A stretch of 64,000 nucleotides of DNA from assembly GCA_950097015.1 (NCBI GenBank), contig CATNEN010000037.1, forward strand, positions 682,001-746,000. Reading direction: 5' to 3'. The position numbers and the translations under genes are program-made. Of this stretch, positions 1-64,000 are shown piece after piece. The notes below the pieces were generated by a model. The model had not been told where the DNA came from and made no database searches. It saw only the letters and a list, made by a program, of their open reading frames with translations. The DNA comes from Macrostomum hystrix. Its lineage: Eukaryota > Animalia > Platyhelminthes. Within the stretch, counting starts at the first letter, position 1, and every line of letters begins with the position of its first letter.

Positions 1-809
1 TTTTAGCCAACTATTCAGCATTGACATGTCAGTGCTTCTAGAAAATTCTTTTCGCTTATATTCTAACTCCAGTTTATCTGAAGATCAAAAGATTCAAAAC
101 ATTGCTGCTTCAAGTTGACAGAAACTTTCGGTTTCAGTTCACTTTTAGTTCAGAATTGTTTTCTTCTATTATTAGCCGTTTAAGTGATGCACAAATTAAA
201 TTTATTTACAAACTGATGCAATGTTTTTGTCATTTTTGCAGTACTTCAGAACTTTATACGCAACTCTGCTGAATGTACTGTCACACTTTATCTGTTTCTT
301 TAATTTTGAAAGATTTTCACAATTTAAGTGCTTAAGTTTAGTTACACGACTAGTTCAACTGAACTTCATCGAACTTTGATTGAAAATAGCAAAACACTTT
401 CGTATCGCTACTTATAAGTAGGTCTACGGACAACATTTGTGACTTGACGCTGTTGATTTTTCAATAATTGAGATCACTGCCCTTGTCAGTATTGTAGATT
501 TCAACAAAAAATTATCGCCCATATAAATGTGACTGTACAAAATAAATTGGTTGCAGCAAATAATAATGAATGAATTCTAGTGCCGTTTCAGACGCGTTTT
601 GCAAATCTAATCATGCTTGATAAAAAATTCAATACATATCGGCTAGTCCAAGTTGTGTAGCATAATTTGCAGCTGCAAAAGGAAGTCAGTCACTTGTATG
701 TTATAGCATTCTATTTATTGTGGATAGTAGAATATTTATATGCTTGAGATGCTTATATTTGAGAAAAATATATTATGGCTTCACGACAATTTTGGAGTAA
801 AAGCAGTTT

Positions 810-882
810 TGGAGTACCAGGGCATCGATCCCTGTACCTCTCGCATGCTAAGCGAGCGCTCTACCATTTGAGCTAGTACCCC
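810..882 (-). tRNA. tRNA-Ala (anticodon AGC)
   Basis: Minus strand GGGGTACTAGCTCAAATGGTAGAGCGCTCGCTTAGCATGCGAGAGGTACAGGGATCGATGCCCTGGTACTCCA folds as a full cloverleaf. It has the G3:U70 Ala identity pair and anticodon arm CTCGC-TTAGCAT-GCGAG. No encoded CCA; a TTTT Pol III terminator lies about 8 nt downstream (799-802). Confidence 0.97.
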
Positions 883-3224
883 ATCTACAATTGCCAGAGC
901 CACGTGTATACTTTGAATTTGTTGGGAATATATGTGACTGAATATGACTGCATGTTTTTTCTTGTAAGTAAAAAGCGTGTCCCATAAGTAGCGTAAATTG
1001 GGCATTAGGTAAGCTGGGATCGGATGAAAATATCTCGTAAGCATTTGGAAACCACGAACGACTAGGAGTAGACTACTCAGTAGACTCCTAGCAGTCTACT
1101 CCGAGTGGTCCTTGTTAGAAACTTTGACCTAATATTTTCGGATTGTACGAGGAAGCTATAGCGCTGCACAAACCAAGGCTTGAATACAAATGACAGGGTT
1201 ACCTATGCAACTACGAAATTCCACTGTGCGCTTCATTCAGTTTTTATGTAAATGTGCAGCAACTTCTTAACAGCAGATGTTCAGGGTTACCCATAGATAA
1301 TTTAATGCTCTAGAATTTTAATAAACTATAGCTTAAATAAAATTTTAATTAAATAAAATAATATTCAGTTATTGTTCAGTTAGTTAGTTTTGGAGTTCTA
1401 CTCCAAAAGTAAAAGTAGAAGTAGAGTAGAACTCTAAGTTCTACTTAGTTAGAAAACTAACTTAGTTAGCTATAATTTCAGAATTCTCAAGGCAAAAATG
1501 AGTGGCACAACTTCTATAGACAACTTCTATGGTCACCATAGACCATATCTAGATCGCATTTATGATTGACATTAGCATAGTATAAACATTTTAGCCGTAA
1601 CATTTAGTCATAATTTTTCCCTAACCACATAAAAAACTTTTGTTTAAAACACCTGTAATGTTTTAGCGTTAATTTAACAGAGCAGCAAAATGAAAAAATT
1701 ATAACCAAGCGCGCTACGTGGCCCGATAATTATTGTATTGAATTTATGCGCACTGTAGTTTTCTAAAAATTGTAGTTTGAAAAATTTCTGAAACAGAAAA
1801 ACAAACTAGTATCAGTAAGGAAAAGTTAAAATCTTGAAGTTCACTTTAAGTCGACTGAAATTACCATGTTTCTATATGCTGTGTGTGTGATCGATTGATT
1901 GATTATTGATTGGCTACATACATGCGCAACACCCGGCCGACCCGGCCGAACCGGCCGGGTGAAACGAGGGCCAAGCAAGGTAAGTCGCAAAAACCAATTG
2001 ACCAAGCGCAAAAAAATCAAAGGGGGGACCAAGGGACAAAAAAGGAAGGCGTGAAGAAAAGGAAAAAGGGGAGAGAAAAAGAGCAAATGAGAGCAAACTA
2101 AGTCGTAAATAGAGCAATGAAATGAACTAAGTCGCAAATGAGAGCAAAAACTAAGTCGCACGGCCGGCTAAGATTTGGGAGGTTGCGCATGTATGATTGG
2201 CTAGCTATTTACCCCTGCATTTGCATTGCTAGCTTAGCCAGTTTAGATCTATTTCCCTACGATTCTGCTGTACCTAACCAAAATTTTTTATATTGCTCAA
2301 AGTATTTGGGTCGGTGTTGCTGCTTTGCATCTCATCGAATTTGTGTAATCCTAGGGTTGCAACTCATCGCATAGTCTGCTCACATGGGTTTGTCTCTATA
2401 GACGACTACAGTTTCAGCTGTTGCTTATGTAGCTTTAGCTTATTATCCATTAAGATAATTTTTAGTGATAAAATGTCATAAGATATCACCATCCACATTT
2501 CTCACCTAAATAAGACAATATAAAACAGCTAGTTTCTGTGAGTTTCTATAAAAATAATTAGAGCTAGTTTTGATCATAATAAATAGTCATGTTTAGGCTA
2601 GGCTAAGTTTTTTTCTAAAAACTAGAAAACTAGAAACTGACAAAATGAAAATGGTAGCACCAGTCTAAATTTATTAGCAGAACCAGTCACTATATACAAG
2701 TGCTCAACAATATTCCAGTTGATTTGGTATTGTCTGCATAGGATTTGGGATTTTAGCAGTTTTCCTTCTCTCGTATATCACTAAATAGCTAATGCTCTCA
2801 AACTTCAATTATTTTTATGTCTTATATTTACCTCTCATGTTTGATTATATTGACTTTTGATTCCACTAATCAATTCTTTTTACTTTTACCCTATAGCAGC
2901 AATAGGTAATTTTTTCTATTTGGTTATCTTGAACTCCATGAGAACTTTTAACTTGAACTCACCAAATAGGCCTAACTAAAATACTTATTTAGTTAGTTTT
3001 TTTGGATTGAAACATTTATAAACATTTCCTATGTCCTATAAATATTTGACATTGCTAGCTTGCTAGTCAATACAAAAGGTGAATTTAAGACAAGATTCTT
3101 TAAGACAAGTTTTAATTAACTTTTCAAATTTAACTTTATAGAACTAGTATTACCTACTAGATTCTTTATTTTGTTTCAGTGGCTGGCATCAGGCAACAGT
3201 GGATCATAATATCAACAAGAAATT

Positions 3225-6200
3225 ATGCTGAAAAAATCGCTAGGCGCCAGTCGCCTATTTGATCGGGTTAATGAGCTGCCGATTCCTCTGCTGCCTGGTA
3301 GTGCCAGCTGGCGTCGTCTCCGTGATGTCGGAGCCGCCCTGGCCAAGCTGGAGGTTGGGCCGCAGGAGCCCAGCCAAGCCGCTTTCAGAGAGCGCCATCT
3401 GCCGCTAGCCAAGGCGTCTCTGGTCAGACTGCTGTGCAAGGAGGCCTCAGTGAGTGCCAGTGGCCAGCAGGCCAGATTTCAACAGCTGGCAGCGTCCCTC
3501 GACCACGCTCTGGTTGGACAGTTCTATGGGACTCTAAGAGAGCTGAGGTGAGCTTTGCAACCTAATCCCATGTTTCGGCTCCCACGGCAACTTGAAAAAA
3601 TTCCGAATTCCCAACAATCGACAGGGATTTATTCGCGCCATTGAATCCCGACGACTGACACGCCAACCAATCAGATGCCTCGACGTGCCAGATTAGACGC
3701 CGAATTCGACTTTCTTCGTCGCCTGGCCTGCTGTGTTGGAGGCTGCCAACTTTAGAGAACTCGGCCGCGCCCAGGTAGCCCGCGCGCTTAGCCTGCACAA
3801 GTCGCGGGCTGGCGTGCAGGTAATGCCGTCTAACTCGATTGTTCGTTTTTGCTTGCTAAATCATCATTCTTCACTTGTTACTTTTGAAAAGCTCTGATGG
3901 ACTTAGGTAGATAGCGGGTATCAAGCGAATTTCTGATAAACTAGATGGACATCATGGAAGCTCTGATGACTGGATGGTTGATGATGGACTGGATGGTTGA
4001 TGGTGGAAGCTCTGGTGGACTGGATGGTTGATGATGGACTGGATGGTTGATGGTGGAAGCTCTGATGGACTGGATGGTTGATTATGGAAGCTCTGATGGA
4101 CTGGATGGTTGATGTTGGAAGCTCTGGTGGACTGAATGGTTGATGATGGAAGCTCTGGTGGACTGGACGGTTGATGATGGAAGCTCTGGTGGACTGGATG
4201 GTTGATGATCGAAGCGCTGATGGACTGGAGGGTTGATGATGGAAGCTCTGGTGGACTGGACGGTTGATGATGGAAGCTCTGATGGACTGGATGGTTGATG
4301 ATCGAAGCGCTGATGGACTGGAGGGTTGATGATGGAAGCTCTGATGGACTGGAGGGTTGATGATGGAAGCTCTGGTGGACTGGAGGGTTGATGATGGAAG
4401 CTCTGATGGACTGGATGGTTGATGATCGAAGCGCTGATGGACTGGAGGGTTGATGATGGAAGCTCTGATGGACTGGAGGGTTGATGATGGAAGCGCTGAT
4501 AGACTGGAGGGTTGATGATGGAAGCTCTGATGGACTGTGATAGGACGACTTTCTACAGGAATAAGTTTTCCATGTTGACCAAGAAAGCTGTTTACATTGT
4601 CAGGTTGGTGTCGACCTCTCCAAATACGACGTGCTCCGTGCATGGGTCATCGGCCAGACTGACGCTCCGAAGTCATCAGCTTCGGGTCTGATTGGCCGCC
4701 TACGTTCGGCCCTGCTGCGCGGCGGCAGCGTCAGCGAAAACGGCGGAGAGCCGCAGCTCTATCAGCGGCTGGTCCTTGCAGTGCGGCTAAGGCAGAGTGA
4801 TCGGCTCAGCGTCAAGATGTTCAAGAATGTGGAGGCCGGCGCTTTGGATATGCTGCTACCGGAAGGTGAGGTTGCGAATGGCCGAGATTTGCTTAATAGT
4901 GACTATAGGATTCCAGGTTGAGGGTTGAGGGATCGGGATCCCGGGTTGAGGGATCGGGATCCCGGGTTGAGGGATCGGGATCCCGGGTTGAGGGATCGGG
5001 ATCCCGGGTTGAGGGATCGGGATCCCGGGTTGAGGGATCGGGATCCCGGGTTGAGGGATCGGGATCCCGGGTTGAGGGATCGGGATCCCGGGTATACTGA
5101 AAAGACTGAACAAGAATAGTAAACAAGTTTTTAGTAGGGCTTTTTTTATTTTTTTTATCTCATTCTTTAATCTGCTTTTCCATGATACTACTTACAAGTA
5201 GCAGTCTGTTCCACGTGCCCTGACTAAAGGATAGCAAAAAGTATTTTTTGTCTCCCAGACTGCAGCTCATCTGTTGGCAATGTCTGTGAGCTCTTAGCCT
5301 TCCCCAGGAGGCACTGCAAGCTGTTGCTGGGTGGCTGTTAATCATTAATTATTCCCTTTCTCATGCTTCCATTGGCACATCGTTTCGCTCTCTCGTACTG
5401 TCTCTCCCCTGCTAATCTTCCATGCATTGCTGCTGCTTTCTTGTGTGCCAAATTTCTGGGGATCTATTGGGTAGGAAAAAGAAGATAGGAGAGGTTGTGA
5501 GGCTGACGATTTCTTTAGCATTTTCCTGTCGCATATATATTTAGTATCATTTAGAACCCCATTTTCAGATTTCCCATTAGCAAGGACTAGAAGTCTTCCT
5601 TGCCCGCCTGCCGCTTGCTTTCTGGCGGAACAAGAACAAGAAGAAGTGGCTGGCTAGATTGATGAGAATGGAGGGACAGCGGGAAATAAGTCGCTAATGC
5701 GTGCTGTGAGTTAGGTCTCTGTTGCTGAGCATATCTGGCCTGGAATTATAAGTCCAAGCTTGCATTGTGCTACAAGCTATGATGCTTGTCTGTCAGTTAA
5801 GAACTTTTATCTACGATTCTAAGCTGGGTCAAATAGCTTGACACCAAATTCATCGTACATATGAGTTCATTCTGAAAGCATCCAACATCCTCCTACAGTC
5901 AGCTGTCATCCCCACATTCGCTGTGGATGCTGTCATCCCACATCCTCTGTGGATGCTGTCATCCCACATTCCGCTGTGGATGCTGTCATCCCCACATCCT
6001 CTGTGGATGCTGTCATCCCCACATTCGCTGTAGATGCTGTCATCCCCACATCCTCTGTGGAGGGGGTCGGTGGCAGAGCGGTTAACGCGTTCGCCACTCG
6101 CACCACAGTCCCTAAGTTCGATTCCGCGGCGAGGCCACATTTATTTGTGGCGCAGCTGCGAAGAGATGGCTTTGGGGCTGGTCGTGCTATTAACGCCATT

Positions 6201-7299
6201 CTGGGCCAACCTCAAATGCACAGTGAACTGTACACTGCCTGGAGATGAGAAAGTCAGGGCAGATGTACACACCTGTGTGAGCGTATGCCTGCGTACGGTA
6301 TCTGTGTGCGTGTGTGCTCAGGAGTCAGCGAAATGGGCAGAATTGCCTCCTCGCTGGCTGCGGGTCTAGTGTCACCAAACTATGTGTCATTGCCCGCAGC
6401 CCTCCTGCAATTATTATTATTATTCATCCTCTGTGGATGCTGTCATCCCCACATCCTCTGTGGATGCTGTCATCCCCACATCCTCTGTGGATGCTGTCAT
6501 CCCCACATCCTCTGTGGATGCTGTCATCCCCACATCCTCTGTGGATGCTGTCATCCCCACACTCTGTGGATGCTGTCATCCCCACATTCTCTGTGGATGC
6601 TGTCATCCCACATTCTCTGTGGATGCTGTCATCCCCACATTCGCTGTGGATGCTGTCATCCCCACATTCGCTGTGGATGCTGTCATCCCCACATTCGCTG
6701 TGGATGCTGTCATCCCCACATTCGCTGTGGATGCTGTCATAGCTCTGTAAGCAAATCCCATTAATGTCTGAAATGATGTGAATCCTGTGACCGCCCCTTC
6801 TTCAGGCAATCTAGTGATGTCCTCGCTGGACCGCGGCATCATCTTCAGCACGCTCAGCCTTGGCACGGGTGGCGCCCTGTTTGCCAGCTACGCCTGGAAG
6901 CATCACCTGCCCTACGTTGATTGGTGGGGCATTGTTACGGGAGTCAGCCTGTTGGCGGCATTTCGCGGCACGGTCACATACAAGGAAAGAAAATCCAGGC
7001 ACCTGTCTGAACTGGCCGCATTGGTCTATCACAACTGCCTGGCTGGCAACAGGCCATTGCTGGCTATGCTGACTGATAGGGCCGAAGATGAGGCCTTTAA
7101 ATCTGCACTGCTAGCCTATGGTCTGCTGTTGAATCAGCCCGACGGCTTGACTCCTCTGCAGTTGGAACAGGCTGCTCAGGATTGGACTATGAAAGCGTGC
7201 GGAGTTGCTCTGGAGTTCGATTCAGATCGGCCAGTGGAGTTGCTAACCGCTTTCGGTCTGGTGGCTGTCAAGCAGCCTGTCGAGGTTCGTGGCGATTAA
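3225..7299 (+). CDS. TMEM143: TMEM143 (DUF3754) homolog; exons 3225-3547, 3625-3819 (two apparent 1-nt frameshifts), 4604-4865, 6806-7299; possible further terminal exon about 7593/7600-7833
   Basis: Motifs FRERHLPLAKASLVRLL, DLFAPLNPD, EAANFRELG, VGVDLSKYDVLRAWVIGQ, YQRLVLAVR..LSVKMFKNV..LDMLLPE and LVYHNCLAGNRPLLAMLTDRAEDEAFKSALLAY match TMEM143 blocks (RERFIP, LYDPINPD, QANF, VNLDQY, LKSFKDTP..LEQLLPE, LRAQDEHTKEALLA) in order. All GT-AG phases are compatible except within exon 2. Confidence 0.85.
3945..4537 (+). repeat. Degenerate approximately 31-bp minisatellite (GATGGACTGGATGGTTGATGATGGAAGCTCT) in TMEM143 intron 2
   Basis: Visible tandem periodicity; accounts for ORF 3921-4643. Confidence 0.9.
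4916..5093 (+). repeat. 21-bp minisatellite GGGTTGAGGGATCGGGATCCC x about 8.5 in TMEM143 intron 3
   Basis: Near-perfect tandem copies. Confidence 0.95.
5901..6738 (+). repeat. 27-bp minisatellite GGATGCTGTCATCCCCACATCCTCTGT, interrupted by a SINE
   Basis: Tandem copies on both sides of 6062-6424; the unit contains the internal inverted repeat GGATG/CATCC. Confidence 0.95.
6062..6424 (+). mobile_element. tRNA-derived SINE, family A, full-length (363 bp) with 13-bp TSD
   Basis: A-box TGGCAGAGCGG, B-box GTTCGATTCC, 3' stem GCTGCGGG...CCCGCAGC and (ATT)n tail. TSD CATCCTCTGTGGA at 6049-6061 and 6425-6437. Three other copies are in the window. Confidence 0.9.
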
Positions 7300-7315
7300 C
7301 TAGCCCCAGAACTGG

Positions 7316-7535
7316 ACCTATTCTAATTCCAGTGAACCTATTCTAATTCCAGTGAACCTATTCTAATTCCAGTGAACCTGTTCTAATTCCAGTGAACCTG
7401 TTCTAATTCCAGTGAACCTGTTCTAATTCCAGTGAACCTGTTCTAATTCCAGTGAACCTGTTCTAATTCCAGTGAACCTGTTCTAATTCCAGTGAACCTA
7501 TTCTAATTCTAGTGAACCTGTTCTAATCCTAGTGG
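7316..7535 (+). repeat. 20-bp minisatellite CCTGTTCTAATTCCAGTGAA x about 11
   Basis: Tandem copies. Confidence 0.95.
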
Positions 7536-7987
7536 ATGTGTTCTCATGTTAGTAGACTTGTTCTCACCTTACTACCCATCTTTCACCTACAGTTGGCAGC
7601 TAAAGGAGCAAGATAAAGCAGAAGCCAAGCAGATTGCAGCAGATGCTGCTAATTTAGTTTCTAGCGAAGAAGCCCGCCTAGTTGCCGTTGATATTGGCCA
7701 GGCTCTCGGCCAGTTGCCGTCGCGTCCGTCGCGTTCTCACCTGCTTCTCAGCGATCAATACGGCGACGCATTCGAGCAGGACAGATACGCGCTGCTGGTG
7801 GATGTTGAACGGCGCCAGGTTGGCTGGAAGTGACGTTAGAAATTATTGTACTTTAATTGCGGACGAGTGAAAATTGGAGTCAATCAGGTTTTGCTTATTG
7901 GGTGTGTACTGAAATGCGCAAATTTAATTTGAAAACTTTTTCAGCCACATTCTACATTTTCAGCGGGTTAGATTTTGACAAATAAAA

Positions 7988-8645
7988 TCTACAGTTTGGT
8001 CTACAGTTAGGTCTACAGTTAGATCTACAGTTTGGTCTACAGTTTGGTCTACAGTTTGGTCTACAGTTAGGTCTACAGTTAGATCTACAGTTTGGTCTAC
8101 AGTTTGGTCTACACTTAGGTCTACAGTTAGATCTAAAGTTAAGTCTACAGTTAGGTCTAAAGTTAGGTCTACAGTTTGGTCTAAAGTTAGGTCTACAGTT
8201 AGGGCTACAGTTAGGTCTAGAGTTTGGTCTACAGTTTGGTCTACAGTTAGGTCTACAGTTAGATCTAAAGTTAAGTCTACAGTTAGGTCTAAAGTTAGGT
8301 CTACAGTTTGGTCTAAAGTTAGGTCTACAGTTTGGTCTACAGTTTGGTCTAAAGTTAGGTCTACAGTTTGGTCTACAGTTAGGGCTACAGTTAGGTCTAC
8401 AGTTTGGTCTAAAGTTAGGTCTACAGTTTGGTCTACAGTTAGGTCTACAGTTTGGTCTACAGTTAGGGCTACAGTTAGGTCTAGAGTTTGGTCTACAGTT
8501 TGGTCTACAGTTAGGTCTACAGTTCAGTGTACAGTTCAGTGTACAGTTAGGTCTACAGTTTGGTCTACAGTTTGATCTAAAGTTAGGTCTACAGTTTGGT
8601 CTAAAGTTAGGTCTACAGTTAGGGCTACAGTTAGGTCTACAGTCA
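7988..8645 (+). repeat. 12-bp minisatellite TCTACAGTT(A/T)GG x about 55
   Basis: Tandem copies, starting just after an AATAAA at about 7981. Confidence 0.95.
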
Positions 8646-9106
8646 TATTTACGGCTAGGGCTACAGGTAGGTCTACTTCATTCATAAGTCTTCCTCGCTA
8701 AAAAAATCCTTTAACCTAGTTTAGAAAGCATATTTTATACTTATCCTGTTACAATGAGAATGTGGGTTAGAATTGTAAAATCGAATAAGCTGGTGGTTTC
8801 CATCTAAAAATATGCGAATCATGGTTTTGTGCTACTATACTGTATTGACTTATGAGTTATTACCTGCAAAATATTACGAGTATATGCGCAAAATTATTTT
8901 GTATTATTACATAACTAACAAAACATACTAGCCTTATTCGATAATTTGTGACTATTCTAAGTTTTTTGCCTTTGCCCTCAATAAAACACTTCAGCCTACT
9001 TGCTAGGCCCATATGGGTGCAGAAAACACTGCGCCCGCATATTCACTTCTCATTATTGTGATTGCTTTCAGCTTTTCATTCGTTTATTTTACCCTTTTGT
9101 TTCTAG

Positions 9107-12100
9107 GTCTGCGATTGAAATGGTGAGATGGGTCTGCGATTTGAATGGTGAGATGGGTCAGGGATTGGAATGGTGAGATGGGTCAGGGATTGGAATGGTG
9201 AGATGGGTCTGGAATTGGAATGGTGAGATGGGTCAGGGATTGGAATGGTGAGATGGGTCAGGGATTGGAATGGTGAGATGGGTCTGCGATTGGAATGGTG
9301 AGATGGGTCTGCGATTGGAATGGTGAGATGGGTCTGCGATTGGAATGGTGAGATGGGTCTGCGATTGAAATGGTGAGATGGGTCTGCGATTTGAATGGTG
9401 AGATGGGCCAGGGATTGGAATGGTGAGATGGGTCTGCGATTGAAATGGTGAGATGGGTCTGCGATTTGAATGGTGAGATGGGTCAGGGATTGGAATAGTG
9501 AGATGGGTCAGGGATTGGAATGGTGAGATGGGTCTGCGATTGAAATGGTGAGATGGGTCAGGGATTGGAATGGTGAGATGGGTCTGCGATTGAAATGGTG
9601 AGATGGGTCAGGGATTGGAATGGTGAGATGGGTCAGGGATTGGAATGGTGAGATGGGTCAGGGATTGGAATGGTGAGATGGGTCTGCGATTGGAATGGTG
9701 AGATGGGTCAGGGATTGGAATGGTGAGATGGGTCTGCGATTGGAATGGTGAGATGGGTCTGCGATTGGAATGGTGAGATGGGTCTGCGATTGAAATGGTG
9801 AGATGGGTCTGCGATTGAATGGTGAGATGGGTCAGGGATTGGAATGGTGAGATGGGTCAGGGATTGGAATGGTGAGATGGGTCAGGGATTGGAATGGTGA
9901 GATGGGTCAGGGATTGGAATGGTGAGATGGGTCAGGGATTGGAATGGTGAGATGGGTCAGGGATTGGAATGGTGAGATGGGTCAGGGATTGGAATGGTGA
10001 GATGGGTCAGGGATTGGAATGGTGAGATGGGTCTGGATTGGAATGGTGAGATGGGTCAGGGATTGGAATGGTGAGATGGGTCAGGGATTGGAATGGTGAG
10101 ATGGGTCAGGGATTGGAATGGTGAGATGGGTCAGGGATTGGAATGGTGAGATGGGTCTGGGATTGGAATGGTGAGATGGGTCTGCGATTGGAATGGTGAG
10201 ATGGGTCAGGGATTGGAATGGTGAGATGGGTCAGGGATTGGAATGGTGAGATGGGTCTGCGATTGGAATGGTGAGATGGGTCTGCGATTGGAATGGTGAG
10301 ATGGGTCTGCGATTTGAATGGTGAGATGGGTCAGGGATTGGAATGGTGAGATGGGTCTGCGATTGAAATGGTGAGATGGGTCAGGGATTGGAATGGTGAG
10401 ATGGGTCAGGGATTGGAATGGTGAGATGGGTCTGCGATTGGAATGGTGAGATGGGTCTGCGATTGGAATGGTGAGATGGGTCTGCGATTGAAATGGTGAG
10501 ATGGGTCTGCGATTGAAATGGTGAGATGGGTCTGCGATTGGAATGGTGAGATGGGTCTGCGATTTGAATGGTGAGATGGGTCAGGGATTGGAATGGTGAG
10601 ATGGGTCTGCGATTGGAATGGTGAGATGGGTCAGGGATTGGAATGGTGAGATGGGTCAGGGATTGGAATGGTGAGATGGGTCTGCGATTGGAATGGTGAG
10701 ATGGGTCTGCGATTGGAATGGTGAGATGGGTCAGGGATTGGAATGGTGAGATGGGTCAGGGATTGGAATGGTGAGATGGGTCAGGGATTGGAATGGTGAG
10801 ATGGGTCTGCGATTTGAATGGTGAGATGGGTCAGGGATTGGAATGGTGAGATGGGTCAGGGATTGGAATGGTGAGATGGGTCTGCGATTGAAATGGTGAG
10901 ATGGGTCAGGGATTGGAATGGTGAGATGGATCTGGGATTGGAATGGTGAGATGGGTCAGGGATTGGAATGGTGAGATGGGTCAGGGATTGGAATGGTGAG
11001 ATGGGTCAGGGATTGGAATGGTGAGATGGGTCTGCGATTGGAATGGTGAGATGGTCAGGGATTGGAATGGTGAGATGGGTCTGCGATTGGAATGGTGAGA
11101 TGGGTCTGCGATTGGAATGGTGAGATGGGTCTGCGATTGAAATGGTGAGATGGGTCTGCGATTTGAATGGTGAGATGGGTCAGGGATTGGAATGGTGAGA
11201 TGGGTCAGGGATTGGAATGGTGAGATGGGTCAGGGATTGGAATGGTGAGATGGGTCTGGGATTGGAATGGTGAGATGGGTCTGCGATTGGAATGGTGAGA
11301 TGGGTCAGGGATTGGAATGGTGAGATGGGTCAGGGATTGGAATGGTGAGATGGGTCTGCGATTGGAATGGTGAGATGGGTCTGCGATTGAAATGGTGAGA
11401 TGGGTCTGCGATTTGAATGGTGAGATGGGTCAGGGATTGGAATGGTGAGATGGGTCTGCGATTGAAATGGTGAGATGGGTCTGCGATTTGAATGGTGAGA
11501 TGGGTCAGGGATTGGAATGGTGAGATGGGTCAGGGATTGGAATGGTGAGATGGGTCTGCGATTGAAATGGTGAGATGGGTCTGCGATTGGAATGGTGAGA
11601 TGGGTCTGCGATTGGAATGGTGAGATGGGTCTGCGATTGAATGGTGAGATGGGTCTGCGATTGGAATGGTGAGATGGGTCAGGGGATTGGAATGGTGAGA
11701 TGGGTCTGGCGATTGGAATGGTGAGATGGGTCTGCGATTGGAATGGTGAGATGGGTCAGGATTGGAATGGTGAGATGGGTCAGGGATTGGAATGGTGAGA
11801 TGGGTCAGGGATTGGAATGGTGAGATGGGTCAGGCGATTGGAAATGGTGAGATGGGTCAGGGATTGGAATGGTGAGATGGGTCAGGGATTGGAATGGTGA
11901 GATGGGTCAGGGATTGGAATGGTGAGAATGGGTCTGCGATTGAAATGGTGAGGATGGTGTCTGCGATTGGAATGGTGAGATGGGTCTGCGATTGGAATGG
12001 TGAGATGGGTCAGGGATTAGAATGGTGAGATGGGTCTGCGATTGGAATGGTGAGATGGGTCATGCGATTGGAATGGTGAGATGGGTCAGGGATTGGAATG

Positions 12101-14485
12101 GTGAGATGGGTCAGGGATTGGAATGGTGAGATGGGTCTGCGATTGAATGGTGAGATGGGTCTGCGATTGGAATGGTGAGATGGGTCTGCGATTGGAAATG
12201 GTGAGATGGGTCAGGGATTGGAATGGTGAGATGGGTCTGCGATTGAAATGGTGAGATGGGTCAGGGATTGGAATGGTGAGATGGGTCTGCGATTGGAATG
12301 GTGAGATGGGTCAGGGATTGGAATGGTGAGATGGGTCAGGGATTAGAATGGTGAGATGGGTCAGGGATTGGAATGGTGAGATGGGTCAGGCGATTGGAAT
12401 GGTGAGATGGGTCAGGGATTGGAATGGTGAGATGGGTCAGGCGATTGGAATGGTGAGATGGGTCTGCGATTGGAATGGTGAGATGGGTCATGCGATTGGA
12501 ATGGTGAGATGGGTCTGCGATTGAATGGTGAGATGGGTCAGGGATTGGAATGGTGAGATGGGTCTGCGATTGAAATGGTGAGATGGGGTCTGCGATTTGA
12601 ATGGTGAGATGGGTCAGGGATTGGAATGGTGAGATGGGTCAGGGATTGGAATGGTGAGATGGGTCTGCGATTGAAATGGTGAGATGGGTCTGCGATTGGA
12701 ATGGTGAGATGGGTCTGCGATTGGAATGGTGAGATGGGTCTGCGATTGGAATGGTGAGATGGGTCTGCGATTGGAATGGTGAGATGGGTCAGGGATTGGA
12801 ATGGTGAGATGGGTCTGCGATTGGAATGGTGAGATGGGTCTGCGATTGGAATGGTGAGATGGGTCAGGGATTGGAATGGTGAGATGGGTCAGGGATTGGA
12901 ATGGTGAGATGGGTCAGGGATTGGAATGGTGAGATGGGTCTGCGATTGAAATGGTGAGATGGGTCAGGGATTGGAATGGTGAGATGGGTCAGGGATTGGA
13001 ATGGTGAGATGGGTCAGGGATTGGAATGGTGAGATGGGTCTGCGATTGAAATGGTGAGATGGGTCTGCGATTGGAATGGTGAGATGGGTCTGCGATTGGA
13101 ATGGTGAGATGGGTCAGGGATTAGAATGGTGAGATGGGTCTGCGATTGGAATGGTGAGATGGGTCTGCGATTGGAATGGTGAGATGGGTCAGGGATTGGA
13201 ATGGTGAGATGGGTCAGGGATTGGAATGGTGAGATGGGTCTGCGATTGAAATGGTGAGATGGGTCTGCGATTGGAATGGTGAGATGGGTCTGCGATTGAA
13301 ATGGTGAGATGGGTCAGGGATTGGAATGGTGAGATGGGTCAGGGATTGGAATGGTGAGATGGGTCAGGGATTGGAATGGTGAGATGGGTCTGCGATTGGA
13401 ATGGTGAGATGGGTCTGCGATTGGAATGGTGAGATGGGTCAGGGATTAGAATGGTGAGATGGGTCAGGGATTGGAATGGTGAGATGGGTCAGGGATTGGA
13501 ATGGTGAGATGGGTCAGGGATTGGAATGGTGAGATGGGTCTGCGATTGGAATGGTGAGATGGGTCTGCGATTGGAATGGTGAGATGGGTCAGGGATTGGA
13601 ATGGTGAGATGGGTCCTGCGATTGAAATGGTGAGATGGGTCTGCGATTGGAATGGTGAGATGGGTCAGGGATTGGAATGGTGAGATGGGTCAGGGATTGG
13701 AATGGTGAGATGGGTCTGAGATTGGAATGGTGAGATGGGTCTGCGATTGGAATGGTGAGATGGGTCAGGGATTGGAATGGTGAGATGGGTCTGCGATTGG
13801 AATGGTGAGATGGGTCAGGGATTGGAATGGTGAGATGGGTCTGGGATTGGAATGGTGAGATGGGTCAGGGATTGGAATGGTGAGATGGGTCTGCGATTGA
13901 AATGGTGAGATGGGTCTGCGATTTGAATGGTGAGATGGGTCAGGGATTGGAATGGTGAGATGGGTCAGGGATTGGAATGGTGAGATGGGTCAGGGATTGG
14001 TATGGTGAGATGGGTCAGGGATTGGAATGGTGAGATGGGTCTGGGATTGGAATGGTGAGATGGGTCTGCGATTGGAATGGTGAGATGGGTCAGGGATTGG
14101 AATGGTGAGATGGGTCAGGGATTGGAATGGTGAGATGGGTCTGAGATTGGAATGGTGAGATGGGTCAGAGATTGGAATGGTGAGATGGGTCAGGGATTGG
14201 AATGGTGAGATGGGTCAGGGATTGGAATGGTGAGATGGGTCAGGGATTGGAATGGTGAGATGGGTCAGAGATTGGAATGGTGAGATGGGTCTGGGATTGG
14301 AATGGTGAGATGGGTCTGAGATTGGAATGGTGAGATGGGTCTGGGATTGGAATGGTGAGATGGGTCAGGGATTGGAATGGTGAGATGGGTCAGGGATTGG
14401 AATGGTGAGATGGGTCTGCGATTGACATGGAGAGGTGGGTCAGAGATTGACATGGAGAGGTGGGTCAGAGATTGACATGGAGAGG
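9107..14485 (+). repeat. 25-bp satellite GGGTC(AGG/TGC)GATTGGAATGGTGAGAT x about 210
   Basis: 5.3-kb tandem array with two main interspersed variants; degenerate GAGAGGTGGGTCAG units at the right edge. Confidence 0.98.
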
Positions 14486-14934
14486 TGGGTCAGCGATTGA
14501 TACGAGCATATGTAGAGGAGTGTAAAAATGAAAAAGTAAAAAAAATTTTTGCTCTTGACAAATCAAGAGTATGTAAATCTATGCAGGTTATAGAGAATAA
14601 ACTGACATTATTGTTTCGTTTGAAAAAAAAACATTTTGTTCTGTGTAAAAATACTTTGTTCTGCTTCAACGGAAGATCGCAAAGTTTTTATTTTGTTGCT
14701 TTGATCTCGTCGAGATTTACTAAAAATAAGCATGTTGACTCGGAAATTCAGTGCAACAAATGTTACATTCAAACGCTTTAATTTGTTAGAAAGCACCCAC
14801 AACACTGCTAAAACTGTGTTTCGCTTCATGTCCAGTATATACTGCCACTGTACTATCCGTCCAAACACCCATGACACCCCAGTTCCCCCACTTGAGATTC
14901 TATTAAGACTTCTGAGGCTCCAGAATCAATGCTG

Positions 14935-17900
14935 ACACCCAACTTCCACTCCTGACACTCTAGCTCAACTCCTGACTCTCTAGTTCCACTCCTGACACTC
15001 TAGTTCCACTCCTGACACTCTAGCTCAACTCCTGACACTCTAGTTCCACTCCTGACCCTCTAGTTCCACTCCAGACTCTGTAGTTCCACTCCTGACCCTC
15101 TAGTTCCACTCCAGACTCTGTAGTTCCACTCCTGACACTCTAGTTCCACTCCTGACACTCAAGATCCACTCCTGACACTCTAGTTCCATTCCTGACCCTC
15201 TAGTTCCAGTCCTGACTCTCTAGTTCCATTACTGACCCTCTAGTTCCTCTCCTGACACTCTAGCTCAACTCCTGACCCTCTAGTTCCACTCCAGACACTG
15301 TAGTTCCATTCCTGACCCTCTAGTTTCATTCCTAACCCTCCAGCTCTAGTTCCATTCCTGACACTTCAGTTCCACTCCAGACCCTCCAGTTTCACTCCAG
15401 ACACTTCAGTTCCACTCCAGACACTTCAGTTCCACTCAAGACACTCCAGTTCCACTCCAGACACTTCAGTTCCACTCAAGACACTCCAGTTCCACTCCAG
15501 ACACTTCAGTTCCACTCCAGACACTTCAGTTCCACTCCAGACACTTCAGTTCCACTCCAGACACTTCAGTTCCACTCCAGACACTTCAGTTCCACTCCAG
15601 ACACTTCAGTTCCACTCAAGACACTCCAGTTCCACTCCAGACACTTCAGTTCCACTCCAGACACTTCAGTTCCACTCCAGACACTTCAGTTCCACTCCAG
15701 ACACTTCAGTTCCACTCCAGACACTTCAGTTCCACTCAAGACACTCCAGTTCCACTCCAGACACTTCAGTTCCACTCCAGACACTTCAGTTCCACTCCAG
15801 ACACTTTAGTTCCACTCCAGACCCTCTAGTTCCATTTCTGACACTGTAGTTCCACTCCAGACACTCCAGTTTCACTCCAGACACTTCAGTTCCACACCAG
15901 ACACTCTAGTTCCACTCCAGACACTTCAGTTCCACTCAAGACACTCCAGTTCCACTCCAGACACTTCAGTTCCACTCAAGACACTTCAGTTCCACTCCAG
16001 ACACTTCAGTTCCACTCAAGACACTTCAGTTCCACTCCAGACACTTCAGTTCCACTCCAGACACTTCAGTTCCACTCCAGACACTTCAGTTCCACTCCAG
16101 ACACTTCAGTTCCACTCCAGACACTTCAGTTCCACTCCAGACACTTCAGTTCCACTCAAGACACTCCAGTTCCACTCCAGACACTTCAGTTCCACTCAAG
16201 ACACTCCAGTTCCACTCCAGACACTTCAGTTCCACTCCAGACACTTCAGTTCCACTCCAGACACTTCAGTTCCACTCCAGACACTTCAGTTCCACTCCAG
16301 ACACTTCAGTTCCACTCCAGACACTTCAGTTCCACTCCAGACACTTCAGTTCCACTCAAGACACTCCAGTTCCACTCCAGACACTTCAGTTCCACTCCAG
16401 ACACTTCAGTTCCACTCCAGACACTTTAGTTCCACTCCAGACCCTCTAGTTCCATTTCTGACACTGTAGTTCCACTCCAGACACTCCAGTTTCACTCCAG
16501 ACACTTCAGTTCCACACCAGACACTCTAGTTCCACTCCAGACACTTCAGTTCCACTCAAGACACTCCAGTTCCACTCCAGACACTTCAGTTCCACTCCAG
16601 ACCCTCCAGTTTCACTCCAGACACTTCAGTTCCACTCCAGACACTTCAGTTCCACTCAAGACACTCCAGTTCCACTCCAGACACTTCAGTTCCACTCCAG
16701 ACACTTCAGTTCCACTCCAGACACTTCAGTTCCACTCCAGACACTTCAGTTCCACTCCAGACACTTCAGTTCCACTCAAGACACTCCAGTTCCACTCCAG
16801 ACACTTCAGTTCCACTCCAGACACTTCAGTTCCACTCCAGACACTTTAGTTCCACTCCAGACCCTCTAGTTCCATTTCTGACACTGTAGTTCCACTCCAG
16901 ACACTCCAGTTTCACTCCAGACACTTCAGTTCCACACCAGACACTCTAGTTCCACTCCAGACACTTCAGTTCCACTCAAGACACTCCAGTTCCACTCCAG
17001 ACACTTCAGTTCCACTCCAGACACTTCAGTTCCACTCCAGACACTTCAGTTCCACTCCTGACACTCTAGTTCCACTCCTGACACTCTAGCTCAACTCCTG
17101 ACACTCTAGTTCCACTCCTGACCCTCTAGTTCCACTCCTGACCCTCTAGTTCCACTCCAGACACTGTAGTTCCACTCCTGACACTCAAGATCCACTCCTG
17201 ACACTCTAGTTCCATTCCTGACCCTCTAGTTCCAGTCCTGACTCTCTAGTTCCATTACTGACCCTCTAGTTCCACTCCTGACACTCTAGCTCAACTCCTG
17301 ACCCTCTAGTTTCATTCCTAACCCTCCAGCTCTAGTTCCATTCCTGACACTTCAGTTCCACTCCAGACCCTCCAGTTTCACTCCAGACACTTCAGTTCCA
17401 CTCCAGACACTTCAGTTCCACTCAAGACACTCCAGTTCCACTCCAGACACTTCAGTTCCACTCCAGACACTTCAGTTCCACTCCAGACACTTCAGTTCCA
17501 CTCCAGACACTTCAGTTCCACTCCAGACACTTCAGTTCCACTCAAGACACTCCAGTTCCACTCCAGACACTTCAGTTCCACTCCAGACACTTCAGTTCCA
17601 CTCCAGACACTTCAGTTCCACTCCAGACACTTCAGTTTCACTCCAGACACTTCAGTTCCACTCCAGACACTTCAGTTCCACTCAAGACACTCCAGTTCCA
17701 CTCCAGACACTTCAGTTCCACTCAAGACACTCCAGTTCCACTCCAGACACTTCAGTTCCACTCCAGACACTTCAGTTCCACTCCAGACACTTCAGTTCCA
17801 CTCCAGACACTTCAGTTCCACTCCAGACACTTCAGTTCCACTCCAGACACTTCAGTTCCACTCCAGACACTTCAGTTCCACTCCAGACACTTCAGTTCCA

Positions 17901-18168
17901 CTCCAGACACTTCAGTTCCACTCCAGACACTTCAGTTCCACTCAAGACACTCCAGTTCCACTCCAGACACTTCAGTTCCACTCCAGACACTTCAGTTCCA
18001 CTCAAGACACTTCAGTTCCACTCCAGACACTCCAGTTCCACTCCAGACACTTCAGTTCCACTCCAGACACTTCAGTTCCACTCCAGACACTTTAGTTCCA
18101 CTCAAGACACTCCAGTTCCACTCCAGACACTTCAGTTCCACTCCTGACCCTCTAGTTCCACTGCTGAC
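14935..18168 (+). repeat. 20-bp satellite AGTTCCACTCCAGACACTTC x about 160, with higher-order duplications
   Basis: Tandem periodicity; recurrent variant blocks at about 15800, 16420 and 16840. Confidence 0.98.
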
Positions 18169-19701
18169 TCACCATGCTAAGTTATGTTCAGCTGGGTGAG
18201 AGGGTCAGTGTTTATGGGCAGCAGAACAAAGTTCACACACGGTCTCGCTGCAGATCGAATGATTGATTCCCGTGCCAGCTCAGTCCACTTGACTCCATCT
18301 ACATCCACATCCCTTGTTTCCCCTCATTTTATTGCCTTCCATCCAATCAATGCATGCGAACTGCTTGCAGGATGGGGGTAGTCAGGTGCTTCCGCTTGAG
18401 GTGGCACTCCGCTGACTGTAAATGAAACACACACAGAAAAGTCACTTTAATATTATTATTACAATGTACACAATAACTGATTGGGGGCTGCTTTTTATTG
18501 TTTATTATGCGTTAATAACGAGTGCATGGTTAATTCGAAAAACAATCCGCGATAAAAATAACAAAAGCAAACTTAAAAATGCGAAATATCTAGAAAAATA
18601 TAGAATAGTTAAAAAACACGAAATGTTTTCAAATGAAGAGCTTGAAACTGAAATTTAAACTAAAAACTGGGGTCAAAAGTAAGTTTCAAAAGTAAATTTG
18701 CACTGCGCCTCAGTGCAGCCTTGCCAGCCCTTCAAAATTAATCAGCATGTCACCCGAATGTGCCTGGATAATATCCGTCGTCGATGGTCACCTACCTTTA
18801 TCTAGACGGACTGCTGGACCTTCAAGGGCTACAACAGGTGGAACTAGGCCACTATGGACACCCTGCATGATGCGAATTTCTAGTTGGAAATTTCGATCTC
18901 TACTTCGACTCTACAATTTGGCATTTACCAGTTTTTGGTTTCCTAGACGAAATCAGGACATTGTGCTCTCTCAATTGAGAAATCTCTCTGGTAGTCTTCC
19001 TAATTCAGAACGATCACCAAATTTCTTAAGGGCATTATTTGACATCCATATTTTTTACCTATTTCTTTGGCATTCCCTTTCGCACTTGATTAAAAAAAAT
19101 TCGCACTCTTAACAGAATCTTAATGACAGCTTAAAAAGTACACCAAGTACTAGTAGGGGGCTAAGATCATGAGCTCGAATCCGGGCGGTGAGAAGTCGGA
19201 GGTACATTGTGATGTATAGATGGGAGGAGAATGTAAGGCCAATGATGCGTGGTGCTTGTGCGATAAGATTCTGCTAAAGCAAATGCTGCTTCCGGATAAA
19301 GTTCTGCAAAGTGGGAGACAGTGAATTTGATGTATATTATATGAGGGCTATAGCGACGGCGCTGCACACAAGGCCTGTTCTACAAGTAACTGAGAGCGAT
19401 GCACTAACCGCCAATCATCTGCCATCGATTCATTTATTTCACCCCTTATGCAGCACCAACTAACACTTTCTGTTCGCTACATGATATTGATCGATTGAAA
19501 ACTCTCGCATTTCCGTTAGTTTTCTGAACCAAGGAAAAGTGTTAAACGCATTTTGAAATTATCTTACTTGTAAGATGAAGTCTCCCTTTTATATTTGATA
19601 ATCTATTCAAAACTCGTAATCCTTTTTTAAGAATTTTCGTTCAATAATGCAACTTTTTATAAAAGTATGTTTCAAATTTATGAATTTTTCTCACAGAAGT
19701 T

Positions 19702-22265
19702 TTCAGTTTTCAGAGAAGTTTAGCTCCGTTATTTCAGTTTTCAAAGAAGTTTAGCTCCGTTATTTCAGTTTTCAAAGAAGTTTAGCTCCGTTATTTCAGT
19801 TTTCAGAGAAGTTTAGTTCTGTTATTTCAGTTTTCAGAGAAGTTTAGTTCCATTATTTCAGTTTTCAGAGAAGTTTAGTTCTGTTATTTCAGTTTTCAGA
19901 GAAGTTTAGCTCTGTTATTTCAGTTTTCAGAGAAGTTTAGTTCTGTTATTTCAGTTTTCAGAGAAGTTTAATTCTGTTATTTCAGTTTTCAGAGAAGTTT
20001 AGTTCATTTATTTCAGTTTTCAGAGACGTTTAGTTCTGTTATTTCAGTTTTCAGAGAAGTTTAGTTCTGTTATTTCAGTTTTCAGATAAGTTTAGTTCAT
20101 TTATTTCAGTTTTCAGAGAAGTTTAGTTCTGTTATTTCAGTTTTCAAAGAAGTTTAGCTCCGTTATTTCAGTTTTCAGAGAAGTTTAGTTCTGTTATTTC
20201 AGTTTTCAGAGAAGTTTAGTTCCATTATTTCAGTTTTCAGAGAAGTTTAGTTCTGTTATTTCAGTTTTCAGAGAAGTTTAGCTCTGTTATTTCAGTTTTC
20301 AGAGAAGTTTAGTTCTGTTATTTCAGTTTTCAGAGAAGTTTAATTCTGTTATTTCAGTTTTCAGAGAAGTTTAGTTCATTTATTTCAGTTTTCAGAGACG
20401 TTTAGTTCTGTTATTTCAGTTTTCAGAGAAGTTTAGTTCTGTTATTTCAGTTTTCAGATAAGTTTAGTTCATTTATTTCAGTTTTCAGAGAAGTTTAGTT
20501 CTGTTATTTCAGTTTTCAGAGAAGTTTAGTTCTGTTATTTCAGTTTTCAGAGAAGTTTAGTTCTGTTATTTCAGTTTTCAGATAAGTTTAGTTCATTTAT
20601 TTCAGTTTTCAGAGAAGTTTAGTTCTGTTATTTCAGTTTTCAGAGAAGTTTAGTTCTGTTATTTCAGTTTTCAGATAAGTTTAGTTCATTTATTTCAGTT
20701 TTCAGAGAAGTTTAGTTCCGTTATTTCAGTTTTCTGAGAAGTTTAGTTCATTTATTTCAGTTTTCAGTGAAGTTTAGTTCTGTTATTTCAGTTTTCAGAG
20801 AAGTTTAGTTCTGTTATTTCAGTTTTCAGATAAGTTTAGTTCATTTATTTCAGTTTTCAGAGAAGTTTAGTTCCGTTATTTCAGTTTTCAGAGAAGTTTA
20901 GTTCTGTTATTTCAGTTTTCAGAGAAGTTTAGTTCTGTTATTTCAGTTTTCAGAGAAGTTTAGTTCCGTTATTTCAGTTTTCAGAGAAGTTTAGTTCCGT
21001 TATTTCAGTTTTCAGAGAAGTTTAGTTCCGTTATTTAAGTTTTCTGAGAAGTTTAGTTCCGTTATTTCAGTTTTCAGAGAAGTTTAGTTCCGTTATTTAA
21101 GTTTTAAGAGAAGTTTAGTTCATTTATTTCAGTTTTCAGAGAAGTTTAGTTCTGTTATTTCAGTTTTCAGAGAAGTTTAGTTCTGTTATTTCAGTTTTCA
21201 GAGAAGTTTAGCTCTGTTATTTCAGTTTTCAGAGAAGTTTAGTTCCGGTATTTCAGTTTTCAGAGAAGTTTAGTTCTGTTATTTCAGTTTTCAGAGAAGT
21301 TTAGTTCTGTTATTTCAGTTTTCAGAGAAGTTTAGTTCCGTTATTTCAGTTTTCAGAGAAGTTTAGTTCCGGTATTTCAGTTTTCAGAGAAGTTTAGTTC
21401 CGTTATTTAAGTTTTCTGAGAAGTTTAGTTCCGTTATTTCAGTTTTCAGAGAAGTTTAGTTCCGTTATTTAAGTTTTAAGAGAAGTTTAGTTCATTTATT
21501 TCAGTTTTCAGAGAAGTTTAGTTCTGTTATTTCAGTTTTCAGAGAAGTTTAGTTCTGTTATTTCAGTTTTCAGAGAAGTTTAGCTCTGTTATTTCAGTTT
21601 TCAGAGAAGTTTAGTTCCGGTATTTCAGTTTTCAGAGAAGTTTAGTTCTGTTATTTCAGTTTTCAGAGAAGTTTAGTTCTGTTATTTCAGTTTTCAGAGA
21701 AGTTTAGTTCCGTTATTTAAGTTTTCTGAGAAGTTTAGTTCCGTTATTTCAGTTTTCAGAGAAGTTTAGTTCCGTTATTTAAGTTTTCTGAGAAGTTTAG
21801 TTCCGTTATTTCAGTTTTCAGAGAAGTTTAGTTCCGTTATTTAAGTTTTAAGAGAAGTTTAGTTCATTTATTTCAGTTTTCAGAGAAGTTTAGTTCTGTT
21901 ATTTCAGTTTTCAGAGAAGTTTAGCTCTGTTATTTCAGTTTTCAGAGAAGTTTAGTTCCGGTATTTCAGTTTTCAGAGAAGTTTAGTTCTGTTATTTCAG
22001 TTTTCAGAGAAGTTTAGTTCTGTTATTTCAGTTTTCAGAGAAGTTTAGTTCCGGTATTTCAGTTTTCAGAGAAGTTTAGTTCCGTTATTTAAGTTTTCAT
22101 GAGAAGTTTAGTTCCTGTTATTTCAGTTTTCAGAGAAGTTTAGTTCCGTTATTTAAGTTTTAAGAGAAGTTTAGTTCATTTATTTCAGTTTTCAGAGAAG
22201 TTTAGTTCCGTTATTTCAGTTTTCAGAGAAGTTTAGTTCATTTATTTCAGTTTTCTGAGAAGTTT
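19702..22265 (+). repeat. 31-bp satellite TTATTTCAGTTTTCAGAGAAGTTTAGTTCTG x about 82
   Basis: Tandem periodicity of 31 verified. Confidence 0.98.
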
Positions 22266-23430
22266 GGTTAAGTTTTTTAACTGAATGTCAGCTTAATTTT
22301 AGGTAATTTGACTTACATTATTAACAAAAAACTAAACTTAGTTTAGCCTAAGAAACGGTGTGCTCAAACAATATTCCGATGCTATTAAAACAGGCAGGAT
22401 AATTTCATTTCCACATCAAAGGAGAGACCGCATAGTAGTTGGTTCTATTGTACGAGCAAAGAATTGACCCCGGAAAGAATAAATCACTGATCAATGTAGT
22501 CGGGTGCACCTTTTATTGGGTCCCAGCAATGCAATATACAATACTACTAGCAATATATAAACTAGAAAATACTTCACAAGCTGCAGCCAGAAAAGCCGGG
22601 AAGAAAATAGATTCCGGATCAAATAAAGTATGCTTTAATTTGGAATCAATTTGCAATGTAAAGTACATTCGAACGCCAATTTACATCTCCTATAGATCTA
22701 CAAGTAATACGTGCTCACAAGGCGGATCAAAGAGCGACGAGTCGTTTTCGTTTATAAACACTTCATCCCTATAGCCGATAGGGCTTTGGGGACCTAGGGT
22801 CAGCGCGCTCATTTTTTCATTTCCTCCATAGGGAATGGTTCTCATCATCTTTGGCTCGCTACCCGATTCCCTCTCCCCAAACACACACACTCACACAGCA
22901 GCAATGCCCTAGCTCCGTCTCCAATGCAATGTCTTGTGTGTCTCGTGGGCCGCTAGTGATAAACACTGAAGCCATCGGATGCAGGGCGGGGGTGGGCCTG
23001 CCGCTTGCCGTGTCGCATGCGACAAACTCATTTTCCCCTCGGATTCCGTTCTCTCCTCATCCTCGCCACTTCAGCCTTACGTATTCTGTCAGCGGCCTGC
23101 TAGTTTGGCCCACAGATGGGCGGGCGGGTTGGCTGGCTGATTTGCTGACTGGCCACGCTGCAATTGGAGAACTGCACGGAGACAGAGGCAGAGAAACTCA
23201 GCGGAGATGAGAGGGGACACAGAAGCGCACCCGGGGCCTCTCCCGGCTCTTTCTGGCCAAATCCCTGCGCATAGAAATAAAAGTTACAGAGCGGGCACAT
23301 AATCACCGAAGGTAATTATATATTCGCTTGTAGTTTTTGTCGAATCTTCATCCGCGCCATCCGTCAAAATAAACACTTTGAGTTCACCTGACGGTGTTTC
23401 AGCCCCAGAAACTGTAGATCAGTGAGCGTC

Positions 23431-25408
23431 ATGTCGGAAGACTGCGCAGTTGACGACGCCTACCCGATGCACTCGGAGGAGGCCTTCTACCGGGGCATCC
23501 AGTACGAGGCGCGCTACATCGGCAGCATGGACGTGGCCAGGCCGCAGAGTCGTGCTGAGATTGTAGCCGCAATGCGTCGAGTTCGCTTCGAGTTCAAAGC
23601 CAAGGCCGCCAAGAAGCGCAAGGTGGTCATCGCCATCTCGCTTGACGGCGTCAGCTTGATCTTCAAGCGACCGCCGAAGCCTTGGCACGAAGGCGTCGGT
23701 GGTGGCGGCGGCGCTGCTGGAGGCTGCGGCCAGCTGCTGATGCACCACCCCATCTACCGCATCTTCTACGTGTCGCACGACTCGCAGGACCTGAAGATAT
23801 TCAGCTACATCGCACGCGACAGCCACCGGAACGCGTTCAAATGCAACGTGTTCAAGGCCGCCAAGAAGGTGCAGGCTGTACGCATTGTGCGCACAATCGG
23901 CCAGGCCTTCGAGATATGCCACCAGCTGTCCATGGCGTCCAAGGAGCATCAGCAACAGCAGCAGCAACAGCAGCAGCTGAAGAAGCAGCAGCAGGCAGAG
24001 TCAGTGAAGTCGTCAGCCAAGTTGGAGACGCCGACGCCCCGAGAGCCTCAGCTGACCGAGTCGACGGTGTCCGTGGCCACCGAGACCTCGCCGAGCTGGG
24101 AGGAGCTGCAGCTGCTGATGCTGGCCGCCGCCGGCACTGACCCGGCAGGCAGCGACTCGAGCGAGGCCTGCGACTGCCAGACAATGCACTGGCGGCGCCA
24201 CAGCAGGCAGTTGATGCAGCAGAATCTTGAGCACCGGGCTCAGCAGACCCAGGCCGCTCTGGCCGAGGCGCAACTACTGCGCGATCAGCTGGCCGCGGAG
24301 TCCGCAGCCCGCACTGAGGCGCAGGCCAGGGCGCAGAGGCTGCTGGCGCAGAACCGCGACCTGCTGGATCACCTCAACCAGCTGGTGCATCGGACGCGAG
24401 CTTTGGAACTGCGATTGCATCATCAGCAGCAGCAGCAGCCAGCTGCGTTTAGGTCAGTCTTTGCTTAAACGGGATTTCCCAGTTTCTAAAAAATAATAAT
24501 TGCTGGGGCTGCAGGCAATGACATCAGTAGATCCGCAGCCAGCGAGATGGCAATCCTGAGCACACACGCACACAGATACCGTACGCAGGCACACACTCAC
24601 ACAGCGGGCTGCGCCTAACTTTCTCATCGTCAGGCAGTGTGCACTCTCACTGTGCCTTGGAGGTTGGCTCTCAAGGGCGTAAATTGCACGACAAGCCACC
24701 TAGCCTTCTCTCCGCGGCTGCGCCCCAAATTAATGGGGCAGCAGAGCATTCCGTGATTTTAAGAAGTGCAAAGCCGAGAAATGTCTCCCCCCCACATCCA
24801 TAAAAAGATAACGGTATAATTCGTCCCATTTGTATGGCTTCAATAAAGAGCTTACAGATTTCTTCTCATCATCCACCAGATGCTCAAGTAGTCAGTCATC
24901 CTATGCCACATTGCGAAGTGAATCTCAGCAGCAGCAACAGCAGCAGTCACTTCGCCAGCCAGCCACTCGAGCTAACAATGATTCCTTTGAAAACGACTAT
25001 AATGACGATGTGTCGCCGGACTCCGGGCACAAGGAGATGAGCTCCGACAGTTTGTCGCAGGCGTTGAGCCTCACGCTGGAGCCGACAGGAGCTGCGGCTC
25101 CACCGCCGCCACCACCGCAGATGCAGCAGAGACGCACTGTGCCGACGCCGGGCAGTCTAGACTGCAGGCCACACAGCTGGAAGCCGGCTGCTTCCGCCGC
25201 AGCTCCGGCCGACGCAGTCCAAGTCTCCTCGCTAATGGTCGCAGCGGCCACCAACGCTGCAGCGGCATTGTCAGGACCTGCAGTGACTTCTTGCTGGTCG
25301 GAGCGGTTCGATGCGGACGAGCCGTCGACTCTGCCGACCGCGGTGGCCGCCCACCTCAACCACTCTTTCGAGTGGAGCGGAGAAGCCGCAGGGGGACCGC
25401 GGAAATAA
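23431..25408 (+). CDS. NOS1AP: NOS1AP/CAPON (dyc-1-like) PTB-domain adaptor, about 516 aa; exons 23431-24452 and 24880-25408
   Basis: HSEEAFYRGIQYEARYIGSMDVARPQSRAEIVAAMRRVRFEFKAK, PIYRIFYVSHDSQDLKIFSYIARD, VRTIGQAFEICH and the coiled coil LLRDQLAAESAARTEAQAR..LLAQNRDLL match CAPON. The phase-2 intron AG|gtcagt...ccaccag|A is in frame. Confidence 0.93.
24491..24735 (-). mobile_element. SINE family A, 5'-truncated copy in the NOS1AP intron
   Basis: Reverse complement of the body of 6062-6424 (GAGAAAGT, TGCCTGCGTACGGTATCTGTGTGCGTGTGTGCTCAGGA, GCAATTATTATT tail). Confidence 0.88.
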
Positions 25409-25603
25409 ATAATACGCGAGAATGAATTTCCCAACTGTCTCTAAGCGCCGATATCGACGCCTCCGGTCCTTAAAGCTGAGCCATCGTGTCATTCTAACTT
25501 CTCGGAGCTAGACTTAACTGTAAATTATTGAATTGACTACTAATCCAAAAACTGATTATATTGTACAATCTACTTGCGCAAGGTTTACAAAATTCATCAC
25601 ACT

Positions 25604-25845
25604 CCCTGCCCCACCTCAAACCCCTGCCCCACCTCAAACCCCTGCCCCACCTCAAACCCCTGCCCCACCTCAACCCCTGCCCCACCTCAAACCCCTGCCC
25701 CACCTCAAACCCCTGCCCCACCTCAAACCCCTGCCCCACCTCAAACCCCTGCCCCACCTCAACCCCTGCCCCACCTCAAACCCCTGCCCCACCTCAACCC
25801 CTGCCCCACCTCAAACCCCTGCCCCACCTCAACCCCTGCCCCGCC
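25604..25845 (+). repeat. 17/18-bp C-rich minisatellite CCCCTGCCCCACCTCAA(A)
   Basis: Tandem copies. Confidence 0.95.
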
Positions 25846-26454
25846 TCACTCCTGGCGCAATCTTACTCTCGGCCCCACCTAACTCCGTCATGGTTCTCTG
25901 CACAGTCATACGAGAGTTATTTGTAACAAAGCCCTGCCATGTCCCAATCGTCTCTAAACCCTTGCACAACATCTTGCCACTGCTAAAATGAGATCCCTCT
26001 ATCGAACAAATTCTTACAATTAAGAAACGAATCCTTGTTTTTATCCTTGTTTTTTTGCCTATTAAAATGGGATTATGTTTTCTGTCTCATCCCAACTATC
26101 GGATTATTTTGCAATTTTGTCGCAGAAGCATTAATTTTTTATTTGCATTCATTTGCAATCGGTTCAGCAGCGAAGCTTTTGTTTATTTGCCTTGTTCAAT
26201 TACAAGCATAATTTTACTTTTAACTTGTCCAGCCTCTCCAGCTTCTATGCAACTGGTCGTCAATCGCGCCATACCTATTTATTGCATATTCTTACTACAC
26301 AGAAATACACTCTCTAACAATTTAACGAACAAGATTCGAACTACATAAAATGAAAAACATTAATAGAAACAAAGCTAGCTATTTCAAATCTCTAATCTGT
26401 GATTACGCTCGTAATCTAACTACTCCCAGCCAAATGTCACACATTGTTTTAAAT

Positions 26455-27155
26455 CACCCCGCCCCACCTCATTCCCTGCACCACCTCATTCCCTGCCCCA
26501 CCTCATTCCCTGCCCCACCTCATTCCCTGCCCCACCTCATTCCCTGCCCCACCTCATTCCCTGCCCCACCTCATTCCCTGCCCCACCTCATTCCATGCCC
26601 CACCTCATTCCCTGCCCCACGTCACTCCCTGCCCCACGTCACTCCCTGCCCCACCTCACTCCCTGACACACCTCATTCCCTGCCCCACGTCACTCCCTGA
26701 CACACCTCATTCCCTGCCCCACGTCACTCCCTGACACACCTCATTCCCTGCCCCACCTCACTCACTGACACACCTCATTCCCTGCTCCACGTCACTCACT
26801 GACACACCTCACCCCCTGCCCCACGTCACTCCCTGACACACCTCATTCCCTGCCCCACCTCACTCACTGACACACCTCATTCCCTGCCCCACCTCACTCC
26901 CTGAAACACCTCACTCCCTTCCCCACCTCACTCCCTGAAACACCTCACTCCCTGCCCCACCTCACTCCCTGACCCACCTCATTCCCTGACTTACGTCACT
27001 CCCTCCCCACCTCACTGCCTGCCCTTTCTCACTACCTGCCCCACCTAACTCCCCGACCCACCTCACTCCCTGCTCTGCATGACTTGCTGCCTCAACTCAT
27101 TCACTGCTCCACCTCACTCCTTACCCCACCTCACTCCCTGCTCAACCTCACTCCT
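26455..27155 (+). repeat. 17-bp minisatellite CCCTGCCCCACCTCATT/CACT, degenerating rightward
   Basis: Tandem copies sharing a core with the 25604 array. Confidence 0.93.
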
Positions 27156-27779
27156 TCTCGTACTTCTTTAATTTGTGGCGCTTGCATACGAAATACAGGA
27201 AATATACTAAAATTTACTCGGCCATACCATCAACTGCCTTCACCTGAACCCTTGAGCTCGCTCAATTAAGCTTCCTATAATTTTTTTCGTCTTGTCCTAC
27301 TCTCGCCTTGAAAGAGAAAGAAATTAAATTAGATTTCTCCCATTTTTAATGGGACCCGCCGCCTTGGGGGATAAAAAGGGGAGAAGAAGATTAAACGAGC
27401 GAAGCGGACTGAGAGAACGATTCAGCCGGCGATAACGAGCTGAAAATGAAGGCCTTCTCACTATTAGCAGACCTGCAGTCTTTCGCTGCATTTTTAAAGT
27501 CTCTGGGTCGACTCTACTCAGCCTGCCGGCCCAGTCAAAGCTGAGTAATGAAAAAAAGCGAAGCCTGCCTCACTAATGGGGTCGCGGACCGTCCTCGCAT
27601 CCTGCTCCACTGTGCTCACCTGAGCACCAATACTATTCCTAATTGACTTCGAGTAGACAAGCTTTGAAGAAGTCAAAGTAGTTCGGACGACACGCGAGGT
27701 GCTCTGTGCCGAACCCACTGCTCCGTGTTTGTCTACTCCCAGCATGCATCTCTTATTCGAACACTCTTACTCACCGTTC

Positions 27780-28125
27780 CTCTCATTTGTTCCCCTTAAC
27801 TCTGCTCCCCCTGCCACTGTTTTCTCCCCTACTGTTTTCTGTCCTCCTGTTCTCTTCTTCTCTTCTCCCCCTGTTCTCCTCTTCCCCTGTTCCCCTCTCC
27901 CCTGTTCCCATCTCCCCCTGTTTCACTCTTCCCCTGTTCCTCTCTCCCCTGTTCCCCTCTCACCTGTTCCCATCTCCCCCTGTTTCCCTCTTCCCCTGAT
28001 ACCCTCTCCCCTGTTCCCCTCTCCCCCCTGTTCCCCTCTCCCATGTTCCCCTCTCCCCCTGTTCCCCTCTCCCCTGTTCCCATCTCCCCCTGTTCCCCTC
28101 TCTCCCTGTCCCCTCTACAACTGTT
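27780..28125 (+). repeat. Polypyrimidine minisatellite (CCCCTGTTCCCCTCT-like)
   Basis: Low-complexity tandem. Confidence 0.9.
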
Positions 28126-29699
28126 TTCTCTCCCACCGTTTTGTTACCGACTTTTCTCCTCTACTCTGCTCCCCTCTCGCCCGATCCCCCCTTCACTCTA
28201 CCAAGTTGTGGTTGTCAAATCGTCTGATTAATAAAAATAGAGTTCATGTTCTTCTGTTAACATTTGCTCGGCTAAGTCGTCAATGTTACCAACAGATTTA
28301 TCCTGTCAATCAAAGTCAAGTCGTGCATCTGATTTAATTTAATTGGCCAAATTTTGAACGAATCTGTCTCACATTGGTTCACATTAGGCCGAGAAACTCA
28401 TTCAAGGCTATGTGGACCAGCTGATTGTGTCTTTGATTTGACTTCAATGCGGGACCAATCCAGAAATTTTATTAACACAGCCGGGGCACAATGGCCCGGC
28501 TTGTCCCTTCCTGTCCGCTGACCTGCGGTGGAGAAAGGCGGATGCGGGAACACGAAAATGGTCGGTCACTTTTATGCTAATTTCTGGACCGGGCCCCTGA
28601 CCTGATCACAATGTCCAACGTCCAGCGCGAATTAAAAAACGATGACTATTTATTTATTTTATTTATCTATTTATCTATTCATTTTTATTTCTCTCTAACT
28701 GAGGCGTATAAGATCGATTAATCGACAAAAATACTTACGAAATGATTAGATGACGAGGGATTTCAGCCCCTTATTCAGTGCATACTTACTCGTACCGTTT
28801 ACCGAATCAAGAGATTTCTCATCGTCTAGAAATGATTTTTACTCCAAAAACGCCTGATTTCCTTTCTATCGCACAGGTTGGCTCTTGTTTATTAATCCCT
28901 ATATTATTAGGAAGTGCGATCAATAGCTGTGGCATGGGGAATTGTCAATCTGGCGAAATCCCACCACTCTAGTCGATATTTATTGCCAATCATGGCGCGC
29001 GTGCGTCAGATAGAAAATAATGATGAGGATTTGGCTGAACGCATTAAACAAATTGCTCATTTTCTGCTTCAAAGTCTCCAAAGCAATTTCTAATCTCAAT
29101 TTGACGGCGGTGGAGGGGACTTCTCAAGCCTGCCTGGGCGTGGCACAACTCTAATGGGATTCAACCAGAGCTTCCCCTTTAGTTCCCAAAGCAAGCTTTC
29201 AGCTTGTCAATCAATAGGTAGGTCCCCTCTCCGCTGTTTCTTCCGCAATAGAAAGCAGGCAAAAGGTTGTGACAGGTTTCAAATGCACTGCTCCGCTTTT
29301 GTATCGTCTTTTTTAAACGCAAGAAAAACTGTTGTTGTGATAAGGATTTCTTGTCAGAGTCAGACCCTCTGTCAGAGTGCAGCAGCATTCAAATGGGACT
29401 GCTGTGCTCAAATATGTGCTCAGGAGATATTTTAGAGCAAAGGTGAAACTGCTGCAATGAGGCGGCATTTCACATCGCTGCTCTTGAAAATTCTCTTTTG
29501 TACGGAGCAAAACAGAAATTGCTGAGGTCTATGCTAGAGAGCAATGGCGAGATGCAAGGTGAATGACTGCCAACTGGAGTCGGCTATGTCAAACTGAAGG
29601 AGCTGCTGTTTACTGAGCTGTCTGATCCAGAGAGTTCGACGAGACAAAAGTCCCCTTTAGCTGATAAGATCGACCAAACAATAAGGGATAAGAATAAGT

Positions 29700-32530
29700 T
29701 GCCGATGACAAAAGTGGCTCAGGATAAGAATATATGTTTTAGGTCAACAATAAGTGTCTTTGAACAATGATACGCGTCTAAGGACAAGAAAAAGTGTCCA
29801 AGGACAAGAAAATGTGTCTGAGGTCAAGAATAAGTGTCTAATGACAAGGATAAGTACCTGAGGACAAGAATAACCGGCTGAGGACAAGGATAAGTGTCTA
29901 AGGACAATAATAAGTGTTTAATGACCAGAATAAGTGTTTAATAACCAGAATAAGTGTTTAATAACCAGAATAAGTGTTTAATGACCAGAATAAGTGTTTA
30001 ATGACCAGAATAAGTGTTTAATGACCAGAATAAGTGTTTAATAACCAGAATAAGTGTTTAATGACCAGAATAAGTGTTTAATGACCAGAATAAGTGTTTA
30101 ATGACCAGAATAAGTGTTTAATAACCAGAATAAGTGTTTAATGACCAGAATAAGTGTTTAATAACCAGAATAAGTGTTTAATAACCAGAATAAGTGTTTA
30201 ATAACCAGAATAAGTGTTTAATGACCAGAATAAGTGTTTAATAACCAGAATAAGTGTTTAATAACCAGAATAAGTGTTTAAGGACCAGAATAAGTGTTTA
30301 ATGACCAGAATAAGTGTTTAATGACCAGAATAAGTGTTTAATGACAAGAATAAGTATTTAATGACAAGAATAAGTGTTTAATGACAAGAAAAAGTGTCTA
30401 AGGACAATAATAAGTGTTTAATAACCAGAATAAGTGTTTAATGACAATAATAAGTGTTTAATGACAATAATAAGTGTTTAATGACAATAATAAGTGTTTA
30501 ATGACAATAATAAGTGTTTAATGACCAGAATAAGTGTTTAATGACAAGAAAAAGTGTTTAATGACCAGAATAAGTGTTTAATGACCAGAATAAGTGTTTA
30601 ATGACAAGAATAAGTGTTTAATGACCAGAATAAGTGTTTAATGACAAGAATAAGTGTTTAATGACCAGAATAAGTGTTTAATGACAAGAAAAAGTGTTTA
30701 ATGACCAGAATAAGTGTTTAATGACCAGAATAAGTGTTTAATGACAAGAATAAGTGTTTAATGACCAGAATAAGTGTTTAATGACAAGAATAAGTGTTTA
30801 ATGACCAGAATAAGTGTTTAATGACAAGAAAAAGTGTTTAATGACCAGAATAAGTGTTTAATGACCAGAATAAGTGTTTAATGACAATAATAAGTGTTTA
30901 ATAACCAGAATAAGTGTTTAATGACAATAATACGTGTTTAATGACCAGAATAAGTGTTTAATGACAAGAAAAAGTGTTTAATGACCAGAATAAGTGTTTA
31001 ATGACCAGAATAAGTGTTTAATGACCAGAATAAGTGTTTAATGACCAGAATAAGTGTTTAATGACAAGAAAAGTGTTTAATGACCAGAATAAGTGTTTAA
31101 TGACCAGAATAAGTGTTTAATGACAAGAATAAGTGTTTAATGACCAGAATAAGTGTTTAATGACAAGAATAAGTGTTTAATGACCAGAATAAGTGTTTAA
31201 TGACAAGAAAAAGTGTTTAATGACCAGAATAAGTGTTTAATGACCAGAATAAGTGTTTAATGACAATAATAAGTGTTTAATGACCAGAATAAGTGTTTAA
31301 TGACAAGAAAAGTGTTTAATGACCAGAATAAGTGTTTAATGACCAGAATAAGTGTTTAATGACCAGAATAAGTGTTTAATGACCAGAATAAGTGTTTAAT
31401 GACCAGAATAAGTGTTTAATAACCAGAATAAGTGTTTAATGACCAGAATAAGTGTTTAATAACCAGAATAAGTGTTTAATAACCAGAATAAGTGTTTAAT
31501 AACCAGAATAAGTGTTTAATGACCAGAATAAGTGTTTAATAACCAGAATAAGTGTTTAATAACCAGAATAAGTGTTTAAGGACCAGAATAAGTGTTTAAT
31601 GACCAGAATAAGTGTTTAATGACCAGAATAAGTGTTTAATGACAAGAATAAGTATTTAATGACAAGAATAAGTGTTTAATGACAAGAAAAAGTGTCTAAG
31701 GACAATAATAAGTGTTTAATAACCAGAATAAGTGTTTAATGACAATAATAAGTGTTTAATGACAATAATAAGTGTTTAATGACAATAATAAGTGTTTAAT
31801 GACAATAATAAGTGTTTAATGACCAGAATAAGTGTTTAATGACAATAATAAGTGTTTAATGACAATAATAAGTGTTTAATGACAATAATAAGTGTTTAAT
31901 GACCAGAATAAGTGTTTAATGACAAGAATAAGTGTTTAATGACCAGAATAAGTGTTTAATGACAAGAAAAAGTGTTTAATGACCAGAATAAGTGTTTAAT
32001 GACCAGAATAAGTGTTTAATGACAAGAATAAGTGTTTAATGACCAGAATAAGTGTTTAATGACAAGAATAAGTGTTTAATGACCAGAATAAGTGTTTAAT
32101 GACAAGAAAAAGTGTTTAATGACCAAAATAAGTGTTTAGTGACCAGAATAAGTGTTTAATGACAATAATAAGTGTTTAATAACCAGAATAAGTGTTTAAT
32201 GACAATAATACGTATTTAATGTCCAGAAAAAGTGTCTAAGGACAAGAAAAAGTGTCTGAGGACAAGAATATGTGTTTAATGTCCAGAAAAAGTGTCTCAG
32301 GACAAGAATACGCTAGTATGTGTTTAATGACCAGAACACGTGCTTGCGGACAAAAGGCGTCTCAGGTCAAGAATAAGCGTTTGAGGACAAAATTGTTAGA
32401 GGACAAGAATCTGTTTTAGGTCAAGAACAAGTGTCTAATAACAAGGATAAGTATCTGAGGGCAAGAATAACCGGCTGAGGACAAGGATATGTTCCTGAGA
32501 AAAGGTTATATGACTCAGGACAAGAATAAG
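29700..32530 (+). repeat. 20-bp satellite AATAAGTGTTTAATGACCAG (homogeneous core about 29905-32220, degenerate flanks)
   Basis: Tandem periodicity of 20. Confidence 0.97.
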
Positions 32531-33772
32531 TATATTTCTTTTCTGTCTACTATGAAAAGAGGTCAAGTGTGAGTCCCCTTGTCCCAACTCTTTCGAGCTA
32601 CAGACGGACAGATGCTCAACATTATTAGCTGATACGGCGAAGTTCTGTTGGTGCTTCTTCTCGTGCTTCTCTGTGCTTTGATCTCATCACGAAGGCGCCA
32701 ACGCAGTGTAATTAAAATCGATTTCCAATGCGATCGACAGCCCTCAGAGCAGAATAGTTGTTTGTCGAACTTTGACACGATCTCGTCAAATCAGCCATGC
32801 GGCCGTGATAAAGTTGCTGGCTGGTCTCAATTGGAATTGAATGAAACTGCAGACCACAGTGTTAATGCTGCAGACTAGCGGTGAGCTATAATATGAGTGC
32901 AGCATGAGATGCTTGAGTAGCAGTGACACCCAGAACCTGCTATAATTATCGAACGCGCTAAAGCCTCGGACTTTGCCAGCGCTGCTGTTGTGCCGTCGGC
33001 GGGGGGATCAGAGAGAAGCATTGATCGATGACGGAGCCAAGGGAGGGCCGCTGCAAGATTAATGACTCAACGGCTGCAGTCATGTCCTCGGCGGCCTACA
33101 CCGGCTTCTAGTCCACCCCTCTGTCGGATAAACTCTAGCAGCTATGCATTATTCAGCCAGTGAGACAGCATCCGACTGTAATCCTCCTTGGGATCTAGAG
33201 AAATCCCATGTGCGCATCCTGTTCTCATTCGATTGTCCCCTAAAGCTCTCCCTCCGTGCCAGTCATTGTCGGAGTTCAACCGATAATCCTGAATAAATAG
33301 ATAAATTTGCTTTAAAGCAGCGTGCCTTAAATACCAAATGCTGAGCTGTATGGGACAGATTCGATATTTGAGTTGCTTGTCAAAACTGATTTAATTTGAT
33401 CTGACGATTCTGATATAGGATGATGAGTTTGAACTGTTTCTTAGAAAACTTTTACATTTTGTTTCACCGTATCCGCTTGTTTTGTTTTACTGGCGCGAAT
33501 ATTTTGTTTAAGTAATGCGAACCTTTTGTAAATAATAGCGAAGAGGAGAATGAAGTTTTGTACACCAGAAATATAATTATTATTATAATAATTGATTACA
33601 CCTGCTTCAATTGGGCCAGATGTTGCAGCCGACAGCACAGCAGCAGCTATTGCGCGGTGCATCTGAACGCTGCTGCGTACGGCTGTTCAGTCCATGGACT
33701 GGGGGACGCCACTCCCACCCTCAATTACCACAGCTAATGCTGGTACCCATTTAATAGCTGGGTGAACTTTAG

Positions 33773-33891
33773 AAATGCAGAGTTAAGTAAGTGTCTTGCT
33801 AAAGGACACAAGTTGTTACAGTGGAGTCGGGAATCGAACCCCCGACCTTCAAGTCGAGAGTCCGACGCTCTAATCACACGGCTACTACCAC
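33773..33891 (-). mobile_element. tRNA-derived SINE, family B, with CORE-like segment
   Basis: Minus strand GTGGTAGTAGCCGTGTGATTAGAGCGTCGGACTCTCGACTTGAAGGTCGGGGGTTCGATTCCCGACTCCAC is a tRNA-like head with imperfect stems. It is followed by TTGTGTCCTTTAGCAAGACACTT..AACTCTGCATT. A second copy lies at 62524-62606. Confidence 0.7.
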
Positions 33892-33934
33892 ACGAAAGAT
33901 AAGACAAGGAGAGTCAACTGTCGCTTGTATGCTG

Positions 33935-34235
33935 CCCGGAGTGAGGTGGGTAGATGCTGGGAGTGAGGTGGGTAGCTGCCTGGAGTGAGGTGGGTAGCTG
34001 CTGGGAGTGAGGTGGGTAGATGCTGGGAGTGAGGTGGGTAGCTGCGGGAGTGAGGTGGGTAGCTGCTGGGAGTGAGGAGGGTAGATGCTGGGAGTGAGGT
34101 GGGTAGCTGCCGCAAATGATGTGGGTAGCTGACGGGAGTGAGTTTGGTAGCTGCTGGGAGTGAAGTTGGTAGCTGCTGGGAGTGAGGTGGGTAGCTGCGG
34201 GAGTGAGGTGGGTAGCTGCCTGGAGTGAGGTGGTT
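33935..34235 (+). repeat. Approximately 22-bp minisatellite GGGAGTGAGGTGGGTAGCTGCT
   Basis: Tandem copies; same family as 35105-35305. Confidence 0.93.
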
Positions 34236-35104
34236 GCACTGTTCTATAAAAGTGCACTGTCATTTGTAGAATTGTATCGTCAAATAACTCTACACATGCC
34301 CAACTATTTGTCGTAATGCCGCTAGAATTTTTCATTTTGTCGAAAGCACTTAAAAGCCTCACGTTGTCCTCGGCTCAATTCTTTATCCCTTTTAAAACTC
34401 ATAGCCTGATTGATAAGAAAATAATAGAGAAGATTCCCAAAGGACTTAGCTGGAACTTTGTTGCTTCTGTACGGGTGGGCTTATCTCAGTGGGGATTGGG
34501 GATTTTTACTGGATAAATCAGTCGCTTGATGATCAAAAGCGCTGATCTCAAAGGCATCTTCCTGTAAAACCGAGGCTAAAAGTTGCGGAACTGCACGAGC
34601 TCCCCCCCATACCTTTGCCCAGATGAGGCTTCAGGCTTTCTTGCCTCGCAAAATTTTGCCTCCCTAAAGCTCCAGTAATCCTATAGGAAATCGCTCCCCT
34701 CCACGACCGAATAGAAGGATTAGAGAGTTTTCGTTCAGTTGTAGTCGAGCTCATCCTTGAATTCCGTGGTGGGGAATCGGTCGCGTCTCTGCGGTACCGA
34801 CACCGGAGCTGCGTGAAGCGCTGACTTCAGAACCACAGAATTTCCTGTTGGTACTCAAGCCCTAGTCAGATTTCACAAGTTACGGTAGTTTCAGATATTT
34901 CTCATAGTTAACAAAACACTTAGAAGATATTCTAAGTGTCATTAAGTAACGGTCTACTGATGCGATACAGTCTACTCGTACATTTCCTGGTCCAGCAGTG
35001 TGCGAAAAAGAAAAGTAAAGTCACTTCGTAAATACTGCGTAATAATAAAAACGAATCATAGAGTCTAAACCTATATGGACGACAATTGAAGAAGGTGGCG
35101 GTAG

Positions 35105-35305
35105 TTGCCGGGAGTGAGGTGGGTATCTGCCGGGAGTGAGGTTGGTAGCTACCAGGAGTGAGGTTGGTAGCTACCAGGAGTGAGGTGGGTAGCTGCCGGG
35201 AGTGAGGTGGGTAGCTGCCGGGAGTGAGGTGGGTAGCTGCCGGGCTTGAGGTTGGTAGCTACCAGGAGTGAGGTGGGTAGCTGCCGGGAGTGAGGTTGGT
35301 AGCTG
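35105..35305 (+). repeat. 22-bp minisatellite GGGAGTGAGGTGGGTAGCTGCC
   Basis: Tandem copies. Confidence 0.93.
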
Positions 35306-35587
35306 GGCAATGTGAATAAGGTGATGAAAGGGGCAAACATTGACACTAAATATAATGTTTGGGCGGGTGTCTGTCGCGAAAAGGGAGGCCGTGAATTAAT
35401 AAATTGAATAGGAACATGCATGGAATCGCGAAGGCAAGAAACGGGGTGGCGATACATCTAACAGAGTCCGAAGTAATGGAGAATGTTTTTTTAAGTGGAG
35501 TCGGTAGAATAAAGATATTTAAACCTGCCATCAAGGCAAGAAGAAAATAAAGAAAACTAGGGGCTTCTCAAAGAGTAAAAAAGACCA

Positions 35588-38260
35588 CTAGAAGCCATCC
35601 AGGCTGATGCTAAATGTGTCCGACCAGCCCTCGATGAGGTCGCTCGCCCAAGCCAGCTCAGTCCACTCGCCGCCGCCATCGTCTTCGAAGCCAGCCGCGA
35701 AAATCCTGAGCCGCCGGCTCCAGACGATGGGCAGATTCAGCAGCTGGACTGGCCTCTGAAACTGCAGCCCCGGAGGTCCAACCAGCATCAGGGGCTGCAT
35801 CGGGGAGACTGCGAACTGCAAGTCGAACCCAGTCGCCGGTGAGGACGGCAGAGCCCCAGGCGGCAATTCGAGCACTGCTCCTGTCTCCGGGCAGATCAGC
35901 CGGCCGCCCGCTGCGCTGAAATGGCCTCGAACACTCTGAGCGCACAACTGGCGAAGCGCGTCCGGCGACAGCTCGTCCGCGTCCTCGTAGCCGTTTTTGT
36001 CGTTGCTGAACTTCTCTGCTGGGCTAAGTGGCTCAGCAACAGTGCATAGGCGCAGCCGCGCCTCGGCCTCCTCTTTGAAGTGGGCGGGCGGCAGGTCCAG
36101 GCCGGCACTCGGGAACAGCTGCATTAGGCCTTCTCGGTGTGAAGGTGGAAAACTTTTGCAGTGTGCCGCAGTCTACTATTAGTAGCAAAATGGAGCAATG
36201 GCAAAGATAGATCAAAGCAGTGCCAAATTCGCATTCCCAGTCTAAAAATCCACAACTCACCCAGCTCCATCGCCCGATGCTCATCCCCATTGCCCTTGAG
36301 GCAGCCGTCGGCATCATCCATCGTCGGCGCCACTGGCAGCCAGACAGGCTCCTGACGACATCGCTTCACTGCGGCGATGACACCCGCAAGCAGCCTGGCG
36401 GCGTCAACTTGAGGCTGACGTCGCCGGCCTCCGAGTGATACAACGGCGTTCAGGCGTCCCAGCTGGCGCAATTCACGCCAGCGCTTCTTGCCTGCGCTGA
36501 CGTAGATGACAATTGGCGTGCGAGCCATCGGATTCGCTTCGGCCGTTGCGACAGCTTCAGCCTGCGAGATCAGGTAAAACTCGGCACCAGGCAGCACCGA
36601 TCGAGCCTGCAGGCCGGGCTGAACTAGCGGTGCCAGCGGGCCTAGCAGCAGCATGGGCGACGGGCTGGAATCTGCTCGACCGAGCGCTACGCGGATGTAA
36701 GCTGGAGGTTGACGGCCCGTAAGCATCGCCAGCTGGTCGGCGCGGGCTGCGCTGGGAACAAGGCCGTGCTCCGGAGGCGCCAGCGGCGCCACAGCAGGAT
36801 GAAGCCGCGTAGCCTGCCAGGCGCCCAGTCGTCCGTCAGCCAGAGTGTCGTCGATGCGCAGTATGTCACCGGCGCGAACTTCCAGACCGTCGCATGTCTG
36901 CGGCAGGTCGAATCTAACGCACACGTGAAATAAATCGCCAGGAATCTCACCGGAGATCAGTCGAGAGAAGCCGACGGGGTCTGCGGTCACCGTTGCCTGG
37001 ACGGCAGATCCACCGGACATCAGTGCTAGCAGGGCGGCCTCCTTCGTGCCCGATGGTCCATCCAGCCGGACTCCACCAGCCGACAATAATCGGTCGCCGC
37101 CTCGAATCCCGGCATTGTAGCCCGGACGTCCTGGCACGGCGTCATCCACGAATACGCCCGAGGCGTTGCCACCGACAAGCCGCAGACCGAGGCCGCCATC
37201 AGGCCCTGGCCGTATGAGAACCGTCCGAGCTGCTGGTGTAGATTGCGAGCGTGCAAGGTCGAGCCGCAGCTCACGCGCCGACCCGAGGTGGCGAATGAGC
37301 CGCTCCGGTGTGGCCGCCGACGCCGAGACGCCGTCGATGCTTTTAACGGTCACTGGCGGAAGCGTTATCGAAGCGGAGCCGAAGGATTTCGTTCGTCGAC
37401 GTTGTTGCTGGACGACGGTGAAGGTCGCCTCTGCAGTGGCCAGCGTCCTCGTTGATATCGTCGCAGATCGCCGGCGTCGCTCAATTGTCAGCCTCGCAGT
37501 CGGTGGCGAGCGTAACAATTCACGAATCAGCATCTCGTCTGGTCGCCGATGTCCAATGATCATTGGAATGTCAAAGCCGTTGCAGGCGATGATGCGGTCC
37601 AGTGTTTGAAGGCGACCTTCTGCAGGACCGCCTTCAAGCACGTGGCTCACTACGACTACTCTGCAACCTTCGGCTGTCTCGTGCGGAAGTGCGACAACCT
37701 CGAAGCCGTATCCGAAGCCTGGCTGGCGCGTGACGCTTACTTCGGACTGGCACTATGCGTATGAGGGAAATGTTTTGCTTTAAAAATCATCATTCGGGTA
37801 CTTAGCCCTGGCAACTATAAATTACTAAATGTGGCCTCTCTGCGGAGAACAACAAAAGGTATCTCATACATGTACCCATTAAGAGTGACCTCTGATGATT
37901 CGGCCAAAAAAGAGTATAATAATCATTTCTCACCGAATCCATTTGAGCTGGTTGTATCCACGACTTTTAGCGGCCTGTTTAAAAAAATTGACAAGAAACT
38001 ATCTATTAACTCTTGAATAGTCTTAAATTGTTTAGCTCGGCAACAGGGAGTCGATAAGAAAAGTTGCACGGACGTAAAACCGCTGAAGAATGGGTCCGCT
38101 TCTCCGTCTGTCTCTCGTGCTATCGATTTTTAACTCACAATGGGTGAATTTCGTGGACCACAAGCTATTGGTAGACTGAATGCTTGGCATAAGGCACACT
38201 TACAATAAGTTCTGGGTGGCTATTGCAGGTGGCCATATCTTCTGCTCCGAAATCTGCCAT
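35588..38260 (-). CDS. Divergent compact ZO-1/Polychaetoid-like MAGUK (PDZ1, degenerate PDZ2, PDZ3, SH3, reduced GK, ZU5), about 696 aa; exons 38260-38204, 37752-36261, 36129(or 36132)-35588
   Basis: PDZ1: VSVTRQPGFGYGF..VSHVLEGGPAEGRLQTLDRI. PDZ3: GGLGLRLVGGNASGVFV..GIRGGDRLL. SH3: GDLFHVCVRFD..GDILRIDDTLADGRLGAW..GLVPSAARADQLA. GK start: PAYIRVAL..LLGPLA. ZU5: RGHFSAAGGRL..TGAVLELPPGAL..VGPPGLQFQRPVQL, ending SISLDGF (ZO-1 ends SVLIDHF). Exon 1 MADFGAEDMATCNSHPELI|gtaagt joins exon 2 in phase 0. Confidence 0.85.
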
Positions 38261-38829
38261 GAACAATGCTAAAATTATGTTTTCGAATTGAAATCTACTC
38301 TGCGAGCCAATCAATCAATACTCAAGCTTAGTTTAATTTGTTAGTTTGCCTTCTGGTTGGATAGTGGCACAGCTAGCCTGTTATGAGAAAAAATGTGCAG
38401 AAATTTATATTCATTACCTGCTTAAGAGGGTGCTGGTTGTTGTCTTTTCTGCTGTGCTGCTTGAATATCTCCAGAATGACTTGCTCTGCACGCAAGTGTG
38501 TGAGATTTTTAACTTTTGAAATTTGATCTTCTTTCGGCTTTTGCTCCGCGTCTCAGCAAGCTCTACGAGGAATTTGCATAGAGAGTATTGAAAGCATTGG
38601 CTAGATAATTCAACACCAGTGATGTAAAGAAAAGCAATTTTACAACTCTTGCAAGCACTAATGATAGGTTAAGCGACGTATTCGTATCTATTAGCGTGCT
38701 GTGCCACTATCATCGATCCTGTTTTAACGTGATGTCGTTTTACTACTTTTTACCTTTGCTAATTTCCTGCGTGCAAAGTACTGTTGGAAGTTCATTCTCT
38801 TTCGAGCTTAACTTAACCCTCTGTCAGCC

Positions 38830-39010
38830 AGCCCACTTCGCCAACCACCTCACTCCGTCAGCCGCCCCACTCCGCCAACCACCTCACTCCGTCAGCCACC
38901 CCACTCCATCAGCCACACCACTCCGCCAATCATCGTTCAATACCACACCTCTCACTTCGCCAACCACCTCACTCCGTCAGCCACCTCACTCCGTCAGCCA
39001 CCTCACTCCA
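38830..39010 (+). repeat. Degenerate CCACCTCACTCCGTCAG minisatellite
   Basis: Imperfect tandem copies. Confidence 0.75.
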
Positions 39011-39498
39011 ACGATTCCCTCATTGAGATATACCCATTACTCCACAAACCTTTTTTGCTCCGACCTGGCAACACTAGCAAAAAAACTTTTTAAGCGTTTA
39101 AATTAAAAACTGCCAATTTCTTCCAATGTATAAAACGCGTTAACAAATTTTCTTGGCATACTTCACTATGTGAACAGAGCTGTTTGGCGGAGTGGGGTGG
39201 TCGGCAGCAATAAATTACGAGCATAAATACGCTCGGAAAATTAATTCACTTCTTAAAGTAAAGTGAAACAAAATTAATTAAAATAAGATGAATGAATTGT
39301 GACACAGCACACTTTAGGATATCAGTTTAACTTATATTTCATTTACATGTGCTGATTCCATTCGTATTCGCTCTGTTAGCACTCTGAAAATGCAGCATTT
39401 ACTGTACATATCCTGCTTCGTTTCAAGTTCGTTAACCGCTCAGCAGCTAGTGTCGAAGGTTAATTAAATTTAATTTCTTGATCACGAACCAACCGCTT

Positions 39499-40295
39499 TT
39501 AGCGATTCTGTTTGCGAAACTTTGCACGTCGATTCTTGAACCACACCTGCAATAAAAGAGCGGGTCATTGGTGTGAACTACTAATGATTAAATTTTTAGT
39601 TCCAAAATGCTATACTTTTACTTTAAAATTAATCCGATTCGAACTACGAATTATTTTGAGTGCAAATTAGGTCCCTATAAGACGAGATCACCTCGACGCG
39701 CTCCTCTCTCAGGTGAATCCTGGCTGCCAGCTGTTCCCTGACAGTCACATCCGGGTAGTGGGTGAGTGAGAACAGCTTCTCCAGCTCCATCAGCTGGCGC
39801 TCGCTGAAGATTGTGCGATTTCTTCGCCTGCGACCGAAGCTGCGGTGACCACCATCAGAGTGAACCTGCGGCTCCATCGGTTGCGGCGGTGGTGGTGGCG
39901 GTGGCAGAAGCAGCGTTGCTGGTGATGAAGGCAGCATGAACTGAGCAAAATGCTGGTACACAGCTGCTGACATCGCTAGGGGCGACTGCACCAGCTGAGG
40001 CAGTGTTGGTTGAAGCATAACTTCGGAAAAAATATAATCTGAGTAAAAAATTAGGAAACCTGTAAATCATAGCAACTTTTGCTTGGTTGAATCGATGCGA
40101 TTTCAAAGAAAATAACTCACGCGGCAGCGTCCTCCGCTTATCCGGTCGCACAGTTAGATTCTGATCCTGCTGCTCCACGCGGCCAGGAGTCTGCAGTATG
40201 CTGTCTATGGTAAATCCGGCTGATTGACCAGATTGTGGCATTTTCATTGACGCCGACTGCAGAAGTTTCTTCCAACCCAAAGGTTCGAGTCGCAT
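39499..40295 (-). CDS. gsc: Goosecoid, K50 PRD-class homeobox with eh1 motif; exons 40295(or 40247)-40121, 40020-39692, 39546-39499
   Basis: eh1 motif FTIDSIL; homeodomain [47 protein letters not shown]|[13 protein letters not shown] with K50 and an intron between E and V as in goosecoid. All splice phases are compatible. Confidence 0.9.
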
Positions 40296-43200
40296 TTTTC
40301 GCACCAGTTTAAATAGCGTTACAGCAAATAGTGCAAGCCGATAGGACGAACTTCAGAATCCTGGGGCGCGCCGCTCCCACTGATGAGGTGAAAGAGGATG
40401 AGTTGAATGGCGGAGCAGCTACTGACTATAGAGAGCTGGCCGCGCCGTGCCGGAAAGTTTGTCTTCACTTTCTGAACGTAATTCTGCTCGCGCCCGCTTG
40501 CGGGAAGTGCGGCAGATGTGAAAATCTTCGAGTGTGCAAAAAATCAAATACAAATCCGATCCCATGCGGCTCTAGAGAAATTTCTTGAAGTAGATCTTTC
40601 AGGGAGGGAAAGCTGGCAAATGCCATCATGATTTCTCTCAGCCCTGCTCTGCTGCTCTGAACTATTCTGATTTCTTCATTAAATGAAAGAATCCCTTAAG
40701 AGGACTGCAAACAAGTGGATTGCTAGCCTGGATGATCGACACCGAGAAATTCAACTCTGAGACTTGCACTGCGGTGCACTGCATATTCGTTTAATTATAG
40801 GCCTAGTTTGAATACAAACCAACGTTCATTATTCTAATGAGTTCAATTAATTAACCAGCTACAAAAAAATTAATTTCATTTTTCTCTCCTTCGATTATTT
40901 TATCGTCATCGATAAATCATTGTGCCGATATCGCTGAAGTGCAGATCTAATTGAACGCGAATGAATATACCTAAAGTTAAAAAAAATCTATCAATGTTTT
41001 AGTGAATTTAATTCGAAAAGAATCATTAAACTCATTGCTTTGTCTTACTGAAGTAAAAATTTAGTGAAAAGAATTTGAATTGTCTAGAAGTGTTATGGGG
41101 GCTGTCAGGTTCACAGGTTGAGCTCTCGTCTTAGATAAAGCATTATCAGGTTATCGCTACCCACCCTATTTGCATGTCGAGTGCATATGTACAGAAAAAT
41201 TTCGGTTTCAGCTGGAAATGTTTCATTGTACACATGAGCCGTTAATTAGTAATGTCTCGTTTCCAACGGCTTGTAACAAATGACTATTGCGACAGATTAA
41301 GAAGAAGGCGAACATAAAAAATTACCCAGTGAGATGCGTGATTCTTTATTTCTGCGACTGGCCGAGGCGAAGTACTTTTTTTTGTTGAAAATTAACTTTC
41401 TTGTCTTATTCTTAACTTACACTTATTTATTCATATATACATTACCTGTAGAGCTAGCTCGTATAGTTTCCTTTTAAAAATATCCATTAGGTATTCGTTG
41501 AGCAAGAAATTTTAAAATGAAAATCAACACAATGTATTGCGATATATTTTAATTTAGTTTAGTTTCTTTAAAAAAAACTAATTTTATACACAAAATTGAC
41601 ATCCATAAAAACTAAACAAATTTTTCGACTATGTAAACATTTGACTAGAATTCGATTGCATGGTCCAAAGCTGCTTTCGCCGGACGACAGAAAACGCCAC
41701 GTACCTGCATGGTTGAGGTGCCTGCAGCTTGAGCACATGAGCCACGGTTGGGGGCTGTGCGCCGTGACTCGAATGAAATGACCTGCTAGCTGAAGTCGCC
41801 AACGTCAAAGAAGGTCAATATGACGGTAGTAGCAGAAGCAATAGCTTGCAGCAACGCCACTGTTTAAAAGTCGGGTTAGGCTCGTATAGGACTACTGGGA
41901 GCTGTGACGTCGAACATCCTTGCAGAAGTCTGGCAACACGGCGATGAGGTGCACTACTAACTGGTGACAGCGCAGGAGCTGAGTTGATAGTTCAATCAAA
42001 ATCAATTCAATCATTACCTCGGCACAGCACGATGGTCTTCTTCGTGTTGACGATCAGGCCGATGCTCCTAGCATCACCAACTAGCTTGTCCTGACGACGC
42101 TAGGCACTCTCCCCCTTCGCTGTTCTCGCTTGGTCCTGTCGCGGTTGGCCGCCTCTGCTTCTACTCGCACCATAATGACTACTTGCAGTATCATATTTAC
42201 TTTAGAATTTAGCAGATGTCAAAACAAATGAATTAATCTAGAAAACGTAGGCAAAAGCCCGTCAATTATTTGCAGCTATTAGCTTCTATACAACAGCCAA
42301 ATATTTGTTTGTTTTAGCTTTAACTCCACCTCGAATTTCGATGTGCATCTATAAGATTTAAAATTAGATCAGGTTAAACCGAGACAAACCATTTGTCTCA
42401 ACTTCAGGAGTGTTTCCCTTTGACATGCAATTAAAAGTGAAAGCCTATATTTTTGCCCCAAAAATGGACTATTGCTTGCACCTTGGAAGAGGCAGTCAGG
42501 TTCTCACACACCGGTGCACTCATTCCGAAAACAGCGCTATCAGCTTCTGGACTCCAGCATCCCGCACGAGATGTGTCACTCGCCCCCCCCTTGGGAAGCG
42601 ATATGCCCCGGGGTCTCCCGCGGCAACTCACTTTCCTTCCCAACTACAGCTCGCGATTTTCTTTTCCTTATTTTTTCCTCCAGCCTCGTACTCCCATCAC
42701 CCACCCTGCCCCATAATTCCCAACAGCTCGGCTCCCATGTTCGTTTCCTAATTACTTTCTTTCCTGAATTCTCGATGGCGCCGACGGTAATGTTGAGTAT
42801 GTGTTAGCCAGCCACCTAGGTTCCTAGAACTAATTCCCTAGCAGGCTCAGTGCTCACTCGGCGCCTGTGAGCTCAGCCAGTCAGCGGTACAGGCTTCCCT
42901 GGCTGATTTATCTGCCTATGGCTCGCCCCAGCGCCTCACTAACCAATTGCCCCTTCTCTTTTTTCCTTTACGCAGCCGGCACTGCACTGTGGCCACTTAG
43001 CTGCTACAATTAAGCTTAGTTCTTTTAGCCGCTATGAGCTAATCCTGCCTCTCTTCCCCTTCTCTACCAGCCTTTCCTCTGCCGCTATTTCTCTATATAT
43101 AGAGAGCTTATATACACATTTACAAGGGCAATATTTCGACCAGGCCACTTGATCACACACTGGCGATGAAATGCTCATTGAGCACAAGTGTAAAACGTGT

Positions 43201-44071
43201 AGCTCCCTTCTCATACTACTATATTTCTCTTCCGCTTGTCCCTTCTTCTCTAGCCTTAATGTGACAACTCCTCTACACCTGCGGCTTGTCTATGGCTTTG
43301 ACTCACTTCCCTAATGATTGCAGAAAGGCTTGCAGTTTCAATGGAATTGTCCTTCTTTTAACTGCCCATATACGAGTGCGTTGGGACAGGCAAGAAAATT
43401 TATGGCGATAATTATTGTCACAGAGGCTTGTGATATTGAGGCGACTACATGGGCGGATACAGAGGAAAAATAGTTATTTACGCCTAGCATAGCCTTTTAT
43501 AGTTTATGAGCAGTCGAATCGACACAGGGCCTCGTCGCGGCGATATAATAAACTGGGAAAAGGGGGCAAAATTATTGGAAGTTTCTGCTTTTATATACGA
43601 TTTGGAACAAATATAATTGGCTAAGGGGCTGTTAGTAACTGACACACAATCTGTGGCGTCCATCATTGGGGATACTTTGCGAGGTGAACATCAAAATATT
43701 CTGACAAACGCAATAAAGGGTTTTTCAGATTAAGTTGTCTGAAATAGCTTTAATTTATTTACTTAGCATAGCAACCGAGGTATCAGTAGTCATGGGACAA
43801 AAACAACTCAAATTCACAATGGGCTGTTATCACAAGATTAATTAACAAGCGCGATGCCTTATAGTTTTAAGGGTCATTGTCTGAGCAATTTCAGTGAACT
43901 GTGAATAATTCGTGACCTGTACAAAATATCAAGTGACGAATATCAAGTGATCAAGTGAGAATGCATGCACAGGCTGATTAATGAAAAATGAAAAGCACCT
44001 TTCCATTGCAAGCCCTAATTTTTACTTCGCTTAGAAGATACTGTCAAATGTCTCCATCCAATGTCCTTTTC

Positions 44072-44595
44072 CACCGATGAGCCGCCATCTCCTTGTCCTT
44101 TGATGAGCCGCCATCTCCTTATCCTTCGATGAGCCGCCATCTCATTGTACTTTGATGAGCCGCCATCTCATTGTACTTTGATGAGCCGCCATCTCCTTAT
44201 CCTTTGATGAGCCGCCATCTCATTGTACTTTGATGAGCCGCCATCTCATTGTACTTTGATGAGCCGCCATCTCCTTGTCCTTTGATGAGCCGCCATATCC
44301 TTGTCCTTTGATGAGCCGCCATCTCCTTGTCCTTTGATGAGCCGCCATCTCCTTGTCCTTGATGAGCCGCCATCTCATTGTACTTTGATGAGCCGCCATC
44401 TCATTGTACTTTGATGAGCCGCCATCTCCTTATCCTTTGATGAGCCGCCATCTCATTGTACTTTGATGAGCCGCCATCTCCTTGTCCTTTGATGAGCCGC
44501 TATCTCATTGTCCTTTAATGAGCCGCCGTCTTCTTGTCCTTTGATGAGCCACCATCTTCTTGTCCTTTGATGAGCCGCCATCCCATTGTCCTTTG
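44072..44595 (+). repeat. 26-bp minisatellite TTTGATGAGCCGCCATCTCCTTGTCC x about 20
   Basis: Tandem periodicity of 26. Confidence 0.95.
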
Positions 44596-44685
44596 ATAAA
44601 CGACTCTACGAGCAGAGCTTTACATCTTGTTACCTCTTTAGCAGGTTTGATTGGTTCTTATGGAACTATGCACCAATCAAGCCTG

Positions 44686-45258
44686 CTACGCAACCGTAGG
44701 GCCATCATCAAAGACACTGGCGCCACACTCGCCACCGCATCCGCCTCTACCGCTGACCCCACGCGACGCAGGCGTCTGTCCTCGGCACCTTTGGCAACAG
44801 TTGCAGCAGCACCGGTTACAGCACCGGTTGCAGCACCGGGCGAGCAGAGCAAACTGGGCGCGCCGTCTGGCTAGCGCGCAGAAAATAGCGCCAATCAATA
44901 GCAGCGCGCTGCTGCCAATGAAGCTGACCACGCCGCCAGCCATGAGACCTCGCGCCGCACGTCCATTCGGCCCCTGACCAGTGCGAATCGACAGCAGCAG
45001 CGATGCCAGAATGAAGACCAGCAGGCCGAGGACGAACAGCATCACGGAGCCCAGCTGCCATACCCGTTGCTGACAGGGCACGCTGATGTAGTGCCGATGC
45101 ACATGCTGCTGCTGCAGCTGCTGTTGCTGAAGTCGTTGCGTCAAGCTTTGTTCTAGATCTTGCTGCGGCTGCTGTTGCTGCTGTTGCTGTCTCTGATGAC
45201 ACGGGTCTTCGTCGACTGTCAGGCCGTCATTTTCAGAAATGGAACATTTGCTATTCAT
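44686..45258 (-). CDS. Hypothetical intronless 190-aa two-TM protein with polyQ N-terminus and Cys cluster
   Basis: GC-rich coding-like ORF from ATG 45258. Two hydrophobic helices (LGSVMLFVLGLLVFILASLLLSI; LMAGGVVSFIGSSALLLIGAIFCALA) are followed by RCCNRCCNRCCCNCC. Confidence 0.7.
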   Translation of the reverse strand: MNSKCSISENDGLTVDEDPCHQRQQQQQQQPQQDLEQSLTQRLQQQQLQQQHVHRHYISVPCQQRVWQLGSVMLFVLGLLVFILASLLLSIRTGQGPNGRAARGLMAGGVVSFIGSSALLLIGAIFCALARRRAQFALLARCCNRCCNRCCCNCCQRCRGQTPASRGVSGRGGCGGECGASVFDDGPTVA

Positions 45259-45800
45259 TTTCTGACCTAGTCGAGTCGCAATCTTCAATGAAATTTTTTG
45301 CAGCCCGTGTGGATCAGTTTTTTCTTGTTCTCAACGGGTTTTTAACTGAAAATTCTCAATAGCGCCATCCGCTCGGTGGCTCTAGCTGTGGAATCCGGCA
45401 AAGTCCCTTCCTTTGCTTTGCCTCGCTGGCTTTTTCCATGCCGATTAGAATCTTCTCGGGCCTTCCTCTTCCCCCAAACCCTCTCTCTCTCGCTCTCAAC
45501 CGACTGTCCGACTAATCCGATTGGTCCGGTATCATTCGCGTATCGCTTGCTGGATCAGTTTACACTCCCAATTTGGTAGATAGCAGCCAGTTCAGCGAAC
45601 GAGTGGAGATAGAAATTAGCCTGAGCAGCTGGCTGGACTTTTTAAACAAAGATCTTATAGCATCTCTCTTGTTAGAGGTCATGCGCACAAGTTACTGACT
45701 CCGAGTACGAAGCCATGATACACGTAACTATGAGACCAAAAGCACGAGTTTGCCAATGATTGGAAGCTTGTTAATTTTTATGAAGAGGCCAGACTGAACG

Positions 45801-46125
45801 TCTGATTAACCACCTGACAGAGAAGACTGTCAGGTCTGATTAACCACCTGACAGAGAAGACTGTCAGGTCTGATTAACCACCTGACAGAGAAGACTGTCG
45901 GGTCTGATTAACCACCTGACAGAGAAGACTGTCAGGTCTGATTAAACACCTGACAGAGAAGACTGTCAGGGCTGATTAACCACCTGACAGAGGATACTGA
46001 AGGTCTGATTAACCACCTGACAGAGAAGACTGTCGGGTCTGATTAACCACCTGACAGAGAAGACTGTCAGGTGTGATTAACCACCTGACAGAGGATACTG
46101 AAGGTTTGATTAACCACTTGACTGA
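45801..46125 (+). repeat. 34-bp hairpin-containing tandem repeat GATTAACCACCTGACAGAGAAGACTGTCAGGTCT x about 9.5
   Basis: Periodicity of 34; internal 9-bp inverted repeat ACCTGACAG/CTGTCAGGT around a 6-nt loop. Confidence 0.95.
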
Positions 46126-47173
46126 GGAGTCTGAAGGTGTATCAATCTCCTGCTTGATTGACTATCTAAATGACACACTAAAGGTTTGATAGCCATCTCA
46201 TAGATGAAGCTGAATGATTCCATTTTTACGCGAAACATGGCCTGAAGGATAACAAAAGTATGAACATACTTTCCTGAAAATGTAAACAACGGATGTTTTA
46301 TGCCTTTTATGCCAAATTTTACCACCCAGATCTTGGACAGGAACTTTCTGGCTGCTTCTGTGAATAAACTATGTGTTTTCGTTTTTAGTGTTTGGGTGGC
46401 ATAGAGATGATACCAACGGAAAACACCACATGGACTACTCGTATTCCATTGAAATTTAAAAACGCTCGAAGGGCAAGCATTCACTCCCAAACGATCTGAG
46501 CTGTACATTTAACCTAATCTCAATCTTAACTTAATCGTATTGAAGATCACTTCAGAATTTAAACAATATTTGTATAGAATGTTTACATTGTTAGTTTGAA
46601 TAATCAGAACATGAAAATATCTGGACTGCCGTTTAAACAGTCGAGTCAAGATATTATTTCTAAGAAACTTTGAACATTTGTTTGGATTACTTTCACGAAG
46701 ACCTTGTTAGATTTTTGTGCAAATTTTACCGTGTAATTAGCTTAAAGCAAAAGTCACGTGACATTTTCCCACCTGCTTGTTTATTGACATGACTCCGTAC
46801 ATTGTAGTAGGAATGAACTAATATTTTTTTATTTATACATTTTAATGTTACATTTTCGTTCAAATAAACTTGCATACTGCTCCCGTTGCCAGTTTGATTG
46901 TCCAATTCTCATTTCGATCGTCAAAAAAGTCTGTGGCCTAAGCCGCAGCTGCTGCGAAGCTGAGCTGAGCTGCTGCATGCAGATCTATGGCTGTCTTCAT
47001 TTTGATTGTCCATCTTCTCATATTGATTGTCAAAACCAATATTTATTTAGCATCGCTGCTATTCGATAGCTCACTTCACTTATCAAATACCAGGCAACTT
47101 TGCCATCACAGTTCTGAATTGACACTTTGATTTAACCTTTTCGTTCTGCCCTCAGCCTTACCTGTGATTCCCC

Positions 47174-48016
47174 ATGGCAAACTTCAAGCGGTCAGGGTTT
47201 CAGCTTCCTCTGCTAGCGCTGATTGCTTTTGCTGCTTTCTCCGCCGGCGCCGCCTCCGACAATGGTAGGAAAATATCCTGGCGCAAGTCCAGAGATCAGG
47301 TCAACTGTACTACCGATCGTAAGTTCGGCGAGCTGCGTATTTCTAATCAGTTGTATTCGCAATGTGACCACATGTCACTAAGACGCGAAATATTCTAAGC
47401 ATGATAATTTACTGTATTGATCAGAATGGCTAAATCGTTCATGTACGAGCTATACGTGGATCGAAACCAGATCTGGCTCATGATTAACATTTATCCGATT
47501 AAAATTACGTGCAATACTTTCTTAAAACACTTCCATTTTGCAGCTAAGTACCTGTGCGGTACGGTTAAATCGGTACACGACGGCGATTCGCTCCGCATCA
47601 GGCCGGATTCTAAGAATGCGCGCTCCGCTTCCGTTCGCGTCCGCCTCCTGCAGATAGACGCCCCGGAGCTGTGCCAAGCCTATGGACCACAGGCGCGCAA
47701 GTCTCTGGCAGACTACCTGCCGCGGGGCAGTCGCGTCTGCATTGTCTCGCCCGGCCAAGATCACTACCGCCGACTACTGGGATTCGTCTGCCCAATGGAC
47801 GGCTCGACCATCGACATCGGGCACCGCATGCTAGCCCACGGCCACGCCTGGTGCTACCGCGGCACCTGCAGCCGGGCCAACGCGGCTGCCTCAGACGCCG
47901 CTCGGCTGGCCGGACTCGGCCTGTGGAAGCCTGGCCAGACGCCGATTGCTCCGTGGGTTTATCGTCGATTTAAGCGACGTCGTTCGACGAAGCGCGGCAG
48001 CCATGATTGCGCTTAA
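47174..48016 (+). CDS. Secreted single-domain staphylococcal nuclease/thermonuclease homolog, 187 aa; exons 47174-47264 and 47544-48016
   Basis: Exon 1 is signal-peptide-like (MANFKRSGFQLPLLALIAFAAFSAGAASDN). A phase-1 intron G|gtagga...ttttgcag|CT joins it in frame. Exon 2 carries VHDGDSL, RVRLLQIDAPE, QAYGPQA, DHYRRLLG, MLAHGHAWCY, ARLAGLGLW and PWVYR, the SNase-family motifs. Confidence 0.9.
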
Positions 48017-48499
48017 CGAGAACGCCGTACGACACTATAACGTGATTTAGGGAATCAAGAAGCCTTGATTCTAAATTTCTAACGATTAACAACCTATAGA
48101 CTAAAGCAATATCCTAGCCTGTAATATTTATACCTTAACAACTATCTTTACGCTTTTCAATCATTACAGTCAAACCAAAATGAATAATGACTGAACACAA
48201 CTACTTAAACATTAAAAGACAGTAGTATGCCAAGAAAATAGCCCTTTTAGTTGGCAGTAGCGTGTCATCAACAATGATCGGCAGTTTTTTTGCTTCAGAA
48301 AACAACTGCCTTTAAGGCAAAATTTTCGTTAAAGCATTGCTCCGTCCATTTGCTGTCTTCTTGCTACGAAAATGGATAGACTTCGCAAATTTCTGAATTA
48401 TAAGTTAATGATAGCTAACAACACAACATACTCTCGTGCTTTTAGATCATAAAATCCTTCTTTATTTCTTGCGTTGGTTACACATTTCACATTCCAAAA

Positions 48500-49455
48500 A
48501 CTGATGAACCCCGAATATAATACATCCTACAAACTTCATGAACCCAAAATTATACATTTCCTAACACCACAAATTTCCCAACCCCTCAACTTCATGAACC
48601 CAAAATAGCGCACATCCCACAAACTTCATGAACCCCAAATATCCCATATCCCCCAAACTTCATGAACCCCAAACATCACATATCCCACAAACTTCATGAA
48701 CCCCAAATATCACACATCCCACAAACTTCATGAACCCCAAATATCACACTTCCAACAAACTTCATGAACCCCAAATATCACACATCCAACAAGCTTCATG
48801 AACCCCAAATATCACGCATCCCACAAACTTCATGAACCCCAAATATCACACTTGCAACAAACTTCTTGAACCCCAAATATCACACATCCCACAAACTTCA
48901 TGAACCCCAAATATCACACTTGCAACAAACTTCATGAACCCCAAATATCACACTTCCAACAAACTTCTTGAACCCCAAATATCACACTTCCAACAAACTT
49001 CATGAACCCCAAATATCACACTTCCAACAAACTTCATGAACCCCAAATATCACACATCCCACAAACTTCATGAACCCCAAATATCACACTTCCAACAAAC
49101 TTCTTGAACCCCAAATATCACACTTCCAACAAACTTCTTGAACCCCAAATATCACACATCCCACAAACTTCATGAACCCCAAATATCACACTTCCAACAA
49201 ACTTCATGAACCCCAAATATCACACTTCCAACAAACTTCTTGAACCCCAAATATCACACTTCCAACAAACTTCATGAACCCCAAATATCACACTTCCAAC
49301 AAACTTCATGAACCCCAAATATCACACATCCCACAAACTTCATGAACCCCAAATATCACACTTCCAACAAACTTCTTGAACCCCAAATATCACACTTCCA
49401 ACAAACTTCATGAACCCCAAATATCACATATCCCACAAACTTCATGAACCCCAAT
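48500..49455 (+). repeat. 34-bp minisatellite AACTTCATGAACCCCAAATATCACACATCCCACA x about 28
   Basis: Periodicity of 34. Confidence 0.95.
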
Positions 49456-51108
49456 TTTAATACTTCCCAAATGCAATTTCCATTAATTTCCAGATAATTC
49501 CCTTAAATTTAAATGCACACAAATATTCGCTTCTCCCAACTCCGAATTTGTTAAAAGGAAGTTGTGAAACAGCCTGCAATAATTTTATGAAAGTAAAAAT
49601 CGACCCTTGCAAAAACTCACGAAATTTCGGCGCAATTCAATTTTTTCATGTAGTGTAGGTCTGAATGTTTGGGTTGCTATGGGACAATAATACGTGCTGC
49701 ATTTAGTTCGAGTCTCTCTATTTGCATCTTTTCTATTGCTTTAACACTGTGGTTTGCAAGGCTTTGTCCGGTTTTGCTGCTGCCTGTTTGTTTCTGAGTT
49801 GGCCCTTCTCATTCGCACCTATTACTGTCTAGACTTAATGAATAGGGTAGTTTTTAAGCTGCGCCTGTCAATCTAAAATAAGCCAAAAATGGATTCAGCA
49901 TATAGGTCCAGATGAAACTGCATTATAATAAAGCATGCGTCACCCTATCCACTCAAAAGAGAAGACAGTGAACTCATACTCAGCCATTAAATAACTCATT
50001 TTAAATACCTCAGCAGACTAGATTAAATATACCAGGGCTATATTTTACTCTCAGCTTTGGTTAACGAATAAACGAAACTATAGAACTAGAAGAATATATA
50101 TGGGTAAATATTGTCCACAGCGTCATTGAGCGCACCGCCGTGCACAGTTCAGCAAACTGCAGGCTAGAGCGTCACAGCAACGATCTGTGTACGAACTAGG
50201 ACAGCAGAATGAGAGGACCCCATGCAGCGGGAGATAGTTCTTCGCGTGTAGTATTCTCCTTTAACACCCCATTCCACTCGAGGCTGCATTACCTGGAGTG
50301 GTGCGTATACCTGTCTGTGTCCTCAGCACACCAAAACTCATTCCAAGAAATTAATGGCGGTTCTAAAATCTAAAAATATTCTCACAGTTTGAAGAGGGAC
50401 GGCGTGTTGTTGCATGTTTGGTCACAAAAAATTCTTGAATAAAATTGAGCCAACAGTCTGCTTTTGATTGTTATAATTTTTATGGGACAATATTAACAAA
50501 ATAAATGACTATTTATTAGTTTTCAGTGCGCAAAAGCATGCTACGTGTTTCAGCATAGAAACAAGCTCATTACCTTGCCTATCACTCTATCTTGATGACG
50601 ATGACTCTGAGTGAATAAATGAATGCAAACGTGTCATGTTACTCAAAACATTTTATACAACACAATACAATAAAGTACTAATAGTTGCCATAATGCATAT
50701 GATTGAAGGCAACTCGTGCGGACAACAGCATCGCAACTGGTTGATTATGTACAAAACTTTTAGGGCATATATATCGCGCGCGTATTATTATAATTAGAAT
50801 TTTAGTAAGCAACTATGAAGTCAGCACGAAGGCGTGAAGAAAGCACAAGTAATCCTGTGACACTTGTAAAAATTGAAACAAATGCAGTGTGCCATACGAG
50901 CGTACGTTCACGGTGTACAACAGAAAAGTAAAATAGCTCGTAGAATCAGGAAAGTCACTATACAGCGCGCAGCGTGCAGCAAACTTTTGCAAGACATTTT
51001 TTTCCGAACAACTACTGAAGCTCGCGTATTTAAAAAATAAACAGCCATTTTGCGCAGACAGCTTTTTCACAAGTTATTACAAGCTACTATTACATAAATT
51101 TAACTGTA

Positions 51109-51777
51109 CGAGGGGTGCTCTGAAAGTTTCCGGATGCACTTGTGTTAGGGTTTAAATATTTTCTGAGTTTGTACCTTTATTTTTAGCCATAGACAGGTTC
51201 GCTGCATCGAATAGGATTTTTTATCGTACCCCCACCCAGGAACACGCAGCAGCAATGGAACTCTCTCGCGAGCATTTTAGAGCCATGATATTTTATGATT
51301 TCAAAATGGGTTTATCACCCCAAGAATCACTAAATCGGCTTCAAAGCTGTTTTCAAGACTCTGCACCATCGCGGACAACAATTTTTGACTGGTATGCGGA
51401 ATTCAGACGCGGTCGGCAGTACCTTCAAGATGAGCCCCGTTGTGGCAGGCCTGCAACAGCAGTTACCCAGAAAAACATTAATGAGGCAGAGCGGCTTATC
51501 CTGGAGGGTCCTCGAATCACCTACCGCCAGCTCGAGGCAAGCCTGGAGATTGGATCGGGGGCACTTAATGATATCCTGCACCAACACCTTCGAGTGCAAA
51601 AGAGGTGTGCCAGGTGTCCCCGTGGCTGCCTCACTGCTGACAAGAAGACTGCCAGGGTGGAGTGGTGCCGGTTCATGCTCACCAAATTCAATAGTGGACA
51701 CCAGCGGTCTGTTTTGACACTCTAACAGGTGATGAAACAGGGTTCTACAATTTCGACCCCGAGACAAAGCGTCAATC
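51109..51777 (+). mobile_element. Truncated, mutated mariner (Tc1/mariner) DNA transposon: left TIR plus N-terminal transposase
   Basis: TA|CGAGGGGTGCTCTGAAAGTTTCCGG is a mariner-type end. ORF 51255-51725 has the mariner HTH region (RAMIFYDFKMG..WYAEFRRG..DEPRCGRP), a decayed WVPREL (CPRGCL), and, after a frameshift, TGDETGFYNFDPETKRQS. No right TIR was seen. Confidence 0.9.
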
Positions 51778-54323
51778 GGGACTACGACATTTGACTGCTG
51801 CAATTTGACTTCCACCATTTGACTGCGGAGCATTTGACTGCGGAGCATTTGACTGCGGAGCATTTGACTGCGGACAATTTGACTGCCAGCCATTTGACTG
51901 CGGACAATTTGACTGCGGAGCATTTGACTGCGGGCAATTTGACTGCGGAGCATTTGACTGCGGGCAATTTGACTGCAGAGCATTTGACTGCGGACAATTT
52001 GACTGCGGAGCATTTGACTGCGGAGCATTTGACTGCGGAGCATTTGACTGCGGGCAATTTGACTGCGGAGCATTTGACTGCGGACAATTTGACTGCGGAG
52101 CATTTGACTGCGGACAATTTGACTGCGGAGCATTTGACTGCGGACAATTTGACTGCGGAGCATTTGACTGCGGGCAATTTGACTGCCGAGCATTTGACTG
52201 CGGACAATTTGACTGCCAGCCATTTGACTGCGGACCATTTGACTGCCAGCCATTTGACTGCCAGCCATTTGACTGCGGACCATTTGACTGCCAGCCATTT
52301 GACTGCCACAATTTGACTGCGGACCATTTGACTGCCACAATCTAATTCCCCAGTTCCAGAACCAGAATAAATGGTAAATTCGTTCATTATAACATTCTAT
52401 CTCCACGACCAGAAAGCTTCGCAATAGGTATATAATTATATTTCCGGATAAATAAGTATAAATTTGTCAGTGAAAAATTGTGCCTCAGCAACCAATTATG
52501 AGTATTTTACGGTTGCTCTCACACTTTGTTATAGTCATTTTTATCTAGGAAATTTCGAGCTCTGAGAGAAGGAAAATCCTCTGTTGACAATTGTTTGCAA
52601 TTGAAATTATCCTCACGGAGCCATGGGAATTTGCAATGGGTTTAAAGTGACCCTCGTTTCAACCGCTCTGCGACTAATTATAAACATCTAAACGAAATTA
52701 GCTTTTTATTGTGTTCAACATGTGCGCCTTTAGCAAGACATGTACCTGCAGATTAGCCAGTAGCCTTACTTTTTAGGGAGTGCGCTAAGAGCAAGAGGAC
52801 TAAAATTAAGTATGTATTGTAAGTAAGTATTGTATACATTTTTGCAATGATATATACAAATTTGCTTTATATTTGCAAATAAATAAATAACGCCCATCAG
52901 GAAAAATTTGCAATTGAATTTATCATATCTGCAACTGAGTTCGGCAACCCGTAGCTTTGAGTAACTGATCGGCTCTTATTGGCGGGGGTCTTACGGACAG
53001 GTGCAGGATACTGTCCTGGTTTCGGTAAGGGCTGGGTGAGAGCGTAGCAGCACAGTGACTGCCATGCCGATTAGAGTGTACACTCAAACCGATTGAGGCA
53101 AATGCGCTGGCTTGTAAGCCTGCTCCACTGAGCTGTCGGCTCTATGGCAGAATGGGGCACTGCTGTTTACACGCGAAGAGAACTTTTAAAAGCCATTAAA
53201 GCGATTTTTCTGCAATATTTTCTTTTTTTCTGAAGAAAAAAAATCTAAAAACTGCTGACATACACCAACCTTCAGTCAGTTTTTGCCAAATATCTCAATG
53301 GCCGAAGGGGCTGGAGACTTGGTCAAGAAAAATTGATCGGGATCATGCATGAGTGACGCTGAAATTATATAGATTCGTTGATATTCAGGGCGGCTAGTAT
53401 ACACTATACACAAATGTGCGAGCGTACAAGCAAAATCTATAAATCTATACATGTACTTGTCCGCATTCGAATGCAATTTTTCCACTATCAATTGAAGTGG
53501 CAGTCAATAAATGTGCAGCCAAAAGTGCGGAATTGTCCGCAGTCAAATGGCTGGCAGTCAAATGGCTGGCAGTCAAATTGTCCGCAGTCAAATGCTCCGC
53601 AGTCAAATTGTCCGCAGTCAAATTGTGGCAGTCAAATGGCTGGCAGTCAAATGGTCCGCAGTCAAATGGCTGGCAGTCAAATGGCTGGCAGTCAAATTGT
53701 CCGCAGTCAAATGCTCCGCAGCCAAATTGTCCGCAGTCAAATTGTGGCAGTCAAATGGCTGGCAGTCAAATGGTCCGCAGTCAAATGGCTGGCAGTCAAA
53801 TGGCTGGCAGTCAAATTGTCCGCAGTCAAATGCTCGGCAGTCAAATTGCCCGCAGTCAAATTGTGGCAGTCAAATGGCTGGCAGTCAAATGGTCCGCAGT
53901 CAAATGGCTGGCAGTCAAATGGCTGGCAGTCAAATTGTCCGCAGTCAAATGCTCGGCAGTCAAATTGCCCGCAGTCAAATTGTGGCAGTCAAATGGCTGG
54001 CAGTCAAATGGTCCGCAGTCAAATGGCTGGCAGTCAAATGGCTGGCAGTCAAATTGTCCGCAGTCAAATGCTCGGCAGTCAAATTGCCCGCAGTCAAATG
54101 CTCCGCAGTCAAATTGTCCGCAGTCAAATGCTCCGCAGTCAAATGGTGGAAGTCAAATGGCAGCAGTCAAATGGTGGAAGTCAAATGGCAGCAGTCAAAT
54201 GGTGGAAGTCAAATGGCAGCAGTCAAATGGTGGAAGTCAAATGGCAGCAGTCAAATGGTGGAAGTCAAATGGCAGCAGTCAAATGGTGGAAGTCAAATGG
54301 CAGCAGTCAAATGTCGGGCTCCC
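51778..54323. mobile_element. Foldback-like structure: inverted arms (51778-52341, 53531-54323) of 15-bp subrepeats ATTTGACTGCGGAGC around a 1.2-kb spacer
   Basis: Left end GGGACTACGACATTTGACTGCTGCAATTTGACTTCCACCATTTGACTGC matches the reverse complement of the right end GGGAGCCCGACATTTGACTGCTGCCATTTGACTTCCACCATTTGACTGC. No TSD or transposase was found. Confidence 0.65.
52925..53142 (-). mobile_element. Possible third tRNA-derived SINE inside the foldback spacer
   Basis: Minus strand begins GAGCCGACAGCTCAGTGG (A-box-like) and has GGTTTGAGT (B-box-like); only one copy is present in the window. Confidence 0.3.
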
Positions 54324-56244
54324 AAAACGGGCGGAAAAAATGGCTTGGTAGAGCTACTGTTAACTCTGTTAACTGTTGTGTATCAAACGACTGTGTCGAT
54401 AAGGAGCGCAGGTTGGCTTTTTTAGATCAGTTGTTCGTTCCGATTCCGACTCGTCGAAATCCCAACGTGATAAGGTGGAATCTTAAATCACCATAATCCC
54501 AATCCCAAATTGTGATTCCCGGTTTTGCTGCAATTCTTTTTCGCCGAACGTTGATTTGCAGTATTCCCGATACCCGATACACATCTTGTGACTTATGTTA
54601 TAACGCATGAGTCATGTTATCTCATGATTAGGGTATCTCCGTAGAAAGGAACTTGAAAAAACTTGAAGAAATGTTTAATATTTTTAGCAACTTCTTTTTG
54701 CAATCATCAATACACTTTTTCTTTCTGTGCTCGTCGGCTTGAGTGAGGCCCGGCTGTTGTTTCACTTTCAGGCAACTGGTTTGCTATGCCTCGCGATAGT
54801 GGGCTGCCATTCCTGCCAATGCCAAGCAAAAGCAAAGTACGCTAGTAGATTGCCAAGCATAAAGGCTCACATACTCCACTGTGCAAATGCAATCCAAGCG
54901 CCTGCGCATGCGCATGGTTTGAATGTGAGAGACTCGGTAGTCGGTAATGGTAAGTGGTTAGGTGTAACTCGTATAGGTTTTAAGTGGTTAGGTATAACTC
55001 GTATAGGTTTTACTCCCGTCCCGTGTCGCCGGATAGAAACTAGAGACCGAGACCACCTTACTGCCCTGCCCTGCCCTGGCTTGCGTTGCATCTGCAAAAT
55101 AGATCTACAGCTAGTCAGATAGACATTGAACCAATGTGAAGAGTATATAATGGACAGATGATAAACAGTAAGTAAATAGTCAAGATTCAAGAATCGTGGG
55201 CCAAAATGTACGCAACCCCAACTTGAATTTCTTCACGCTAAAGCTGAAACCAAACCAAAGAGCGCGCGTACACTCGCCCTCCCCACTCCGCTAAGCAGCC
55301 ACCCCCTGCGCTTGGCCAGGCTAAGGGGTCATGGGTGAGGGTAGCGCGTCACTCTTATTTTTCGTCCCCCGCCCTCTCTCAAGCTCTCATAAAACCCCCA
55401 AAACAGACCTTGAGGCTTGTTAAATTCAACCCCCCTTTTTTCTTATCCAAGCCTCGGCTTGATTCTTAATTGGGGGGAGGGTAAGAGAAACGGATGGCAA
55501 AGGAAGAGTCGCAGAGAGCGCGTGTAAATGTATCTTCAGTTCCTATTAGTCGTGACTCACTTTTAGCTTTGTGCACTGTACGAGTTTTTCCTTCCGTTCC
55601 CGCCGGGGGAGGGGGTAGGCTGGTGCCGCGGAAATTATTGACCCGCTCGCCACCCTCCTCCTCTGAACCCTCCCCACACAAGCACATAAAAATTGAAGGA
55701 AAGCGGGCGGGTCTCGAGGCGTTGAGGCCGCGGACTGCCTTGTTCTTATTTACCCACACGCCTCGGTGAGAGAGCCAGCCGAGTGAGCGATAGCACAAGC
55801 ACAAACTGGCAAAGGTAAGGCAGAACAGAAGGAATTCCTACGAAAGTTACGGAACTCAAATCCTTTTGTATAGTAATTTTTTTCTGACTCAAATAATTAA
55901 ATATCACTTGTCTGATTTATTAATTGGTTTGTGCGGGAGTACCCGTCTAGAGCATGCCGATTTGTTCATGACTAGATTGCTACTCCTCAACAACATCAGA
56001 CTGTTCGACGACTACCCAGTCCCGCCTAACCTGACCTTGCATGCATCCTAAACTATAGTCCTCGCGTTTAACCTCAATGTTTACTAACTACTACTGGCTG
56101 GAGCTGATTACTCCAGCTGATTACTCCTTTAAATACCCTCTGCCTACTTGAAGATAGCTCCGAAAGCAAATGACTGATTTTCATGAAATACTACGATCTG
56201 AATAGAGAAAACTCAGAATGAACATTTAAATTTTCTTAGAATTT

Positions 56245-56284
56245 TGCCAATGCATTTCGACCACAATCGGTCATCTTCAGGGCA
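56245..56284 (-). ncRNA. Minimal type I hammerhead ribozyme in the PLE pLTR
   Basis: TGCC-CTGAAGA-T-GACC-GATTGT-GGTC-GAAA-TGCA-TT-GGCA: core CUGANGA/GAAA, stem I TGCC/GGCA, stem II GACC/GGTC and a palindromic stem III ATGCAT. Confidence 0.8.
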
Positions 56285-57800
56285 GACACATCAATTAAAC
56301 ACACAGAACCAAGTTATATATATTTTTAAGAAATGAAAACTGTACAATACAAAGTGCGTATCGATTTCGGTCCAGTCCGGTTAACAAGAGAAAAAACAAA
56401 AACCAAATAAAGTTCAAAGACGCTTCTAACATAGCTAAAACACATTGAGTTGGCGGCTTGCACCCCCCATGGCCATGGCTAACTGACTGTTCAAATATGG
56501 TTTCTGAGCCTTAATGTACATAGCCTCGAGAATGTTCAATTTGTTTTCTTGGCTACAGGAATCAATCACATATCACAGCAGATCTTATTGCAACAGGAGT
56601 TACACGAGAGAATGTGCTCATTGATGGCAGAATTTCTAATCCAATGCTCCTTAACCCTTGTGTACAAGTGTCGCTTAGTTTTACCGATGTAGGAGATGTT
56701 CTGATCCACAGAACAATGAAATTTATACACGACACCTGCAACAAGTGGTCTAGGAACATAGGACTTCAACCTGCAGACAAACTGAGCAATCTTTTCCGTG
56801 CGGAACAAAACCCGGAGCTGGGAATCAATGTGACTTCTAAACAATTTTCCCACTTTCTTCCCAAACTCCATGGAGCAGAGGCCCAAAAAAGGAACCACAA
56901 TTACGGGACTACGATCATTATTGAGATTGAGATTATTGAGATTTTGACCAGAGAACTTCTTGCAGAGAAACCTATTAATGATGTTGGAAATATGGCCACG
57001 AGGGTATCCATTCATCATGAACAACCGAGTAAGCTGCTCCAGCTCATCATGAAAAAGCTTCCAGGAACTGCAAATCAGAAAAGCTCTTTTGAGAAAGCAC
57101 TGCACCAAACCGTCTTTCCATTGCCTAGGACAGAGGGCATCAAACCTTAGCATGAGACCAGTGAAGCTAGCTTTTCTAAACACGCTAGTTTGAATCAAGC
57201 CTTTGCTCACATCAACGTCAATGTCCAGAAAGGGAAGTCTTTTTTCTCCACCCTCAGAAGTAAACTTGATGTTCTTATGGGTAGCATTGAAAGTATTGAA
57301 GAACTCTTCCTTTTTGGCCTCATTGTCGAAAATGGCAAAAGTATCATCTACATAACGTTTGTAAAAATGTGGAGCACACGGGAGGGCCATCCACTCTTTT
57401 TCCCAGTAAGCCATGCAGAGATTGGCAAGAGTAGGAGCCAGAGGACTGCCCATAGCGCATCCATCAATCTGCCTGTAGTATTTGTCCCGGAACAGGAAAA
57501 TACCAGAGGTGGCGAACCCAAGCATCTTCTTGAAAGTGGTTTTAGGAAAGGATGGGTGATTAGAGCTTTTATAGACAAGGTCAGTAGCAAGGTCAATGAC
57601 AAACTGCATTGTTAGCCATGGGGTGCAAGCCGCGAACTCAATGTGTTTTAGCTATGTTAGAAGCGTCTTTGAACTTTATTTGGTTTTTGTTTTTCTCTTG
57701 TTAACCGGACTGGACCGAAATCGATTCGCACTTTGCAATGTACAGTTTTCATTTCTTAAAAATATATATAACTTGGTTCTGTGTGTTAAATTGATGTGTC

Positions 57801-57840
57801 TGCCCTGAAGATGACCGATTGTGGTCGAAATGCATTGGCA
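57801..57840 (+). ncRNA. Minimal type I hammerhead ribozyme in the inverted pLTR (identical copy)
   Basis: Same motif as 56245-56284. Confidence 0.8.
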
Positions 57841-59718
57841 AAATTCTAAGAAAATTTAAATGCTGATTCTGAGTTTTCTCTATTTAATTGTTGTCAAGCG
57901 AGCTACTCTACCTGAAACAATAACATTGCCCTGTATAAACCTCTATGGCAAATCCGTTTAGGTTAAAAAATGAAAAATACTATTTTATCAATCCAAAATA
58001 ATGAACAACGATAGCCGACATGGTTACATGATGAAATTTTGTGAGCAGAAAAATTAAGCCTTTTTGTTCGTTTTTGCCACCAGACACCCCGACGAGAATC
58101 GTTGAAATATCTCGCCGATGTAGATTTTTTTGTGATTCTAAAAGTTTTTTCGGTATGGATTTTCAAAGCGATTGGTTGAATATTTTAATAGATTGGTAGA
58201 AAAATATAAAAATATCGTAGTAGTCTTTCTAGTGTTAAGTCTATTAAAGTTAAATAAGTACAAATGGCAATGTAGTCATGTAAAGTCGTGATTGATAAAA
58301 TGGAGTGTCATTGTATGATGCTTTACTTCTAGTAAGATCTACTGAGCGATTATCACTTTGTGTCCTTAATTTAGAATTTTTTGCAATTTTTGCAATTTTT
58401 TGATTTGGCTGACTGGACTGCTTCAAGCCCTTCGCTGTGAGCGCTCGAGCTAAACGCATTTGCGTCTGTGTTTTGCTTCATTGTGCACATGCAACGTGTC
58501 TGGAGTTTTATTATGTTCTTGGCTGGAGTTCCGCCTGCGTTAAAAAACCAAGGACCACTAGAAGAAGAAGAAGAAGAAGAAGGACGACTATAAAACATCC
58601 ATTCCAGGGCCTTTGTACAAATAACTGTCTATGTACAAATGCTCTTAGAAAAATTTATGCTTCAAGTTATAAATAAATAAATTTGCATTTCATACAATAA
58701 AATTCGCAGGTATACGAGCGTAGATATAACTTCACCCATGCAAATACGGTGGCACTTTTCGTATTTATATATAGCTCGAATAATTAGAGGGACGGCTCAA
58801 AGGGAGAAATTTTAGTCTCGCATATAGTAGCCTCGCGGTTCAGATCAGCTAAAGCAAAAACAAGCTAACGTCTGCAGATGGACATGTTCATCGTGAATCA
58901 GAGTAATGACCTTTGATGCGAGCTATTCGACGTAAGGTTCATTGGTCTGAATTCAGACTATCGATGAGCATAAGTTTGACTATCTGTGTTAGAGTTATTG
59001 CCAGAAGGACTATCGATTTCCTACAGATTTACTGTGCTGTAGAATAATAAACTTATAGGACAAAAAATGACAAAGCGAGCTCCAGCCGGGCATCATATTG
59101 TCAAGTAAGGGAAAACTGAAGTGAGACTGAACTGAAGTGAGAAGTGAGACTGAAGTGAGTGAAGTGAGTGAAGTGAGAAGTGAGAATAAAAAGACTTTAC
59201 TGTACGTTTTACCAGGTTGGACGTGGTACCTGGGAACTCCAGGTCTGACTTGTCACGTTTGAATCAAGCTATAAATATAATTTTTTCAAAACTATACAGG
59301 TAGAAATAAAAAACATAAAAGAATCGCGGCAATAAGCCTTAAACCCACAGTTACCCTGTAATAGCTGTGCTTAAACCCTCTCTGAAGCTTACGGTTCACT
59401 GTGTAACTGTATATATAAAAAAGTCATACTTAATAAATTATAGTACAAGAAATAAAATAAAAATATCGAATATATAAAATGAAAATCATTTTAGCTCTAT
59501 GAAGCTGGTTGAAGTAATAATTCTTTGTTTTTCCTTCCCTACGTCGCTGTTCCGGCAATATGAAATGGTCCGATTAAATGCAAACTTTTTCTCATTTTTG
59601 TTGCACTGTTGCAGTTCTGTTAGTAAATCTGCTGAATCGAACTTTCAGTCGTTTGGATTCATTAATTGTATATTTAATGATTGTGGCTTAAATCTTCATC
59701 GTCATCGAAGCTTAGTTA

Positions 59719-62700
59719 ATGGCGCAGGCTATACCAATAAAATTCCAGGAGCATTTTCAGGTAAGGATGTTGTAAAAGCTTTAAAATGTTTAAAACCAAG
59801 TTTCAAAATGTTCTTTTATTACTACCTTGATATTAATTTTCGAATATATAATAATTCAAAGTAAAAAGTAATTGATTGCTCGCATAAAGACTATATTTAG
59901 TTATACAGCTCTAGTCTTGGTTTTGTTGTTAATAACAATTTATTTGTTGTAAAGCATCATCAACTTATTTCTTAACAGAACATTAATTACAGTAGTCAGC
60001 AAAGTAAGCAGAGTTGCCTCCCTTGCTGGCTGCGGGTCTAGTGTCACCAAATGATCTGCCATTTCCCGCAGCACTCCTGCAATTATTATTATTATTATTT
60101 CAAAATTAATAAAAAAATTGCTCCTTAAATCCAGAAAGGTGTGGACCTTATGACTAATATAGGATATAGCGACCATTATTTGGAGTTATATTTGTGTATT
60201 GTATTTGTAGCTAAAGATGTGGCTAGCTACAGTAAGTTATTACGATTATAGATATAAGGCTTTAAAAAAATATTTATATATTATTTTTTTGTAAAAATAT
60301 TTAATTTGTTGTATGATTTTGTATATATATATATAGATATAGTTATATGAACTTTTTCCCTTTATCTACTTCACATTTTTTGTTTTCCCAACTTGAATCA
60401 TAAATGGGGCCAAAAGTAAAAGCATTTAGAAATTTTAATGCCTTTAGCATTTGGGAGCCTATTAGGAGTTAGAGGTAAATTGTAAAGTTAGGCAAAAGGT
60501 TTGGGGGGAATTGTAAACAAATGATATTAAATACATAAATATCTAGGTAGTTATTAGTCCTATTTGTAAATATATGACATATAAAAGTTATAGTTAAAAA
60601 TGTCACTTTATAAATTTATTTAGACTGTCTATATTGGAAACTCAGTTCCCTGGTGTGGTATTAGAGACTTAGGCTCTAGAAAGAGAGAGCTCTAGAGAAG
60701 CTCTAAAGATTTCAATGAAACCTGTGTTGTTAGGGTAATTTGGATGTTATCATGAGTCCCAAATTATCATGGTATAGTTCTATTAGTTACATAGGCCTAT
60801 ATCTCTGTGATTAAATAATAGGCCTATGATTTAAAAGATTGTATACATGATCCTACCTACAGTGGGTTACAGAAGTTATTGGCATTTAATTTTACTGATA
60901 AAAGCATGAATATGTTTCAAGAAAATTTAAGAAATTCATTAATAAGCATATAAACAATTTTAGCCAATTTTATTTTAACTAACACAAAGAAGACCCTAAT
61001 ATTGGATTTTTATATTTATGTGCATTTTAGGAATTATCATCATGACAAATGTAGGAATTATTAAACCTTCTTTATTGCTATTGCTAATGTCTATAAATAT
61101 TGCCTCTTTTAGTGCCTATTATCAAATTGATTGTTGCACCATACATGCTACACAATTTGTACAGAATTTTTATTAACCCATTCACTGCCTCCAACCCATC
61201 AGCTGCAAAACATTGGCATCAACAATGCCAGCATTGGATTCTCCACCCTCACCATGGAGTCGGACCGGTTCATCTGTGTCCGCGAGAAGGTCGGCGAAAC
61301 TGCCCAGGTAGTGATTGTGGACATGAACGATCACAATAACCCAACTAGGCGGCCCATCTCAGCTGACAGCGCCATTATGAACCCAGTTAGCAAGGTGATT
61401 GCGCTTAAAGCTGGCAAGAGTCTGCAAATCTTCAACATCGAATTGAAATCGAAGATTAAATCACACGCCCTTACCGAAGATGTCACATTTTGGCGTTGGA
61501 TCTCGGTTAATACCATCGCCATGGTAACGGACTCTGCCGCTTATCATTGGAGTCTGGAAGGCGACTCAACCCCGGTGAAGATGTTTGATAGGCACGCCTC
61601 TCTGGCCAACTGTCAGATCATTAACTATCGTTGCGACAATAGCCAGAAGTGGCTGCTAATTATTGGCATCTCTGCCCAGCAGAATCGGGTAGCCGGCGCT
61701 ATGCAGCTCTATAGCGTCGAGCGTAGAGTCTCCCAGCCAATCGAAGGCCACGCCGGTGTATTTGTCGAATTCCGCGTCGAAGCCAACGCTCAGCCTTCTA
61801 ATCTGTTCTGCTTCGCCAATCGGGGCCTGCAGGGCGCCAAGCTGCACGTGATTGAAGTCGGCCAGCCGACAGCCGGCAATCAGCCCTATCCTAAGAAACA
61901 AGTGGACCTGTTCTTTCCGCCTGAGGCCACTGCAGACTTTCCTGTTGCTATGCAGGCTTCTGCTAAGCACGGCGTCATCTACATGGTAACTAAATACGGA
62001 TACATTCATCTGTACGACCTGGACACGGCCACCTGCTTGTACATGAACCGCATTAGTAGCGAGACAATCTTTGTCACTGTGCCGCACGAGGCTAGCGGCG
62101 GCATTATGGGCGTCAATAGAAAGGGCCAAGTGCTCAGTGTCAGCATGGACGAGGATAACGTTATAGGTAAGTTGCTTCAGTTTGTTATTTTGATTTCTAG
62201 CTAGCTGAAAAAAATGTGTGCCATGAATCAGTAGTTGGATTGTCATAACATCAAATTAACATGCATTGTAAAGCTGTGACCTAGTTATGTGCAAACGGAA
62301 GTCTATTGGAAAAATTCATATGGCCATTTTTTAACTTGCAAAAATTAGCCTGAATTATGGTCCTTGATTGAGATAAAATTTGCAATATCTCCACAGAGGC
62401 TTTCAACTTCTGCTTCGTAAGGCAATGCAGTACCAAATTAATAATTGTGACCTCAACTTCTATTCGGACTGTGACTCAATTGTACACTAGATTATGCTGC
62501 ATTTAACAGCTGTGTGAACTAAGGCAATGCAGAGTTAAGTGTCTTGCTGACTTGCTAGAAGGACACAAGTTGTTTTAGTGTAGTCAGGAAACGAACACCC
62601 GATCTTGTGTGGTCGGTGGCAGAGCGGTTAACGCGTTTGCTTCGAATTTCCTGAACTCGATTCCGCGGCGAGGCCACATTTATTTGGGGCGCAGCCGTGC

Positions 62701-63608
62701 AATTTACGCCCTTGTGGGCCAACCTCCAAGGCACAGTGAAATGTACACTGCCTGATGATGAGAAAGTCAGGGCAGATGTACACAGGTGTATGAGCGTGTG
62801 CCTGCGTACGGTATCTGTGTGCGTGTGTGCTCAGGAGTCAGCGAAATGGGCAGAATTGCCTCCTTGCTGGCTTCGGGTCTAGTGTCACCAAATGATGTGC
62901 CGTTGCCCGCAGCCCTCCTGCAATTATTATTATTATTAAGCCCCGACCTTGTTAATTGGTTAGGTTACTTTTAAGATGTGGATTACTAAAATAATTTCAA
63001 TATATGGTTTAATTAAATCTATATTGAAAACAAAGAAGGCAGTTTTGTGACATCTTCTCTATCCACTTCGCAATCCAATTTCAATATTTCCAGGCTACGT
63101 AACCAACAATCTGCAGAACCCCGAGCTGGCCCTGAAGCTGGCCTCACGCAACAATCTGCAAGGCGCCGACGATCTGTTTCTGCGCAAATTCAACGCCCTA
63201 TTCCAGCAGGGCAATTATTCGGAAGCGGCTAAAGTAGCAGCCAGCGCTCCCAAGGGTATCTTGCGCACGCCGCAGACCATTCAACGCTTCCAGCAGGTGC
63301 CAGTGCAGCCGGGCACCACCTCGCCAATGCTGCAGTACTTCACCATCCTGCTTGACCAGGGCCAGTTGAACAAATACGAAAGCCTGGAACTCTGCCGGCC
63401 AGTGCTGCAGCAGGGACGCAAACAGGTGGTTGAGAAGTGGCTCAAGGAGGACAAACTGGAGTGCTCTGAGGAGCTTGGCGATCTGGTCAAGCAGACTGAC
63501 CCAACGCTGGCTTTGAGTGTGTACCTCCGGGCCAATGTGCCGCATAAGGTTATCCAGTGCTTTGCCGAGACTGGCCAGTTCCAGAAGATTGTGCTCTACG
63601 CCAAGAAG
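59719..63608 (+). CDS. CLTC: Clathrin heavy chain, 5' part; exons 59719-59760, 61203-62166, 63094-63608; continues beyond the window
   Basis: [14 protein letters not shown]|[32 protein letters not shown]...[67 protein letters not shown]|. All GT-AG phases are compatible. Confidence 0.98.
60009..60099 (+). mobile_element. SINE family A, 3' fragment in CLTC intron 1
   Basis: GCTGGCTGCGGGTCTAGTGTCACCAAA...CCCGCAGCACTCCTGCAATTATTATT. Confidence 0.85.
62524..62606 (-). mobile_element. SINE family B, degenerate copy in CLTC intron 2
   Basis: GCAATGCAGAGTTAAGTGTCTTGCT..AAGGACACAAGTTGTT aligns with 33773-33840. Confidence 0.7.
62611..62937 (+). mobile_element. SINE family A, near-full-length copy with internal deletion
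   Basis: Aligns with 6062-6424 from GGTCGGTGGCAGAGCGGTTAACGCG to the (ATT)n tail; possible TSD CCCGA(T/C)CTTGT at 62598-62608 and 62942-62952. Confidence 0.9.
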
Positions 63609-63779
63609 GTGAGTGGCTTAATGAAGCTGGGCCACTGTGCTCAGGGTATAGCTAGGTCTTTTTTTAATGTTAGATTTCATCCTATTTATAATTTTCTACT
63701 TTGTTTTCCACTCTGTTCTGCTTTATCTTTTGTCGTATCCTTTTCTGTTTCCACTATTGTATTTTAAATCGACTCTATT

Positions 63780-64000
63780 TCGTTAATTCTACTCGTTTGT
63801 TTATTATACTCTATTCTGAATATTCTACTGTTCAGTTCATTAGACTCTACTTGGTTTAGTTCCACTCTAATCTGTTTGATTCTACTCTAATCTGTTTCAT
63901 TCTACTCTAATCTGTTTGATTCTACTCTAATCTGTTTCATTCTACTCTAATCTGTTTGATTCTACTGTAATCTGTTTCATTCTATTCTATTCTAATCTGT
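63780..64000 (+). repeat. 20-bp minisatellite TTCTACTCTAATCTGTTT(G/C)A in CLTC intron 3
   Basis: Tandem copies running to the window end. Confidence 0.9.

Follow-up and report, generated by a model that had tools for sequence, protein, structure and literature searches.

The genome of the flatworm Macrostomum hystrix codes for a single-domain staphylococcal-type nuclease (SNase), the gene of which is almost certainly an expressed, conserved flatworm gene with a trans-spliced leader at the head of its mRNA. Transfer from a bacterium or from a bacterial mobile element, before the compared Macrostomum species diverged, is the best explanation of its presence, and a probable one: transfer is strongly favoured, short of proven. 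The gene lies within a stretch of 64,000 nucleotides (the window, the positions of which are used throughout). A preliminary description, made from the letters of the window, had proposed a domesticated bacterial-type SNase with intact catalytic residues in an animal genome, and this proposal is borne out by the host genes around it, a spliced mRNA with its leader, an orthologue in a second species and bacterial kin.

Expression is documented by cDNA from two runs, X4 and X5, aligned to window positions 46200-48500. Four public runs, all from one study, contain 66-71% of the words sampled from 47100-48100, about the share expected for an mRNA that lacks the intron and the upstream flank. A single contig per run (1059 and 1088 nt, with at most one differing letter) covers 47155-47318 and then 47544-48438 or 47544-48444. 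The joint, reported as skipping 225 nt between GT and AG, is supported by a depth of 58-62, and depth falls to 0 both in the intron and in 46508-46815 (X4 and X5). Both contigs start with 23 letters that are absent from the window before 47155, TGCGAAGACTCAATTTATTGCAT; once the G at 47155 is added, they equal the last 24 nt of the 35-nt spliced leader of M. lignano, CGGTCTCTTACTGCGAAGACTCAATTTATTGCATG, as printed in PMC8629364. Strong conservation of this leader in M. cliftonense and in M. hystrix is reported (PMC10468722). In the cDNA contigs of the two runs, a GT-AG intron has thus been removed and a Macrostomum leader added: the mRNA is both trans-spliced and cis-spliced by the machinery of the worm. 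The public record does not list X4 and X5 as RNA; we infer that they are RNA from the coverage pattern, the absence of the intron and the presence of the leader. Other cDNA contigs touch 46824-47043, with loose ends that match nothing in the window. They probably come from a dispersed repeat transcribed elsewhere, rather than from an exon further upstream or from the partner gene of an operon.

The coding sequence, read on the plus strand, extends from the ATG at 47174 to the stop codon at 48014-48016 (Table 1). Ahead of it, the terminal ATG of the spliced leader opens, with the 5' UTR, an upstream reading frame of four codons that ends with the TGA at 47165-47167. The preliminary description had placed the splice donor at GTAGG 47265, ending the first exon at 47264 and leaving an intron of 279 nt. 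This site exists in the sequence and is in frame, but it is not used: the cDNA and the M. lignano homologue both point to GTAAGT at 47319. The GT-AG intron itself and its acceptor end at 47543 are as described, but its length is 225 nt, and a spliced transcript, anticipated across 47264/47544, does exist, with 47318/47544 as the only junction seen in X4 and X5. No contig uses the donor at 47265. That model would drop the last 54 nt of exon 1 (47265-47318), and with them 18 residues (GRKISWR...NCTTD) that are conserved in the M. lignano protein P0002, where the intron interrupts the same codon in the same phase. Joining 47318 to 47544 restores a proline codon (C/CT), giving NCTTD-P-KYLCG, identical to M. 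lignano, and the linker GRKISWRKSRDQVNCTTD is homologous to GRKISWRQAKGRVNCTTD of P0002, located there directly before KYLCG. The product therefore has 205 residues after correction of the donor, and not the 187 previously proposed. A start within an unspliced intron (ORF 47417-48016, with TTG or an internal ATG) is ruled out by the zero cDNA depth of the intron.

Table 1. Features of the M. hystrix window, with the parts of the SNase gene and its surroundings in order of position
Feature	Position	Strand	Basis
PTB/PID domain	23422-24468		Pfam
PDZ and ZU5 domains	35588-37650	-	Pfam
Upstream neighbour gene, conserved exon (microsynteny anchor)	44839-45087	-	tblastx to M. lignano
Tandem array, upstream flank of the SNase gene	45793-46133		
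Polypyrimidine tract and AG (47154-47155), acceptor for spliced-leader trans-splicing	47140-47155	+	Fit of the X4 and X5 cDNA contigs begins at 47155
5' UTR, 18 nt	47156-47173	+	Sequence and spliced-leader junction
Exon 1, coding part	47174-47318	+	cDNA contigs
Signal-peptide-like leader, residues 1-26	47174-47251	+	Kyte-Doolittle heuristic; similar leaders in M. lignano paralogues
Linker, some 22 residues long and containing GRKISWRKSRDQVNCTTD, an NCT sequon and a conserved cysteine, C45; end of exon 1	47252-47318	+	cDNA cover to 47318; homology to P0002
Spliceosomal intron, 225 nt, GTAAGT...TTTTGCAG, phase 1, GC 0.37	47319-47543	+	Joint 47318 to 47544 in X4 and X5
Exon 2, coding part: one complete SNase domain, basic C-terminal helix, stop codon	47544-48016	+	Pfam match 47636-47929
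3' UTR as far as contigs reach	48017-48444	+	Contig ends 48438 (X4) and 48444 (X5), just before the 34-bp satellite
34-bp satellite tandem array, downstream flank	48588-49454		
Penelope-like RT/GIY-YIG fragment	56566-57609	-	Pfam
Clathrin heavy-chain propeller repeats	61131-62204		Pfam

A bacterial-type gene in an animal assembly immediately raises the question of contamination, and here composition might seem to favour it, as exon 2 has a GC content of 64%, as against 37% for the intron and the flanks. However, host genes of the window have exons just as rich in GC. The coding sequence of the SNase (GC 0.62, GC3 0.68) falls within the range of these exons (GC 0.50-0.64, GC3 0.62-0.81; for PID, PDZ, ZU5 and the neighbour exon, GC 0.62-0.64 and GC3 0.62-0.81), so that its composition is that of host coding sequence, as had been noticed in advance. 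The gene is also embedded among host genes, with PID, PDZ and ZU5, and clathrin propeller domains and a Penelope-like element in the same 64 kb, and it is flanked on both sides by the tandem satellites previously reported. The presence of a spliced leader and the removal of an intron in the mRNA exclude a bacterial contaminant. An independent assembly, that of M. lignano, has the same gene, with the same intron and the same neighbour. All in all, a bacterial gene mis-joined to worm DNA in a contaminated or chimeric assembly is extremely improbable, and the opinion that contamination is not involved stands, with animal genes in the window, intron and leader processed in the mRNA, and a positional orthologue in M. 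lignano.

This orthologue belongs to a family. In M. lignano, three paralogue groups are found: Mlig022653g4 with Mlig022653g1, Mlig008456g1, and Mlig018861g1 with Mlig002410g1 and Mlig002410g2. Identity to the window protein is 65% for BOX15_Mlig022653g4 and 48% for Mlig008456g1 as well as for Mlig018861g1 and Mlig002410g1-2, and the database protein closest to the window product is P0002 of M. lignano (65% identity). Fits of protein to locus give each M. lignano group a single phase-1 GT-AG intron, four residues past the linker cysteine, at NCTTD/P, DCATA/E and NCDNI/R, with lengths of 734, 3319 and 3536 nt. Since its position and phase are common to the three groups, the intron predates the duplications. 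The gene upstream of the SNase gene (44686-45288, minus strand) has no Pfam match and weak leads only in the ESM atlas, while tblastx matches its conserved exon to M. lignano L001 8373-8621 with 67% amino acid identity over 83 residues. This exon lies 2.1 kb upstream of the window gene, on the opposite strand, and its M. lignano counterpart is likewise upstream of Mlig022653g4, at about 1.4 kb, which makes Mlig022653g4 the orthologue of the window gene by position. Comparison of the two coding sequences yields dN of 0.26-0.28 and dS of 1.0-1.2, hence dN/dS of about 0.25, a rough value because dS is near saturation, but one that indicates constraint under purifying selection. The M. lignano copies are already present in databases as hypothetical proteins, with the UniProt name 'TNase-like domain-containing protein'. 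Our literature search on Macrostomum thermonuclease or SNase, and on four M. lignano locus tags, returned nothing relevant in the library covered, and among the papers listed there for horizontal gene transfer in flatworms none deals with a flatworm nuclease.

Judging from its residues and its modelled fold, the product is likely to be a thermonuclease of the secretory pathway, very probably active. Exon 2 holds one match to Pfam PF00565 (40.1 bits, the curated cut-off being 21; E = 5.6e-10; cover of positions 1-106 in a profile of 107), which confirms the single SNase domain assigned at the outset. Alignment to the nuclease of Staphylococcus aureus pairs D61 and D63 with D19 and D21, R82 with R35, D87 with D40, E90 with E43, and Y123 and R125 with Y85 and R87 (205-residue numbering), so that the motifs DGD, RVRLLQIDAPE and DHYRR are intact, as had been recognized; A88 occupies the place of T41, a backbone ligand in S. 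aureus. Across an alignment of 14 sequences, from Macrostomum and bacterial relatives, the columns of the seven paired residues are invariant, D63, D87, E90, R82 and R125 among them. The AlphaFold2 model computed from this same alignment has a pLDDT of 92.7 and a pTM of 0.87. Foldseek matches S. aureus nuclease with a probability of 1.00 (TM 0.80, about 20% identity), and bacterial thermonuclease clusters of the ESM atlas match with TM 0.87 and an rmsd of 1.3 A over 143 residues. By the model and these matches, the protein has the architecture of the family, an OB-fold barrel with three helices.

The leader resembles those of exported proteins: K5 and R6 precede a hydrophobic core at residues 11-22, where the best 12-residue Kyte-Doolittle mean is found (2.57), followed by a small-residue site of AGA/A type, with heuristic -3/-1 sites at 23-27. 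By the same heuristic, hydrophobic leaders are present in every Macrostomum copy. The corrected product has eight cysteines, all past the leader (45, 53, 92, 114, 131, 152, 157 and 204), in place of the seven counted earlier in the mature part. Six of the eight (45, 53, 114, 131, 152 and 157) recur in every paralogue group of Macrostomum, a pattern that would fit an extracellular, disulfide-bonded protein. A basic tail is present as noticed previously; it is not a eukaryotic addition, however, but aligns with the PWxWRRxxR C-terminal helix of bacterial relatives and is, by this alignment, a trait of the family.

Where are such relatives found? A profile made from the three closest Macrostomum sequences was run exhaustively against 1.84 billion representative proteins. 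It retrieved 24,904 relatives, ten of which have E <= 1e-30. Half of these ten are M. lignano entries; the other five are proteins with multiple SNase domains, the full-length scores of which sum the contributions of several domains. Three of the five top matches from outside Macrostomum (P0010, P0011 and P0015) sit on densely packed contigs of bacterial type: P0011 has DHFR, ThyA, L19 and others as neighbours, P0015 is located between MatE and H+-PPase genes, and P0010 is on a tightly packed contig of 1.5 kb. P0013 is a JGI metagenome protein named endonuclease YncB, and P0014 an ENA metagenome protein. The best single-domain matches, at 41-46% identity, form a subfamily the named members of which are 'thermonuclease family proteins' of Alcaligenaceae and Burkholderiales (Pusillimonas, Yanghanlia, Pollutimonas, Castellaniella and others). 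The narrower alignment used for a contig search was biased towards the Alcaligenaceae-type motifs it came from; a single-protein scan of genome contigs gave 98 pattern matches and no relative. The family is very common on conjugative plasmids, with at least 5000 matching PLSDB records, the best at 37-40% identity. Wherever a relative from outside Macrostomum has a name or an established location, it proves to be bacterial, phage-like or carried on a plasmid, the near relatives being mostly metagenome proteins, with gene context read for a handful.

The route of the gene into the worm may have been a detour, through another eukaryote (a prey alga, a fungus or a protist) or a virus that had itself gained a bacterial thermonuclease. 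What could be said for it is that P0098, a near neighbour in a quick tree, comes from a contig that looks like phage and carries DNA polymerase A and AAA genes, and that many top matches are on short contigs. A second near neighbour in that tree, however, is on a bacterial contig; every inspected contig is densely packed with bacterial or phage genes, the ESM atlas clusters that were matched are 87-100% Bacteria, and Macrostomum is the sole eukaryotic name among the 120 matches listed. The phage collection gave two matches only (34-38% identity over 62-63% of the query), too weak and partial to support a known phage donor. We deem such an indirect transfer quite improbable, next to direct acquisition from a bacterium or its mobile element.

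Trees agree on a single origin in the worm lineage. The quick tree, of 181 domains, makes Macrostomum one group (SH-aLRT 91), with P0041, P0098 and P0128 as neighbours (SH-aLRT 87). In a careful tree, of 81 rows including 25 named bacterial species and 143 columns, the four sequences from Macrostomum form a monophyletic group (UFBoot 100, SH-aLRT 96), so that one origin in this lineage is well supported. The stem of the group is 0.27 long, compared with 0.22-0.38 for stems of bacterial subclades. The group is part of a polytomy, with clades of Alcaligenaceae, of methylotrophs and Pseudomonadales, and of Actinomycetota and Gemmatimonadota, and with the trio P0041, P0098 and P0128. The kinship suggested by the preliminary description is upheld in that the nearest kin are bacterial and Macrostomum is monophyletic, but the branching among bacterial clades is a polytomy, in trees from which LCL3, CAN1/2 and the repeats of SND1 were left out.

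This composition of the trees, both of them free of eukaryotic reference SNases, matters for one further account, namely that an ancient eukaryotic single-domain lineage, akin to LCL3 or CAN, was inherited vertically and survived in Macrostomum while being lost or unsampled in most animals; the tree alone does not exclude an old eukaryotic lineage of this kind. Single-domain SNases do occur in plants (PMC3505149) and in fungi, and the family is old in Macrostomum, where paralogues are only 47-48% identical. Against vertical descent, the best matches from outside Macrostomum belong to one particular bacterial subfamily (41-46% identity, with a TM of 0.87 to bacterial clusters), whereas S. aureus nuclease is only about 20% identical, which places the worm proteins inside bacterial diversity and not outside it. 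No other animal protein is among the top matches of the exhaustive search, in the databases that it covered, and the architecture differs from that of CAN, with its N-myristoyl anchor and split SNase domain (PMC3505149). Vertical inheritance is thus unlikely, and distinctly so.

Acquisition from bacteria, in contrast with these accounts, can be laid out as a sequence of steps. A gene of the thermonuclease family would have been captured from a bacterium or its mobile element before the compared Macrostomum species split. Its leader region, either exchanged or reshaped, would then have become a signal peptide of eukaryotic type on an exon of its own, and the boundary of leader and nuclease domain would have come to carry the single intron seen today. 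Duplication after capture would have produced at least three paralogue groups, and the gene would since have been kept at a syntenic locus under purifying selection. At present, exon 1 would supply an ER signal peptide and a short cysteine-containing linker, and exon 2 a complete thermonuclease domain, with all predicted Ca2+-binding and catalytic residues intact. The protein would enter the secretory pathway, be stabilized by disulfides, and act as an extracellular, Ca2+-dependent endo- and exonuclease on both DNA and RNA, indifferent to the sugar, most probably in the gut lumen or in surface secretions of a worm that eats microbes and diatoms. Taken in full, as an expressed two-exon gene, captured from bacteria and coding for a secreted Ca2+-dependent nuclease, this remains a likely account and the best explanation that we have.

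As for the role of the enzyme, digestion of nucleic acids of prey or microbes in the gut seems in our judgement most likely, followed by defence at the surface or in mucus, and then by a function in the ejaculate. Digestion in Macrostomum is partly intracellular. This, along with a predicted mature part that is very basic (pI about 10.2), lends something to the idea that a protein of bacterial origin has ceased to be a free extracellular nuclease, working in the lysosome or phagosome of gut cells or simply binding nucleic acids. Against it, all catalytic residues and Ca2+ ligands are kept in three paralogue groups under purifying selection, and it is in proteins exported from the cytosol that one typically sees conserved cysteine pairs and a signal peptide, so that we consider it unlikely; in both its forms, lysosomal or phagosomal and nucleic-acid-binding, the protein would still be a nuclease of the secretory pathway. 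The most specific version of the extracellular account, an old bacterium-to-flatworm transfer that gave rise to a Macrostomum family of secreted, disulfide-rich thermonucleases, in at least three groups with a shared intron, for digestion of prey or biofilm or for surface defence, has in our view somewhat better than an even chance of being correct.

To our knowledge, few bacterial genes have so far been well validated as functional in animals, and our search of the literature found none reported for Macrostomum, a model for regeneration and reproduction. The present case is unusually clean: the gene is linked to host genes, has an intron, receives a spliced leader, has its orthologue in another species and is under purifying selection. 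It further allows one to locate the eukaryotic parts of the gene, the only intron being at the boundary between signal-peptide-like leader and nuclease domain, in all paralogues alike. Because the protein is small and easily expressed, and because RNAi and transgenesis are available in M. lignano, whether it serves digestion, defence of the surface or reproduction is directly testable. To be sure, the enzyme class is a classical one and the M. lignano copies were already deposited: the gene adds a sound example and does not amount to a new kind of system.

The worm protein can be compared with several known systems. SND1 (Tudor-SN) shares the SNase fold (Foldseek match 4qmg, 19-20% identity), but it is a cytosolic and nuclear protein of about 900 residues, made of tandem SNase-like repeats and a Tudor domain, without signal peptide, while the worm protein has 205 residues, a single SNase match, which corresponds to one domain with its full catalytic set, and a predicted secretion leader; the Tudor-SN architecture is absent. 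Fungal LCL3 is also a single-domain SNase, with an N-terminal membrane anchor, a mitochondrial location and a place in a fungal clade. In plants, CAN1 and CAN2 are Ca2+-dependent SNase-type nucleases that act on the cell surface or beyond it; N-myristoylation and palmitoylation provide their anchor, an anticodon-binding-like insert interrupts their SNase domain, and they have an ABC-transporter-like region (PMC3505149). By contrast, the worm protein has alanine at position 2, a hydrophobic leader of cleavable type and an uninterrupted domain, that is, neither the Gly2 myristoylation and palmitoyl-cysteine motif nor the split domain of the CANs. Nuclease A (Nuc) of S. aureus has the same fold, Ca2+ ligands and catalytic residues (D21, D40, E43, R35 and R87) and is secreted, as the worm protein is predicted to be; with no cysteine, it differs from the worm protein, which has eight and also has, at its C-terminus, the extra basic helix found in the proteobacterial subfamily. 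Outside Macrostomum, it is with the thermonucleases or YncB-type endonucleases of Burkholderiales and their plasmid-borne relatives that the likeness is closest, a single SNase domain of about 140 residues behind a leader, which in the worm protein is predicted to direct secretion. The Burkholderiales proteins and the worm protein share HDGDS, R-x-R-L-x-Q-IDAPE-L-x-Q-AYG, D-x-Y-x-R, GLW and the basic C-terminal PW-x-(W/Y)-RR helix. The worm gene alone has a separate exon for a predicted signal peptide of eukaryotic type, a phase-1 spliceosomal intron and spliced-leader trans-splicing, and its cysteine pattern (C45, C53, C114, C131, C152 and C157) contrasts with the four-cysteine pattern of the Alcaligenaceae proteins. 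The TNase-like proteins of M. lignano, finally, belong to the same family and have the same two-exon structure and the same intron position, and Mlig022653g4 shares even the upstream neighbour.

The 3' end of the Macrostomum spliced leader (SL) is itself an ATG, which, once the leader has been trans-spliced, starts an upstream open reading frame in the SNase mRNA. This short frame is the same as that of the main coding sequence, and its stop codon lies 6 nt ahead of the main ATG at 47174. Among the database entries for the M. lignano counterparts, P0009 (Mlig022653g1) tracks P0002, the closest protein, until AGLG, beyond which its residues look like a translation of that DNA in another frame; judged from this reading, it would be a copy carrying a frameshift or else an error of the assembly. 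A further entry, P0001, has an N-terminus resembling intron read-through where the signal-peptide exon belongs.

Two adjoining genes of a bacterial Logan contig (L004) code for a 559-aa protein that has four SNase domains in tandem and a 309-aa protein that has two; both rank among the best-scoring relatives. Secreted tandem-SNase proteins seem common among the top matches.

Features of the window and of the bacterial contig
Feature	Coordinates	Strand	Basis
Unannotated neighbour gene, conserved exon	44686-45288 (core 44839-45087)	-	Protein likeness to M. lignano L001
Upstream ORF, 4 codons (ATG CCT TAC CTG TGA)	47153-47167, with SL	+	SL-junction reading
15-bp-unit array, 35 copies	51816-52335		
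15-bp-unit array, 53 copies	53539-54313		
ORF with weak reverse-transcriptase and GIY-YIG matches	56566-57609	-	
Two adjoining bacterial genes, tandem SNase domains	L004 10001-12606		

Upstream of the SNase gene, the core of the neighbour exon shares 67% protein identity with positions 8373-8621 of L001, the M. lignano locus carrying the SNase orthologue. The exon matched no Pfam family, and an atlas search returned weak leads only, to PIRT/TMEM100-like small membrane proteins of eukaryotes (score 0.8). Between this exon and the SNase gene, several cDNA contigs, as long as 1747 nt, from the public runs X4 and X5 align to region 46824-47043 over 30-220 nt only, then run on into sequence absent from the window; the region is probably a piece of a dispersed, transcribed repeat.

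The units of the two 15-bp arrays are mutually reverse complementary (CATTTGACTGC and GCAGTCAAATG), and the arrays form a large inverted satellite pair with about 1.2 kb between them. GC skew is extreme at 8001-14000 (+0.45 to +0.77), 16001-18000 (-0.59) and 26001-28000 (-0.50), stretches that presumably consist of strand-biased simple repeats or satellites. As for the ORF beyond the arrays, the pairing of a reverse transcriptase with a GIY-YIG domain is typical of Penelope-like retroelements.
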